Notes: a model not told the origin generated them from the letters alone. A stretch of DNA of 64,000 bases from an uncultured Acidimicrobiia bacterium (GCA_963836205.1 CAWIIV010000020.1:32001-96000), one strand, 5' to 3'; positions 1-64,000 are shown, numbered from the stretch's first letter. Made by a program: numbers and translations.

Positions 1-796
1 GCCCGGGCAGTCGGGGACGTCGGGGCCGTACATCAGGAAGGTCATGAGCCCGGTCGGGTTCTGGCCCTCGGTCAGGGTGGCGGTGTCGAAGATGGGCGAC
101 CCGACCATGACCGGGCCCGACGCGAGGGTCGAGACGCTGGGCTGGCGCAGGCCGACGGTGGTGATCGACGTGCCCTCGTCGTCGCCGAACAGCGTCTGGG
201 ACGAGGAGGTGACGGCCGAGCCGGCGGTGGTGGCGAACTGGCGCGTCTGCAGGTCGGCCTCGGGGTCGGCGTCGGTCGTGGGCGCCTTGAGCACGTCGAA
301 CGTGAAGTCGATGAAGCACTCGGCGTTGGTCCCGGACGGTTGGAGCACGACCGGCAAAGCGGGAACGAACAGGGAGCGCCCGTTGGCGTCCGGCGCGGAG
401 ATGGTGAACGCCCTCCCCGAGCACGAGCCTCCGCTACCCGTGGCGGTGGGCGAGAGCTGGAGCACGCCGAGGTCGGGGTCGTCGCAGGAGACCGTGACGT
501 CGCCGCAGGCAGGGTTGAGGGTGATCTGGCTGAGGGTCACGGAGCCGACCCCGGAGGAGCTGTTGGCGATCTGGAGCTGGGCCGCGACGGCCGTCTGCCC
601 GACCGACACCGTGGTCGGGAAGGAGGGCATGACGACCATCCCAACCCCCGCCACCTGGGCCGATGCCGACGCGCACCAGCGGCGAGGGGACCGGCAGGAG
701 CGGCGCCAGGATGCCCAGGAGCATCCCGACGAGCACCCGCGCCGCGGCCGTGCCACCTCGGGATGGAATACGAGTGACGGACGTGCCACCAGTCAT
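1..796 (-). CDS. Secreted beta-rich (Ig-like repeat) protein, runs off the window edge; frameshift near 670
   Basis: Signal-like N-terminus MTGGTS...ARVLVGMLLGILAPLLP, continuing after a frame change as SAQVAGVGMVVMPSFPTTVSVGQ...IFDTATLTEGQNPTGLMTF (antisense of ORF 44..847). Confidence 0.55.
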
Positions 797-985
797 GGGG
801 GTCTCTCTCGGCATCGATGGGCGTTTGGCCCGGCCGGATGCCCCTAGCTGCCCCGAAGGCAGCAAACCGCCGGCGACGACGTACTTCTAAGTCGGAAGGT
901 ACACCGGTGCCTCTGCGGCCGACAGGGGCCGAACGGCCCATTTTCGACGCCCGGCTGGTTCGCCCGAACGCGCCGGCGACGTCGA

Positions 986-1195
986 TCAGGAAGGGGACGG
1001 GTCCCCCGCCGATGCCGAGGGTTCGGGGTCGCGCCCGCGGTCGCGGGTCGGCCCCCGGCCGGCCTTCCGCACCGCCTCGGCCAGGAGAAACTCGATCTGG
1101 GCGTTCACCGAGCGCAAATCGTCGGCCGCCCACCGCTCGAGCGCGGCGTAGAGGCCAGGGTCGATGCGGAGGGGGTAGGCCTTGCGGGACGCCAC
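986..1195 (-). CDS. Small ribbon-helix-helix (Arc/HicB-like) DNA-binding protein
   Basis: [34 protein letters not shown] is a typical RHH pattern; lies directly downstream of the SPFH gene. Confidence 0.8.
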
Positions 1196-1199
1196 CGGG

Positions 1200-2066
1200 C
1201 TAGGTGTAGAGGGTGCCGCTGTTCACCACCGGCTGGGCGCCCCTGTCGCTGACCAGGACGACCATGAGGTTGGACACCATGGCCGCCTTGCGCTCCTCGT
1301 CGAGCTCGACGATTCCCTGCTCGCTCAGCTGCTCGAGCGCCATCTTCACCATCCCCACCGCCCCTTCCACGATCCGGTGGCGGGCGGCCACGACCGCGTT
1401 GGCCTGCTGGCGGCGGAGCATCTCCCCCGCGATCTCGGGGGCGTAGGCCAGGTGGCGCAGGCGGGTGTCGAGCACCGCCACCCCGGCGTCGGCCAGGCGG
1501 CCCTGGAGCTCGCTCTGGAGCGTGTCCATGACCTCCTCGGCGTTGCCCTGGAGCGAGTGCGCCCCCTCCTCGTAGGCGTCGTAGGGGTACTGGCTGGCCA
1601 CGTGGCGCACCGAGCTCTCCGCCTGCACCCGCACGAAGTCGACGTAGCCCTCCACGTCGAACAGGGCCCGGGCGGTGTCGACCACCTGCCACGTGATGAC
1701 CGCCGCGATCTCGACCGGGTTGCCGGCGGCGTCGTTGACCTTGAGGACGTCGCTCTCGAAGTTGCGGATCTTGAGCGACACCCGCGAGCGGATGGTGAAG
1801 GGGTTGATCCACCAGAACCCGTCCTTGCGGACGGAACCGATGTAACGGCCGAAGAAGACCAGCACCCGCGCCTGGTTGGGCGGCACCACGATGAGCCCCC
1901 CGGCGATGATGCACGCCGCCACCACCACGAACATGAACAGGACGACCGCGCCGGGATTGCCGGCGGTGGCCACCACCAGCGCCAACGAGATCACCACCGC
2001 GGCCAGCAGCCCGATGACCACGGCGGCGCCCCGGTAGTGCCGGGCTGGACGTTCGGGCGTCGCCAT
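1200..2066 (-). CDS. SPFH/Band 7 domain membrane protein
   Basis: Two N-terminal TM helices; [33 protein letters not shown] and [13 protein letters not shown] motifs. Confidence 0.9.
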
Positions 2067-2170
2067 GGCACGACCTCCTCGATCAACATCCCAATGTGAT
2101 ATCAGGAACATATCACGGCGGATGGATCGGGAAGCGGCGGCCCGGGGCCCGGCCCGGCCGGGTGGGGGCG

Positions 2171-2929
2171 TCAGCGGTCGGGGGCGGTGGACAGCAGGGC
2201 GTACTCCGACACGTCGATGTACGACAGGTCGCCGATGAACGGGGAGCCGACCCGCAGGCCGATGTTGCGGGTCTCCCGCAGCACCAGGCCGGTCTCGACG
2301 TCGAACCAGTCCTCCACCACCGCCGCCCCCTTGGTGGCGCCCTCGAAGACGGTGGTCCACCGGGTGTGGCGGGCGGGGATCGACCGGCCGTCGACCTCGA
2401 TGTCCTCGTTCCCCAGGTACTCGGTGGTCTGCCGGGCCCGGGTGTCCTCGTCGTGGCACTCCCAGGCCGCCGGCTCCCCCACTTTCACGCCGGCGCCGTC
2501 GAACGACCCCCCGGAGCAGATGAAGTCCTGGGTGCCGTGCGTCCACCAGAAGGCGATGTCGGTGCCGTAGCCCACCAGCTGCTCCCCGCAGCGGTCGTAG
2601 TACTCGATGTGCTGCACCAGGAACAGCTGCTCCTCCCGGATGCCGCAGCCCTGGCGGGTGACGATCCGGTGGGTGACGGGCGTGTACGGCCGGTCGTAGT
2701 CGAGGAACGACACCCGCTCCCCACCCTTGGTGCGGTAGCGGTAGACGCCGGGCTGGGGCAGGCCCGGCGCGGGCTCGGCCGCCTCCGGCCCCGCGGCCCG
2801 GAAGCGGGCCACCGCCTCGTCGCCGTCGACGCCGTGGCGCCAGTACGTCCCCCCGATGAGGAAGGCGGGGAGGCCCACGACCACCAGGGCGGCGAGGGCG
2901 AAGAGCCGGTGGCGCACGTACGGCCTCAT
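2171..2929 (-). CDS. Hypothetical membrane-anchored exported protein
   Basis: ATG overlaps the crtB stop; N-terminal TM ([19 protein letters not shown]) followed by a beta-rich domain with four Cys. Confidence 0.7.
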
Positions 2930-3801
2930 CGGGGCCGGCCGATCCGGGGCCGGGACAGGCGGAAGGCGACCGCCAGCTTCCTCCACGTGGGAACCCGCAC
3001 CCGGGACGAGAACACGTCGTAGCCGGCGGCCTCGATCTGGTCGAGGATGCCCGAGTAGAGGGCGCGGGCGCCCCGGATGCAACGGGCCGACGTCGGCGGC
3101 AGCATCGGGATCCCGATGTCGGCCGACTCGTACAGGCGCCGGTTGCGGGCGATCTCGAACGCCATCAGGTCGCGCCACGCCGGCGTCACCCGGCGGGCCC
3201 ACGGGTCGGCGTCGAACTTCCGGATGTCCTCCTGGGGGATGTAGACCCGGCCCCGGTCGAGGTCCTCGTTGACGTCGCGCAGGAAGTTCGAGAGCTGGAA
3301 GGCGTTGCCCAGGTCGCGGGCGTGCTCGAACGCCTCCGCCTCCAGCGGTTCGAGGATGGGCACCATCATCTCGCCGATCACCGCCGCCGACCCGTCCATG
3401 TAGCCGAGCAGGTCCTCCCAGGTCTCGTACGACTCGACGGTGAAGTCCATCGTCATCGAGCGCATGAACCGGCGGAAGCAGCCGGGGTCGATGTCGAACG
3501 CCTTGACCGTGTGCACCACCGCCTTGAGCACGGGGTCGTCGGACCGGCCCCGCTCGAGATCGGCGAAGAAGCGGTCGCCGAAGTCGGCCATCGCCTGCCG
3601 GCGGACCTCGGGCGGGGCGGTGGAGCCGAGGTCGTCGACGATGTCGTCGGCGTACCGGCAGAACCCGTACAGGGCGTGCACGTGGTGGCGCTTGACCCGT
3701 GGCAGCAGGAACGTCGACCAGTAGTAGGTGGTGCCGTAGCGCTTGTTGAGCCGGCGGCAGCGCTCGTAGGAGTCCTCCAGGGTGAGGACGGGCCCGGTCA
3801 C
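2926..3801 (-). CDS. crtB: Phytoene/squalene synthase
   Basis: [46 protein letters not shown] motifs. Confidence 0.9.
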
Positions 3802-5279
3802 CGCTTCATCCTCTCCACCCGGTCGGCAGCCAACCGTCCCGAGAGGAGCACCATGGGCACGCCGACGCCGGGAACCGTCCCCGAGCCGACGAAGACCACG
3901 CCCGGCGCCCGGTCGGTGACGTTGCCGGGGCGGAAGGGCCCGGTCTGGAAGAAGTCGTGGGACAGGGCGAAGGGCGTCCCCCGGGCCATCCCCATCCGCA
4001 GCCACCCGGGGGGGTCGACGAAGCGCTCGACCTCGACGTCATCGACGGGGTACCCGAGGCTGGCCACCTTGGCCGTCAGCCGGTCGCGCAGGCGGGCGCC
4101 GTCGCGGGCCCAGTCGACCTTGCCGTCGAGGTTGGGCATGGGTTCGAGGACGTAGAGCGAGGTGCGGCCGGGCGGGGCGAGGGACGGGTCGGTGACGGTG
4201 GGGCTGGTGACGAGGATCGACGGGTCGTCCATGGGGACTCCCCGGCCCAGGAGGTTCTCGAACGCACCTTCCCACGCCGGCCCGAAGTGGATGTTGTGGT
4301 GGGCGGCACCCTCGGGCAGCCCGCCCTGCACGCCCGCCAGCCACACCGAGCACGACGGGGAGTAGGTGCCCTTGCGGGCCGAGCGGGGCGGGGCCACGTC
4401 GGGCAGCAGCTCGGCGTAGGCCACCGGCAGGTCGGGGTTGAGGACGACGGCGTCGGCGTGGATCACCTCGCCGCCGGCCAGGCGCACGCCGGTGACCCGG
4501 CTGCCGGGCGTGGGGAAACCGGGCCGCAGCAGGCCCTCGACGGTGGTGCCGTAGCGGAAGCCGGCCCCCGCCTTCTCCGCCGCGGTGGCCAGGCCCCGGG
4601 AGATGGCGTGCATGCCGCCCAGGGGGAAGTACACGCCCTCCACCGTGTCCATGTAGGTGATGACGCAGTACAGGGCCAGCGCCTCGAACGGGGACAGCCC
4701 CGCGTACATGGCCTGGAAGCTGAAGATCTGCTGGAGCCGGGGGTCGGAGAAGTACGACTCGACCACCGCGTTGAGCTTGCGGAAGCCGCCCATCCGGACC
4801 AGGCGGATGATCGGGCCGAGGGGCCAGGCCAGGTCGAGGGGCGAGTCGAAGTTGCGGTCGATGAAGTTGGGCAGCTCGAGCTTGTACAGGCGGGCGAGCC
4901 AGTCACAGAAGCGCCCGAACGCCTCCGCCTCGGCCGCCCCGGCCAGGTCGCGGATCTCGGCCTGCATGCGGCCACGGTCGTGCCACACCCGCAGTTGGCT
5001 GCCGTCGGCGAAGCAGGCCCGGTACATGGGGTCGACGGGGACGAGGGTGAGGTGGTCGGCCATGTCCTCGCCCGCGGCGGCGAACACGCCGGCCAGGATC
5101 CCCGTCATGGTGAGGACGCTGGGCCCGGTGTCGAACCGGTAGCCGCCGGCCTCGAACAGCCCCGCCCGTCCCCCGGGGACGTCGGCCTTCTCCACCACCT
5201 CCACGTGGTGGCCCCGACCGGCCAGATGACACGCGGCCGACAGCCCGCCCAGACCCGCTCCGACAACGACCACGTGCAT
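3798..5279 (-). CDS. crtI: Phytoene desaturase
   Basis: VVVGAGLGGL FAD motif, FDTGPSVLTM, C-terminal GTVPGVGVPMVLLSG. Confidence 0.9.
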   Translation of the reverse strand: MHVVVVGAGLGGLSAACHLAGRGHHVEVVEKADVPGGRAGLFEAGGYRFDTGPSVLTMTGILAGVFAAAGEDMADHLTLVPVDPMYRACFADGSQLRVWHDRGRMQAEIRDLAGAAEAEAFGRFCDWLARLYKLELPNFIDRNFDSPLDLAWPLGPIIRLVRMGGFRKLNAVVESYFSDPRLQQIFSFQAMYAGLSPFEALALYCVITYMDTVEGVYFPLGGMHAISRGLATAAEKAGAGFRYGTTVEGLLRPGFPTPGSRVTGVRLAGGEVIHADAVVLNPDLPVAYAELLPDVAPPRSARKGTYSPSCSVWLAGVQGGLPEGAAHHNIHFGPAWEGAFENLLGRGVPMDDPSILVTSPTVTDPSLAPPGRTSLYVLEPMPNLDGKVDWARDGARLRDRLTAKVASLGYPVDDVEVERFVDPPGWLRMGMARGTPFALSHDFFQTGPFRPGNVTDRAPGVVFVGSGTVPGVGVPMVLLSGRLAADRVERMKR

Positions 5280-5290
5280 CGGGCTCGAAC

Positions 5291-6028
5291 CTACTGGGCG
5301 ACCCGGACGATGTAGGTGCGGACGGCAGCCGTCCGGCCGTCGATCATCGACGCGTAGGTGCAGGTGAGGGTGGCCGCACCCGCGCCGCGGGCGACCACGC
5401 GCACCCGCTGGCACGGCATCTCGCCCCCCTCGAACTGGTTCTCGACGATGGTCAGCAGGTCGCCCACCACGTCGAGTCGCCACTCGTAACCCGGTACCGG
5501 CGTGGCCGCGACCCGGATCTCGAGCTCCTCGCCGGCGACGGCGGTGACGAACTTCATCGACTGCTCGATACCGGCCGACGGGGCCACCGTGATCGGGGAT
5601 GTCGCCGGCGGCGCGTCGCTCGCGCCCGCGGGGCGCTCCTCCAGGGACGGATCCCATGCGTCTGGCGGCGGCCGGGCTTCCTCCGAGACCAGGATCCAAC
5701 CGTCCTCCTCGACCACGTCGTGGACGGGCAGGTACTTCGGCTTGAGCTTCCACAGGTTCTCGGGCCTGGCGTCCCGGGTGGGAAAGACGTTGGCCCCGGT
5801 GGTGGCGTCGTACTGGTAGCCGTGGCGGGGGCAGCGCATGACCCGCTCGTGGAGGGTGGCGTCGTCGAGCGGGGTCACCTGGTGGGGGCACGAGGGGGCG
5901 AACGCCACCAGCCGGCCGTCGGTCAGGCGGGCCACCATCACGTGGCCGTCGCCCATCCGCACGCGCCGGATCTGGGTGCCGGCCCCCTCGCCGGCGGGCA
6001 GCTCGTCGCTCCTCAGGGCCTTGAACAC
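5291..6028 (-). CDS. Rieske [2Fe-2S] ferredoxin fused to a C-terminal chagasin/I42-like Ig domain
   Basis: CPHQ...CPRHG Rieske ligands; Pro-rich linker; C-terminal GEELEIRVAATPVPGYEW resembles chagasin NPTTGYxW. Confidence 0.7.
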   Translation of the reverse strand: MFKALRSDELPAGEGAGTQIRRVRMGDGHVMVARLTDGRLVAFAPSCPHQVTPLDDATLHERVMRCPRHGYQYDATTGANVFPTRDARPENLWKLKPKYLPVHDVVEEDGWILVSEEARPPPDAWDPSLEERPAGASDAPPATSPITVAPSAGIEQSMKFVTAVAGEELEIRVAATPVPGYEWRLDVVGDLLTIVENQFEGGEMPCQRVRVVARGAGAATLTCTYASMIDGRTAAVRTYIVRVAQ

Positions 6029-6146
6029 GGTCAGCCCCCTGTCCAGCCGGTGAAGGATTCGGGCGGAGCGATGCGAGCTGGTGACGGAGTCGGTCGCCAG
6101 GCGACGGAAAGTGCCACCGGTTGGGACTGGGCCTTGGCCTGGGCGC

Positions 6147-7214
6147 TCAGCGGTCGCGGCCGGCGACGTAGTAGGCCAGCTCGGCCAGGGCGGCGGCGGC
6201 CTCGTCCGACAGGGGCGCCTGGTCGAGGGCGATGACGGCCGTCTCCACCAGGGCGTCGATGCGGATCTCCAGCTGCTTGACCGCGCCGGTGTCGACCAGG
6301 ATCTCCTGGAGGGCGACGATGTCGTCGTCGGTGAGATCGTCGGCCCCGTAGCGGTCGAGGGCCGTCCGCGACCCCCCGACGGCCTCCGCGGCCAGCGCGT
6401 AGAGGACGGTGGGCTTGCCCTCGCGCAGGTCCTCCCCCACCGGCTTGCCGGTGACGGTGTCGTCGCCGAACACGCCCAGGAGGTCGTCGCGGAGCTGGAA
6501 GGCCTCGCCCAGGGGTAGCCCGAAGGCACTCAGGGGGCCACCCAGCTCGGGCAGGCGTCCGGCGAGGGCGGCGCCCAGGTGCAGGGGGCGCTCGATGGTG
6601 TACTTGCCCGACTTGAACCGGCAGATGCGGCGGGCGGCATCCTCCGCCACCCGGCCCCGGGCGGTGCCGACCAGATCGAGGTACTGGCCCACGTTGACCT
6701 CGATGCGCAGCTCGGTGAACACCTCGAGGGCCGCCTTGGGGGCGCCGGCCAGCAGCTGGTCGGCATAGACGAAGGCCAGGTCGCCGACCAGGATGGCGAC
6801 GCCCTCGCCGAAGCGGCGGCCCTCGCCCCGCCACCCTTCGAGGGCGTGGCGGGCCTCGAACTGGACGTGGATGGTGTCCATCGCCCGCCTGGTGGACGAG
6901 CCGTCCATGATGTCGTCGTGGATGAGGGCGAACGTGTGGAGCAGCTCCAGCGCCGCACCCGCGTCGACCACCTTCAGGTCGGTGGGGTCGCCCCCGGCCC
7001 CCACGAAGGCCCAGTGGCAGAACGCGGGCCGAAGGCGCTTGCCGCCCGCCAGCACCAGCTCCCGGAGGGCCTCGAAGGGCTCGATCAGCTCGGCGTCGAC
7101 CGCCGCCCATCGGGCCAGCTCCTCGTCGAGCACGGCCCGGACGCGGTCTTCGACCCGGGCCGCGATCACGCTCAGGCTGGGCGGGGCGGCCGCCGAGCGG
7201 GGGACGACCTGCAT
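6147..7214 (-). CDS. crtE: Polyprenyl (GGPP) synthase
   Basis: GGKRLRP, LIHDDIMD..RR, GQYLD, FQLRDD motifs; adjacent to crtI/crtB. Confidence 0.85.
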   Translation of the reverse strand: MQVVPRSAAAPPSLSVIAARVEDRVRAVLDEELARWAAVDAELIEPFEALRELVLAGGKRLRPAFCHWAFVGAGGDPTDLKVVDAGAALELLHTFALIHDDIMDGSSTRRAMDTIHVQFEARHALEGWRGEGRRFGEGVAILVGDLAFVYADQLLAGAPKAALEVFTELRIEVNVGQYLDLVGTARGRVAEDAARRICRFKSGKYTIERPLHLGAALAGRLPELGGPLSAFGLPLGEAFQLRDDLLGVFGDDTVTGKPVGEDLREGKPTVLYALAAEAVGGSRTALDRYGADDLTDDDIVALQEILVDTGAVKQLEIRIDALVETAVIALDQAPLSDEAAAALAELAYYVAGRDR

Positions 7215-8128
7215 CAACCCGTCCCCACGGCCGACTCGAGCGGCGGAGGCGGTGACGGAGGCGGTGGTGGTGCCGAGCCCGCCCGGCGGGCGGACGCCCG
7301 CTCGACCCGGGCCGCGATGGCGAAGCCGATGACGGCACCCACCCCCAGCACGACCACTCCCCCGACGGCGTCGAGGACGAAGTGGTTGGCGGTGACCACT
7401 ATGGCGAACAGCGTGAAGACGGGGTAGATCACCATGGCCGCCTTGGCCCAGGTCGATTTGAGCGCCGGCACCAGCACCAGCGTGCACCACATCGCCCATG
7501 CGAAGTGGAGGCTGGGCATGGCCGCGTACTGGTTGGAGATCTTGCTCATGGCCCCGGAGTCGAACGACCACAGGCTGCCGTAGACCCGCAGGGTGTCGAC
7601 GTACCCGTGCGCCGCCGGCAGCAGACGGGGGGGCATGAGCGGGTAGGTGGCGAAGCCGATCAGGGCCAGGGCGGTGGTGGCGGCGAGGGTGTTGCGCCAC
7701 CGGCGGTAGCGGGCGGGGAAGCGGCGGAACAGCCAGACCAGGGCGAAGATGGTGACGAAGAAGTGGAACGTGCCGTAGAACAGGTTCCAGAACTCGATGA
7801 AGCCGTCCCAGGCCAGGAAGCGCTGCTGGACGGCCTCCTCGTGGTACATGCCCAGCAGCTTCTCCCAGCGGATCACCCGCAGGGCGTTGCGCAGGGCCCG
7901 GGCCTCGGACACCACGGCCGAGCCCTGGGTGTTCCGCACCACGCTGTAGACGGCGTAGAAGGCCAGGATGAGGCCCAATTCCTTCCACCAGCGGAGGCCC
8001 CGCCGGGCGGCCCGGTCGTCGGAGGCCCGTTCGACGTCCGCGGGCGCCGGGGTGGGGGGTACCGGATCGGCGGGCGCCGGGTCGCCGGGTGCCGCGTCGT
8101 CGGTGTCGGGGTCGAGCCCGGCGGTCAC
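7214..8128 (-). CDS. PAP2_3/Aur1-like membrane phosphotransferase
   Basis: YPLMPPR, NQYAAMPSLH, VVTANHFVLDA motifs; multiple TMs. Confidence 0.85.
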   Translation of the reverse strand: MTAGLDPDTDDAAPGDPAPADPVPPTPAPADVERASDDRAARRGLRWWKELGLILAFYAVYSVVRNTQGSAVVSEARALRNALRVIRWEKLLGMYHEEAVQQRFLAWDGFIEFWNLFYGTFHFFVTIFALVWLFRRFPARYRRWRNTLAATTALALIGFATYPLMPPRLLPAAHGYVDTLRVYGSLWSFDSGAMSKISNQYAAMPSLHFAWAMWCTLVLVPALKSTWAKAAMVIYPVFTLFAIVVTANHFVLDAVGGVVVLGVGAVIGFAIAARVERASARRAGSAPPPPPSPPPPLESAVGTG

Positions 8129-9180
8129 GCCACCGCTCGGAGCGGGCGGGGGCCCACTGCGAACGCCGGCGCGCCGAGGAGGCTGACCACCAGGTTCATC
8201 CCGTACAGCAGCAGTCCGAGGGCGACGGCCTGGCCGGTGGCCACCCCGAGGGGAGCCAGCAGGAGCACCAGCGCCCCTTCCCGCAGCCCCAGCCCGTTCA
8301 CCGACAGGGGCAGGACCTGGGCGATGGCCACGATGGGCACGAATGCCATGGCCGCCGACCAGCCCATGTTGAGCCCCAGGGCGTGGCCCGCGGCCCATGC
8401 CGCCAGCACGATCGTGAGCTGGTAGGCCAGGGCCGCCACCAGCACCGACGCGGCCTGGCCCGGGTGCCGGCGCATGCGGTCGATCCCGAGGTGGACGGCG
8501 CCCAGGAATCCGAGCCAGTTGGCGTGCCCCGCCAGGCGGGCCCCGAGCCGGGCGTTGCCCGCCACCAGGAGGATCACGGCCAGCACGGCCAGGGTGCCGA
8601 GGGACAGGCCCAAGGCCAGATGGCTGGCGGTGCCCAGGTGGAGGAGGCTGGGGTTGCCGACGAGGGCGACCAGCGTGATGAAGGGCAGGACCACGAAGCC
8701 GGTGAGGCGCTCCAGCACCACCGAGGCGAACGACTCGGGGGGATGCCCGTTGCCGGCCGACAGCCGGGTGACCCGCAGGACGTCGCCACCCACCGTGCTG
8801 GGCAGGAAGTTGGAGACGAAGACCCCGGCCAGCACGTGGTTGAGGAGGGTGTGCAGGTCGGACGGCAGGTCGAGGGCCCGCAGGACCCGCTGCCACCGGA
8901 GGGTGGCCAGGATCACGGCGCCGAACGTGACCGCCACGCCGGTGAGCACCCAGGTCCAACTCGACAGCTCGTCGATGGGGTTGAGCACCGACAGGTCGAA
9001 CCGGGTGAGGAGGAACCCGAGCATGGTGACGCTCGCCGCCACCCGCAGGCCGAGAAAGATGCGGGCCCGCTTGACCGATTTGGGTCGACCAGGGACAGGC
9101 GGGACGGCCTCGGGGTCGGCGACGCCCCGCTCGAGGGACCCTTCACCCGCGCCGAGGCTTCTTCCCGACCGGCCGCTCAT
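8125..9180 (-). CDS. Lysylphosphatidylglycerol synthase TM-domain (UPF0104, flippase-like) protein
   Basis: RWQRVL, SNFLPSTVGGDVLR, LPLSVNGLGLRE; true start may be somewhat downstream. Confidence 0.85.
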   Translation of the reverse strand: MSGRSGRSLGAGEGSLERGVADPEAVPPVPGRPKSVKRARIFLGLRVAASVTMLGFLLTRFDLSVLNPIDELSSWTWVLTGVAVTFGAVILATLRWQRVLRALDLPSDLHTLLNHVLAGVFVSNFLPSTVGGDVLRVTRLSAGNGHPPESFASVVLERLTGFVVLPFITLVALVGNPSLLHLGTASHLALGLSLGTLAVLAVILLVAGNARLGARLAGHANWLGFLGAVHLGIDRMRRHPGQAASVLVAALAYQLTIVLAAWAAGHALGLNMGWSAAMAFVPIVAIAQVLPLSVNGLGLREGALVLLLAPLGVATGQAVALGLLLYGMNLVVSLLGAPAFAVGPRPLRAVA

Positions 9181-9307
9181 CCCTTAAGCCTACGCACTGG
9201 ACAGGGGAAATGTTCCCGATACGGTGCCGCCGCCGGTGGGGGCGACCGGGCTGCCGACTAGCGCGGCCCACGCCGTACCATGGCCAACCATGCCGACCGA
9301 CGATCCG

Positions 9308-10729
9308 ATGCTCGACGAGGCCGTGGTCCAGCGGGTGCTGGGGGTGGCGCTGCGCACCGGTGGCGACTTCGCCGAGGTCTTCGCCGAGGACCGGCGGTCG
9401 TCGTCCGCCCGCCTCGACGACGGCAAGGTGGAAGAGCTCACATCCGGCCGTAGTCGTGGGGCCGGCATCCGGGTGGTGGTGGGCGACACCACTGGCTTCG
9501 CTCACACGTCCGACCTCAGCGAGTCCGGCCTCGCCGCCGCCGCCCAGGTGGCGTCGGCCGCAGCCCGGGGCGGTGGAGGCGGCGTGCGGGAGGTCGCGCT
9601 CACCCGATCCGAGCACGGACGCCGCCAGTCCGATGCCGAGATCCTGCCCCAGGACGTCCCCAAGGCCGACAAGGTCGAGCTCCTCCGTCGGGCCGACGAT
9701 GCCGCCCGGTCCGAGGGCAGCCGGTCCGAGGGCGGCCGCTCCGAGGGGGGCGGCGTCCGCCAGGTGGGCGTGTCCTACGGCGACAGCCGACGACGGATCA
9801 TGGTGGCCAACAGCGACGGCCTCCTGGCGGGCGACGACCAGGTGCGCACCCGGTTCATGGTCTCGGCCGTGGCGGCCGGCGACAGCGGCATGCAGACCGG
9901 CTACGAGGGCCCCGGCGGCACCGTCGGCTTCGAGTTCTACGACGGGGTCGACGTGGCCGAGGTGGCCCGCACCGCCGCCCGCCGGGCGCTCGACATGCTC
10001 AAGGCCCGACCCGCGCCGAGTGGACGACTGCCGGTCGTCTTGAAGCGGGGCGCCGGCGGCGTGCTGTTCCACGAGGCGTGCGGCCACGGCCTGGAGGCCG
10101 ACCTTGTCGGTCGCGATGCCTCCGTGTTCCGGGGCCAGGTGGGCACCATGGTCGCCAGTCCCCTCGTCACCCTGGTCGACGACGGCACCTACGCCAAGGA
10201 GTGGGGCACCTACGCCATCGACGACGAGGGCCACCCCGCCCGCCGCAACACCCTCATCGAGAACGGCCGGCTCACCGACTACATGTGGGACCTGCTGCGG
10301 GCCCGCAAGGAGGGCCGGGAGTCGTCGGGCAACGGCCGCCGCCAGAGCTACCAGCACCTGCCGATGGTGCGGATGACCAACACCTACGTGCTGGCCGGGG
10401 AGGACGATCCCGAGGAGATCATCCGCCAGACGCCGCACGGCATCTACTGCGTGCAGCTGGGCGGGGGGTCGGTCAACACCGCCACCGGCGACTTCGTGTT
10501 CGGGATGACCGAGGCCTACATGATCGAGAACGGCGAGGTCACCGAGCCTGTCCGGGCGGCCAACCTCATCGGCAACGGCCCCGACGTCCTCCGCTCGATC
10601 GACGCGGTGGGCAACGACTTCGACACCTGGGCCGGCACCTGCGGCAAGGACGGCCAGGGGGTGCCGGTGTCGGCCGGCCAGCCCACGCTGCGAGTCTCGG
10701 GCATGACCGTCGGCGGGACGGCCAAGTGA
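9308..10729 (+). CDS. tldD: TldD metalloprotease
   Basis: GGDFAEVFAE, FHEACGHGLEAD, PMVRMTNT, CGKDGQGVPV. Confidence 0.92.
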   Translation: MLDEAVVQRVLGVALRTGGDFAEVFAEDRRSSSARLDDGKVEELTSGRSRGAGIRVVVGDTTGFAHTSDLSESGLAAAAQVASAAARGGGGGVREVALTRSEHGRRQSDAEILPQDVPKADKVELLRRADDAARSEGSRSEGGRSEGGGVRQVGVSYGDSRRRIMVANSDGLLAGDDQVRTRFMVSAVAAGDSGMQTGYEGPGGTVGFEFYDGVDVAEVARTAARRALDMLKARPAPSGRLPVVLKRGAGGVLFHEACGHGLEADLVGRDASVFRGQVGTMVASPLVTLVDDGTYAKEWGTYAIDDEGHPARRNTLIENGRLTDYMWDLLRARKEGRESSGNGRRQSYQHLPMVRMTNTYVLAGEDDPEEIIRQTPHGIYCVQLGGGSVNTATGDFVFGMTEAYMIENGEVTEPVRAANLIGNGPDVLRSIDAVGNDFDTWAGTCGKDGQGVPVSAGQPTLRVSGMTVGGTAK

Positions 10730-12085
10730 CTGCGGCATCAGGTTCGGGACTGCTCGAACTGGCAGAGCGGGTGGTGGCCGGCGCCCGGCCGGGCGAGCAG
10801 GTGGAGGCCTACGTCGGCCGGTCGTCCCGAACCGAGGTCAAGATCTTCGACGGTAAGGTGGAGTCGCTGTCGTCGGCCGATACCGCCGGCATCGGCGTGC
10901 GGGTGGTGGTCGACGGCCGCCAGGGGTTCGCCTACGCCGGCTCGCTCGACGAGTCGGTCATGGCCGAGGTGCTGGCCGAGGCCCGCGACAACGCCTCCTT
11001 CGGCACGGTCGACGAGTTCCTCGGCCTGGTCGCGCCCGACGGGGTGGCCGCCGCCGACCTCGACCTGTTCCGGGAGGACCTGGCCGACTTCCCCACCGAC
11101 CGCAAGGTGCAGCTGGCCCTCGACGTCGACCGGGCCACCCGCTCCGCCGACTCCCGCATCCGGGGCCTGGAGAGCGCGGGCTACGGCGACTCGTCCTCCG
11201 GCGTCGGCCATCGCGTCCACCGAGGGCATCCGGGTCACCGGCCGGCGCACGAACTGCTCGGTGTGGGCCGAGGCCCTGGCCGGCGAGGGCACCGAGACCC
11301 AGACCGGTTACGGCTACTCCGTCGGCCGCAGCCCCGGCGACCTCGACCTGGCCAAGGCCGCCGAGCAGGCCGCCGACCGGGCCACCCGCCTGCTCGGCGC
11401 CCGCAAGCCCGCGTCCCGGCGGCTGACGGTGATCTTCGACCCCAAGGTCACGGCGTCGTTCCTGGGCGTGCTGTCGTCGACCCTGAGCGCCGAGTCCGCC
11501 ATCAAGGGCCGGTCGCTGTTCGCCGGCCGCGACGGCGAGGCGGTGGCGGTCGACCTCATCACCCTGGTCGACGACCCCACCGAGCCCGAGGCCTACGGCG
11601 CCTCCCGGTTCGACGCCGAGGGCCTGGCCAGCCGGCGCAACCTCCTGATCGACGGCGGGGTCCTGGCCGGGTTCCTGCACAACTCCTACACCGGCCGCCG
11701 CACCGGACGGGCGTCGAACGCGGCCGCGGTGCGGGGCGGCTACATGACCGGCCCCGGCGTCGGCAGCCGGGCGTTGACGCTGACGCCGGGCGACAAGTCG
11801 GCCGACGAGCTGCTGGCGGAAACCGGCGAGGGCCTGCTGGTGCAGTCGGTGAGCGGGCTGCACTCGGGCGTCAACCCCGTGAGCGGCGACTTCTCCGTGG
11901 GCGTCGAGGGGCTCATGGTGCGGGGCGGCGAGCGGGCCGAGCCGGTGCGGGAGGCCACCATCGCATCGACCCTCCAACGGATGCTGCACGACGTGGTGGC
12001 CGTCGGCGGCGACCGCGAGTGGCTGCCCGGCGGCGCCGCAGGCGTCACCCTCGTCATCCGCGACGTCACCCTGAGCGGGTCGTAG
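10726..12085 (+). CDS. tldE: TldE/PmbA protein, frameshift near 11200
   Basis: GIGVRVVVDGRQGFAY in one frame; FDAEG, GVNPVSGDFS in ORF 11261..12085; GTG start overlaps the tldD stop. Confidence 0.85.
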
Positions 12086-12095
12086 CCCCGGGCGG

Positions 12096-12540
12096 GTGCC
12101 GAACCGTCACCTGGCGCAGTTCAACGTCGCCCGGCTCCAGGGAGCCGCTCGACGAGGCGGTGTGGCGGGAGTTCCTCGACGGGCTCGACCGGGCCAACCG
12201 GCTGGCCGAGGTGAGCCCCGGGTTCGTGTGGCGGCTGGTCGTCCCCGAGGGCCACGTCGTGCGGGACGGGATGTTCGCCAACCTGTCGGTGTGGGAGTCG
12301 TACGAGGCCCTCCACGCCTTCGTCTACCGGAGCGACCACGGCTCCTTCACCCGGCGGCGTCGGCGCTGGTTCGAGCCGGTCGCGGGCCCGACGACGGTGC
12401 TGTGGTGGGTGCCGGAGGGCGAGCAGCCGACGCTGGAGCAAGCCCAGGTCCGGCTCGACCACCTCCGCGGCCACGGTCCGACGGCGCGGGCGTTCTCCCT
12501 GCTCCACCAGTTCGACGCCGACGGGCAGCGCCCGGCCTAC
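12096..12540 (+). CDS. DUF3291 family protein, frameshift near 12140; 3' end uncertain
   Basis: HLAQFNVARL...NRLAEVSPGFVWRL...NLSVWES...RRRWF...LWWVPEG...GPTARAF. Confidence 0.75.
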
Positions 12541-12890
12541 GCCACGAGGCAGAACTCGTGGCCTTCGGGATCGAGCATGACCTGGAACCGGCCCTGCTCG
12601 TCCTTGATGACGGGACCCGTGGCGGTAGCCCCGAGGGCGACACACCGTTCGGTGGCGTCGGCGATGTCGGCCACCTCGACGTCGAGGTGGAGCCGGTTCT
12701 TGCCCTGCTTTGGCTCGGGCACCCGCTGGAACGCGATCCGGAGGCCGCCCGAGGGGTCGCTCACGATGACCCAGTCGGGCGTGCGGACGAAGACCTCGCG
12801 GCCGAGCACCGCGGCCCAGAAGGTGGCCAGTCGGTTGGGGTCGAGACAGTCGACCACCAGCTCGTCGATGGTGCCGACGGGGCCGTCCAT
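12537..12890 (-). CDS. VOC/glyoxalase-like protein
   Basis: FQRVPEPKQGKNRLHLD, DPEGHEFC. Confidence 0.9.
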   Translation of the reverse strand: MDGPVGTIDELVVDCLDPNRLATFWAAVLGREVFVRTPDWVIVSDPSGGLRIAFQRVPEPKQGKNRLHLDVEVADIADATERCVALGATATGPVIKDEQGRFQVMLDPEGHEFCLVA

Positions 12891-12924
12891 CGGGTCAAGA
12901 GTAGGCCGCTAGCGTCAGGCGGTC

Positions 12925-13794
12925 GTGCTCCTCGCCGCCTCGCCAGACACCATCCCCGTCCTCCATGCCATCGTGCTCGGGATCGTGCAGGGGCTGTCGG
13001 AGTTCCTCCCCATCTCGTCCAGCGGGCACCTCATCCTCGTCCCCTGGTTGTTCGGCTGGACGGAGCTGACCGGCTCGGCCAACGCCGACTTCAACCGCAC
13101 CTTCGACGTGGCCCTGCACCTGGGAACCTTCGTGGGAGCGGCGGCCTACTTCCGGGCCGACCTGGTGCGGTTGGCGGGCGCGGCGTGGACGTCGCTGCGG
13201 ACCCGCCGGGTGGACGGGCCCGACCAGCGGATGGCGTGGCTGCTGGCCCTGTCGGCCCTCCCTGGGGCGACCGTCGGCGCTGTGCTGGAGACGACCATCG
13301 GCGACTCGCTCGGCAGCCAGATCTGGCTCATCGCGGTGTTGCTGATCGTGTTCGGGCTGGTCCTGCTGGTGGCCGACCGTCTGCCCGGGGACCGGGGCGA
13401 GCAAGAGTTCGGTTTTCGGGACGCGGCCGTGATGGGGCTGTGCCAGGCCGGGGCCCTCGTGCCGGGCGTGTCGCGGTCGGGGATCACCATCACGTCGGGG
13501 CGCTTCCTCGGCTTCCAACGGGACGCCGCCGCCCGCCTCTCCTTCCTCATGAGCCTGCCCATCATCGCCGGTGCCGGCCTCTATCAAGGGGCCAAGGTGG
13601 TCGCCGGTGGCGGCTTGCCCGCGGGGTCGCTGCCCGCCTTCGCCTGGGGGATGCTGGCGTCGGGAGTCACGGGCGCGCTGGCGGTGTGGCTGGTGCTGCG
13701 GGTGGTGCGGACGCAGTCGTTCGCCCCCTTCGTCATCTACCGGGTGATGGCGGGCCTGGTGGTGCTGGGCCTGCTGGCGACGAACTTCCGCTGA
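12925..13794 (+). CDS. uppP: Undecaprenyl-diphosphate phosphatase
   Basis: GIVQGLSEFLPISSSGH, PGVSRSGIT, FVIYR. Confidence 0.93.
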   Translation: MLLAASPDTIPVLHAIVLGIVQGLSEFLPISSSGHLILVPWLFGWTELTGSANADFNRTFDVALHLGTFVGAAAYFRADLVRLAGAAWTSLRTRRVDGPDQRMAWLLALSALPGATVGAVLETTIGDSLGSQIWLIAVLLIVFGLVLLVADRLPGDRGEQEFGFRDAAVMGLCQAGALVPGVSRSGITITSGRFLGFQRDAAARLSFLMSLPIIAGAGLYQGAKVVAGGGLPAGSLPAFAWGMLASGVTGALAVWLVLRVVRTQSFAPFVIYRVMAGLVVLGLLATNFR

Positions 13795-14434
13795 CGCCCG
13801 GGTCGGGGGCCTCGGGCGCGGCCAACGCCAGGGTGACAACCCCGCTGGCCAGGGCGAACGCGACCCGGGCGGCTTCGTCAGGGGACACCGCCACCGCCGC
13901 CGACTCGTCCCCCACGTCGACCACGACCGCGTCGGTGGCCACGGGGAACGTGGGCGGGGTGCCCTCGGCCGCGTCGGCCAGGTCGAAGGTGGCGAGCACG
14001 TCGACCGCGTCGCCCCGGACGAGAGCGAGGCTGGGCCGGGCGTTGGGCACCGCCACCGCCCGGCTCCCCGGCGGAAGGAGGGCGGCGAGCCCCCGCCGGC
14101 CGTCGGGCGCGAGCTGGCCGGCCACGATGGGCAGCCCTGGAAACACGGGGGCGACGACGGTGCGCCCTCGGGCGTCGTCGGGGGACATAAGCGCCCCGTC
14201 GGCCACCAGGGAGGCGGGGACGAGTCGGACGGACACGTCGTCGTCGCCAACCACCGAGCCCGGCTCGAGGGCGTGCACCGCCACCACCACCGGCCGGAGC
14301 GGCCCGTACTGGGCGGCGAGGGCGCCGGCGTTGCCCACGATCCGCGCCGCCACCATCCCGGTGAACAAGGCGAGCACGCCGACGACCAGCCAATAGGCAA
14401 TCGGAGAACGGGTGATACGAACGGACCGCCACAC
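13733..14434 (-). CDS. SAF-domain / CpaB-like protein
   Basis: GAGGAGG RBS before GTG; TM helix, VVVAVHALEPGSVV (SAF), RAVAVP...GDAVDVL. Confidence 0.7.
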   Translation of the reverse strand: MWRSVRITRSPIAYWLVVGVLALFTGMVAARIVGNAGALAAQYGPLRPVVVAVHALEPGSVVGDDDVSVRLVPASLVADGALMSPDDARGRTVVAPVFPGLPIVAGQLAPDGRRGLAALLPPGSRAVAVPNARPSLALVRGDAVDVLATFDLADAAEGTPPTFPVATDAVVVDVGDESAAVAVSPDEAARVAFALASGVVTLALAAPEAPDPGVSGSSSPAGPAPPGPPSPGR

Positions 14435-14766
14435 GGCCAACCTCCTCGACGGAACCCAAACGGGAGGAGGAAGTGGCGCCGAGAATATCGCGGCCGAGGG
14501 GGCGGGGGGGCCGGGCCCGGCGGCGGTGGCGGGGGGCGGCGCGGCTCGGCAGCGGGTAGCGGCGTGGTCGGCGAAGCGGAGTGGCTCGGCGGGGTGGCGG
14601 CGGGTGGCCGGGTGGCGGGGTGGCAAGAGATTAAGGGCATGCGTCGGCTGCTCCGGCGCACGATCTCCCGTCGCCCGCCGCGATCACCGAGCGAGCCAGT
14701 CTTGGACGAGCGCGAAACCTCATCGTCGCCACCATCGGCCGCGCCGGAGTCAAGCTTGCCACCGCG

Positions 14767-15909
14767 TCACCCCGGCTCCGCTCTCGGTGGTGACGTGGCC
14801 CGGACCATGCCGGTGGCGTCGGTGACCTCGAAGGTGGCGTCGGGCAGGAGCTTGGCCTGCCAGTCGGGTTGGTGGAGGCGGTGGTGATGGCGGCTGCACA
14901 GCAGAACGAGGTTGTTCATCTCCGTCGGCCCGCCGTGGGTGACCCAGCGCACGTGATGGGCCTCGCACCACGACGAGGGACGGTCGCAGCCCGGGAAGCG
15001 GCATCCCTCGTCCCGGATGACCAGTGCGCTCCACAGGGTGGCGGGGATGGTCCTCGTCGACGTGCCGTAGTCGAGGACGGCCGAGCGGCCCCTGGTCAGG
15101 ACCCGGTGCAGGTTGGAGTCGCACAGCATCGTCGACAGGGTCGGCCCGTCGAGTCCGGGACCGCCGATGACCCGTCCGCCCCGGCCCTCCTGGAGGGCGT
15201 CGAGGTCGACGACCACGTTGAGATGGGGACGGTGGCGACCTGCGGGGATGGACTGCTGGTGGTCGAGGAAGAACCGGCTCACGGCCACGAGGGCGTCGGC
15301 CCGGCGCTGGGCCGGGCTGAGCCCGGGATCGTTCACCGTGGCCAGGCGCAGGGCGGTGGCCACCACCGCCCCGCCCTCGGCGTCGAGATGGCCCTCGATG
15401 ACGTGGCGGCCGTCCAACGTCGCCGACAGGTGCAGGCTGCGCTCGGGCTCGGCTGAGTCCTTGGCTTCCTCGACCTGTTCCTTCCAGGCGGCCATGGCCC
15501 GGGCACAGCCGGCCAGGGTCAACGGGGCCAGGTAGGGAACCAGCTCGGACTCGGCCCCGGCGAAGGCGTCGATGGTGGAATCGTCCAGCTTGGCCACGAT
15601 CACCTCGACCTGGCCCTTGGCCAATTCCCGTTGCGCGAGGGCAGCGGCGCATACCGGCAGCTTCCGCAGCCGGCCGGCGAGCGATACCAGGCCATGAGCC
15701 GACCTCGAGGTCATGGAGGCCTTGTCCCGCAGCCAGGCCGTCATCGACGTGGCCCCGTCCAGGTCCCACAAACCGGCGGCGTCGAAGTCGCCCACGGCCT
15801 CGGCGATGCGGGCGTCGAGGAGATCCCGCAGGGCCAGCAGCTGCGCCAACGCAGCACCCTCGGTCGGCACCCGCAGCTTCTCGATCGCCTCGGCCAGGTC
15901 CTCCAGCAC
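14767..15909 (-). CDS. DUF222 (13E12 repeat family) HNH endonuclease
   Basis: QRRADAL, RDEGCRFPGC...CEAHHV...NLVLLCSRHH. Confidence 0.9.
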   Translation of the reverse strand: MLEDLAEAIEKLRVPTEGAALAQLLALRDLLDARIAEAVGDFDAAGLWDLDGATSMTAWLRDKASMTSRSAHGLVSLAGRLRKLPVCAAALAQRELAKGQVEVIVAKLDDSTIDAFAGAESELVPYLAPLTLAGCARAMAAWKEQVEEAKDSAEPERSLHLSATLDGRHVIEGHLDAEGGAVVATALRLATVNDPGLSPAQRRADALVAVSRFFLDHQQSIPAGRHRPHLNVVVDLDALQEGRGGRVIGGPGLDGPTLSTMLCDSNLHRVLTRGRSAVLDYGTSTRTIPATLWSALVIRDEGCRFPGCDRPSSWCEAHHVRWVTHGGPTEMNNLVLLCSRHHHRLHQPDWQAKLLPDATFEVTDATGMVRATSPPRAEPG

Positions 15910-15915
15910 GGTCTC

Positions 15916-15944
15916 ATCGTACTAGTGTTCGATCAATAGCGCAA
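15916..15944 (-). promoter_or_regulatory. SigA-type promoter (TTGCGC-17-TACGAT) overlapped by a LexA/SOS box, probably leaderless
   Basis: TCGTAC-TAGT-GTTCGA at 15917-15932, one mismatch to actinobacterial TCGAAC-N4-GTTCGA; -10 box 6 nt upstream of the GTG start. Confidence 0.75.
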
Positions 15945-16060
15945 GTCGCTAACTGGTAAATGGGGCAGCGGTTTGGCCTTCTATGACTCCGATGTTTTCG
16001 ACCTCGTCATCCGCAATCGGCGGAGCAGTGTCGACGCGAGCCCTGCCGTCCTTGGCCCCT

Positions 16061-16402
16061 CTACTGCCTTCCTCGGTGCGGTCGCCGTCGTCGGCACGAG
16101 AAGACCATGAGCTCGCTGCACTCGACACCCCGATCGACCAGCTCCTGACGGGCGGCGGCGGCGGCGGCGTCGGCGACCACCAGTTGCAGGCCCCGCATCG
16201 AGCCGGCCGCCATCTCCCGTTGCGATGGCAGGTCGCCGAACACGATCGAGCAGGCCGAGCCTCGAGGCGTCAACTGGGTGACATGCATGTGCTCGTTGGT
16301 GGTCTCGTGATCGAGGTCGAAGCCGACCTGGTAGCGGTAGAAGGCGATCGAGGCGGCGATGTCGCTCACCGGGAGGACGACGACTTCCAGGGTCCAATCC
16401 AC
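16061..16402 (-). pseudogene. VOC family protein, C-terminus apparently truncated or degenerate
   Basis: WTLEVVVLPVSD...QLTPRGSACSIVFG...GLQLVVAD; lacks the usual DPDGN ending. Confidence 0.6.
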
Positions 16403-16658
16403 GATCCTCGTCCTCCGCCTCAGGTGGTGACTGGCCGGTAGTTGCAGAGGTGCACCCCGGTGGTGGTTGTCGTGGTGGACACCAGCTCGAGCCTCCGGAC
16501 CAGCCCGTCGTCGGGGAAGAGTCGCTTACCGCCACCGAGCAACACCGGCTCGATCATCAACCGGTACTCGTCGACGAGTTCGTGTCGGATGAGTTGCGAG
16601 GCGAGATTGCTGCTCCCCATCACCTGGATGTCACCGCCCGGCTCCGCCCGGATTTTCC

Positions 16659-18071
16659 CCCTCTTCGCGAAAGCTGGTGACGGCCTCTCGTGAAGGGGCG
16701 CCGGTGCCGTAGCCGGTATCCACCATCTGGGCCACCGGGCCTCCTGAACTGGTCAGTGACGAAGCTGATCGAACAAGGAGGCCTGGTGGCTGCCCTCGAC
16801 GCTATGACGATCCGCCTGCACCTGCGCGCGGTGCGTGTACTGGAGGTGGTGGAGGACCTGCCCGAGTCCCTGGTGGTGGCGGTGGTGGCCATCGCCAACG
16901 TGATCCGCTGCTCGGCCTGCGGGCACAAGACGGCCCGGGTGCATGCCACCCGCAAGGTCCGCATCGCCGACCTGGCCGTGTCGGGACGGCCCGTCACCCT
17001 GGTCTGGCACCGCCGCCGGTTCCGGTGCAAGAACTGTCGCACGACGACGACGGAGAGCCATCCGTTCTTCGTCGACCGCATGACCAGGCGACTGGCCCGG
17101 GCGGTGGTGGCCGACGCCAAGGACATGACCGTTTCCGCCGTGGCCCGCCGCCACGGACTGTCCTGGCACCGGGTGATGCGCCTGGTGCTGGCCGAGGGCG
17201 AGCTGCTGGCCCGGGCTCGACGGCGTCGTCCGTGCCGGGTGCTGCTGGTCGACGAGAAGTCGATGCGCAAGGGCCGGGGCCAGTTCTCCACCATCCTCAC
17301 CGACGGCGACCGGGGCGCCGTCATCGCCGTGCTCAAGGGCCGCTCGGCGGATGTGCTGGGGGGCTTCCTCGCAGCTCAGAGCCCATCTTGGCGAGGGGGC
17401 GTGTCGGTGGTGGTGACCGACATGGCCGAGTGCTACCGGGTTGCGGTGCGCAAGCACCTGCCCCACGCCCGCCACGTGGCGGATCGGTTCCATGTCGTGC
17501 GCGGCTTCGCCAAGGTGCTGGTCAGCGCCCGCCGGGACGCCCAGCGCAGCCCCCTCGGCCAGCCGCATGACGCCGAGGTGTTCCGGGCCCGGTTCCTGCT
17601 GATGAAGCGGCTCGACCGACTCAGCGGCGAGGAGATGGCCCGCCTGGGCGCACTCTTCGACGCCCATCCCGAGCTCGGCGTGGTGTGGGGCCTGGTGCAG
17701 AGATTTCACGTCGTGTTCTGCGCCGAGAACGACGCCGACGCCGAGCAAGCGCTGGACTGGTTCACCGACGCCTACCTGGCCGCGGGAATCAACCTGGGAT
17801 CGGCCATCACCACGTTCTGCCGCTGGGGGGTCGAGGCGCTCAACTTCCACAAGACCGACCGGGCCACCAACGGAGCCTCGGAGGGGGTGAACACCCGCAT
17901 CGAGGTGCTGGAGCGAATGGCGTACGGGTTCGCCTCCAGAGCCAACTACCGAGCCCGGGTGCTTCTGTTCTGCTCCGGTCACCCGCCAGCGCTGGCGAGC
18001 TGAGGCCGGGATCGCCGATGATGACGGGGAAGCCATTCAGGCGGCGCGATCACCAGGTTTCGCGAAGAACC
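16659..18071 (+). mobile_element. ISL3-family insertion sequence (~1.41 kb)
   Basis: Imperfect 22-bp terminal IRs (CCCTCTTCGCGAAAGCTGGTGA / TCACCAGGTTTCGCGAAGAACC); 8-bp TSD GATTTTCC at 16651-16658 and 18072-18079. Confidence 0.92.
16786..18003 (+). CDS. ISL3-family transposase
   Basis: AAGGAGG RBS; zinc finger CSAC..CKNC; VDE, TDM, DRFH, TNGASEGVN...AYGF. Confidence 0.93.
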   Translation: MAALDAMTIRLHLRAVRVLEVVEDLPESLVVAVVAIANVIRCSACGHKTARVHATRKVRIADLAVSGRPVTLVWHRRRFRCKNCRTTTTESHPFFVDRMTRRLARAVVADAKDMTVSAVARRHGLSWHRVMRLVLAEGELLARARRRRPCRVLLVDEKSMRKGRGQFSTILTDGDRGAVIAVLKGRSADVLGGFLAAQSPSWRGGVSVVVTDMAECYRVAVRKHLPHARHVADRFHVVRGFAKVLVSARRDAQRSPLGQPHDAEVFRARFLLMKRLDRLSGEEMARLGALFDAHPELGVVWGLVQRFHVVFCAENDADAEQALDWFTDAYLAAGINLGSAITTFCRWGVEALNFHKTDRATNGASEGVNTRIEVLERMAYGFASRANYRARVLLFCSGHPPALAS

Positions 18072-18518
18072 GATTTTCCGCACCGCGCCGATGACGTCAT
18101 CCGGGGGGAGCAGCGTCGAGCTCGTCCAGTGGAGGTCGTCCTGGGTCAACGTCCGGGAGGCGACGTACTTGGGAATCTCGTTCATACGATCGGCGAAAGG
18201 ATCTCCCGCTCGGCGCGGCCACGCGGCCGCCATCGTCTGCCAGGTGCGGCGGCCGAACAGCAGCGCGACGGTGCCGTCCATCACCTCCTGCAGCACCGGA
18301 CCCATCGTCTCCGCCTCGAAGAACCGCATCGACCAGCCACCGTGGGCGAACCCGCCGTCGGGGTCCTCCTTGCGGCCTCCGGGCGCCTGCACGACCCCGT
18401 CGAGGCTCATGAAGTCACTGAGGATGATGCGCATGTCACTCCTTGCCCGTCGTGGTGACTACCTGCACCGGATCAGCGCCCCGAACTCATCGCCGTTCCC
18501 GTTGGCTCGCCCGGCGCT

Positions 18519-19363
18519 TCAGGCTTCGGCGGCCGGCGGACCGGGCTCGTCGCCGGGCGGGGCCGGCTCGGCCGCCGGCGGGAAGGGCTCGTCGCCGGGA
18601 GGGGCCGCGGCCCTCTCGGCGTCCACCACCGTCTCGACGCCCGCCGCGGTCGTGGCGTCCGTGGCCGTCGTGGTTGCCGCCGCCTCGGTGTCCGCCGCCG
18701 TGGCACCCGCCGCCTTCTTGGCGACCGGTGCCTTCTTCGCCACAGCCGCCTTTTGACCGCCGCCTTCTTGACCGCCGCCTTCTTGACCGCCGCCTTCTTG
18801 ACCGCCGCCTTTGTGGCCGCCGGCGCCTTGCTCACCGCGGCCGCCTTCTTCCCCGCCGGCGCCTTCGCCACGGCCGTCCGAGCGGCAGGCGCCCGCTTTA
18901 CCGGCGGCGCCTCCTCGGCCGTCGACATCTCCGCGGGAGCGTCCTCGACGACCGGCGGAGCGTCCTCGGCATAGGACGGCGCTTCCTCGGCCACGGGCGG
19001 GGCCTCGTCGACGACCGGCGGCGCCTCCTCAGCCATGGGCGGCGTCTCCTCGATCACGGGCGGAGCCGCCTCGGCCATCGGGGGCGGCGGCTCGTCCGGC
19101 CTCCCGCCCGGGAGGTGGACGACCTTTTCGACCCTCTCGACGACCTTGGAGACCGCCTTCTTGGCCGCCCCCTTCTTGGAGGACGCCTGCTTGCCCGCCT
19201 TCTTGGCCGCCTCGACCACGCCGAACTTGGGCCAGGAGACCTGCTCGCCCTTCTTGGCCGCCTTCTTGGCGGTGTCGAAGAAGGCGTCGAGGACCTTCTC
19301 CGCCTCCCGCCTGGCGACTCCGGCTCCCTTGGCCACCTGCTTCACCAACTCGGACTTCTTCAT
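18519..19363 (-). CDS. HU-like N-terminal domain plus Pro/Glu-rich and AAVKK histone-like repeats; frameshift near 18755
   Basis: [11 protein letters not shown]...EKVLDAFFD...[10 protein letters not shown] is the HU N-terminal body; 15-bp AAVKK repeats at 18745-18812. Confidence 0.75.
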
Positions 19364-19383
19364 AGTCAGGCAGGATAGAGGCC

Positions 19384-19806
19384 GTGGTGAACATCCGGTC
19401 GGTGACGACCGCCTTCCTCGTGGCCCTCGCCTTGACCGCCTGTGGCGACAAGGCCGAGCGCACCAACTTCCGTCCGCCCGAGCTCGGCGTGCCCGCGACC
19501 GCGGCCGACATCACCGGCATCTACCGGTCGGTCCACCAGGGACTCCTCCAACTCCGGGACAACGGCGAGCTCAACCTCATCCTTCCCGAAGGACCCGGCG
19601 CCACCACCGGAAGCTTCACCCTCGCCCACGGCGCGGCGACGGTCCGCACCGCCAACTGCGCCGACCAGGTGGGCGCCTACACGATCGAAGTGGTGGCCGG
19701 ACCCATCGTCAGCAAGTCGACCCTCGTCTTCGAGGCGGTCGACGATCCCTGCGCCGAGCGCCAGAAGTACCTCACCATCGACCCCTGGGTCTACGCCGAC
19801 TCCTGA
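19384..19806 (+). CDS. Hypothetical lipoprotein
   Basis: Lipobox LALTAC after a hydrophobic stretch. Confidence 0.75.
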   Translation: MVNIRSVTTAFLVALALTACGDKAERTNFRPPELGVPATAADITGIYRSVHQGLLQLRDNGELNLILPEGPGATTGSFTLAHGAATVRTANCADQVGAYTIEVVAGPIVSKSTLVFEAVDDPCAERQKYLTIDPWVYADS

Positions 19807-20763
19807 GGGGCCTCGACTCCTGAGGGGCCGACTCCTGAGGGGCCGACTCCTGAGGGGCCGACTCCCCGCCACCGACTCCTGAGGGGCCGACTCCCCCGCC
19901 ACCGACTCCTGAGGGGCCGACTCCCCCGCCACCGACTCCTGAGGGGCCGACTCCCCCGCCACCGACTCCTGAGCGGCCGACTCCCCCGCCACCGACTCCT
20001 GGCCGGCGCCCAGCCGCTCGGCCACCAGCGTGGCCAGATCGTCGAACACGTACTCGGGAGGGTCGTCGATCGGCTCCTCCGCCGTCACCCCGCTCATCAC
20101 GAGGGCGAACGGCACGCGCAGGCGGCGGGCCATGAGCCCGTCGGTCGACGGCCGGTCGCCGACCAGGATCGTCTCCCCCTCGCTCCCCCGCTCGTCCCCG
20201 AGCCGCTCGGCCAGCAGCGTGGCCATGGGCTTGTAGGGCTTGCCCGCCACCTCCGCCTCGACGCCCGCGGCCGCCACCACCGCGGCCAGGATCGCACCCC
20301 CGCCGGGGATGGGGCCGTCGGGCGTGGGATAGGTGGTGTCGTCGTTGGTCCCGATCAGGCGGGCGCCGTGGTGGACGGCGAGGAAGGCGGCCGTCAAACG
20401 GTCGTAGTCGAAGTCCCGGTGGAAGCCGACCACGACCGCGTCGGCGTCGCCGTCCCGGACGACCTCGACGCCCCGGGCCTCGAGCGCCTCCCGCACCCCG
20501 GCTCCGGCGCACAGCAGGGCCGTGCTCCCCGGCTCCAGCAGCGACGCCGCCGCCTGGGCCGACGTGACCACCTCGTCGGCGGTGGCCGGCACGCCCATCC
20601 CCTCCAGCTTGGCCACCAGCTCGGACACGCGGGGACCGGCGTTGTTGGTGAGGAAGATGACTCGGTGCCCAGCCTCACGCAAAGTGGCGATGGCTTCAGT
20701 CGAACCCGGTATCGGTTGCTCCGACAACCACACCACGCCGTCGAGATCGAGAATCCAGGCCAC
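19772..20763 (-). CDS. HAD-IIA (NagD-like) hydrolase with repeat tail; 3' end uncertain
   Basis: ILDLDGVVW, FLTNN, TNDD, AGKP, VGDRPSTDG. Confidence 0.88.
19795..20000. repeat. Tandem 15/30-bp repeat (GACTCCTGAGGGGCC / GACTCCCCCGCCACC)
   Basis: About thirteen GACTCC-anchored units with no spacers; encodes QESVAGESAP repeats on the minus strand. Confidence 0.9.
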
Positions 20764-20847
20764 GGGAGGCCCCTTTGTAGCAGCCGGCGACGGCCGACCC
20801 CGACGACCCCCGCCGGCGACCCCAGCGACGTCGCGAGTGCCCACGCC

Positions 20848-22749
20848 TCAGCCGGGCACCGCGCCCAGGAAGCGGGCCGCAATCGGCGCCGCCACCTGAC
20901 CGCCCACGCCGCCACCCTCCACCAGCACCGCGAACGCCAGCGAGCCGCGGAAGCCTATGAACCAGGCGTGGGTCTCGGGCGGGTCGGCCCGGCCGAACTC
21001 GGCCGTGCCCGTCTTGCCGGCGACCTCCAGGCCGGCGACGGCCGCGGCCGTGCCGGTGCCGGTGCGCACCACCTCCCGCATGAGGTCGGCCAGGACGGCG
21101 ACCGTCGCCGGCGCCAACACGACCGGCGCCACCGCCACCGCCGACGGCGAACCGGCACCCAGGACGCGGGGCGCCCGCCACGTCCCCGAGGCCACCGCCG
21201 CGGCCACCGAGGCCATGTGGAGGGGGCTGGCCAGCACCCGGCCCTGGCCGATGGCGGACGACGCCCGGTCGGCGGCGTCGCCCGGGTCGGGAAAGTCGCC
21301 CCCCGACGCGCCCACCCCCGCGTCGTAGTCGACGCCGAAGCCGAATCGCGACGCAGCGGCGACCAGATCGGCGTCCGACAGCTCGTCGGCGAGGGTGACG
21401 AATGCGGTGTTGCACGAATGGGCGAAGGCCGTGCGGAAGGGAATGGAGCCGAAGGACTCGTCCTCGAAGTTCTTGAACGGCTTGCCCCCGATGGTGGCCA
21501 AGGGCTCGCAGGCGACGACCGTGTCGGGGCCGATGCCGCTGGCCACCAACGCCTCCGCCGTCACCACCTTGAAGCTCGAACCGGGCGGGTACTGGCCGTC
21601 GAAGGCCCGGTTGAACGCCTCGTCGAGGGGGCGGGCCGACACTGCTCGCACGTCGCCGGTGGCGGCGTCGATGGCCACGATGGCCGCCGGTTCGTCGATG
21701 CCCACCAACGCCTGGTCGGCCGCCTGCTGAACCCGGGGGTCGAGGGTGAGGACCAACGGCTCGGGCGGGGTGCCCGGGAACTGGGCCACGACGGCGACCT
21801 CCACGTCGGAGGCGTCGACGAGGCGAACCTCGCCCGACGGCAGCCCCGCCAGTTGCCGCTCGTAGGCCGCTTCGAGGCCGGACAGCCCGACCTGGTCACC
21901 TGCCTCGTAGGGCGCACCGAGCTGGTCGAGGCGCTCGGCGGTGATCTCGCCCACCCGTCCGAGCAGGTGGAGGGCGAACTCGTCGGTGGGCGTGACCCGG
22001 CCCGAGCCCTGCTGGAAGAAGACCCCGGGCACCGGCTCGAGCACAGCCCGGATCGGCGCGAACCGGTCGCGCTCCACCCGGGAGACGGGGACGAAGTGGC
22101 CGGGCCCGACGCCCGGGTCGTCGAGGGCGGCCGCGACCGCGGCGGGGTCGGTGCCGAGCTGCTGGGTGAGGACCGCCTGGACCTGGGCCAGGTCGAGGAT
22201 GCGATCGGGTTGCAGGCCGACGACGACCGTGTCGCTGGTGGACGCCAGGGTGGCGCCGGCGGCCCCGACGATGGGCGCCCGGGTGGGCCACACCACACCC
22301 AGCCTGAAGCGCAGGTCGGGGCGGAGGGCGGGATGGAGCGACGACGGGTCCCAGGCGATCCGCCAGGCGTCGGCGTCGGCGCCGTCGTCGTCCTGGTCCC
22401 GGCGGACGAGGGCGAGGCGGCCGTCGTACTGAAGCCGGCCGATCCCGCCCACCTCGAGGTCGGCGGTGAACGTGGCCTGCAGCTCGTCGACCAGCACGGT
22501 GCGGAAGGCGGCGCTGGTGACCCGCAGGTCGTCGCGCATGGCCGTGACCGCCTCGGCGAAGCCGGCGGGGGCACCGTCGACGACCACAGCCATGGCCGCG
22601 GGATCGAACCGCTCCCACGCGGCCAGGTAGGTCGACACCTCGGCCGTCGCCAATCGGGGCTCGTCGTCGCCGCGGCTGAGGAAGTACGCCCCGCCTCCGC
22701 CCGCGAGGAGCACGGCGACGATGCCGACGACGAGCAGCTTCCGCCTCAA
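20848..22749 (-). CDS. Class B penicillin-binding transpeptidase with NTF2/MecA-like N-domain
   Basis: PGSSFK, SCN and KTGT motifs; N-terminal TM. Confidence 0.9.
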   Translation of the reverse strand: MRRKLLVVGIVAVLLAGGGGAYFLSRGDDEPRLATAEVSTYLAAWERFDPAAMAVVVDGAPAGFAEAVTAMRDDLRVTSAAFRTVLVDELQATFTADLEVGGIGRLQYDGRLALVRRDQDDDGADADAWRIAWDPSSLHPALRPDLRFRLGVVWPTRAPIVGAAGATLASTSDTVVVGLQPDRILDLAQVQAVLTQQLGTDPAAVAAALDDPGVGPGHFVPVSRVERDRFAPIRAVLEPVPGVFFQQGSGRVTPTDEFALHLLGRVGEITAERLDQLGAPYEAGDQVGLSGLEAAYERQLAGLPSGEVRLVDASDVEVAVVAQFPGTPPEPLVLTLDPRVQQAADQALVGIDEPAAIVAIDAATGDVRAVSARPLDEAFNRAFDGQYPPGSSFKVVTAEALVASGIGPDTVVACEPLATIGGKPFKNFEDESFGSIPFRTAFAHSCNTAFVTLADELSDADLVAAASRFGFGVDYDAGVGASGGDFPDPGDAADRASSAIGQGRVLASPLHMASVAAAVASGTWRAPRVLGAGSPSAVAVAPVVLAPATVAVLADLMREVVRTGTGTAAAVAGLEVAGKTGTAEFGRADPPETHAWFIGFRGSLAFAVLVEGGGVGGQVAAPIAARFLGAVPG

Positions 22750-22885
22750 GGTCGACCATTCTGCCCCGCCGGCAGGCCCCTATTGCGGCAATCGCCGGAG
22801 CAGGAAAATGTCGGCGGCAACCGTCGGCGATTGTCTTGGTAGCGTGATTGCCCCGTGGACCACGGGCCTTGGTCGGGAAAAGGGG

Positions 22886-24121
22886 ATGGTCATGAACTGT
22901 TCGAGGCGGCGTACGTCCATCCGGATCGGCATCGTCGTGGCCGCGGTGATCGCGCTCGGTGGTGTGTCTGTCCCACCCGTGACCGCGGCCGCGGCCACCC
23001 AGGTCGTGCTCACCGACGTCACGACGGCGCTCAACGTCGGCGACGTCGACAACCTGTTCGTGGCCCTGCGCGACGGCACCAATGCCAACGACACCGGCTA
23101 CGTGGGCACGGTCACGTTCGTCGCCGACTGCGGGGAGTGCTTCACGATCACGCCCAACAACGGGGGCGGATCGACCCGGGCGTACACGTTCGTGCCCGCC
23201 GACGGCGGCCAGAAGGCGATGGCCCTCACCTGGACCGAAGCCGGCACCCACCTCCTGGCGGTGGCCGCCACCCTCACCGGCGACACGGTCGACACCGACA
23301 GCGTGCCCGGCATCGTCGTGGGGCCGATGCCGACGACCACAACCTCCACCACCTCGTCGACCACCACCACCTCGACCTCCTCCACCTCAACGACGAGCAC
23401 CTCCACGACCACGACCACCACCACCACGACCGTCCCGCCCGCGGGGGCCAACCAGGCCCGGCCCCTCGTGGTGCGGGCCGACACCTGGTACCTGCGCAAC
23501 AGCCAGACCACGGGAAACGCCGACACCGTCTTCGTCTACGGCAACCCCACGGGCGACATCCCCGTCACCGGCGACTGGGACGGCAACGGCTCCGTCACCC
23601 CGGGCATGGTTCGGGGCGACTCGTGGTTCCTGCGCAACGCCAACTCGACGGGTACGGCCGACGCCTCCTTCCTCTACGGCGACCCGGGCGACACGCCCGT
23701 CGTCGGCGACTGGGACGGCAACGGGACGGTGACCGCGGGCGTGGTCCGTGCCGGGACCTGGTACCTGCGCAATTCGAACACCCAGGGCGTGGCCGATCTC
23801 AGCTTTGTCTACGGGAACCCGGGCGACATCCCGGTGGCAGGCGACTGGGACACGACCAAGTCGACCACACCTGGTGTGGTGCGCAACGGCGTGTGGTTCA
23901 TCCGCAATTCGAATACCCAGGGCACGGCCGACGGCAGCTACGGCTACGGCAACGCGGGCGACAAACCGCTGGCCGGCGATTGGGACGGCATCGGGACGAT
24001 GACACCCGGCGTGGTGCGGGGCAGCTCGTGGTTCCTCCGCAACGGCAACACCACCGGCGTCGCCGACGTGACCTTCACCTACGGCAACCCCACCGACACG
24101 CCCCTCCTCTGGCGGCCGTAA
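22886..24121 (+). CDS. Secreted protein with Thr-rich linker and GDWDG (FG-GAP-like) propeller repeats
   Basis: Signal peptide; poly-Thr; five ~40-aa repeats WYLRN...YGNPGDxPVxGDWDG. Confidence 0.85.
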   Translation: MVMNCSRRRTSIRIGIVVAAVIALGGVSVPPVTAAAATQVVLTDVTTALNVGDVDNLFVALRDGTNANDTGYVGTVTFVADCGECFTITPNNGGGSTRAYTFVPADGGQKAMALTWTEAGTHLLAVAATLTGDTVDTDSVPGIVVGPMPTTTTSTTSSTTTTSTSSTSTTSTSTTTTTTTTTVPPAGANQARPLVVRADTWYLRNSQTTGNADTVFVYGNPTGDIPVTGDWDGNGSVTPGMVRGDSWFLRNANSTGTADASFLYGDPGDTPVVGDWDGNGTVTAGVVRAGTWYLRNSNTQGVADLSFVYGNPGDIPVAGDWDTTKSTTPGVVRNGVWFIRNSNTQGTADGSYGYGNAGDKPLAGDWDGIGTMTPGVVRGSSWFLRNGNTTGVADVTFTYGNPTDTPLLWRP

Positions 24122-24402
24122 CGCCCCTGGCGACGCCGGGTCGGTGCCCAGGCGGAGGTGGATCCAGGGCGGGAGCTCGCTGGTGGCTGCGGCCGGGCAG
24201 GCGCCGGTCGCGCTCGCCCGGGAGTCGACCAGGGCGGCGTCGGCGGTGACTGCCCCGGCGTAGCCCACCGGCGGGTAGAAGTAGGCCTCGGCCCGGGGGT
24301 ATGCGGCGCAGGTGCCTGCGGTGGGGCCGAACCAGATGGACTGGGTGATGGTCGCGGCCACCCGATCTTGCCGCGTCCGCCGCCGACTGCATGACAGTTC
24401 GG

Positions 24403-26679
24403 TCAGTTGTTGAGCAGGTGGGCCGTCGCCCGGCGGCCGGGGAGCTTGACGACCTCGATGGCGTTGGGGAGCTGTTCCTTGATGGCGTTGTCGTGGGTGA
24501 CGACGAGGACCTGGCGGAATCGGTTCTTCAACCGCTCCAGGGCGAGCAGCATCCGCTCCTTGCGCTCGTCGTCGAGGGGGCCGAAGACCTCGTCGAGGAC
24601 GAGCAGCCCGACCGCCCCGCCGGCCTGGAACTGGACCTGCTCGCTCACCGCCACCCGGAGGGCGAGGTTGGCCAGGTCGGTCTCCGAGCCCGAAAAACGG
24701 GTCATCCCGTAGAGGAGCCCGGCGTCGCGCAGTTGGATCTCGTAGGTCTCCGGGTTGACGATGAGCTCGTCGTACTCGTGGTCGGTGAGCTCGGCGAACA
24801 GCGCCCCCGCCTTCTCCGACAGCCGGGGCCCCACCGACGCCACCAGCTCGTTGCGGAAGGCGTTGAGCAGGTCGGCCAGGCGGGCCAGGTGGCGGGCGTC
24901 GTCGCCCAGGCCCGCCAGCCGCTCGTGCTGTTCGAGGGCCTCGGCCAGCCGACGGCCCTCGGCGTCGGCCTTGGCCCGGGCCTGGACGGCCGCCACCCGG
25001 GCGTGGCCGGCGGCGAGGGCGGCCTCGTCGGCGACGGCCCGCTGCCGATCGCGCACCGCGACCGCCTGGGCCACGTCGTCGGGCCGGTAGTCGAGGCCCT
25101 TGGCCTTGGCCCGCAGGTTGTCGAGCCGGCCCTTGCTCTCGTCGGCCGCGGCCCGCTCCACGTCGAGCTCGGCCTTGGCCGTCACCCGCCGTTCGAGGCG
25201 CCCGGCGATGCGTTGGCACTCGTCGGCCGCCTGGCGCCGGCGGTCGACCTCGGCCGCCAGCCGGGCCACCTCCCCCTCCTCGACCGGCTCGCCGTGGGCG
25301 GCCTCGGCCCGGGCCAGGGCCGACTCCGCCTCCGCCCGGCGGGCCCGGGTGGCCTCGTACGCCTTCCACGCATCGCGGGCCAGCTTGAGGTCGATGAGTA
25401 GGGCATTTGCCGCCTCGGCGGCGACGCTGGCCGCGAACCCGGCCCGCCGCCGGTCGAGCTCGGCCTCCACCAGGGCCCCCTCCGCCACCGCCAGCTCGGC
25501 CGCTCGGTGCGCCTGCACCGACTCGAAGGCGTCGCCCAGGGCCTGGCCGCAGAGCGGGCAATCGGCCTCGCCGGTGAGCTCGCCCGAGCGATCGACCGCG
25601 GCCGCGGCCCGCTCCCTCGTGGCGCGGGCCGCGTCGAGCACGGCCTGCACCCGGGACACCTCGGTGCGGGCCACGTCGAGCTCGGCCCGGGCCGCCTCGT
25701 AGCCCTCCTCGTCGGGCGGGGGTGGGTCCTCCGCCGGCGGCAGGTTGGCGACCGCGGCCCGAGCCGCGACCACCGCCTCCACCCGCCGCAGGCGAGCCTC
25801 GGCGTCGCGCCAGCCCTCGGCCTCGGCCTGGAGCGACGCCAGGCGGTTGGCAGCCGCCTCCAGCGCAGCCAGCTCGTCGGCCAGCTTGGCTGCCCCGGCC
25901 AGGGCCCGCTCGAACTCCGCCCGCACCGCCCGCCCCTCGGCCACCAGCTTGTCGTGCTCCTGGCGGACGCCCTCCAGCCGGTCGGCGCTGCGGTGGGCGG
26001 CCTCGAAGTGGACCCGTGCCGTCTCCAGGGCGGTGTCGAGCTCGGACGCCTTCCACTCCAGGGCGGTGGCCATCGACACCGCCTCCTGCAGCTCGGCCTT
26101 GACCCGGCTGAGGTCGGGGAGCATGTCGCGCAGGCGCTCGAACGTGGTGGTGGCCGACCGGGCGTCCTTGCGGGCCAGGTCGCGCGCGCCGTCGAGGGGC
26201 GTGATCCCCAGGAGCTGGAGGACGAGCTTGCGGCGCTCGCTCGGCGGCTGGTCGCTGAAGGCGGCGAGTTGCTTCTGCTCGGCGAAGACGGAGGCCCGGA
26301 AGGCGGCGTCGTCCATTCCCAGGATCGAGTGGACATAGCGGGCGGTGTCGCGGACGCCCTCGGCCACCTGCATCCCGTCGGCGTGGGCCTGGGCCTTCAC
26401 CGTCGAGCCGGCCCCCGCGATCGTGCGCCGGACCAGGTAGAGGTGGCCCTCGTGCTCGAACTCGACCTCGCTGACGCACTCCGACCTGAGGCCGGCGGTG
26501 CGGATCTCGTCGATCGAGGTGCGGGAGCGGCCGAAGAGCGTCCACCGGATCGACTCGACGATCGTGCTCTTGCCCCCTCCGTTGGGCCCGTAGATGCCGA
26601 CCAGCCCCGGCGGGATCTCGAGGTCGAGCGGCTCCTCGTAGACCCGGTAGTTGCGCAGGTGGAGCCGGGTGATGCGCAT
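24403..26679 (-). CDS. rad50: Rad50/SbcC SMC-family ATPase
   Basis: Walker A GPNGGGKST, Q-loop AEQ, coiled coil with CPLC zinc hook, FSGSE signature, LLVLDEVFGPLD, VTH. Confidence 0.92.
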   Translation of the reverse strand: MRITRLHLRNYRVYEEPLDLEIPPGLVGIYGPNGGGKSTIVESIRWTLFGRSRTSIDEIRTAGLRSECVSEVEFEHEGHLYLVRRTIAGAGSTVKAQAHADGMQVAEGVRDTARYVHSILGMDDAAFRASVFAEQKQLAAFSDQPPSERRKLVLQLLGITPLDGARDLARKDARSATTTFERLRDMLPDLSRVKAELQEAVSMATALEWKASELDTALETARVHFEAAHRSADRLEGVRQEHDKLVAEGRAVRAEFERALAGAAKLADELAALEAAANRLASLQAEAEGWRDAEARLRRVEAVVAARAAVANLPPAEDPPPPDEEGYEAARAELDVARTEVSRVQAVLDAARATRERAAAAVDRSGELTGEADCPLCGQALGDAFESVQAHRAAELAVAEGALVEAELDRRRAGFAASVAAEAANALLIDLKLARDAWKAYEATRARRAEAESALARAEAAHGEPVEEGEVARLAAEVDRRRQAADECQRIAGRLERRVTAKAELDVERAAADESKGRLDNLRAKAKGLDYRPDDVAQAVAVRDRQRAVADEAALAAGHARVAAVQARAKADAEGRRLAEALEQHERLAGLGDDARHLARLADLLNAFRNELVASVGPRLSEKAGALFAELTDHEYDELIVNPETYEIQLRDAGLLYGMTRFSGSETDLANLALRVAVSEQVQFQAGGAVGLLVLDEVFGPLDDERKERMLLALERLKNRFRQVLVVTHDNAIKEQLPNAIEVVKLPGRRATAHLLNN

Positions 26680-26694
26680 GGTGGGCGGGCCCGC

Positions 26695-27813
26695 CTAGTC
26701 GGCCGCGGACTCGACGGCCCGGGCCAGGTAGTCGTCGCCCATGGTGCGGATGCGGTCGCGGTCGAAGCCGACCAGGTCCTGGCCCTGAACGTACTCGCCC
26801 CACTGGGCGGGCAGCGACTGGAGCTCGGGCAGCTGGGCGTGGCCCTCCGACTCCCGGAACCGGGGCTCCAGCTTCACCAGCAGGGCCTTGGCCGACGCCT
26901 CCCGCACCGCCTCCCGGTCGAGCAGGTGGAACGCCTCCGGCTCGACCTGTTCGAGGTAGAGGCGGGCGACCGCCCCGTTGGGCACCGCCGCCGCCCGTTC
27001 CAACACCGCCGCCTGGACCTCGGCCGGCGATAGCCCGAGGGCGTGCACGGAGGGGAGGGTGACCAGGGGCCGCTGGCCGGTGAGGGCGTGATGGGTGCAC
27101 ACGCCGGTGTCGGTGTCGAGGGTGACGATGCCCTTGGGCTCCTCGGGGCTGTCGGCGAAGGAGAACGTGTCGGTGGACCCGGCGTACCAGATCCCCTTAG
27201 CCACCTCGGTGTGGAAGTGGTAATGCCCGAGGAGGACGAGGTCGGCCTTCAGCTCGGACGCGTCGACCTCGATCTCGTTGATGTCGGCGTGCCGGGGCTC
27301 GACCTGGGGCACCCGGGGGTGGGTGAGCAGGAGGTTGGTGCGGTCGAGGCTGCGGTTGCGGTCGGCGTGGTGGAGGGCCTCGATGGTGTCGGCCACGGTG
27401 AGCATCTGGGGGACGGCGTGGATGGTGAGCCCGGCGAAGTCGAACCGCTCGTACTGGAGGCGGTGGGCGAACTTGACGTCGGTGAACGTGTCGGCCAGGG
27501 CCGAGTAGGGGCTGCCCGTGCCCGGCAGGCGGGGTGTGTCGTGGTTGCCGGTGATCACCACCAGGGGGACGCCGTGGGCCCGCACCCTCGACATGGCCCG
27601 CTGGGCGATGCGGAACGACCGGTAGGTGGGACGGGGATGGTCGAAGATGTCGCCCAGCCACACCACCAGGTCGGGCGCCTGGGCCAGGGCCAGCTCCACG
27701 GCCGCCTCGAACGACTGCTCGAAGTCACGCTCGCGCTGGTTGACCCCTTCGGGCGTGGTGAACGAGTAGTACGACCGCCCGAGGTGGGCGTCGCCCAGGG
27801 CCGCGATCTTCAC
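26695..27813 (-). CDS. mre11: Mre11/SbcD metallophosphoesterase nuclease
   Basis: DAHLG, GDIFD, GNHD, LGHYH, WYAGS motifs. Confidence 0.92.
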   Translation of the reverse strand: MKIAALGDAHLGRSYYSFTTPEGVNQRERDFEQSFEAAVELALAQAPDLVVWLGDIFDHPRPTYRSFRIAQRAMSRVRAHGVPLVVITGNHDTPRLPGTGSPYSALADTFTDVKFAHRLQYERFDFAGLTIHAVPQMLTVADTIEALHHADRNRSLDRTNLLLTHPRVPQVEPRHADINEIEVDASELKADLVLLGHYHFHTEVAKGIWYAGSTDTFSFADSPEEPKGIVTLDTDTGVCTHHALTGQRPLVTLPSVHALGLSPAEVQAAVLERAAAVPNGAVARLYLEQVEPEAFHLLDREAVREASAKALLVKLEPRFRESEGHAQLPELQSLPAQWGEYVQGQDLVGFDRDRIRTMGDDYLARAVESAAD

Positions 27814-27827
27814 GCCGCCCGCCCCCT

Positions 27828-27942
27828 CGAACTGGTGACGAAAGTGGTGGCCAGGGCAACCGAAAACGTCACCGGTTCGGGGTTGCGTCGCCAACAGGTG
27901 ACGATTTTGGTGGCCAGGGCAACCGAAAACGACACCGGTTCG
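27828..27942. repeat. Two tandem ~50-bp palindromic (REP-like) units between herA and mre11
   Basis: GAACTGGTGACG...CGTCACCGGTTCG and AACAGGTGACG...CGACACCGGTTCG sharing the core GGTGGCCAGGGCAACCGAAAAC. Confidence 0.85.
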
Positions 27943-27955
27943 AAGGTCGGGCGCA

Positions 27956-29530
27956 TCAGTCGACCAGGGCGGCGATGTTGGGTGGCACCACGGGGCGGGG
28001 GACGGGCGGGGGCGGGCAGTCGCGCACCACGTGCGACCACAGGTGGACCTTGGCCGGCACCGCGAAGGGGGCGTGGAGGTTGGCCACCAGGCACTCCCCC
28101 GGCATGAGCGTCTGGATCTCGGGCCCGAGGGCGGAGATGTCCTGCTTCGACGACGAGCGCAGGATGGTGCGGTCCTTCTCGTCGGCCAGGCCCAGGATGA
28201 AGAAGGTGTTGAACTGGCTCAGCAGCTCGCCGTCGAGGAGCTTGGGTTGCTGGGTGACGGCGCACAGCCCGACCTTGAACTTGCGCCCCTCCCGGGCCAC
28301 CCGGGGAAAGACGTTGGACTCCTTGTCCTTGTTGGCCGACAACACCCGCTGCGCCTCCTCCAGGACGATGGCCACCACCGGCAGCCGCTCGTGGACCTCG
28401 GGGTGGTCGAGGTAGGCGGCCGACCATTCGTCGAGCACCTTGCGGGCGAGGAACGAGGCGACCAGCACCTCCTCGGTGGACCCCAGGCCGCTCACGTCGA
28501 CCAGCACCACCTTGCCCTCACGCAGGTCGCGCAGCACCGCCGAGCCGACCGACACGTGAGCGTCGGCCGCGACGCACGGCAGCTCCACGATGCGCCGGGC
28601 CCGCCGGTGCACCACCTGCAGGGTGTTGAGGGCGACCCGCGAGTTCAGCTCCACGTCGCGGAATCCGGGGAGGTCCTCCACCGCCGAGAACTCGAGCATC
28701 CACGAGAGTCCCTCGCCGCCCGATCGGGAGTAGTGGCGCTCGAGCTCGAACAGGGCCTCCTCCTGGGGGCGGCTCCAGTCGTAGGCGGTGCGCAGGTCGT
28801 CGACGGTGAGCTCGCCCAGCCCCACCCGCAGGGTGGACGTGTTGGGCAGGCTGCGGGCGGCGTAGGTGCGCAGCCGCTCCCCCGCCCACGGGTGGCGGGC
28901 CAGCTGTGTGCGGTACTCGCCGTGGGGGTCGACCAGGAGCAGCCCGTATCGGCCCTGGGCCCGCATGACCCCGCCCGCCAGCACCATCATCAGGTTGGAC
29001 TTCCCCATGCCCGTAGTGGCGAAGATGCCGACGTGGGTGGCCAGGCTGTCGCCGGGGATGCCGACCTCGAAGTCGACGACGGTCTCGCCACTGCGCAGGT
29101 TGCCGACGGGCAGGTCGCCCATGCGGGTGCGGAGGAAGGCGAAGTCGGCCGGCTCCGGCGCCACCACCCTGGAGAACTGGGTGGGCAGGCTCTTGGGCTT
29201 GCGGAACTCGAGCCCGTCCGGGGTGAGGTAGCCCAGGCAGCGGCAGGTGGCGACGCGGTAGGTGCGGCGGGACTGCTCGTAGAGGCGATGGGCACCGTCG
29301 TCGCCCCGGTCGTCGTCGGCCAGGAGGGTGCCTGCCACCCGCTCGGCCCATCCCGGCTCCCGGTGCTCGCTGCCGTAGGTGACGTCGACGATGCGAAAGA
29401 GGTAGCGCCGCCCGGTGGCCTCGTCGACCGCCACCAGCAGCTCGCCCAGGAACAGGTCTTCGTCGGGCCCGGCCCGGAACACGCCCTCCAACACGTTCTT
29501 GCCGAACAGCCGGCCCCGTGAGTCACCCAT
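27956..29530 (-). CDS. herA: HerA-family helicase/translocase
   Basis: N-terminal HAS-barrel-like region; HVGIFATTGMGKSN, DPHGEY, IVLEEAQ, REGRKFKVGLCAVTQQP. Confidence 0.9.
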   Translation of the reverse strand: MGDSRGRLFGKNVLEGVFRAGPDEDLFLGELLVAVDEATGRRYLFRIVDVTYGSEHREPGWAERVAGTLLADDDRGDDGAHRLYEQSRRTYRVATCRCLGYLTPDGLEFRKPKSLPTQFSRVVAPEPADFAFLRTRMGDLPVGNLRSGETVVDFEVGIPGDSLATHVGIFATTGMGKSNLMMVLAGGVMRAQGRYGLLLVDPHGEYRTQLARHPWAGERLRTYAARSLPNTSTLRVGLGELTVDDLRTAYDWSRPQEEALFELERHYSRSGGEGLSWMLEFSAVEDLPGFRDVELNSRVALNTLQVVHRRARRIVELPCVAADAHVSVGSAVLRDLREGKVVLVDVSGLGSTEEVLVASFLARKVLDEWSAAYLDHPEVHERLPVVAIVLEEAQRVLSANKDKESNVFPRVAREGRKFKVGLCAVTQQPKLLDGELLSQFNTFFILGLADEKDRTILRSSSKQDISALGPEIQTLMPGECLVANLHAPFAVPAKVHLWSHVVRDCPPPPVPRPVVPPNIAALVD

Positions 29531-30502
29531 CTAGAACCGCTCCATGAGCCCGTGGCGGTCGGCGAAGGCCCGCTCCCGGACGTCGTGGGGCACGCCCACC
29601 CGGTCGAAGTGGCCCTCGACCTCGAGCCACGCCTCCTCCCGCAGCCAGCCCGGGCAGGCGGCCAGCCGGTCGGCGACGGTGAGCGGGTAGGGGTAGCCGG
29701 GAAAGGCGGCGTCGTCGGACAGGCCGGCGAGGGCGGACAGGACCGGCTCGGCGTCGACGTCGCCGGGCAGATCGACCCGGAAGGCGAAGCGGGCGTCGGG
29801 GTCGAGGCGCGCCGCCACCACCTGGATGCCGGCGTCGACGTCGGGCCGGGTGCGGGCGACCGGAGTCCACCACATGGCACGTGTACCGAGGAGGACTTCC
29901 GCCTCCAGCTCGAGCTGGCCCAGCAACGGCGCCCCACCCCGGGCCAACGACGATCGCTTGGTGACGCCCGCCAACGTGACCCCCGCGGCCCCGGCCCGTT
30001 CCAACAGCCCCTTGAGCCACGCCGACGGGATGCGCCAGTCGGGCACCAGGTCGCCGTCGACCAGCACCACCGCGCCCCGCTCGGCCTCGGCGATGCACTG
30101 CTCGACGGCCACCCACTCCTCGCGGTCGCGGAGGAGGTTGAGGTCGATCTTGGCGTCGAGGCGGATGTCGAGGCCGAGGTCGGCCGCCACCGCCCGCTCC
30201 TCGCCACAGCCGACCAGCCGGGCCTGGAGCTCGCCCTCGTACTCCACGCACTCCCCGTCGCGGAACCGCACCCGGGCGGCCCGGGTGACCACCAGCTGCA
30301 GGCAGCGGGCGTCGGCCACAAGGGCCTGGCCGCCGTCGACGGCCCACACCTCGTCGGGCGCCGCGGCCCGGGCGAGGGGCCGGGGCTCGATGTCGTAGGA
30401 GAAGGCGAGGTCGGTGCCGGTGGGGTCGCTCAGGACGCTCCCGCCACCGGTGAGCAGGACCGCCAGGCGCTCGGCGGCGACGGCCAGGGTTGCAGAGGAC
30501 AT
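29531..30502 (-). CDS. nurA: NurA-family nuclease
   Basis: WAVDGG, VLVDGDL, GVTKRS, FRVD, GYPYPL; stop codon abuts the herA ATG. Confidence 0.85.
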   Translation of the reverse strand: MSSATLAVAAERLAVLLTGGGSVLSDPTGTDLAFSYDIEPRPLARAAAPDEVWAVDGGQALVADARCLQLVVTRAARVRFRDGECVEYEGELQARLVGCGEERAVAADLGLDIRLDAKIDLNLLRDREEWVAVEQCIAEAERGAVVLVDGDLVPDWRIPSAWLKGLLERAGAAGVTLAGVTKRSSLARGGAPLLGQLELEAEVLLGTRAMWWTPVARTRPDVDAGIQVVAARLDPDARFAFRVDLPGDVDAEPVLSALAGLSDDAAFPGYPYPLTVADRLAACPGWLREEAWLEVEGHFDRVGVPHDVRERAFADRHGLMERF

Positions 30503-30533
30503 CGCCCACCAGCCTGCCAAGCCGGTGCGACAG

Positions 30534-30547
30534 TTACAAGCTTGTAA
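30534..30547. promoter_or_regulatory. Perfect 14-bp palindrome TTACAAGCTTGTAA, candidate operator of the nurA operon
   Basis: AT-rich dyad ~30 bp upstream of the nurA start; 11/14 copy at 30988-31001. Confidence 0.5.
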
Positions 30548-30560
30548 GTCCAGGCCCATC

Positions 30561-30610
30561 GAACCGGTGACAGATTGCGGGGTCCTGACCCCCAAAAACG
30601 TCACCGGTTG
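30561..30610. repeat. REP-like hairpin unit
   Basis: GAACCGGTGAC...GTCACCGGTTG immediately after the TfoX-gene stop. Confidence 0.8.
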
Positions 30611-30611
30611 A

Positions 30612-30974
30612 CTACTTCTTCCCCTTCTTCACCTTCGGCGGCAGAGCACCGATCAGCGCCAACGACGTGGCGATCCACGGCTCGGCCTCGGCCGGTGTCG
30701 CCCGCCAGGCCGACGGCAGGGTGACGTAGCCGCCCATGGGACGCTCCTCCGGCCCGAACGGTCCCCCGCCGTGCTCGGTCGTCAGCCGCTCCCGATCACC
30801 CTCGTCCAGCTTCACGCCCACGTCGGCGCCGAACAGGCCCATGAACATGTTCCCGTTCACGAACGCGCCCAGCTGGCCGAACATGGGCTTGACCTCGACG
30901 CGGGGATCGTCAGGAACCAGCGAGCGGAAGAACTCCTTGTCGTCCTCAGTCGGCTTGGGCATCTCCATTCCCAC
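30612..30974 (-). CDS. TfoX N-terminal domain protein
   Basis: KPMFGQLGAFVNGNMFMGL, RPMGGYV, LPPK. Confidence 0.88.
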   Translation of the reverse strand: MGMEMPKPTEDDKEFFRSLVPDDPRVEVKPMFGQLGAFVNGNMFMGLFGADVGVKLDEGDRERLTTEHGGGPFGPEERPMGGYVTLPSAWRATPAEAEPWIATSLALIGALPPKVKKGKK

Positions 30975-31020
30975 ATCGTGGCGCGAATTACAAGCACGTA
31001 GCCCGTAGGATCGCCGGGAG

Positions 31021-31992
31021 ATGCCCGAAACCCTCGAGCTTCCGCCCCGGCTCGACCTCCCCCTCTTCGCCTACGGACTGCTCAAGCCCGATCAGCCGGC
31101 CTACGGCGGTGTGGTCGCGCCGGTCGTGGCCGTCGCCTCGCCCGCCCGTCTCGACGGCGGCGGCCTGCGCTACCGCGACGGGTTGCCCGTCCTCGACCCC
31201 GAGGGCACGGCCGGCGTCGAGGGTGCCGTCCTCCGCTTCGCCCATGGCGAGGAGCGGGCCGCCTACGACGCCGTCTGCGGCTTCGAGCCCCGCCACCAGT
31301 ACCGGTGGTACATCACCGACGCCCGGGTGGGCGACGACAGGTCGGTGCGGGTCAACGTCCTCCAGGGTCGCCACCCGGAGCGGGGCGTGGCCGACGAGTG
31401 GTTCACGTCGTGGTCGGCCGACGCCGATCCCCTCCTCCGCTTCGGGCTCCACGCCGTCCGCCGGGCCGCGCTCGACCACGCGGTCACCGCCTTCCCCGCG
31501 CTGCCCGGCGACAGCGCTGCGCTCTGGAACCGCTTCTACGGGCTGCAGTCCTCCTACCTGCTCCTTTGGGCGGCGGTCGAGCGCTACGCCGCCATCGCCT
31601 GCTCCCCCGGCGACGAGCCCCTCACCCGGGTCTTCCGGCTGGGCGACGACCCGTCGTTCAAGGAAGCCGTGGTCGCGGCCGGAGTCGCCCCCCTGCCCAA
31701 GACCGCCGATGCCCGCGACCCGGGCCGGTCACGGCGCATCCGGGAGGACGGCACCGGCGCCATGTACGCCTGGGAGTCGGTGCGGGCCACGCTCGGGCAC
31801 CCCGGCCGCACCGCGTTCGTCGAGGGGACGCTGCTGCGGCGATCGCTGGTGGAGCTGCACGACACCCTCCGCCTCCTGCTCCTGACCCGCCTGCCGGGCG
31901 TGGCCGACACCTGGCGCGACGTCGACCCCGACGGTGCGGTCCACCAGTGGCTGCTCCGGCCGGTGGTGTCGCCGGACGGCCTGAGCCCGTGA
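31021..31992 (+). CDS. GGCT-like domain fused to a putative HEPN-like helical domain
   Basis: LFAYGLLKP (GGCT-like start); LQSSYLLLWAAVERY helix; RATLGH fits R-x4-H. Confidence 0.55.
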   Translation: MPETLELPPRLDLPLFAYGLLKPDQPAYGGVVAPVVAVASPARLDGGGLRYRDGLPVLDPEGTAGVEGAVLRFAHGEERAAYDAVCGFEPRHQYRWYITDARVGDDRSVRVNVLQGRHPERGVADEWFTSWSADADPLLRFGLHAVRRAALDHAVTAFPALPGDSAALWNRFYGLQSSYLLLWAAVERYAAIACSPGDEPLTRVFRLGDDPSFKEAVVAAGVAPLPKTADARDPGRSRRIREDGTGAMYAWESVRATLGHPGRTAFVEGTLLRRSLVELHDTLRLLLLTRLPGVADTWRDVDPDGAVHQWLLRPVVSPDGLSP

Positions 31993-32483
31993 GTCGGGGG
32001 TCGAACCTCGGTCGCACCGCGCTGGCGGTGGCCGCGGCCGCAGGCGTGGCCGGCCTGCTCACCTACACCCCGCCGCAGACCGAGTTGCAGACGGCGAGCC
32101 CGACCCCGGACCGGGCTCGGCCGATCGTGTCCGGCCCCTTCACCGCCACCCCCGCCTCGGTGCCGTTCCCGGTGGACGCGGCTCCGGTCACCACCGCGAC
32201 CACCGCCGCCCCGGCCATCGTCCCCCCGGCCGTCCCGCCTGTCACCGAGCCCCCGCCGCCCCCGCCCACCGAGGTGGCACCGGAGCCTGCGCCCCCGCCG
32301 GACGTTCCTCCGCCCGCTCCTCGGGCCACATACGCCCCGACCTACACGTACACCGAGCCCGAGCCGGAGCCGGAAGCCGCCCCGCCGGACGACTCCGGCG
32401 ACAACTGCGCCAACTTCGGCGACCTGCTCACCCTCCTCGACGACCCCGAGTTGCGGACAGCCGTCTCCACCGTCGGATGCTGA
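31989..32483 (+). CDS. Hypothetical Pro-rich exported protein
   Basis: GTG overlaps the upstream stop; hydrophobic N-terminus, Pro/Thr-rich, C-terminal Cys pair. Confidence 0.6.
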   Translation: MSRGSNLGRTALAVAAAAGVAGLLTYTPPQTELQTASPTPDRARPIVSGPFTATPASVPFPVDAAPVTTATTAAPAIVPPAVPPVTEPPPPPPTEVAPEPAPPPDVPPPAPRATYAPTYTYTEPEPEPEAAPPDDSGDNCANFGDLLTLLDDPELRTAVSTVGC

Positions 32484-32552
32484 CCCCGACTCGTCGGTGG
32501 GCCCGGTCACCTGAGCTGGGCGAGGAGCTCGTTTGCCGGGTCGCCGAGGGCC

Positions 32553-34016
32553 TCAGCCGCCGCGCAGGAGGCCGTCGAGGACCAGAACGGGCCCGACCAG
32601 GAACATCATGTACAGCGCGAACGCGATCCCGGTCATGGCCACGGAGATGCCGAGCATGAGGGCGTAGAACAGCACCACCAGCGGCCCGCCGACCAGCACG
32701 AGCACCACCTTGGCGCCCGCGCCCAGACGACGAGGGCCCTCGTCGAACTCGACGGTCGCACCCAGAGCACGCAGGTGGGCGAGGCGGCGGCCCATCTTCG
32801 GCTGGAAGCCGGCGAGCGGGGAATCGTGCTTCGGGTCGGCTGGCTCCGACGCCTGGGGCCCGACCACGAACAGGTGGGCCACCGACTCGGTACCGGGGAG
32901 GACGCCGCCGCACTCGGTCAGAGCGACCAGGCCCGCGGCCAGGCCGTCCGGGTAGCGGGTCAGCTCCACCGCGGAGGCGTCGGCCAGCGCCGACCGAGCC
33001 CGCCACGCCCGCCGGACGAGCGGGTTCACCAGGAACAACGAGAAGAGAAGCTGGTTCATCACGAACGCCAGCTGGGCCGCCATCAGCGGCAGCAGCAGCA
33101 CGCTCAGGCACCCCTTGGCCTCGACCGTCTCGCCCCCGCCGCCGCCTTGGGCCTGGAGCAGGGCCAGGGCCACCTCCTTCGCCTGCTCCGGGTTCTGGGC
33201 GGCGGCCCGGGGGCGGGCGAGCAACCGGAGGGTGGGCCCGAGCGCCCGGCGGGCCCGACGGTCGGTGGGGGCGGTCAGCACCGCCGAGCACAGGCCGAGC
33301 GTGTAAGAGAGGCTGGCGATGGTGCGGGCGATGGCCAGGTCGCCGTTGCCGATCCGACCCACCAGATGGGCGACGACCCCTTGCGTCTCCTCCCGACCGA
33401 GCCCGTCGAGCAGTCCTCGCGAAACGACCACCGCCGCATCGTCCGGGGAGGTGCCGGTGACGGCGGCGTTGGCGACGGGTGAGTCGACCACGTGGACGCT
33501 CGGCGGCGGTAGACCACCCGCCAGGGCGATCTCGGCCACCACGTTCACCAACTGGCGCTCCTCCAGGTCACCCGGGCGGGGCGGGCGGGCGCCCATGGCC
33601 AGCAGCTCGGCAGGCGTGCCCGCGTGCCGGAACAGGCGACGGACGGCCACCCAACAGCCGGTCAGCGCCACCGCGCCCGGCACGACCAGGACGACCACCA
33701 GGGTGATGACGAGCCGAGGGACGTCGTCCACCTGGTTGCCATCCATCGCGACGCGGAAGGGGCGGAGGAGGTCGGGCGTGTGGACCACCAGGTTGGCCAG
33801 GTCGTTGAGGATGACGACCACGGCCACGAGGAGCGGGGAGAGGGCGGCGCTGAGGGGGATGCCGATGACGGCAACTGCGGCCGCGCACGCCACGCTCCAT
33901 CGCCAACTGGCGCGCCGGTGGCGGCGCTGGGCGCGGTCGAAACTCTCACGGTCGACCGGACCCGGTACCGCCCGCCACTCACTCGCCGGCTGGCGGTCGG
34001 AGTCGTCCATGACCAA
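32553..34016 (-). CDS. M48/HtpX-like membrane protein with degenerate zinc site
   Basis: ERQLVNVVAEIA...NAAVTG...VSRGLL; HEXXH replaced by HLVGR; ADASAVELTRYP. Confidence 0.8.
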   Translation of the reverse strand: MVMDDSDRQPASEWRAVPGPVDRESFDRAQRRHRRASWRWSVACAAAVAVIGIPLSAALSPLLVAVVVILNDLANLVVHTPDLLRPFRVAMDGNQVDDVPRLVITLVVVLVVPGAVALTGCWVAVRRLFRHAGTPAELLAMGARPPRPGDLEERQLVNVVAEIALAGGLPPPSVHVVDSPVANAAVTGTSPDDAAVVVSRGLLDGLGREETQGVVAHLVGRIGNGDLAIARTIASLSYTLGLCSAVLTAPTDRRARRALGPTLRLLARPRAAAQNPEQAKEVALALLQAQGGGGGETVEAKGCLSVLLLPLMAAQLAFVMNQLLFSLFLVNPLVRRAWRARSALADASAVELTRYPDGLAAGLVALTECGGVLPGTESVAHLFVVGPQASEPADPKHDSPLAGFQPKMGRRLAHLRALGATVEFDEGPRRLGAGAKVVLVLVGGPLVVLFYALMLGISVAMTGIAFALYMMFLVGPVLVLDGLLRGG

Positions 34017-34159
34017 ACCGTGCCACGCCGAGTTGCAGCGCGCGGGATCGAAAGAGTCGTACTACCACGACCCCGAAGTGGGGCTCCCACCATCGACCCC
34101 GAACCGCCCATCGCATTTGCTACGTACCACCAGCAATTCCGAAAAACAGGAGATGCGTC

Positions 34160-35551
34160 ATGGGCAACGGGACTTCGAACGACCGGCAGCGGGCAGTCGT
34201 GATCGGCGCCAGCATGGCCGGACTGAGCGCGGCCGCCGTGCTCGCCAGCCGGTTCGACAACGTCGTCCTCGTCGACCGCGACGCGCTCCCCGAGACACCC
34301 GCCGACCGCCGGGGTGTGCCGCAGGGGCGCCACGCCCACGGGCTTCTGCCCGCCGGCCTCAAGCGCATCGAAGGTTGGTTCCCCGGCTACAACGACGCCC
34401 TGGTGGCCGACGGTGCCCTCCAACTCGACTTCGCCGACGACATCCTCTGGGTCCACCCCGATGGCGCACGGGTCCAGTTCGAGTCGGGTGTGACCGGGCC
34501 GGTCTGCTCGCGAGCCCTGATCGAGCACCACCTGCGGCGGCGGGTGCTGGCCCTGCCCAACGTCAGCGTCCGCAGCGGCTCGGGGGTGACGGGCCTCACC
34601 TCGACCCCTGATGGGCGCACCGTCACCGGCGTCACGTTGGAGGACGGGTCCAACCTGCCCGCCGACCTCGTGGTCGACGCCTCCGGGCGAGCCGGGCGAT
34701 CGGTGCCGTCGTTGGCGGCGATGGGCTACGACGAGCCGCCGATGTCGGTCGTCACCATCGACATGAGCTACGCCAGCCGGGTCTTCCGCCGCCGCCCCGG
34801 CGTGGAGCAGACCTGGGAGGGCACCCTCGTCGTGGCCCCTCCGCCCAGCGGCCGCCAGGGTGTCGTCCTCCCCCTGGAGGGTGACCGGTGGATGGTCACG
34901 CTCGCCGGCTTCCACGGCGACCACCCGCCCCGCGACGCGGCCGGGTTCCTCGCCTTCGCCCGCGACCTTCCCTCGCCCGCCGTGGCCGAGGTGATCGAGA
35001 CGTGCGAGCCGCTCGGTGAGATCGTCACCCACCGACTCCCGTCGAACCAGCGCCGCCACGTCGAGAAGCTGCGCCGGGTCCCCGGTGGACTGGTGATGGT
35101 GGGCGACTCGGTGTGCAGCTTCAACCCCGTCTACGGCCAGGGGATGTCGAGCGCCACCCTTCAGGCCGAGGCCCTCGGTGAGGCCCTCGACGACATGTCC
35201 ACGCTCGACGAGCGCTTCGTCCGGAAGTTCTACCGCCGGACGGCCAAGGCGATCACGCCCGTGTGGCAGATGTCGACCGGCGCCGACTTCTCCCTGCCCG
35301 AGACGCGCGGCCCGAAGGCCCCCGGCACCGACGCCATCAACCGCTACATGGCCAAGGTCCTGCGGGCGTCCCGGGTCTCGGAGGAGGTCTGCCTCCGGCT
35401 GGTCGAGGTGACCACGCTTCTCCGCCCGCCGTTCGCCCTCATGACCCCCGCCATGATCATGAAGGTCCGGCGAGCTGCTCGAATCGAGGTCCCCCCGGCG
35501 CTCGTCGTCGACCGCCAGGAGGCGGAGCCCCAACACCGCAAGGTCGCCTGA
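34160..35551 (+). CDS. FAD-dependent monooxygenase/oxidoreductase
   Basis: VIGASMAGL, GVPQGRHAH, DASGR, GDSVCSFNPVYGQGMS. Confidence 0.9.
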   Translation: MGNGTSNDRQRAVVIGASMAGLSAAAVLASRFDNVVLVDRDALPETPADRRGVPQGRHAHGLLPAGLKRIEGWFPGYNDALVADGALQLDFADDILWVHPDGARVQFESGVTGPVCSRALIEHHLRRRVLALPNVSVRSGSGVTGLTSTPDGRTVTGVTLEDGSNLPADLVVDASGRAGRSVPSLAAMGYDEPPMSVVTIDMSYASRVFRRRPGVEQTWEGTLVVAPPPSGRQGVVLPLEGDRWMVTLAGFHGDHPPRDAAGFLAFARDLPSPAVAEVIETCEPLGEIVTHRLPSNQRRHVEKLRRVPGGLVMVGDSVCSFNPVYGQGMSSATLQAEALGEALDDMSTLDERFVRKFYRRTAKAITPVWQMSTGADFSLPETRGPKAPGTDAINRYMAKVLRASRVSEEVCLRLVEVTTLLRPPFALMTPAMIMKVRRAARIEVPPALVVDRQEAEPQHRKVA

Positions 35552-35620
35552 TCGCACCGGCCGCGGAGGCCGGCAGTCGTCATCATCGAGTGCTTCTGTC
35601 GCATCATGGTATGAACGCCC

Positions 35621-36439
35621 TTCGAGGATGTCATCCGGGCCAACCTCGACGCCGGCCGGCCCGACCAGGTGTCGCTCACCTTCGGGCGACGGATCCCAAG
35701 CCGACGCTGAAGCGATTCCGGTTCCGGACCAGAGTTCTCACCGAGGGGGTCATCCCGTCGGTCCACGTCGACTACAAGCACTCCCGGATCAAGCAGTACT
35801 TCAAGAAGGAGATCGCCCTTCGCACGGAGACGACCGTCAACGACACCCGCGACTTCGGGATCGGCAAGCGGCTGACCAACCTGCCCGCCCTGCGGCAGGT
35901 CGGCTTCCCCGCCAACCGGCGCCTCCTCCAGGTGCAACGAACCAGCAGCGACCCCATCCTCGGAGCCGACACCTACAACCGCGTCGCCTACCCGTCCACG
36001 TCGAGGGCCAGCGCGTCCCCGCCCGCGCTTCGACCACCCCGTCACCCAGGCCCTGTTCGGCGCGCTCGTCGTCTGCCACCTGCTGCCCACCGGTTTCGCC
36101 AACCGCGACCTGCGAGGCTTGCTCGCACCCCTGCTCGGCGTCCCCGCCGAGACCATGACCCCGGGCCGCATGACCTATCACCTGCGCCGGCTCCGCCTCC
36201 ACGGGCTCATCGAGCGGATCCCCCACACCCACCGCTACACCGTCAACGACTTCGGCCTCAACGCCGCCGTCGTGCTGCACCGCGCCCATGCCCGGTTCAC
36301 CGCCACCGCCATGGCCGACCTGGCCACCAACCCCAGGGGCGACCCCGACGGCAAGCTCCGACGCGCCATCGCCAACCTCGACCGCGAGCTCGACCGGATA
36401 GCCAAGCAGTCCGGCTTCACCCTCAGTCCCGCGGCCTGA
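35621..36439 (+). pseudogene. 5'-truncated, frameshifted remnant of an unclassified transposase-like gene with C-terminal winged helix
   Basis: FEDVIRANLDAGRPDQV, KQYFK..ALRTETTVND, GFANRDLR, YHLRRLRLHGLIERIPHTHRY spread over several frames. Confidence 0.65.
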
Positions 36440-36556
36440 CCCAACTCGGTCCGAGGGAATCGGTCTCAGAACTTGACTCACCGACGACAGAACATGGAGG
36501 TCAAGCTTCCTAGTTCACCGCGGACTCGGCCACCGGCGGCCGCAAATCGCTGACCG

Positions 36557-38025
36557 TCAGCGGGCCTGCGACCCGTCCTCCCGAGCCCAGGCGACGACGA
36601 GGTCACCGATCTGGTTGCCGGCGCCCAGCGACACCGAGTCGTAGCGCCAGTGGATGCCCCCGAGCAGCCGTGACTCGGCCTGGTCCGTGGCCCGCTGCTC
36701 GAACGTGGCCGCGTCGGCGGGGAAGAGGTAGGTCATGACCGCCTGCGCCGCGCCGGCATATCCGGCGCTGCCCGAGGGGTAGGCGGGGAACAGCGGCGTG
36801 CCGAGCAACGGCGTCCAGTCCGGGTCGAGGCCCAGGTCGCGGATGGCGTTGATCGGACGGGGGCTCCAGTAGGTGTACTTGGCGTCCCACGCCGATATGC
36901 CGGCGTCGGCCAGGGCGATGGTGACGAGGGTGACCGCCCGCACCGCGTCGGGCACGCTCAGCCCGCCCGCCTCGATTTCGGCGGTGGCCGCCTTCAGCAC
37001 GTCGGCCGCGTTCACTTCGAGGGTGATGCCTCCGGGGAGCTTCGTCCCCTGGCCACCCTCGTAGAACCGGGCCAGCGCAGCCTGGTCGGGGGTGAGGTTG
37101 GTGCGGATGTCGATCAGCTTCCTGGGCCGCGGCGACGAAGTCGGGGGACCCGTAGACAGGCGGGGGCGGCGGCCGGAACATGCTGTTGGACGTCATCACC
37201 CACGCCTTCCAGGTGCCGGCGGCGGGGTCGACGGGCGGGGACACGCTGCCGGGCGGGGGCTCCCAGAACTCCGGGCCGCCTCCGATCCCGGAGGGACGCC
37301 GACCGTCCCATGGCGTGCCCGCGCCGTCGGTGCGGGCGTGGTCGATCCACCGGTCGGCCACCTCCCGGCCGAGCTCCAGGCCGGCGGCGACGTCGCTCGG
37401 CGTGTTGACACCGGCCTGCACCCGGGACCGGGCCGCCTGCTCCGCGGTCTCGTCGAGGCGCAGCGCCGACTCGCTCGGGTAGAGGTGGGCCAGGATCCTT
37501 GACGCGGCCCCGGCGATGGCCGCGTGTTCCGACGGGTAGGACGGGTCGGCCCCGGCCGGGATCACCGGGTCGGAACCGGTCGGAGGCATCACGTCGTACT
37601 GGTGCTTCCAGTAGTAGGCGGAGACCATGGCGTCGTACATCGCCCCGTGGACGAGGGCGTAGTTGCGGGTCGACAGGGGCGGGTTCTTGACCTGGTTGGA
37701 GACGAAGGTGAAGGCCGTCGTCATCCACGGCTCGGTCGGCATCGGACCGCTCCACCTGTGGACGGCCTCCACGATCGCCGGCGTGCGCTCGCCCGACGAG
37801 CCGCCTGACCTCGGCCAGGTCGGCCTCGGCCCGGTCCGAACCCGATTCCGGCGGTGGGGGGACGGCGATCGCCGACGACGAGACGACCCAGGTCCTCCAG
37901 CTCCCGATGCTGGGCTCGGCCACCGAACGCTCGTCGTCGTCACCGCCGCAGGCGGCCATGGCGCCAGCGAGCAGGAGACAGGAAACGAGTCCCGCCGTCC
38001 ACCGCAGCCGACCGGTCCCGGGCAT
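36557..38025 (-). CDS. Lipoprotein with tandem PAP2/vanadium haloperoxidase-like domains; frameshifts near 37800 and 37120
   Basis: Lipobox AMAAC; PSYPSEH..SRVQAGVN and KYTYWSPRP..PAYPSGS..SRLLGGIH. Confidence 0.75.
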
Positions 38026-38153
38026 GGACGGGAGCGTAGGAGAACGGGGCTCGGCCCGCGGTGGTAGCCGCGCTCCACCGCGGCGCAATCCAAGTGGAGG
38101 TCTTGGCCGTATCTCAGCCGGCAACCGCTCGGGCGAGACAAGAGGAGAGCTGG

Positions 38154-39086
38154 ATGACCCTTCGACGGACTGCTGCGGTCGTGTGCATCCTTGCGCTCAG
38201 CGCCATCGTGGACGCCGCGCCCACGGCCGCTGCCCCAAAGGACCGAGCCGCGCCCAAGGCGCCGACCAACCTCCGCATCACCGCGTCGACGGCCACCAGC
38301 GTCACGCTGGCCTGGAACGCATCGACCGACAACTCGTCGAACTGGTGGTACTGCGTGCAGAACGGTGGCGCCGGATGCATCCGGGTCGATCCGCCGCAGA
38401 CCACGCTGACGCGCACGCAGCTCCTCCCCGACCGCACGTTCTCGTTCTCCGTCTATGCCATCGACGCGGTAGGCAACCGATCCGCGAACAGCAACACCGT
38501 CACCTACACGACACCGCCCGATACGACGCCGCCCAGCCCGCCACCGGCGCTGTCGCTCACAGCCGTCCACCCCGTGCGCATCTCGGTGGCGTGGACGGCG
38601 TCGACCGACAACCTGAGCCAGGTCTGGAACACGCTGTACATGAACGACTCTCCTGTGTTTCCCGACCAGATCGGGCTTCGGTCGGCGACGCTCTTCTACC
38701 TCACCCCCTCGACCACGTACGTGTTCAAGGTGACGGCCCGGGACGCGTCGGGCAACACGGTCACCAGCAACATCCTGTCGGTGACGACCCCGGCGGCGAC
38801 CGACGTCGTCGCGCCGACGGCGCCGACCAACCTCACGTTGTCGCCGGAGACCTCTTCGCCCGAGATCTGGCTGGACTGGACCCCGTCGAGCGACAACGTG
38901 GACCCGCAGTCGCAGATCCTGTACGAGATCTACCAGAACGGGGTGCGCACGACCGACGGGGGCATCGGCGCCGCCGAGGGGATCACCTTCTGCCGGTTCA
39001 CCGGGCCGATCGAGGTCGTCCTCCGCGCCGTCGACACGTCCGGGAACCGGTCAGGGCCGAGCAACGCCATCATGTTCGTCTGCTGA
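38154..39086 (+). CDS. Secreted fibronectin type III repeat protein
   Basis: Signal peptide; three APTNL..LAWxASTDN..Y...AxDxxGNxS repeats. Confidence 0.88.
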   Translation: MTLRRTAAVVCILALSAIVDAAPTAAAPKDRAAPKAPTNLRITASTATSVTLAWNASTDNSSNWWYCVQNGGAGCIRVDPPQTTLTRTQLLPDRTFSFSVYAIDAVGNRSANSNTVTYTTPPDTTPPSPPPALSLTAVHPVRISVAWTASTDNLSQVWNTLYMNDSPVFPDQIGLRSATLFYLTPSTTYVFKVTARDASGNTVTSNILSVTTPAATDVVAPTAPTNLTLSPETSSPEIWLDWTPSSDNVDPQSQILYEIYQNGVRTTDGGIGAAEGITFCRFTGPIEVVLRAVDTSGNRSGPSNAIMFVC

Positions 39087-39132
39087 CGGCTGGGTTGGCC
39101 GGAGGACGTCCCCCCCTCGACGGTGGAGGGTC

Positions 39133-40128
39133 TCACGACATCTGCAACGGGCGGCCGCCGCGGGAGGGGACCGCGGTGAGGAACTTCGGGACGCGCCCGC
39201 CGGGCCAGACTGACGTGACCGCGGCTCGGACCGGGCTCAGACGGTCGACGGGGACCAGCGCGGTGAGGCAGCCGCCGGGCAGCGTGCCCGCGCCCAGCGC
39301 GCCGGCGGCACAGGCGGCGTCGGCCACCGCCTGCACCACCGAGTCGCCCGCCAACGACCTCGCCCGGCCGAGCATGGGGCCGAGGCCGGCCACGTCGCCC
39401 TGCCGAAGCACATCCACCGCGGCCAGCGCCAGGTCAGCCGCACCCGCGACCGGATCGCTCGCGACCACCTTGCCCACGTCGATGATCACGAGCCGCAGTC
39501 CGGCACCGGCCAGGTCGAACGGCAGCGGCTCCAGCGTCATCTCCTGCCGGTCGACCAACAGGGCCGTGCCGTCGGGTGCGGAGGAGGCGGCCAATTGCGC
39601 GGCGAGGTCGCCCAACGGCGCCCGTTGGGCCAGGGTCAGCTCGGCCCCGAACAGCTGGGCGAGGGCGGATGCGACCACCGCCGCCAGCGCGATTTCGGAC
39701 TGCATCCCGGCTCCCTCGGGCAACGCCGTGCCGACGAGCAGCGACATGCCGCCCAGGGGGTGACCGGCTGCCCTCGCCGCCGACACCACGGCCAGCGGGC
39801 AGGCGGCCCAGGCGGGCAGGTCGTCGTCGAGCTCGTCGAGGGGCCGGATGAGCTCCTTCCCCGCCTGGCTGCCCGAGCGGAGCTCGATCCTGCCGTCGGA
39901 CCGGGTGGCCGCGGCCACGGTGGCCCCCCACTTCATGGGCATGGCCAGGGCGAAACGGTCGTCGAGCTCCCCGAACACGGTCAGGCCGCCGGCACCGAAG
40001 GTCATCAGCGTCGCCTTGTGCCCGAAGACCTGTTCGTAGAGGAAGGCGGTGAGACGAAGCTCGGGGTCGGCGTCGGAACGGAAGGCGAGGTCGACGGTGT
40101 CGGCGATACCGGTCGGCGCCGGCATCAC
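39133..40128 (-). CDS. Galactokinase-like GHMP protein, degenerate motifs
   Basis: GGLTVFGE, WAACP, LPEGAGMQS, GALGA..GGC. Confidence 0.7.
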   Translation of the reverse strand: MMPAPTGIADTVDLAFRSDADPELRLTAFLYEQVFGHKATLMTFGAGGLTVFGELDDRFALAMPMKWGATVAAATRSDGRIELRSGSQAGKELIRPLDELDDDLPAWAACPLAVVSAARAAGHPLGGMSLLVGTALPEGAGMQSEIALAAVVASALAQLFGAELTLAQRAPLGDLAAQLAASSAPDGTALLVDRQEMTLEPLPFDLAGAGLRLVIIDVGKVVASDPVAGAADLALAAVDVLRQGDVAGLGPMLGRARSLAGDSVVQAVADAACAAGALGAGTLPGGCLTALVPVDRLSPVRAAVTSVWPGGRVPKFLTAVPSRGGRPLQMS

Positions 40129-41285
40129 GCCACCAAGCCTTCCAACCGGTCGGCCGCCGTCGCCGCGCCCCCGGCCTGGACGAACGATCGGCTGATGCGC
40201 TCCGCCGCCTGCCGGTAGGACGGGACGTCGAGCACGGTGCTCACCGCGTCGCGCAGCTCGTGGGCCCGCAACCGGCTGAACCGCACCCGGATACCTGCCC
40301 CCGCGGCCTCGATCTGCTGGGCCACGACCGGTTGGTCGTCGCGTATCGGCGCCACCACCTGGGGCAGCCCGTGGGCCAGGGCCTCGACCACCGTGTTGTG
40401 CCCGGCATGGGAGACCACCGCGTCCACGTGGGGCAGGAGCTCGAGTTGGGGCACCCAGTCGGCGACGATCGAACCCTCCGGCGCATTGTCGACCGTGCCC
40501 GTAGGCGCCACCATGATCAGCTGGGCGAGGTCACCGAGCGCCTCGGCCGCGAGGCCGAAGAAGCGCTTGCCGGACTCGCCGTTCAGGCTGCCGAGCGACA
40601 CGAGGACGGCGCGGCGGTCGCCGTCGAGCCGGTCCCACGGGAATGGGCCCGACGGAGGCCGAGTCGTCATCGCCGGCCCGGTGAACGCGTAATGGTCGGG
40701 AAAGGTCATGTCCGACCCGACCAGGTCCGCGGTCGTGAAGCACAGGACGAGTCGATCGGAAAAGCGCAGGTCAACCGCATCGACCAGGCCCACGTCCCGT
40801 TGGAACTCGACTTGGAGCTGACGGATCCACTCCTCCACCTTGGGCAGGTTGCGCAAGGAATGGGCCAGCTCGGCCGAGGTGGTGGCCGACGTGACCCACG
40901 GCACCCCTGCCCGCCGCGCCGCCACCGGCCCGGCGAGGGCCTGCTGATCGGAGATCACGACGTCGGGACGGAACTCGGCGATCGCCCCGTCGACGCCCGG
41001 GAGCATGGCCCGCCCGAGGGGCAGGACGAACTCCTGCCAGAAGAACTTCAGGGCGACCACGCCCTTCAGCTCCTGCCACGCCGACCGGAGGTTCACCAGC
41101 TCGGCGTCGAGGTCGTCGTCGGACGCCCGGTAGACCCGCGAACCGTCGGGAAGCAACGACCCGAGGGCCCCGCCGTGACCGGCCCACGCCACCTCGTGGC
41201 CCCGCCGCTCCAGCTGCTCGGCGACCGCGAGCGTGGGATTGATGTGACCGACGAGCGGCGGGACGACGAAGAGGTAGCGGCTCAT
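40125..41285 (-). CDS. GT1/MGT-family glycosyltransferase
   Basis: PPLVGHINP, VSLGS, WVPQLELL..SHAGHNT..PIRDDQ. Confidence 0.9.
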   Translation of the reverse strand: MSRYLFVVPPLVGHINPTLAVAEQLERRGHEVAWAGHGGALGSLLPDGSRVYRASDDDLDAELVNLRSAWQELKGVVALKFFWQEFVLPLGRAMLPGVDGAIAEFRPDVVISDQQALAGPVAARRAGVPWVTSATTSAELAHSLRNLPKVEEWIRQLQVEFQRDVGLVDAVDLRFSDRLVLCFTTADLVGSDMTFPDHYAFTGPAMTTRPPSGPFPWDRLDGDRRAVLVSLGSLNGESGKRFFGLAAEALGDLAQLIMVAPTGTVDNAPEGSIVADWVPQLELLPHVDAVVSHAGHNTVVEALAHGLPQVVAPIRDDQPVVAQQIEAAGAGIRVRFSRLRAHELRDAVSTVLDVPSYRQAAERISRSFVQAGGAATAADRLEGLVA

Positions 41286-42125
41286 CCCGCGGCCAGCAGT
41301 GCCGGCGTCAGTGCTCCGAGGTCGGCCCGCTCCTGCCAACAGGCCGCCAGCCACTCGAGGGCGCAGTCCCGCAGGTCGTCGGTTGCCTCGCTCAACACGG
41401 TGTGGGCCAGCCCCGGAAAGATCGCCAGGGTGAGGTCGCCCACGCTCGCCCGCAGGACGTCGACCGCCCCGATCAGCTCCGACGCCTCGCCGTAGACGGC
41501 GAGTACCGGGCACTGGATACGCCGCAGGTCGTCGGGCTCGATCGAGCCACCGCACGCCAGGTCGTTCACGATCGTGGTCCCGTTGAGGAGGGCGTCGGAC
41601 GTACGCAGGAACCGCACGAACTTGCGCTCCCGCAGCTTGAACGCGTGCTGCGGGCAGGTCGTCGCGCTCGAGCCGCATAGCCCCCGTGGTGAGGGTGTTG
41701 GCCATGTCCTCCGCCCATGGGGACCCGCCGACGGTGTTGTAGTGGCCTTCCACCAGGATGATTCCGGCCACCCGGTCGGGATGGGTCATGGCCATGCGGG
41801 CGGCCACGACCGCGCCGTAGGAGTTCCCCAGCAGGTAGACGGGGTGGTCGATCCCGCAGGCGTCGAGCAGGGCGGCCAGGTCGGCGACGCTGTCGTCGGG
41901 GCTGTAGCCCGTGGGCGGCCGCTCCGACCGGCCGTGGCCCCGCAGGTCGTAGAGGAACGCCTCCGCCCCCGCGTCCATCACCGGTCCCGCGAGCGTGTAG
42001 TAGAAGCTCGACAGGTTGTCGATGATCAGCCCGTGGACGAACACCACCGTCGTCCGGGGAATGGCGTGCTTGGGCACGAGGCGCTGCACGTGGAACTTGA
42101 CCCCGTTGGCGACGACGTCAGCCAT
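41282..42125 (-). CDS. Alpha/beta hydrolase (thioesterase-like), frameshift near 41650
   Basis: VFVHG, YDLRGHGRS, GNSYG; C-terminus in ORF 41282..41617. Confidence 0.82.
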
Positions 42126-42450
42126 GGTTCTCTCCCCCACTCTCGGTTTCGGGCTCGATGCACTGGTGGATGTGGGTGACGAGACGGCCGACGGTCATGG
42201 AGACGATCTCCTCCAGCTCCATGGCGCCGACGAAGCCGACGAAGTCGACCCTGTCGCCGTAGCGCTCCCGGAGCTTCTCGGCCAGGGCGACGAACTCGAT
42301 GCTCTCCACCGCCAGGTCGTCGTTGAAGCTGGTGTCGGACGTGACCTCGACGTCGAGCAGGAAGTCCTCGCCGATGACCTCGACGAGGATGGCCACCACC
42401 TCGTCGAGAATCGAGTCCTCCGTGGTCTTCGTGCCGGGGGACTTGGTCAT
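42118..42450 (-). CDS. Stand-alone acyl carrier protein
   Basis: TSFNDDLAVESIEFVAL...MTVGRLV; ATG overlaps the PKS stop. Confidence 0.85.
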   Translation of the reverse strand: MTKSPGTKTTEDSILDEVVAILVEVIGEDFLLDVEVTSDTSFNDDLAVESIEFVALAEKLRERYGDRVDFVGFVGAMELEEIVSMTVGRLVTHIHQCIEPETESGGENHG

Positions 42451-45400
42451 TCCGGGGCCTCCGTTGGAACAGGGGTGGTCCAGGCCACGGCATAGGTGGC
42501 CGATGGACCGTCGATGAGCAGGGTCGTTGCCTGGTAACGGCGGCCGTCGGTGACGATTTCCAACCCGTCGCCGGTCTTCTGGGTGACTTCGAAGTTGCGG
42601 GGATTGCCCATGAACCCGGTGCCCCGGGCCTTGGCCACCGCCTCCTTGGCCGCCCAGAAGCGGACGAGGGCGGTGGTGCGGGCGTGGGCGTCGTGGGCGT
42701 CGTGGGCGTCGCCGGCGTCGCCGGCCTCCGTCTCGGCGTCGAGCAGGCGGTGCTCGGCGGAGGTGAAGCCGATGCGTTCGGTGTCGAGGGCGCGATCGTC
42801 GACCGCCTCCACGTCGATGCCGACGGGGCCGTCGGGCGACACCATGGCCACGCCGAGGTCGCCGCTGTGGGCGATGGAGACATGCAGCCGGCCTCCGCCG
42901 GGGAACGGTCCCGTGACCCGGGGCTGGCCGGAGGGGTCGTTGGAGACGGTGATCTCGCACGGGAAGACGGGGCCGTGGCCGTGGTCCCACAGCCATCTGG
43001 CGGGTGGCGTCCTTGGCCGCGATCCGGCCGAGGAGCCACTGGCGCTGGCGGCGGGCGTTGAGTCCGTCGTACTCGGCCCGCTCGGCGGCGTTGAGGTAGC
43101 GCCGCATCATGAGCTCACGGGAGGCGGTGCCTGGCCAGCGCTCACGGACCAGGCACCACCCACCCAGCTGGGACTCGCCTACCCCAGCGATCTCGGGAGA
43201 GAACTTCACCCTCCAAATCTGTTCGTCGGTGGCAAAGCGCCTCGTGGTCCAGCCGTCGATCTCGCACCACGTGTCGCCGTCGGGGGTGCGGAGGGTGGCA
43301 TCGGCTCGCATCCCGGTCTCGGTGAGCTCGGTGATGCGGGCGGTGCAGGCCACCGCGTGGGTGGCGGGAGGCTGGGGCCCGTAGAGCCGGATGGCGTCGA
43401 CCGAGACGGGGAACACGGTGCGGTCGGATTCGACGCCAACCTGCATCCAGTGGCCGATGAGCTGGCCGGCGCTGTCGAGGAGGGCACCGGGCGTGGGCAG
43501 GGGCCGGAGGACGCCCCGGATCCCGTCGTCGGCGATCGAGGTGACCTCGGTGACGCCGGCGAAGCGGGGACCGTGGAACATCCACCGGTCGTCGTAGAGC
43601 TGGGCCGCCGAAACCGGCGGGGTGCGCTCGCCGGCGAGGGGCTGGTCGGTGGTACGGGGCGGCACCGGGTAGTTGTCGGCAAGGAGGACGGTCCCGCTGG
43701 AGTAGCCCTCGATGGTGACCTTGACCCGGTCAGGACCCTCCTCGACCGCGGTCACGGTGGTGGTCGTGGCCGGCGCCACCACCAGCCACCGCATGGCCCG
43801 GACGTGGGAGAAGCCGACGACCACGCGTCCGGGGACGAGCTGGCGGGCGGCGTCGGCCATGAGCTCGAGGAGGGTCGTGAGGGGCACGACGGGGAAGCGG
43901 TCGGAGTCGTCGTCCCAGTCGTCGGGCTGGAGAAGCAGGCAGTGGTCGCGCACGTACGGCATGGTGTCGAGGGAGAAGGTGCGTTCGACGGACGAGCGGC
44001 GGGGGGCGGTCGGGGTCGGTGCGGGGAGGGGGGCCGCCGACTGCCAGGCCGCGACGATGCGCCGGGCCGACTCGGTGGCCTCCTGCATGGCGACGCCGAG
44101 CTCGGCCAGGACGGGGCTGCCGCCGGGGGTGATGGGCGACGTCTCGATCGAGGGCCCGTCGGAGCCGACGATCCGGGGGGCGGAACCGTTGAGGCGGACG
44201 AGCGGCGTGCCCAGGTCGAGGCGGACGGTCGTGCGCGTCCGGGCCACCGGGCTGGTCGCCGTCTCGGGGCCGTCCAGCCGATCCCACCGCACGTCGCGGC
44301 CCTCGGTCCACAGGGCGGCGGCCACCCGCCGGAGCTGGGCCAACCCCGAGCGGGACGCCACGTTGGCCGTAACCGCCAGGTAGCGCTCGTCTTTGAGGGT
44401 GTCGTCGACGAAGCCGGGGAGGCTCCCCGGACCGACCTGGACGAAGGCCCGCACGCCCTCGGCGTGGAGGCGGCGGGTGAGCGGCCCGAAGCGCACCGGC
44501 TCCAGCAGGTGGCGGACGACCAGGTCGCGCACGGCGGTGGGATCGTCGGGGAAGGGGCCGACGGTGGTGGCCGACCAAACCGGCACCGACGGCCGGTGAA
44601 GTGGCAGCCGGTCGAACGAATCCCGCACCGGGCCGAGGTAAGGAGCGAGCATCGGCGAGTGGAAGCCGGACTTGAACGGCATCGGCTGGGCCATGACCTG
44701 GTCGGCCCGCAGCCGCTCGACGGCGATGTCGACCGACCGGCGGGAGCCGCAGATCACCGACTGGTGGGGGCAGTTGTCGTGGGAGACGGCGACATCGTCG
44801 AGGCCGGCGAGGGCGGCCGCGGCTCGGTCGGCGCCGCAGCCGAGGGCGGCGTACACGAGGTCGGGCACCTCGACCGCACCCGGGCGGAGGGTGGCGACGA
44901 AGGCGTCGATGGCGGCCCGGTCGTAGAGGCCGGAGGCGATCATGGCCGTCCACTCCCCCAGGCTGTGGCCGGCCATGACGTCGGGGGCCACGCCGATGCG
45001 CCCGAGGGCGTCGGCGAGAAGTCGTCCGACGGCGATGATGTCGAGTGAGCGCTCGACGAGATCGTCGCCGCCGGAGAGCTGGGGCCGAGCCAGGCGGAAG
45101 TGCTCGGCCACGTCGTCCACCCTGGGCACGAACTCAGGCTCGAATCCGGGGAAGAGGAACGCGATTTTATTCGTCGATTTGACGAGAAGAGGATCGGCGG
45201 TGAACCAGAGATCGCTGCGCCCCTGCCACGGCGTGCCCCGGGCGGCGACCTTCCGCGCAAGGTTCAGTTTGCGAGTGGTGGGCGCTACTATTGCCAGCCG
45301 CACCGCTCCGCCTGCCGGATCGACGCCTGAAGAGCCGGCGACCCGGAGCAGCTCGTCGTCGGACGACGCCAGCCGACGGCACATCTCGTCGGGGCTCGAC

Positions 45401-46887
45401 GCAGCCAGGAGGAGCACACGCTCCGCGGGCTCGGTCGTGACCCGGACCCGCGACCGCGGGCGGGCGGTGCGCCATCCGGGCGCCTCCTCCAGGACCACGT
45501 GGGCGTTGATCCCACCGAAGCCGAACGCGTTCACCCCGGCCCGGCGGGGACTCACCGCGGTGGCCCGGTCCCACTGCTCGAGCTCGGTCACCGGCCGGAA
45601 GCGGGTGGGCGCCAGCGCCGGGTGAGGCTCCTCCACGTGCAGCGTCGGCGGGCGGACGCCGTGGTGGACGGCCAGGGCGGCCTTGATCAGCCCCGCGATC
45701 CCGGCCGCGGGCATGGCGTGGCCGATGTTGGACTTCACCGTCCCCAGCCCGACCAGCTCGGCCCCCGGCGTCCGGCGGCCACCGAAGGCCCGGGCCACCG
45801 TCTCCAGCTCCGCCTGGTCGCCGGCAGGGGTGGCGGTGCCGTGGGCCTCGAGCAGACCGATGGCGTCGGGCGCGGTCGGGTCGAGGCGAGCCTCGGTCCA
45901 CGCCTGCTCCACCGCCAGCAGCTGGCCGGCGGACAGCGGGCTCATGAGGCTCGAAGCCCGCCCGTCGCTGGCCACGCCCGTCCCCCGGATGACGGCGTAG
46001 ATCCGGTCGCCCGCCCGTTCGGCGTCGGCCAGGCGCTTGAGGAGCACGATGCCGGTGCCCTCTGACATGAGGGTGCCGTCGGCCCGCCGGTCGAAGGGAC
46101 GGATGGCCTGGCTGGGGCTGAGGGCCTTGAGCTGGGTGAACACGCTCCACAGGGTGGCCACGTGGCAGTGGTGGACGGCTCCCGCCAGCACCGCGTCGCA
46201 CCGGCCCGAGGCCAGCTCCCGGACGGCGTGGTCGACTGCCACCAACGACGAGGCGCAGGCGGCGTCGACCGTGTAGGCCGGTCCCCGGAAGTCGAAGCGG
46301 TTGGCCACCCGGGAGGCGGCGAAGTTGGGGACCAGGCCGATGGCCGACTCGCCTGAGGCCGGTCCGAGCTGGTCGTCGAACGCGGTGCGCACGGCGTCGA
46401 GCTGCGCCCCTGTGATGCCGGGGACGAGCTCCCGCAGCAGGGAGAGCACCTGGTGGCTGGTGCGCACCCGCTGGTCCATGCGGGCGCTGGCCGGGGTGAT
46501 GTAGCCGCCCCGGCCGATGATCACGCCGATGCGGTTGCGGTCGGGCAGGCGGTCGTCGCCGCCGGCGTCGGCGATGGCCTCGGCGGCCGTGCGCAAGGCC
46601 AGGAGCTGGTCGGGCTCGGTGCCGGCCACCGCGTTGGGCATCACGCCGAAGGCGGCGGGGTCGAAGTCGGCCAGGCCGTCGACGAAGCCACCCCGCCGGC
46701 AGTAGAAGCGGTCGCTGGCGAAATGGCCGTTGACCGCGGTGGGATCGAAGTAGACGTCGGGGTCCCACCGGGATGCGGGCACGTCGGTGATCGAGTCGAC
46801 CCCGTCGCAGATGTTCCGCCAGAACGTCGGCACGTCGCCCGCGCCCGGGAAGACGGCGCCGATTCCCACGATGGCCACGTCGATCAT
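42447..46887 (-). CDS. Type I PKS, KS-AT-DH-PPTase; frameshift near 43000
   Basis: DAACASSL, HGTAT, GHAMPAAG; AT GHSLG; DHCL..FPVVP; C-terminal GIDVE and FWAAKEAVAK. Confidence 0.88.
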
Positions 46888-49800
46888 TCGGCGGGGTCCA
46901 GACCGAGCACGGTGGTGTACATGACTTGTGCCGGCCCGTCGGGTCCGGCCGCCAGCTCGGCCAGGAGGGCGGCCACGCCTTCGTCGGGGTCGATGGTGGT
47001 CAGTCCCCGACGGGCGTACTCGGCCTCGAGGGAGGCCGACACCATGCCCCCGCCGGCGGCCGACCACGGTCCCCAGTCGACGCTGACGACCCGGGCCCCG
47101 CCCAGGCGGTGGCGCCAGACCCGGGCGAGGGTGTCGAGGGCGTCGTTGGCGGCGGCGTAGTCGGACTGGCCCCGGTTGCCGTAGACGCCGGAGACGCTGC
47201 CGAACAGGGCGAGGAACCGGAGGCCGGCCGGGCGCAGGGCGTTGGCCAAGGCGGTGGCACCCGCCACCTTGGTCTCGTAGACCCGGGCGAAGGACTCGGG
47301 GGACTTGGCCGCCAGGAGGGCGTCCTCGCAAACGCCGGCGCCGTGGACCACGCCGTCGAGGCGGCCCCGGCGGGCGTAGACGTCGTCGACCACGGACCCC
47401 ACCGCGGCCGGGTCGCGCACGTCGGCCACGTGGTAACGAACGGAGGCGGCGTGGGCGGAGAGGGCCTCGATCGTGCGCCCGGACCTCCCTCTCGGCCAGG
47501 ATGCGGCGCACCATGGCCTCCACCTCCACCGGCTTGCGCACACCGGACTCGATGACCGAGTGACGCAGGCCGATCTCGTCGTCGGCGCGGGCGGTGGCGG
47601 GGGCCTCGGGGCCGGTGGGCGGGGGCGTGCGTCCGACGAGCTCCACGTGGCAACCGGTCGCGGCGGCGATGGCGATCGCGACCCGGGCGGTGATCCCCCG
47701 GGCGCCGCCGGTGAGGAGGACGACGGCGTCGGGGTCGAGATCGAGGGCGTGGGCCGCGAGCGCGGGAGCCTCGACCACGGTGAGGGTCGACCGGGTACCG
47801 TTCGTGTAGCCGACGACGGTCGGGGCGGAGCGGGTGGCCAGCTCGTCGAGCAGGTGGCGGGCCACCTTCTGGGGCGCCTCCTTGGTGTCGACGTCGACCG
47901 CCCGCACCAGCACGTCGGGGAACTCGTGGGCGAGGGTGCGGGCCAGTCCCCGAACGCCGGCGCCGGGGGTGGGATCGGTGGACTCCTCACCGGTCCAGCG
48001 GTGGCCGAAGGTGCCGGCCGAGCCGGTGGCCAGCAGGAGCGTAGGCGCCCCCGCCAGGAGGACCCGGCGGATCCCGGCGAAGGCGTCGGGGAGGACGGCG
48101 GCCGAGCCCGGCCGGAGGGCGGCCAGGTGGACGACCTCGTCGTCGGCGTCGAGGGCGTCGCAGTCGTCGGTGCTGAGGACCGACGCGCCCCGCTGCTCGA
48201 GCAGGTCGGCCAGCTCCAGGCCGATGCCCCGCCCGTCGTCCACGACGATGAACCGGCGGCCGGCGAACGACAGGGGGGCGGGCGCGGGGTGGTCGATCCG
48301 GCCGAGCTCGACCAGGTAGCGCCGCATCCCGTTGCCGCCGGATCCATCCGAACCGGTGACGCTTTCGGTCGTCCAGGGACCTTCTGCATGACCAGTTGGC
48401 CCCGGGCTCCGAACCGGTGACGTTTTCGGTCGTCCAAGGGCCGTTCGCGTCACCAGTTCGAGGGGTGCGCTCGGCCGGCGAACCGGTGACGGATCCGGTG
48501 GCCATGAACCCTGGATCTGTCACCAGTTGGGTTGGGGCGGCGATCGGGAGGAGGTGGTCCTCCAGCCAGGCGACGATGCCGGCGATGGTCTTGATGCGGG
48601 CGAGGTCCTCGATGAGGCTCTCGTCGATCGTGGCGCCGGCGCCGCCCATGCCGAGGCGGTCGGCGAACTCGCCGATCATCTCGGTGCGCTTGATCGACCC
48701 GATGGACAGGTCGGCTTCCAGGTCGAGGTCGGGGTCGAGCATGTCGCGGGGGTAGCCAGTGCGGGCGCTGACGATGTCGAGGACGACGGCAGTGAGGTCG
48801 ACGGGCGCGTCGGGGATCGCCGGATCGGGAGCGGGGACGGTTGCAGCAGCAACGGAGGCGGTGTTGGCCGGCACTCGCTCGGTGGCGGCGACCACGATCG
48901 GTGCCGGGGCCGCGCCCAGGTAGGCGAGCATGACGTCCCGCTGGGCGGCCACCAGGTCGCGGGTTGACTGGAGGAACTGGAGGACGGTGGCGTCCCGCTC
49001 GGTGGTGGCGACCGCGGGCACGGCGCCGGGATGCGCGTCGCGGGGCATGAGCGTGGCCGGCCGCAGTCCACCGACCAGGGGCTGGCCGTCGGCCCGGCGG
49101 ACGAGGTGGCCGTCGACCAGCCAACCCGGCCTCGCCGGGACGTCGGTCAGCCTGACCAGGCGGGCTCGGCCGTCGAGAAGGGCCTGGGTGTCGACCGGGA
49201 CGCCGGCCACCGCCAGCTCGGCCAAGGCGAGGAGCAGGCGGCGCAGGCCATGGTCGCCGGGGAGGTCGCAGGCCACCACCGTGTGGGGACGGTCGCCGAG
49301 GATGGCGCCCACGAGCTTGGTGAGCACGCCGCCCGGCCCGGTTTCCACGAACACGCGGGCGCCGGCCTCGTACATGGCCTCGATCTCGTCGACGAACCGA
49401 ACCGGGTGGGCCAGGTGACAGGCGAGGGCGGTGCGCAGGTCGTCGCCGTGGGGGGCGGCGGTGGTGTTGGACCAGACCGGGAAGGCGGGGTCGGCCACCT
49501 CGACATCGGCCAGGGCCGCCGCGAACGTCGTCGCGGCCCCGGCCACCACCGGGCTGTGGAAGGCGCACGCCACCGGCAGTCGCTTCGAGGGCAGGCCGGC
49601 GGACGCCAACCGGGCGATGGCCTCGGCCAGGGCCGGCTCCGTCCCCGAGATCACCGTCTGCAGGGGGGAGTTGTGGTTGGCGACCACGATCCCGTCGACG
49701 CCGGCGATGGCCGCGGCCACGTCGGCCGCCGATGCCGCCACCGCGGCCATGCCGCCCGGATCGGCACCGGCCGCGTCGAGCACCGCCGCGGCCCGGGCCG

Positions 49801-52800
49801 CGCTGAGGGTGAGAAGGTCGTCGGCGGCGATAGCGCCGGCTGCGGCCAGGGCCACCAGCTCGCCGTAGCTGTGGCCGCCGGCCAGGTCGGGACGGACGCC
49901 CACCGATGCCAACACCTCGTACATGGCCAGCCCCGCGATCCCGAGCGTCGGCTGGGCCGAGCGGGTGTCGGTGATGGCTGCCTGCTGCGCCGTCTTGTCG
50001 TCGCGGCCGAAGGCGAGGGGCGGGAACATCACCGACGCGTACCGCCCACCGGCCAGCCGCAGGAGCCGCTGGAGCCGGGGGAAGGCCACGAACAGGTCGG
50101 CCAGCATCCCCGGCCGCTGGCTCCCCTGCCCCGGGAACAGGAATGCGACCTTGCCGGGGTCCCCGTCTTCGGCGGTCAGCCTGTTGGCTGGCTCGGCGGC
50201 AGCCAGCCCGGCGGCTCGGCCGTCGGCAGCGGCGCGCACATCGTCGGCGGCGGCGGTGACCGGCCCGTGGGTGGCGGCGAGCCGGTTGGCTGGCTCGGCG
50301 GCTGCCAGCCCGGAGGCTCGGCCGTCGGCGGCGGTGAGCGCGGCAGGGAAGACGCCGTCGCCGATAGTGCCGGCCCGCAGGCGGTCGACTTTGGCCGACA
50401 GGTCGTCGAGGTCGTCGGCCACGATGGCGGAGACGCCGGCCATCGCCAACTGGTGACGATTTCGGGGGCCATGACCCCCGGATCCGTCACCGGTTCGGGT
50501 CACGGCGACGGTGAAGGCCAGATCCCGCAGGGCCCAGGGTCGGCCGGCCCCGTCGTTGGCGGCGATGAGCTCGGCCAGGCGGTCGACGTCGGCCGGACTC
50601 CGGAAGAGGAACAACTCGGCCGGCCACTCGTCGAGCCCGTGGGCGGGCTCGGCCGCACCGTCGTAGCCGGCGACGACGGCGTGGAAGTTGGTCCCCCCGA
50701 AGCCGAAGGCGCTCACGCCGGCATACCGACCACCGGGTGCCGCCGGCCACGGACGGGCGCCGGGCGAGAAGGCGAACGGGCTCGACGCCGAGTCCCAGTA
50801 GGGGTTGGGCTCGGTGAGGTGCAAGGTCCCCGGGCGGACCCCGGTGTGAAGGGCCAAGCGTGGTCTTGATCAGCCCGGCCAGCCCGGCCGCGCACTTGGT
50901 GTGTCCCACCTGCGACTTCACCGAGCCCAGCACGGCCGAACCGGGCGCCGATCCGGCGGCGATGAACATCTCGGTCAGCGCCGCCAGCTCGGTGCGGTCG
51001 CCCACAACCGTCCCCGTGCCGTGGGCCTCGACCAGGCCCACCGCGGCCGGCGACACCCCCGCCATCCGGTACGCCCGCTCCAGCGCCGCCTGCTGCCCCT
51101 CCCGGCGGGGAGCCGTGAGGCCCAGCGATTTCCCGTCGCTCGACCCCGCCACCGCCTTGACGACCGCGTAGACCCGGTCGCCGTCGCGCTCGGCGTCCTC
51201 CAGCCGCTTGAGGACGACGCAGGCGACGCCTTCGCCGAGGGCGATCCCGTCGGCCTCGCCGTCGAAGGTGGCGCAGCGCCCGCTCGGGGACAGGGCGTGC
51301 ACCGAGGCGAACATGAGGTAGTCGTGGATGCCGTTGTGGAGGTCGCCGGCGCCGCACAGGACCATGTCGCTGGTGCCGGTGCGCAGCTCCTTGCAGGCGA
51401 TGTCGAGGGCGGCCAGGGACGCGGCGCAGGCGGCGTCGACCGTGTAGTTGACGCCGCCCAGGTCGAGGCGGTTGGCGATGCGGCCGGCGATGACGTTGCC
51501 GAGCACGCCCGGGAAGGAGTCCTCGGTGAGCCTGGGTAGGTGCTCGTCGAGGGCGGCCGGCAGCTCGCCGAAGTAGGCGGGGAAGGCGGAGCGCAGGTTG
51601 TAGGCGGAGGCGAGGTCGGTGCCGGCCTCGGCCCCGAAGATCACAGACGTGCGGTCGCGCCGGAACGGGCGCCCACCTCCGTAGCCGGCGTCGGCCAGGG
51701 CCCGGGCCGCGACCTCCAACGCCAGCAGCTGCACCGGCTCGATGCCCACCAGCGACGACGGGGGGATGCCGTAGGCGAGGGCGTCGAACGGCACCGCCGG
51801 GATGAACCCGCCCCACTTCGACGGCGTGCGCGCCCCGGGGGTCCTTGAACGAGTCGCGGTCGTAGTAGAGGTCGGGGTCCCAGCGGGTGACGGGCACCTC
51901 GGTGACCGAATCGACCCCCGCCACCACGTTGGCCCAGAAAGCGGCCACGTCGGGCGCGCCCGGGTAGATGCAGGCCATCCCCACGATGGCGATATCGAGG
52001 GGACGGGCGTCGTCGGACCGGTCGACGGCGGCCGGGTCGAGGCCCAGCGCCGACACCCGTTCGGTGAGGAAGGCGTCGACCCCGTCGGTGACCTGGGCGT
52101 GCAGGCGAGGCGATGGTGGTGACGTCGTCCCGCAGGGCCGCGACCTGGCCGATCATGTACATCCCGTCCCGCTGCTGGTCGGTCTCGTCGACCGTCGCCA
52201 GCCGGCCCCCGTCCCGCTTGAGGCCCTTGGACGCGATCCGCAGCCGGCCCAGGTTGAGCTGCTCCAGCTCGGCCCACATCTCCTGTTGGGACGCGCCGGA
52301 CGCCGTCAGCCGGCCCCGGGCCTCGTCGAACGCCTCCACGTAGGGGGTGGGGGCGCAGCGGGTGGCGTGGCCGGGCGACGTCTCCAGCAGCACCGTCTCC
52401 CGGCACTCGACCGCCTGCCGTTGGAACCCGGGGAGGATGGCGCCCGCGGCCACCGCCTCCTCGGTGAACAGGTAGGCGGTGCCCATGAGGACTCCGACCG
52501 AGGCGCCCGCCGCCGAGAGGGGCGCGGCCGCGGCCGCCACCATGGCCGCTGACCGCTCGTCAGCGATCCCGCCGGCGAACAGGATGTGGAGGTCGGGCAC
52601 CGCCTCGGGCACCGCGAGCAGCCGCTCGATCTGGGTGTCCCACAGGGGGAAGCTCGCCCGCGGCCCCACGTGGCCGCCGCACTCGAAGCCCTCGAACACG
52701 AACCGGCGGGCGCCCTCCCGCAGGAAGCGGTCGAGGAGGCCGGGCGAGGGGACGTGCAGGTAGGTGGCGATGCCGGCCGCCTCGAGCGGTGCCGCCTGCG

Positions 52801-53932
52801 ACGGACGGCCGCCGGCGATGAGGGCGTACGGCGGGCGGACGTCGTGGACCACGGCCAGCTGCGCCTCCCGCACCTCGGGCGGGGTGAAGCCGAGGATCCC
52901 GACGCCCCAGGGGAGGTCGCCCAGCAGGTCCGACGTCTCCGTCAGCAGCCGGCGCACCTCGTCGCCCGTCATCAGGGCCAAGGCCAGGAAGGGCAGCCCG
53001 CCGTTCTCGGCCACGGCCAGGGCGAAGGCGGCCCGGTCGCTCACCCGGGTCATCGGCCCCTGGACCACCCGGTGGCGCAGGCCCCCGCCCGTGGCGGCGG
53101 TGGTCAGGTGGGCGCGAATCGAGTCCTGCACCGCCTGCACCACGCCGCCGGCGGTGACGAAACGGTCGGCCAGGGGGCGGGCGAGGGCGCCGTCCTGGCC
53201 CACGGGCACGAGGTGGGTATGGAGGTCGGAGCCGAGGCGGAGGGTCACGTCGCCGATGCCGTCGACGGCCAGGTCGGGCCGGGTGAACACCCGGTGGCCG
53301 CCGACCACCACCGTCTCGCTCCCGTCCATGGCCGCGATGGCGGCCGCCGTCTCCCGGGGCAGGACCGCCTCCCGAACCAGGGCGAGCTGGGTGTCGAGCA
53401 CGACGCCGACGGCCCCGCCCGCCACCGCCGCCGCTGCGGTGTGCAAGCCGATGCCGCCCGCGGCCCAGACGGGCACGTCCGCCGGAAGGTGGGCCAGCAG
53501 CGTCTGGAGCAGGACGAACGTGGTCAACTCCCCCACCCGTCCGCCCGCCTCCGCCCCCCGGGCGATGATCCCGTCGGCGCCGGCGGCAAGAGCGGCGTCG
53601 GCCTCGTCCCCGGAGCAGACCTCGACCAGGACGAGCCGCTCGGCGGCGTCGGCGGCCGTCCACGGCGAGCCGGAGGCCAGGACGACGGTGTCGACCTCGG
53701 GGGGGAGGTCGGCCGGTGTCACGGGGCAGCCCGGTCCGACCCTCACGCCGAACGACGCCGGCACCCACCGGGCGGCGTCGGCCAGGGCGGCGAGGGCTCG
53801 CCCGCGGTCACGTCCGAGGTCCAAGACGCCCAGTCCCCCGGCCCGCTCCACCGCCGCGACGACGGCGGCGATGGGCTCGCCGAGGGGCGTCACGCCGACG
53901 ACGAGACAGCGACCGAGAGGTTGGGACTGCAT
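46884..53932 (-). CDS. Pfa-like iterative PKS, ER(FabK/PfaD-like)-KS-AT-ACP-KR; about five frameshifts
   Basis: TIM-barrel ER (EAGG, QGPMTRVSD, ECGGHVG); KS DAACAASL, HGTGT, GHTK; AT FPGQGSQ, GHSYG; ACP LSIGSIKR; KR TGGARGIT, YAAAN. Confidence 0.85.
48350..48530. repeat. Three REP-like hairpin units within the PKS ACP-KR linker
   Basis: GAACCGGTGACG...ACCAGTT at about 48350, 48411 and 48480. Confidence 0.85.
50447..50498. repeat. REP-like hairpin unit within the PKS KS-AT linker
   Basis: CAACTGGTGACG...CGTCACCGGTTCG; frame stays open. Confidence 0.8.
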
Positions 53933-54198
53933 CGATCCTCTTCTTCTGCGGGGGTCAGAGGGACGTTCAACCGGCTCGCGTCGGGAGGACGCGTGGGCTT
54001 CTCCTGGCGTCAGGCCCGAATGACGGGAATATCGGCAAGTAGGCCGTTTGGCTTAAGGAGAACTCGTCGACCGGCTACCCCCCCGTCCTCGGAGACCCCG
54101 GGCTGGGGGCCGCCGCTCCCCCAGGCATCGGTCGCGATCGGCGGGTCGGCTCTCGCCGTGCTCGAACGGGTGGGGGAGTTTGGTGCGATCATGTCCTG

Positions 54199-54525
54199 AT
54201 GCGGCGGACTTCAGCGGCGATCGCAGTCGGATTCGTGCTCGCGTTCCTGGGCGGCTGCGGGGGCGGCAGCGACGATCCCCCGCCCACCACCGTCACCACC
54301 GAGCCGGCCCCCACCACCACGCTCGTGCAGGGCGATCCCCAGGGCATCGCCTGCCTCGAGGTGGCCACCGAGGGCCTGAAGCTGCGCAACGACTTCAATC
54401 TCGCGTCACGGGGCGTCATCGCGCCCGACCCGGAGCCCTACCGGCAACGGGCCGTCGCCCTCCGCGCCGAGCACGCCCGCCTCGGCTGCCCCGGCGACCT
54501 CCTCAAGGGATTCCTCGAGAGCTGA
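54199..54525 (+). CDS. Small lipoprotein
   Basis: Lipobox FLGGC, Pro/Thr linker. Confidence 0.75.
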   Translation: MRRTSAAIAVGFVLAFLGGCGGGSDDPPPTTVTTEPAPTTTLVQGDPQGIACLEVATEGLKLRNDFNLASRGVIAPDPEPYRQRAVALRAEHARLGCPGDLLKGFLES

Positions 54526-54582
54526 TCCGCCCCGCGACCGCCCGCGGCGCGGCCGGCCGAGCCGGGGTTGGCTCTGGCGGGC

Positions 54583-55497
54583 TCAGGCCAGGTGTCGGCC
54601 GAACCAGTCGAGGACGGCCTGGTAGGCGGCGGCGGCCTGGGTGGCGTCGTAGCGCGGACCGGTGTCGTTGAAGAAGGCGTGGTTGACCCCGGGGAACGTG
54701 CGCAGCTCGTGGGTGAGGCCCGCCTTCTCCAGGGCGGCGCGCGCCGTCTCCAGGGTGGCGTTCACCCGGGTGTCGAGCTCGCCGTAGACGCCGAGCACGG
54801 CGGCGCTGGTGCCGGAGAAGTCGACGTCGGCCTCGACCGTCCCGTAGAAGGGGGCCGCCGCCGCCACCCGGGGCTCGCCACTGCCCAGGACCGCCCACGT
54901 GGTGGCGCCGCCGAAGCAGAAGCCGATAACGCCCAGCTTCGCTGCCGGCACCCGCTTGGCCAGCTCGTCGAGGGTGGCCTTGACGTCGGCGACGTGGCGG
55001 TCGCCACCGGCGGCGTTGAGGGCGGCCCCGGCGTCGGCCTCCCCCACCTTGGCGCTGCCGCCCTCCTCCGACAGCAGGTCGACGGCGATGGCCGAGTACC
55101 CGCTGGCGGCCAGCCGGGACGCGACCGTCCGGATGTGGGGTGTGAGGCCGCGGTTCTCGTGGATGACGACCACCGCCCCCTTGGCCGTCGTCGCCGCCGC
55201 CCACGCCCCCGTGAGCGGCGTGGCCCGCCCGCTCGGGTAGGTGATGGTCTCGGTCGTGTCGGCCGCGGCGGGGGCGGCGGTGGTCTGGGTCGGGCCCGCG
55301 GTCGACGACGAGGTGGAGTCCGATACGGCCGGGTCGTCGTCGTCACCGCCCCCGCAGGCGGCCAGCAGGGCCGAGGCCCCGAAGGCGGTGAAGCCCATCA
55401 TCCCCAGGCGACGGAGAGCCTCCCGCCTGGTCATCAGGCCGAGAGCACAGTCCTCGGCGACCTCTTCGGCCAGATACCTCTGGTGGTAGGTGTCCAT
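54583..55497 (-). CDS. Dienelactone hydrolase family protein (Tat/lipoprotein signal)
   Basis: TRREAL, HENRGL, GFCFGG, HAFFND. Confidence 0.9.
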   Translation of the reverse strand: MDTYHQRYLAEEVAEDCALGLMTRREALRRLGMMGFTAFGASALLAACGGGDDDDPAVSDSTSSSTAGPTQTTAAPAAADTTETITYPSGRATPLTGAWAAATTAKGAVVVIHENRGLTPHIRTVASRLAASGYSAIAVDLLSEEGGSAKVGEADAGAALNAAGGDRHVADVKATLDELAKRVPAAKLGVIGFCFGGATTWAVLGSGEPRVAAAAPFYGTVEADVDFSGTSAAVLGVYGELDTRVNATLETARAALEKAGLTHELRTFPGVNHAFFNDTGPRYDATQAAAAYQAVLDWFGRHLA

Positions 55498-55600
55498 GAG
55501 GGAATGTTACGAATCTGAACGCAAACGGGATGGCTTTTGACTTGGAGTGGCGGGGCGACCACCCTGTGTGAGATCCGTCGCCGGTGGGGACCATACAGGC

Positions 55601-55879
55601 ATGAACGCTGACGCATCCAACCTGCTGTGGTTCATCCTGACCGCACTGTTCATCGGCCTCGTCGTGGGGGCGATCGCCCGGCTCCTGGTCCCCGGCCCGA
55701 CCCCCATGGGGCTGCTGGGGACGGCTGCCGCCGGCATCGTCGGAGCCATCGGTGCCGGCCTCGTCGGACGGCTCATCTGGGGGCCTCTCTACACCCCCGG
55801 CTGGATCGCCTCGATCCTCGGCGCGGTCGTGGTGGTCGCCCTGGTCAGCCGCCGGCGCCGGTACTACTACGACTACTGA
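55601..55879 (+). CDS. GlsB/YeaQ/YmgE-family membrane protein
   Basis: IGLVVGAIARLLVPG..GIVGA..SILGAV. Confidence 0.88.
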   Translation: MNADASNLLWFILTALFIGLVVGAIARLLVPGPTPMGLLGTAAAGIVGAIGAGLVGRLIWGPLYTPGWIASILGAVVVVALVSRRRRYYYDY

Positions 55880-55888
55880 CGGGGACTA

Positions 55889-56071
55889 TTAGGCCCCGTC
55901 CGGCTGGCGGATGATGAGGGCGGACGTGCCGCCGAAGTCGATGCTGGCCGTCGCCCGGGTGACCTCGTCGAGGGACGACTTGCCCCCGCCGCGGTCGCTC
56001 TCCATCAGGACGAGCGCCTCGTCGTCGAGGCCGGTCGACTTCAGTAGCTGCTTCAGCTGTCCGACGTTCAT
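55889..56071 (-). CDS. Small hypothetical protein (60 aa)
   Basis: MNVGQLKQLL..., plausible codon usage, fills the intergenic gap. Confidence 0.5.
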   Translation of the reverse strand: MNVGQLKQLLKSTGLDDEALVLMESDRGGGKSSLDEVTRATASIDFGGTSALIIRQPDGA

Positions 56072-56108
56072 GCCCGGAACCTAGCGCCGCCGACCCGACG
56101 CCCGCCCG

Positions 56109-58465
56109 TCAGCCAGCGGGCAGGCGATCCCAGTGGCGGTGCCAGCCCATCGCCTCCACCAGGCGGCCGGCGAAGTCGGCGTCGGCGGTGTCGCCCACGA
56201 CGACGCCCGGCGCGTCGGTGGCAACCCCGCTCGCTTCGAGCACGGCACGCCCGTCGCCCCAGGCGGCGATCACCTTGTGGTGGCGGAACGCCTCGCCCAG
56301 GTTGAGGGCGGTCCTGGGGTCGGTGCCGACCGCGTCGGCCGAGCCTGCGGCCACCACCAGGGCGTCGTACTCCACCGACTGGGTGGTCATCACGGTGCGG
56401 TCGACCGGCACCGGCCCGTCCGCACCCGCCACCGCTCCGCCCTCTCGGGGCGATGACGTAGAGGGCGGCACCCTCGGCGACCAAGGCGTCACGCAGCGCG
56501 TCCACCCCGCCGTCCGTCGACGCCGTCGGCGGCGAGCACGCCCACCACCCGGCCCAGGATCGGCCCCGGCTCGGCCGGCACCTGGGAGAGGGCAGGGGAC
56601 GAGCCGGCGTCGGCGGCCGGTGCGCCCGAGGGCACGTCGAGGCCGAGGTTGGCGGCCACCCGTTCGCACAGCTCGGCGGCAACGTTGGCCAGGTTGCCCA
56701 CCATCCGCTCCCGGACCTCGGGGTGGACGCACTTGCCCAGCTCGAAGGAGAAGGCGCCCACGATGTGGTCGCGCTCGGGCGGGGTCATGCTGTTCCAGAA
56801 CATCGTGGCCTGGGTGAAGTGGTCGTCGAACGACTGCGCCCGCTCTCGGACCACGGTGCCTTCCACCGGCCGGGGGACGTGCACCATCCCCGCCGCGCCG
56901 GCGTGGAACGGGCACCCGCCACCGAGCGAGTTGGGGAAGTACGGGGCCACGCCCTCGTGGATGGCGTGCTGGCCGAAGCCGTCGCGCTGGTTCGAGTTCA
57001 CCGGCGAGCGGGGCCGGTTGATCGGGAGCTGGTCGAAGTTGGGACCGCCCAGCCGGGTCAGCTGGGTGTCGAGGTAGGAGAAGTTGCGGGCCTGGAGCAG
57101 GGGGTCGTCGGTGAAGTCGATGCCCCTCGGGACATGGGCGGTGCAGAAGGCGATCTGCTCGGTCTCGGCGAAGAAGTTGGTCGGGTTGCGGTCGAGGGTG
57201 AGGCGTCCGATGATCCGCACCGGGGCCAGCTCCTCGGGGACGAGCTTGGTCGGGTCGAGGAGGTCGATGCCCTCGAAGCTCTGGTCGTCGTTGTCGGGGA
57301 ACAGCTGCACCCCGAAGTCGTACTCCGGGCCCGCCCCGCTCTCGATGGCGTCCCACAGGTCGCGGCGGTGGAAGTCGGGATCGATGCCGCCCAGCTTCTG
57401 GGACTCCTCCCACACGAGCGAGTGGATGCCGGCCACCGGCTTCCAGTGGAACTTCACCAGGGTGGTGGCCCCGTCCTCGGCGACAAGCCGGAAGGTGTGG
57501 ACACCGAAGCCCTCCATCGTCCGGTACGACCGGGGTATGGCACGGTCGGACATGACCCACATGAGCATGTGGGTGGACTCCGGCTGGAGGGACACGAAGT
57601 CCCAGAAGGTGTCGTGGGCGCTCTGGGCCTGGGGGATCTCCCGGTCGGGCTCGGGCTTCACCGCGTGGATGATGTCGGGGAACTTGATCCCGTCCTGGAT
57701 GAAGAAGACGGGGATGTTGTTGCCCACCAGGTCCCAGTTCCCCTCGGGTGTGTAGAACTTGGTGGCGAATCCCCGCACGTCACGAGCGGTGTCGGCCGAC
57801 CCCCTCGAACCGGCGACGGTCGAGAACCTGACGAAGACGGGAGTCTCGACGCGGGTGTCGGTGAGGACCCGGGCCGAGGTGAACCCGGCCAGGGATTCGG
57901 TCAGCCGGAAGGTGCCGTGGGCGCCGGTGCCGCGGGCGTGCACCACCCGCTCGGGGATGCGCTCGTGGTCGAAGTGCATGATCTTCTCCCGCAGGTGGTG
58001 GTCCTGCAGGAGGGCGGGGCCGCGGGGGCCGACCCGGAGGGTGTTGTCGGTGTTGTCGACGACGGTGCCGGTGCTGGTCGTGAGGACATCGCCTCGCTGG
58101 GCCCACGTCGGGGTGAGGGCCTCGTCGCGGGCGGGGTTTCCGACCTTGTGGGCGACGCCCACGTCGGCCTTCGAACGCGGCTTCTCGGGGCTGGGCGCCT
58201 TGGCCACGGCCTTCGGGGACGTCGGCGCCTTGGCCGGCGCATTGGTGGCCCGTTTCGCGGCTGCCGCCTTGGAGACGCGCTCCGTCGTTGGCGCGATCTT
58301 CTCGGCCGGCGTGCTCGTCGCCCGAGAGCGCGAGGTCGACGCGGCGGCGGACTTCGCGGCCGCAGCCGAAGTCGCCTTGGAGACCTTCTCGGTGGTCTTG
58401 GCCACCTTCTCGGCGGCCTTCTTGGTCGTCTTGGCCACCTTGCCCGCGGCCTTCTTCGTCGCCAT
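56109..58465 (-). CDS. katE: Large-subunit catalase HPII with Lys/Ala-rich N-terminal extension; frameshifts near 56450-56510
   Basis: [37 protein letters not shown]; C-terminal DJ-1-like domain. Confidence 0.92.
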
Positions 58466-58546
58466 GTTGCCTTCCTTCGATCGCCTCGAACCGGACCGGG
58501 CGGGGTCCTACCCCGTCCCCCGTTTGCGGAACCGGGGGACGGCGAA

Positions 58547-59062
58547 TCAGGCGTCGTCGAGGTGGCGGCGCATGCACACCCGGGTCGACGGGTCGAGGCC
58601 ATGGTCGGCCTCCCGTTGCCGGACGGCCCGCAGCCCGGGACCGATCTCCTCGTCGGCCATCACCCGGAAGCCGAGGCGCTCGAACCGGGGCCGGTTCCAG
58701 GGCACGTCGGCGAAGGTGGTGAGCGTGAGGGCGACGCGGCCCGTGGTGGTGGCCCAGGCCGCGACCTGATCGAGCAGCGCTCGCCCCACACCCGTCCCCT
58801 GGTGGTCGGGACGAACGGTGACCTGTTCGACGTGGGCGCAGCCGTCGACCGGGTCGACGAGGACGTAGCCGATCGGCGCCCCGACCGGATCGGTGGCCAC
58901 CCAGGCCCGGCCGGCGCCGACGTAGGCGGCAAGGACGTCGAGCGGGAAGGGCTCGTCGTCGGCAACGTGGTCGAGCCCGACCTCACGGAAGCGTTCGCCG
59001 GCGCTCCGTTCGATGTCCTGAAGGGCGTCGCCGTCGGCGGCCGTCGCCGGCCGGATCGTCAC
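58547..59062 (-). CDS. GNAT acetyltransferase
   Basis: VEQVTVRPDHQGTGVG, LTTFADVPWN. Confidence 0.88.
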   Translation of the reverse strand: MTIRPATAADGDALQDIERSAGERFREVGLDHVADDEPFPLDVLAAYVGAGRAWVATDPVGAPIGYVLVDPVDGCAHVEQVTVRPDHQGTGVGRALLDQVAAWATTTGRVALTLTTFADVPWNRPRFERLGFRVMADEEIGPGLRAVRQREADHGLDPSTRVCMRRHLDDA

Positions 59063-59481
59063 CCGCTCTCGCACCGCTCCTTCAGGCCTTTCGCCTCCAT
59101 GGCCACGTACCGCCGGGTAAGGGCGGCCGAGACCGCCGAGACGACGCCGGCCAGCGGCCCCGACCGCCGGATCCCGAGGTGGACCTCGACCGTCGAGGGC
59201 CCGAGGGCCGCGAGCCGATGCTCGGCCACCGTCGTCACGCCGGGCGCGGTGGCCGTCCACGTGAACGATCGTCCCGGTTCGAGCTCGGACACCTCCCACG
59301 TCACGGCCGGCACCCGCGGCTGCTTGATTCGCACCTTGCTGCCCACCGCCAGCGGACCCTTGTCCTCCGACACGACCTTTTGCATGGAAGCGGTCCACTC
59401 CGGCCACCGCTCCACATCGGTCAGCACCGCCCACACCCTCTCGGGGGCGGCGTCGATCATGATCGACGTCTCGTAAGCCAT
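59059..59481 (-). CDS. SRPBCC family protein
   Basis: IDAAPERVWAVLTDVERWPEW, EAKGLK. Confidence 0.88.
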   Translation of the reverse strand: MAYETSIMIDAAPERVWAVLTDVERWPEWTASMQKVVSEDKGPLAVGSKVRIKQPRVPAVTWEVSELEPGRSFTWTATAPGVTTVAEHRLAALGPSTVEVHLGIRRSGPLAGVVSAVSAALTRRYVAMEAKGLKERCESG

Positions 59482-59647
59482 CCCCCCAGTATGGGCACCG
59501 GCTGGGCCGACTGCGACGGAAACCGAGGCGCGGACCCACGCCCGCCGGGCTCGGCGACGACCCTTCGAGTCGGGGTGTCCGCCAACACCGCGGGTGGTGA
59601 TCCGCGGCCGACCCCACGAACGTCGAGCGCTCCGTGCATCCTCGTCA

Positions 59648-60813
59648 TCACGGCGGCGGCGGTGGCGGCGGCGGCGGTGGTCGTGACTGGTGCCGGAGGC
59701 GGTTGTGGAAGGCGCAGGCGAGGCGGCCGTTGTCGTCGACGGTGAGCCCGCCCATGGCCCAGGGCTGGACGTGGTCGACCTGGCATTCGTCGGTGGGGGC
59801 CTCGCAGGTCTCGTGGAAGCACTCCCGGTCCCGGACCTGCACCGCCCGGCGGGTGGCCCCGGCGAAGATGCGCCGGCGCACGCCCACGTTGGTGACCCGG
59901 TCCGCTCCCTCGAAGACGACCCGCTCCACCCACGCCTGGTCGAGCCAGGAAACGAGCGACCCCGGCGTGACCACGGTGCCGTCGGCCAGCTCGCAGATGC
60001 GTCCGGCGAAGGTCTCGTAGCCGACCAGGACGCTGAACAGCGGCTCGGGCATGCGTGCTCCCGCCGGCATGGCCAGGGCCCGCCGAGCCAGCTCGACGAG
60101 GGCGTCGGCCCGGCGCTGGGCCGGCCGGCGGCCCAGGTCGGCTGCGCACACCGCATCTCCCACCCGGTCCTTGGCCTCGGCCCAGTCGGCGGCGAAGAGT
60201 TCCTCCTCCACCGCCTTGAGGGCATCGGCCACGATCGATCCCGAGATGGGGTCGAGCAGCCCGTCGAGGACCCACGTCCCCTCGAAGCCGGCCGACAGGT
60301 GCAGGCGCCGGGCATCACGTTGGGCGGCGGCCTTGTCCTCGGCCCCGTCGGGATCGGCGTGCTGGGCCCAGTAGGCCAGGGCCCGGCTGAAGTGGCGGTG
60401 ACTGAGCTCCTTGGCCTGGGAGACCAACATCTCCTCGTCCCGGGCAAAACAGTCGGCTGTGGCCTCGGTGCGAGCCGCCGCCAACGCCGAGACCTGGGCC
60501 TGGCCGACGTCGCCCGCCAGCCATGCCTGCTCAACCAGCGCCATGTGTCGTAGCCCACGACCGAGATGCACCCGCTCCGGGCGGTGCCCACCGGCAGGGC
60601 GCAGCGGGCCGCCATCCACGTGGCCGCCGAACGGGCACCGTCGTCGGCCCACGAACCTGCCGAGTCGAAGGCGGCCGAGGCCCGGGTGAGCACCGCCGTC
60701 AGCCGTTGCCGCTGGCGGTCGAGGGCCACGATGCTCTCGCCGTCGGCCAGCGTCGAGGGATCGGCCGCGCACAGCGCGTCGACCGCCGCCACCAGCCCAG
60801 TCACCACGTCCAT
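59648..60813 (-). CDS. Second DUF222-HNH endonuclease, frameshift near 60580
   Basis: WADDGARS, QRRADAL, RDRECFHETC..DHVQPW..ACAFHN. Confidence 0.85.
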
Positions 60814-60866
60814 CGCCGGACTCCCCGGTCGAGCACCTGACCAAGGGGGAAGTACCCCCACTCTAC

Positions 60867-60882
60867 ACGAACATGTGTTCGT
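60867..60882. promoter_or_regulatory. LexA/SOS box between divergent DUF222-HNH and radical SAM genes
   Basis: ACGAAC-ATGT-GTTCGT carries the perfect CGAAC-N4-GTTCG core. Confidence 0.85.
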
Positions 60883-60915
60883 AGAGCAAGTCATTCTTGT
60901 GTAAAATGCAAACCC

Positions 60916-61941
60916 ATGGTCCGCTGGCGACTGGAGAGCGAAGACGACGGGCAGGCCGCGCTCTTCGAGGAGGAGGTGGAGCGCCACGTCGGCAGGGGCG
61001 AGTTCCGGGGCCTCGAGTTCCTCCACGTCAACGCCCGCCGGATCATCAACGAGGTGCCGGCCGCGTCCCACCTGCCCTTCCGGTTCACCATCAACGCTTA
61101 CCGAGGCTGCTCGCACGCCTGCGTCTACTGCTTCGCCCGGCCCACCCACGGGTACCTCGACCTGGGGATCGGCGAGGACTTCGAGCGCAAGATCGTGGTC
61201 AAGGTCAACGCCGTCGAGCGGCTGCGGGCCGAGTTGGCGCCGGGGCGGTGGGCGGGCGACCACATCGCCATGGGCACCAACACCGACCCTTACCAGCGGT
61301 GCGAGGGCAAGTACCACCTCACCCGGGGGATCGTCGAGGTACTGGCCGAGGCGGGCAACCCGTTCTCCATCCTCACCAAGTCCACGCTCATCCTGCGAGA
61401 CCTCGAGCTGCTGGCCGAGGCGGCCACGCGCACCGACGTCCGGGCCAACTTCTCCATCGGCACCCTCGACGAGGAGGTGTGGAAGCTCACCGAGCCGGGC
61501 ACGCCCCATCCCCTGCGGCGGATCGAGGCGGTGGCCAAGCTGAACGCGGCCGGGGTGCCGTGCGGGGTGCTGGTGGCGCCGGTGCTGCCCGGCCTGTCCG
61601 ACTCCCCCGAGCAGTTGGAGGCGGTGGTCAAGGCGTGCGTCGAGGCCGGCGCCCGGCCCATCGCCTCGATCCTGCTCCACCTGCGGCCGGGCGTCCGGGA
61701 GCACTACCTGGGCTGGCTGGCAGGCGCCCGCCCCGATCTCGTCCCTGCCTACGACGAGCTCTACCCGCGCTCGTATGCGCCGAAGTCGGCCCAAGACCGG
61801 GTGGCCCGGATGGTGTCGGAACTGGTCGAGCGCCACGGCGGCCGCCCCGCCCGGCCGAGCGGCACCCGCTCGCCGTCGTCCAAGCCCCGGGTTCGGGCGC
61901 CCCGCCCTGCGCCCGAGAAGCAGATGGAGCTGCGGCTGTAG
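60916..61941 (+). CDS. Rv2578c-family (SplB-like) radical SAM DNA repair protein
   Basis: INAYRGCSHACVYCFAR, GTNTDPYQ, LTKS. Confidence 0.9.
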   Translation: MVRWRLESEDDGQAALFEEEVERHVGRGEFRGLEFLHVNARRIINEVPAASHLPFRFTINAYRGCSHACVYCFARPTHGYLDLGIGEDFERKIVVKVNAVERLRAELAPGRWAGDHIAMGTNTDPYQRCEGKYHLTRGIVEVLAEAGNPFSILTKSTLILRDLELLAEAATRTDVRANFSIGTLDEEVWKLTEPGTPHPLRRIEAVAKLNAAGVPCGVLVAPVLPGLSDSPEQLEAVVKACVEAGARPIASILLHLRPGVREHYLGWLAGARPDLVPAYDELYPRSYAPKSAQDRVARMVSELVERHGGRPARPSGTRSPSSKPRVRAPRPAPEKQMELRL

Positions 61942-61950
61942 CCCTCGACC

Positions 61951-62586
61951 TCAGTCCGGCGGGGCGCTGGTCTGGTCGTCCTCCTGCTCGGACTGGGCGT
62001 CGCTGCTCTTCACGAAGGTGTGCTCGGAATCCCCCAACGCCTCCTCGGCCGCGGCCCGCGCCTTTTTGATGTGCTGGTCAAGCTCCTCCAACAGGCGGGG
62101 ATCGGGTCCGGAACCGGCCTTGGAGTCGTCGTCGGCCTCCGTGACTGGGTCGTCGGCCGCCTGAGCGGACTCGGCTGTGTCGGCGTCGGACGTGTCGGTG
62201 TCCGTCGGGTCGGTGCCCGTCGGGTCGGAGTCGTCGGAGTCGGAGTCGGAGTCCGAGTCGGAGTCGGAGTCGGAGTCGGTGGCGGCGTCCGCGTCGGCGT
62301 CCGTCGTGTCGGTGTCGGCGTCCTCACCGTCGGTGTCGTCGGAGTCGACCGAGTCGGTGGGGTCATCAGCGTCGGTGTCGCCGGAGTCCGAGTCGTCGGA
62401 GTCGACCGAGTCGTTGGCGTCGTCGGAGTCGGTGTCGGTCGTGTCGGAGGGGACGTCCGAGTCGCCGTCGGTCTCAGCCGGGCCCGGGTCCTCGTCGGCG
62501 GCCTCGGAGGTGTCGGTGGCGGCCTCGGCGGTGTCGGGTGACTCGTCGTTCTCAGTCGCCCCGGACTTCTCGGTCGTGTCGGTCAT
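61951..62586 (-). CDS. Highly acidic Asp/Ser/Thr low-complexity protein
   Basis: Open frame with (DS)n run and short C-terminal helix LLEELDQHIKKAR. Confidence 0.65.
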   Translation of the reverse strand: MTDTTEKSGATENDESPDTAEAATDTSEAADEDPGPAETDGDSDVPSDTTDTDSDDANDSVDSDDSDSGDTDADDPTDSVDSDDTDGEDADTDTTDADADAATDSDSDSDSDSDSDSDDSDPTGTDPTDTDTSDADTAESAQAADDPVTEADDDSKAGSGPDPRLLEELDQHIKKARAAAEEALGDSEHTFVKSSDAQSEQEDDQTSAPPD

Positions 62587-62664
62587 GGGCCGTCACTACC
62601 CAACCGGCCCGGAGCCATCCCGGCCGCCGTCGCGCCGGGCCCGGGATGGCGAAGCGACGGGTGG

Positions 62665-62877
62665 TTATCCCCCGAGGGGCAGGTCGTCGTCCCGACCGCC
62701 GTTCGTGTGCCGGGTCCGGGTGGATGCCAATCCCACCAGGCCGACCACGATGAGGAGCGCCGGCCACACCCAGCGGGCGGCGTCGCCCGCACCCTGGTCG
62801 AGCAGGCCGAGGAGGGCCACGCCGGCGAAGAAGACGCCCGCCATCAGCGAGAGAACGTCGAGGTCATGCCGCGGCAC
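62665..62877 (-). CDS. Small two-TM protein associated with the PspC-like gene
   Basis: HDLDVLSLMAGVFF..WPALLIVVG. Confidence 0.75.
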   Translation of the reverse strand: MPRHDLDVLSLMAGVFFAGVALLGLLDQGAGDAARWVWPALLIVVGLVGLASTRTRHTNGGRDDDLPLGG

Positions 62878-64000
62878 GTCGCACCTCCAGTTGTCCGAGT
62901 CCGACCCGTGCGTCGAGGAGCAGCCGGCCGGCGCCTTCTTGTCCGGCGACCACGATCCGCTCGTCGACGCCGACGCCGGCCCAGTCCCGTCCGAACACGA
63001 CCATGTCGCCCGCCCCGACGTGGGCGTCGACCTCGACCGCCGCTCCGGCGGGCACGGTCACGATGATGTTGCCGGTGGCCATGCTGACCACGACCGGGAC
63101 GGTCCGGCCGGCCAGGTCGACCCGGCGTAGGTCGAGGCGCAACTCGCCCGCCACCAGGCGGTAGGGGGAATGGATCTCGGCCACCGAGGCGGGCGTGTAC
63201 AGCCGCTCCCCCGCCCCGCCCTTGAAGGGGACGTCGAGCAGCGACGCCACGAACAGGGCACCGGCCAGCACGATGGCGACCGGGATGAGCCCTCGCGCCC
63301 GGCCCCGCCAGGCGCCGACGACCATGGCCCCCGAGACCAGGAACAAGGCCAGGGCCAGGCCAACCACCAGGTCGGCCCCGGCCAGGGCGACCACCCCAGC
63401 GAGAATGGCCAGCAGGCTGAGCGTCACCGACACCAGCGCCGACCGCGGCTTGGGCGGTTTGGGTGGCTTGGGCGGCGCCGGCGCCCGACGGCTGTACACC
63501 GGCGGGGCCGGCGGCGGCGGCGGCAACGGCGCAGTGCTCACGGTGTCCGCCCACGCCGACGACCCCACCGGCGGCGGCGGCAACGGCGCAGTGCTCACGG
63601 TGTCCGCCCACGCCGACGACCCCGCCGGCGGCGGGGTCGTCAGGTCGGTCGTCGAGTCGGTCGTGGCGTCGGCCTCGCCCACCACGTGGGCCTGCGCCGT
63701 GGGTGCGGCGGACACCGTCGAGGCGGGCGGGGGCGTCGGGGGAATCGTCTGCCCCCCTCGGCGAGACCAGAGCACGGCCGCGCCCAGCCCGATGAGCACC
63801 AGGCCGAGGGGTATGTCGTCCCCGTGGCCGTCGGTGATGCGGTCGAGGAGGAGAAGCACGCCGACCCCGGCCAGGCCGGCAGCCAGGAGCTTGTGGCTGC
63901 GGTCCTTCCCCGGCAGCCATTGCGCCCCGAACGTCTTGCCCTGGTCGTCGGGCACGAGGGCCCAGCCGATCAGGTAGAGGAGGATCCCCGTCCCCCCGGC
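62864..64000 (-). CDS. PspC/LiaF-like envelope-stress membrane protein, 5' end outside window
   Basis: GILLYLIGWALVP at the edge (PspC-like), TMs, C-terminal GELRLDL..GDMVVFG; 54-bp duplication at about 63518-63630. Confidence 0.75.
   Translation of the reverse strand, partial: AGGTGILLYLIGWALVPDDQGKTFGAQWLPGKDRSHKLLAAGLAGVGVLLLLDRITDGHGDDIPLGLVLIGLGAAVLWSRRGGQTIPPTPPPASTVSAAPTAQAHVVGEADATTDSTTDLTTPPPAGSSAWADTVSTAPLPPPPVGSSAWADTVSTAPLPPPPPAPPVYSRRAPAPPKPPKPPKPRSALVSVTLSLLAILAGVVALAGADLVVGLALALFLVSGAMVVGAWRGRARGLIPVAIVLAGALFVASLLDVPFKGGAGERLYTPASVAEIHSPYRLVAGELRLDLRRVDLAGRTVPVVVSMATGNIIVTVPAGAAVEVDAHVGAGDMVVFGRDWAGVGVDERIVVAGQEGAGRLLLDARVGLGQLEVRRAAA

Follow-up and report, generated by a model that had tools for sequence, protein, structure and literature searches.

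End resection in bacteria is usually described through RecBCD, AddAB, AdnAB and RecJ. In archaea such as Sulfolobus, Pyrococcus and Thermococcus, an end-resection operon brings NurA, HerA, Mre11 and Rad50 together in a single co-oriented cluster, which in Sulfolobus runs herA-mre11-rad50-nurA, going by the names used in papers. A HerA-like and a NurA-like protein also form TdpAB, a complex with a defence role. Among bacteria, Deinococcus radiodurans and Thermus thermophilus have operon-encoded NurA-HerA pairs that are implicated in end resection in two earlier studies (PMC9960219, PMC5448004). The second of these places neither sbcD nor sbcC after the Thermus pair, and it describes in Oceanithermus profundus a nurA-hepA-sbcD-sbcC string whose architecture its authors liken to the archaeal system (PMC5448004). 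The locus examined here lies in a 64,000-nucleotide stretch of DNA (the window) from an uncultured Acidimicrobiia MAG, a soil actinobacterium, with a completeness of 88.6%. On its minus strand four co-oriented open reading frames, nurA, herA, mre11 and rad50, follow one another with no internal stops, and the features discussed below are these:

29531..30502, minus strand: nurA, 323 aa, ATG start; predicted RNase H-like 5'-3' nuclease with catalytic residues D56, E129, D149 and D278
27956..29530, minus strand: herA, 524 aa; predicted FtsK/HerA-type hexameric translocase ATPase
26695..27813, minus strand: mre11, 372 aa, GTG start; predicted Mre11/SbcD-family phosphoesterase nuclease
24403..26679, minus strand: rad50, 758 aa; ABC ATPase of the Rad50/SbcC family, containing a coiled coil and, centrally, a zinc hook
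28997..29020, minus strand: HerA Walker A, ATTGMGKS, from a motif search
29669..29671, minus strand: codon of NurA D278, the motif III residue, in place of which many NurA proteins have His
25549..25560, minus strand: Rad50 zinc hook CPLC (residues 374-377 of 758), from a motif search
27830..27940, no strand assigned: 48-nt REP-like palindrome present twice in tandem (27830-27877 and 27893-27940) in the herA-mre11 spacer, from regex matches
30562..30609, no strand assigned: one copy of the REP-like palindrome immediately upstream of nurA

Two of the gene starts involved a choice. A longer GTG-started frame extends nurA to 30604, but its homologues start at the ATG instead, and we placed the start of mre11 at the GTG at 27813-27811 (VKIAALGDAHLG) in preference to the TTG of a 399-aa frame. 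The nurA TAG (29531-29533) adjoins the herA ATG (29530) with no gap and 15 nt separate the mre11 stop from the rad50 ATG, so that the frameshift-free, co-oriented arrangement, the abutting pair and the short mre11-rad50 interval of the original prediction were all confirmed. Because herA and mre11 are parted by a spacer of about 142 nt in which a REP-like palindrome found throughout the genome occurs twice, the quartet is best described as two tight pairs and not as one seamless string; in most relatives this distance is only 3-60 nt. We considered whether the inverted repeats form an operon-specific operator and rejected this, since those upstream of nurA and in the herA-mre11 spacer belong to the same REP-like element, which has 117 regex matches across the genome, frequently in tandem arrays. 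A search for a LexA-type box (consensus GAAC-N4-GTTC, at most one mismatch) gave 24 matches in the window against 18.6 expected, none of them upstream of nurA, and a sigma-70 promoter scan of 24000-31200 returned 0 sites.

The assignment of the first gene as nurA was upheld at the level of profile searches, as the 29531-30502 product scored 26.3 bits against the Pfam NurA family (PF09376, cut-off 21) over an aligned part consisting only of the C-terminal 50 residues (266-315), and no NCBIfam model matched it. Its AlphaFold model (pLDDT 89.8, pTM 0.88) has S. solfataricus NurA 2YGK at Foldseek rank 1 (E 1e-11, TM 0.58), with 8WFD, 9X1M, 3TAI and 7F6D also in the upper ranks, and we are confident that the modeled protein adopts the RNase H-like NurA fold. 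The family is further typified by Mn2+-dependent exo- and endonuclease action in the 5'-3' direction and by a toroidal dimer. Across 52 NurA rows D56 (in VDGG), E129 and D149 (in VDGD) are invariant wherever the row has a residue, D56 being gapped in two. A 2026 review defines NurA by motifs I (DG), II (DG) and III (LxxAH), with metal-binding acidic or His residues (PMC13748450); the conserved metal-binding motifs are present here, with D278 at the motif III position. Aspartate in place of histidine at this position had been singled out as a variant, and it turns out to be a normal alternative: 17 Actinomycetota NurA rows have D in 8 and H in 9, and either residue occurs in archaeal rows too. 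The sequence GYPYPLTVAD, quoted earlier as the end of the protein, is indeed present (PLTVAD spans residues 273-278), but it is followed by 45 further residues.

HerA matches Pfam DUF87 (PF01935) at 71.7 bits and carries the Walker A sequence ATTGMGKS exactly as first reported, at residues 171-178, together with the Walker B sequence AIVLEE at 387 and REGRK at 413. Its closest solved relative is the Sulfolobus (S. solfataricus) HerA 4D2I (E 1.3e-35). The pairing of nurA with herA is retained in all 36 related loci examined. In 12 related loci, HerA is 62-89% and NurA 46-73% identical to its counterpart in the window, which indicates strong purifying selection on HerA. Mre11 scored 45.9 bits against Pfam Metallophos (PF00149) and contains GDAH at 7, GDIF at 54, GNHD at 89, THP at 164 and GHYH at 196, with M. 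jannaschii Mre11 3AUZ as its best PDB relative (E 8e-14). Rad50 matches the Pfam families SMC_N (66.3 bits), AAA_23 (61.8) and SbcC_Walker_B (26.6), with head-domain matches at both ends of the protein, and has a Walker A at 31-38, a Q-loop AEQ at 133, a signature SGSE at 663, a Walker B LLVLDE at 692 and VLVVTH at 724. Both proteins matched archaeal Mre11 and Rad50 better than bacterial SbcD and SbcC, those of M. jannaschii and P. furiosus being best. The NCBIfam equivalog models set a limit on these likenesses: HerA reached 88.6 and 73.5 bits on the archaeal repair HerA models NF040937 and NF040819 (cut-offs 800 and 970), Mre11 reached 57.9 and 55.9 on the Mre11 equivalogs (500 and 550) and 52.6 on TIGR00619 SbcD (77.65), and Rad50 reached 129.6 on the Rad50 model (847) and 123.3 on sbcc (478.5). 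With the archaeal cut-offs so far from reached, the three proteins are to be regarded as distant relatives and not as orthologues by NCBI thresholds.

The cluster is neither a rarity nor a recent island and is common in its lineage. NurA is present in 24/24 genomes of the same family (18/18 when six unpublished genomes are left out), and the complete quartet was found in 7/8 same-genus loci, in 10/12 loci at the family and order level and in 15/16 loci of other Actinomycetota families; contig ends interrupt the remaining one and two loci of the first two sets, and one locus of the third is cut. Among 80 species-representative HerA loci, the 48 with enough flank at the species level retain the four-gene order in 47 cases, and the order nurA-herA-mre11-rad50 also occurs in Methanotrichales loci. 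The flanks consist of housekeeping genes; at the family level, the gene for a HAD hydrolase is conserved on the downstream side and a divergently oriented gene on the upstream side. An ISL3 transposase gene (16690-18003) lies about 6.4 kb downstream of the cluster; this gene and that for a penicillin-binding protein separate rad50 from the HAD gene as insertions at the genus level, and in family-level relatives the HAD gene comes directly after rad50. A co-oriented TfoX_N-domain gene stands directly upstream of the cluster, a neighbour shared by 6/8 same-genus loci and by 0/28 more distant ones.

In the host genome the quartet is found alongside two Ku genes and a pair resembling AdnAB. In this 88.6% complete assembly no RecJ, no RecC and no further SbcCD were found, and the only SbcC-like match outside the rad50 described here scores 31.9 bits and covers an N-terminal P-loop in a 1782-aa frame of a different contig. 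No SbcCD-type complex other than the predicted Mre11-Rad50 of the operon was seen in the genome. The operon's mre11 is likewise the sole TIGR00619 (SbcD-family) match in 5/5 carrier genomes, and a different SbcD-like gene was found in 4/5 NurA-less genomes of the same order. The idea that the quartet is used instead of AdnAB fails on the AdnAB-like pair, and since a resection enzyme of that kind is already there, the quartet may be redundant or specialized.

Phylogenies group all four proteins with homologues from Thermoplasmatota, Methanotrichales and Methanomicrobiales, with the DPANN/Thermoproteota/Nitrososphaerota type separate. On the Mre11 profile of this clade, the products of complete Thermoplasmatota and Methanotrichales genes reach 256-355 bits, against 29-61 bits for the SbcD-like genes found in NurA-less Acidimicrobiales. 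The archaeal character claimed for the quartet is supported by the nearest solved HerA (4D2I), the nearest fold to the NurA model (2YGK), the closer match of Mre11 and Rad50 to archaeal proteins than to bacterial SbcCD, and a clade shared with euryarchaeal quartets. This grouping marks the module as one common to both domains, and the clade common to the four genes and the euryarchaeal quartets makes inter-domain transfer at some depth likely. Of the horizontal acquisition first suggested, a deep component is likely and a recent one is unsupported, given the family-wide presence, the occurrence in other Actinomycetota families and the normal G+C. A tentative extension, to which we give slightly less than an even chance, is that the quartet belongs to a distinct and mostly mesophilic 'group II' HerA-NurA-Mre11-Rad50 lineage, whose whole four-gene block moved more than once between Euryarchaeota (Thermoplasmatota, Methanotrichales, Methanomicrobiales) and bacteria and displaced the native SbcCD in carrier Actinomycetota, leaving an archaeal-type resection coupled to Mre11-Rad50 beside AdnAB.

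The quartet probably serves housekeeping double-strand-break end resection. This reading draws on the identities, folds and motifs of the proteins, their conserved linkage, the genome repertoire and the phylogenetic affinity, from which we infer complex formation, biochemical activities and the role in vivo. By analogy with the characterized archaeal and Deinococcus complexes, Rad50 dimers joined through the CPLC zinc hook would act with the Mre11 nuclease to recognize, tether and clean DNA ends. A HerA hexamer seated on a NurA dimer would then translocate along the duplex at the expense of ATP while the D-E-D-D metal site of NurA degrades the 5' strand, and the 3' tails so produced would be left for RecA. 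The module would act beside the AdnAB-like helicase-nuclease and Ku.

Two other functions were weighed against end resection, and each appears unlikely. In the first, the cluster would be an anti-phage or anti-plasmid system in which HerA and a nuclease destroy incoming linear DNA in the manner of TdpAB, Sir2-HerA or DUF4297-HerA. PADLOC matched HerA to its HerA models (best 81 bits) and to mad8 and Rad50 to mad3 and LmuB, TdpB of TdpAB is both the sole PDB sequence match of the NurA profile (E 0.06) and the second match by fold, and the 2026 review regards degradation of foreign DNA as the main role of bacterial NurA-HerA (PMC13748450). NurA and Mre11, however, had no PADLOC match, and HerA scored 43.5 and 33.9 bits on the NCBIfam anti-phage HerA models NF042943 and NF042944, for which the cut-offs are 800 and 850. 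Presence in 24/24 family genomes in a fixed order between conserved housekeeping flanks is also unlike a patchy defence island, and the genome takes its only Mre11/SbcD from this cluster. The HerA-nuclease defence system raised in the original prediction is thus disfavored by the missing NurA and Mre11 matches, the stable flanks and a NurA in every family member; a dual role in repair and defence, as in RecBCD, may nevertheless apply.

The second alternative to end resection, which we consider equally improbable, is another DNA transaction, either removal of hairpins or protein adducts at replication forks, as SbcCD does, or pumping of DNA by HerA during uptake or transfer. Its appeal lies in the place of HerA within the FtsK/HerA pumping ATPases, in a weak NCBIfam score for CedD, an ATPase of archaeal DNA import (64.6 bits, cut-off 600), and in the co-oriented TfoX_N-domain gene directly upstream. 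That neighbour is limited to the genus (6/8 loci, 0/28 beyond it), the cluster has no membrane or pilus genes, and the hallmark of end resection is a HerA linked to a NurA nuclease and to Mre11-Rad50. Finally, a recently acquired archaeal island outside host physiology, possibly the cargo of a mobile element, would suit the nearby ISL3 transposase and the archaeal affinity of all four proteins, but is very improbable given an operon G+C (0.730) on a par with that of the genome (0.714), conservation from genus to family to order, at falling identity, and in other Actinomycetota families, and a transposase that is itself a genus-level insertion between rad50 and the HAD gene.

End resection by this quartet would carry several implications. 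Carriage of the full archaeal-type machine, as the sole Mre11-Rad50 complex, is a stable trait of a large group of Actinomycetota that is uncultured and abundant in the environment. If the function is confirmed, the group would offer a bacterial, mesophilic model for the coupling of HerA-NurA to Mre11-Rad50 and a clear example of a repair machine of several proteins that the domains share as one block, and it would correct a recent published statement that nurA in bacteria has no stable synteny with its partners.

Compared with known systems, the cluster is real and evolutionarily interesting but of a known kind, and it reveals no new kind of system. The label of an undescribed system overstates the case, given that close homologues of its NurA already bear that name at NCBI, that a review lists NurA/HerA in Actinobacteria, and that Oceanithermus offers a nurA-herA-sbcD-sbcC precedent. 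Our search of the literature turned up no account of the four-gene operon in actinobacteria, and earlier comparative notes may exist (Iyer et al. 2004, Constantinesco et al. 2004); as for its being common, vertically inherited and characterized in actinobacteria, the first holds in some lineages and the second at the family and order level, and the third does not. The bacterial SbcCD of E. coli (6S6V) and Staphylococcus (7DOG) belongs to the same Mre11/Rad50 superfamily and shares its nuclease and ATPase motifs, but its SbcD is less similar to the Mre11 described here (E 2.8e-6 and 2e-4) than archaeal Mre11 is (8e-14). TdpAB (8WET/8WFD) resembles the HerA-NurA half of the cluster, with TdpA matching the HerA profile (E 8e-19), but consists of two genes without Mre11-Rad50, and its HerA likeness is much weaker than that to Sulfolobus HerA. 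D. radiodurans NurA (7F6D) matches the NurA model in fold at Foldseek rank 9, and D. radiodurans HerA is not among the nine PDB sequences that the HerA profile matches (E <= 0.001), so that the HerA of the window stands closer to its archaeal counterpart than to the D. radiodurans protein. The Oceanithermus profundus string has sbcD and sbcC homologues after nurA-herA, as here, in a different phylum. From the archaeal operon, with which it shares the same four families, one co-oriented cluster, and intact motifs and zinc hook, the cluster differs in its mesophilic high-G+C bacterial host and in its order, nurA-herA-mre11-rad50; its proteins lie in the separate clade described above, away from the Thermoproteota/Nitrososphaerota/DPANN type, and HerA, Mre11 and Rad50 stay below the NCBIfam equivalog cut-offs.

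The window carries a complete nurA-herA-mre11-rad50 quartet, encoded by four reading frames at 24403-30502 that contain no internal stops:

29531-30502, minus strand, nurA (323 aa from its ATG)
27956-29530, minus strand, herA (524 aa)
26695-27813, minus strand, mre11 (372 aa, GTG start)
24403-26679, minus strand, rad50 (758 aa)

The nurA TAG directly adjoins the herA ATG and the gap between mre11 and rad50 is 15 nt, confirming the original prediction of four intact, co-oriented genes with these two junctions. The nurA ATG was assigned from homologue starts, as the upstream GTG of a longer reading frame is not used by homologues. HerA matches the DUF87/HerA family (71.7 bits) with Walker A ATTGMGKS and Walker B AIVLEE, and Mre11 matches Metallophos (45.9 bits) with motifs GDAH, GDIF, GNHD, THP and GHYH. 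The Rad50 head matches Pfam SMC_N, AAA_23 and SbcC_Walker_B and contains Walker A, Q-loop, SGSE signature and Walker B motifs, with a CPLC hook at the exact middle of the protein.

The 29531-30502 product passes the NurA Pfam cut-off (26.3 versus 21 bits) through an alignment limited to its last 50 residues, and because this match is weak its structure was predicted. The model, folded from a 25-row alignment (pLDDT 89.8, pTM 0.88), best matches S. solfataricus NurA 2YGK (E 1e-11, TM 0.58), with TdpB and the NurA proteins of T. kodakarensis, P. furiosus and D. radiodurans among the other top matches. Across 52 rows D56, E129 and D149 are invariant wherever the residue is present, two rows being gapped at D56. 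The Asp in place of His highlighted by the original prediction is indeed present, at position 278, and is no peculiarity: the 17 Actinomycetota rows divide into 8 with Asp, comprising every row of the window's own clade (the window and its Acidimicrobiales relatives), and 9 with His. Asp is likewise found in rows from Thermoproteota, Nitrososphaerota and DPANN and in part of the Thermoplasmatota rows, and the position therefore reflects normal DEDD/DEDH alternation across bacteria and archaea.

Close relatives come from MAGs labelled Acidimicrobiia or Acidimicrobiales. NurA was detected in 24/24 genomes of the family (18/18 without six unpublished ones), in 32/41 genomes of the order with the window's own counted, and in 7 of the order's 16 other families, one of them only weakly. 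An even sample of the phylum, counting the window's genome and one unpublished genome, gave 38 of 401, and three other families of the phylum showed 21/21, 4/22 and 3/4. The gene order is conserved among carrier loci, being kept in 7/8 same-genus loci (one truncated at its contig end; frame breaks occur in some long-read MAGs), 10/12 family- or order-level loci (two cut by contig ends) and 15/16 loci from nine other families (one cut). Among 80 species-representative genomes found with the HerA profile, 48 loci had sufficient flanking sequence and 47 of these kept the order, the sole exception having only nurA-herA within 5 kb. In one locus of a related family (G038:C17), the quartet is broken by ~1.2 kb between nurA and herA (10239-11458) and ~1.5 kb between herA and mre11 (13056-14532).

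The genes neighbouring the quartet are ordinary, and include an M48 peptidase, a penicillin-binding transpeptidase and a HAD hydrolase. Other features of the window are:

30612-30974, minus strand, TfoX_N-domain gene (120 aa, 46.4 bits), directly upstream of nurA and co-oriented
31021-31992, plus strand, conserved ORF divergent from nurA (323 aa; no Pfam match at E 1e-5)
16690-18003, plus strand, intact-looking ISL3-family transposase (DDE_Tnp_ISL3, zinc-ribbon and HTH domains), ~6 kb from the operon
18473-19363, minus strand, HU-like ORF (predicted length 296 aa; HU/IHF DNA-binding domain match over residues 1-62, long remainder unmatched)
27830-27877, 27893-27940 and 30562-30609, REP-like palindromes in and beside the operon
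6076-6122, 48351-48528 and 50448-50495, REP-like palindromes elsewhere in the window

The divergent ORF lies next to nurA at 47-89% identity in genus- and family-level relatives, and in family-level relatives the HAD gene directly follows rad50. The TfoX_N and penicillin-binding protein genes are genus-level neighbours, TfoX_N being kept in only 6/8 same-genus loci and absent beside nurA in more distant relatives. G+C content is 0.730 for the operon, 0.723 for the window and 0.714 for the genome. The palindromes form a 48-nt family (AAC[CT]GGTGACG, ~26 nt, CGTCACC[GA]GTT) with 117 regex matches across the 4.05-Mb genome, frequently as tandem runs of 2-5 copies at a ~62-nt period, and they account for the herA-mre11 spacer being unusually long here.

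Compared by sequence with solved structures, HerA comes closest to its S. solfataricus counterpart (E 1.3e-35), and D. radiodurans HerA is not among the nine matches; M. jannaschii proteins are nearest to both Mre11 (8e-14, versus 2.8e-6 or worse for SbcD) and Rad50 (3e-20, versus 6e-17 for E. coli SbcC). Among 1.84 billion representatives, 266 relatives of HerA were detected by profile at E <= 1e-30. Two genome scans supplied labelled loci, which rank consistently by group across all four genes.

Scores (bits) against profiles of the four Actinomycetota proteins; the second and third lines use only genes without a contig-end cut or frame-break split
Thermoplasmatota: HerA 550-680, Mre11 314-355, Rad50 374-512, NurA 103-242
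Methanotrichales/Methanomicrobiales: HerA ~400, Mre11 ~260-300, Rad50 ~360-430, NurA ~115-175
DPANN, Thermoproteota, Nitrososphaerota and others: HerA ~300, Mre11 ~30-75, Rad50 ~75-180, NurA ~85-120

Full quartets occur in Methanotrichales MAGs (L174-L194) in the window's order, nurA-herA-mre11-rad50, and in Methanomicrobiales MAGs (L195-L212) as mre11-rad50-nurA-herA; the clustered arrangement therefore extends beyond thermophilic archaea. Quick maximum-likelihood trees (LG+G4, SH-aLRT support only, composition heterogeneity flagged) of HerA, Mre11 and the concatenated proteins each set apart, with 100% support, a "group II" of Actinomycetota, both methanogen orders, all but four sampled Thermoplasmatota rows (13/17 in the HerA tree) and single Zixibacteria, Pseudomonadota and unplaced bacterial MAG rows. 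With the other archaeal group as root, a mixed Actinomycetota and Thermoplasmatota clade (98%) emerges as the sister of the two methanogen orders. A single Actinomycetota clade was rejected (AU test, p 0.003); one actinobacterial row clusters with Thermoplasmatota, possibly through mis-binning or long-branch effects. A MAG labelled only "bacterium" (L154) has its herA-mre11-rad50 within a Thermoplasmatota clade (100% support), which points to recent transfer or to mis-binning of an archaeal contig. We conclude that the quartet travels as a unit and is shared by bacteria and archaea.

The most likely function of the module, by analogy with characterised archaeal and Deinococcus systems, is recombinational end processing, in which Mre11-Rad50 would bind and clean DNA ends, a putative HerA6-NurA2 complex would then translocate while degrading the 5' strand, and RecA would then load onto the 3' tail. 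The host genome (88.6% complete) also encodes an AdnAB-like pair of adjacent proteins, each with UvrD-helicase and PD-(D/E)XK domains, and two Ku-domain genes outside the window, one on the same contig (G000:C20:139669-140217 and G000:C24:152896-153438); RecC and RecJ were not found in it. Its SbcC-like matches are the operon rad50 and, on another contig, the N-terminal part of a 1782-aa frame (31.9 bits). The operon mre11 is the sole SbcD-family match in 5/5 carrier genomes, and the module therefore supplies the only Mre11-Rad50 complex found in them; another SbcD-like gene is present in 4/5 NurA-less genomes of the same order. The module's place as the sole such complex found in its hosts, together with the uniform presence of the cluster in the family (24/24), its fixed flanks and the failure of NurA and Mre11 to match any defence model, makes a defence system unlikely, although PADLOC gives generic HerA and SMC matches, NurA resembles TdpB, and a review assigns bacterial NurA-HerA a role against foreign DNA.

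The proposal of an undescribed system goes too far, as close homologues already bear the NCBI name [quoted passage not shown] and NurA/HerA homologues are listed for Actinobacteria in a 2021 review (PMC8708640). A full-text literature search, with some key older work outside its reach, found no description of the actinobacterial four-gene operon. For Actinomycetota, our order counts contradict the literature claim that bacterial nurA lacks stable synteny with its partners. In Oceanithermus profundus, sbcD and sbcC lie downstream of nurA-hepA, according to a 2017 paper (PMC5448004). The quartet, whose evolutionary distribution is of some interest, reveals no new mechanism and is a real, complete and well-conserved representative of a known system.
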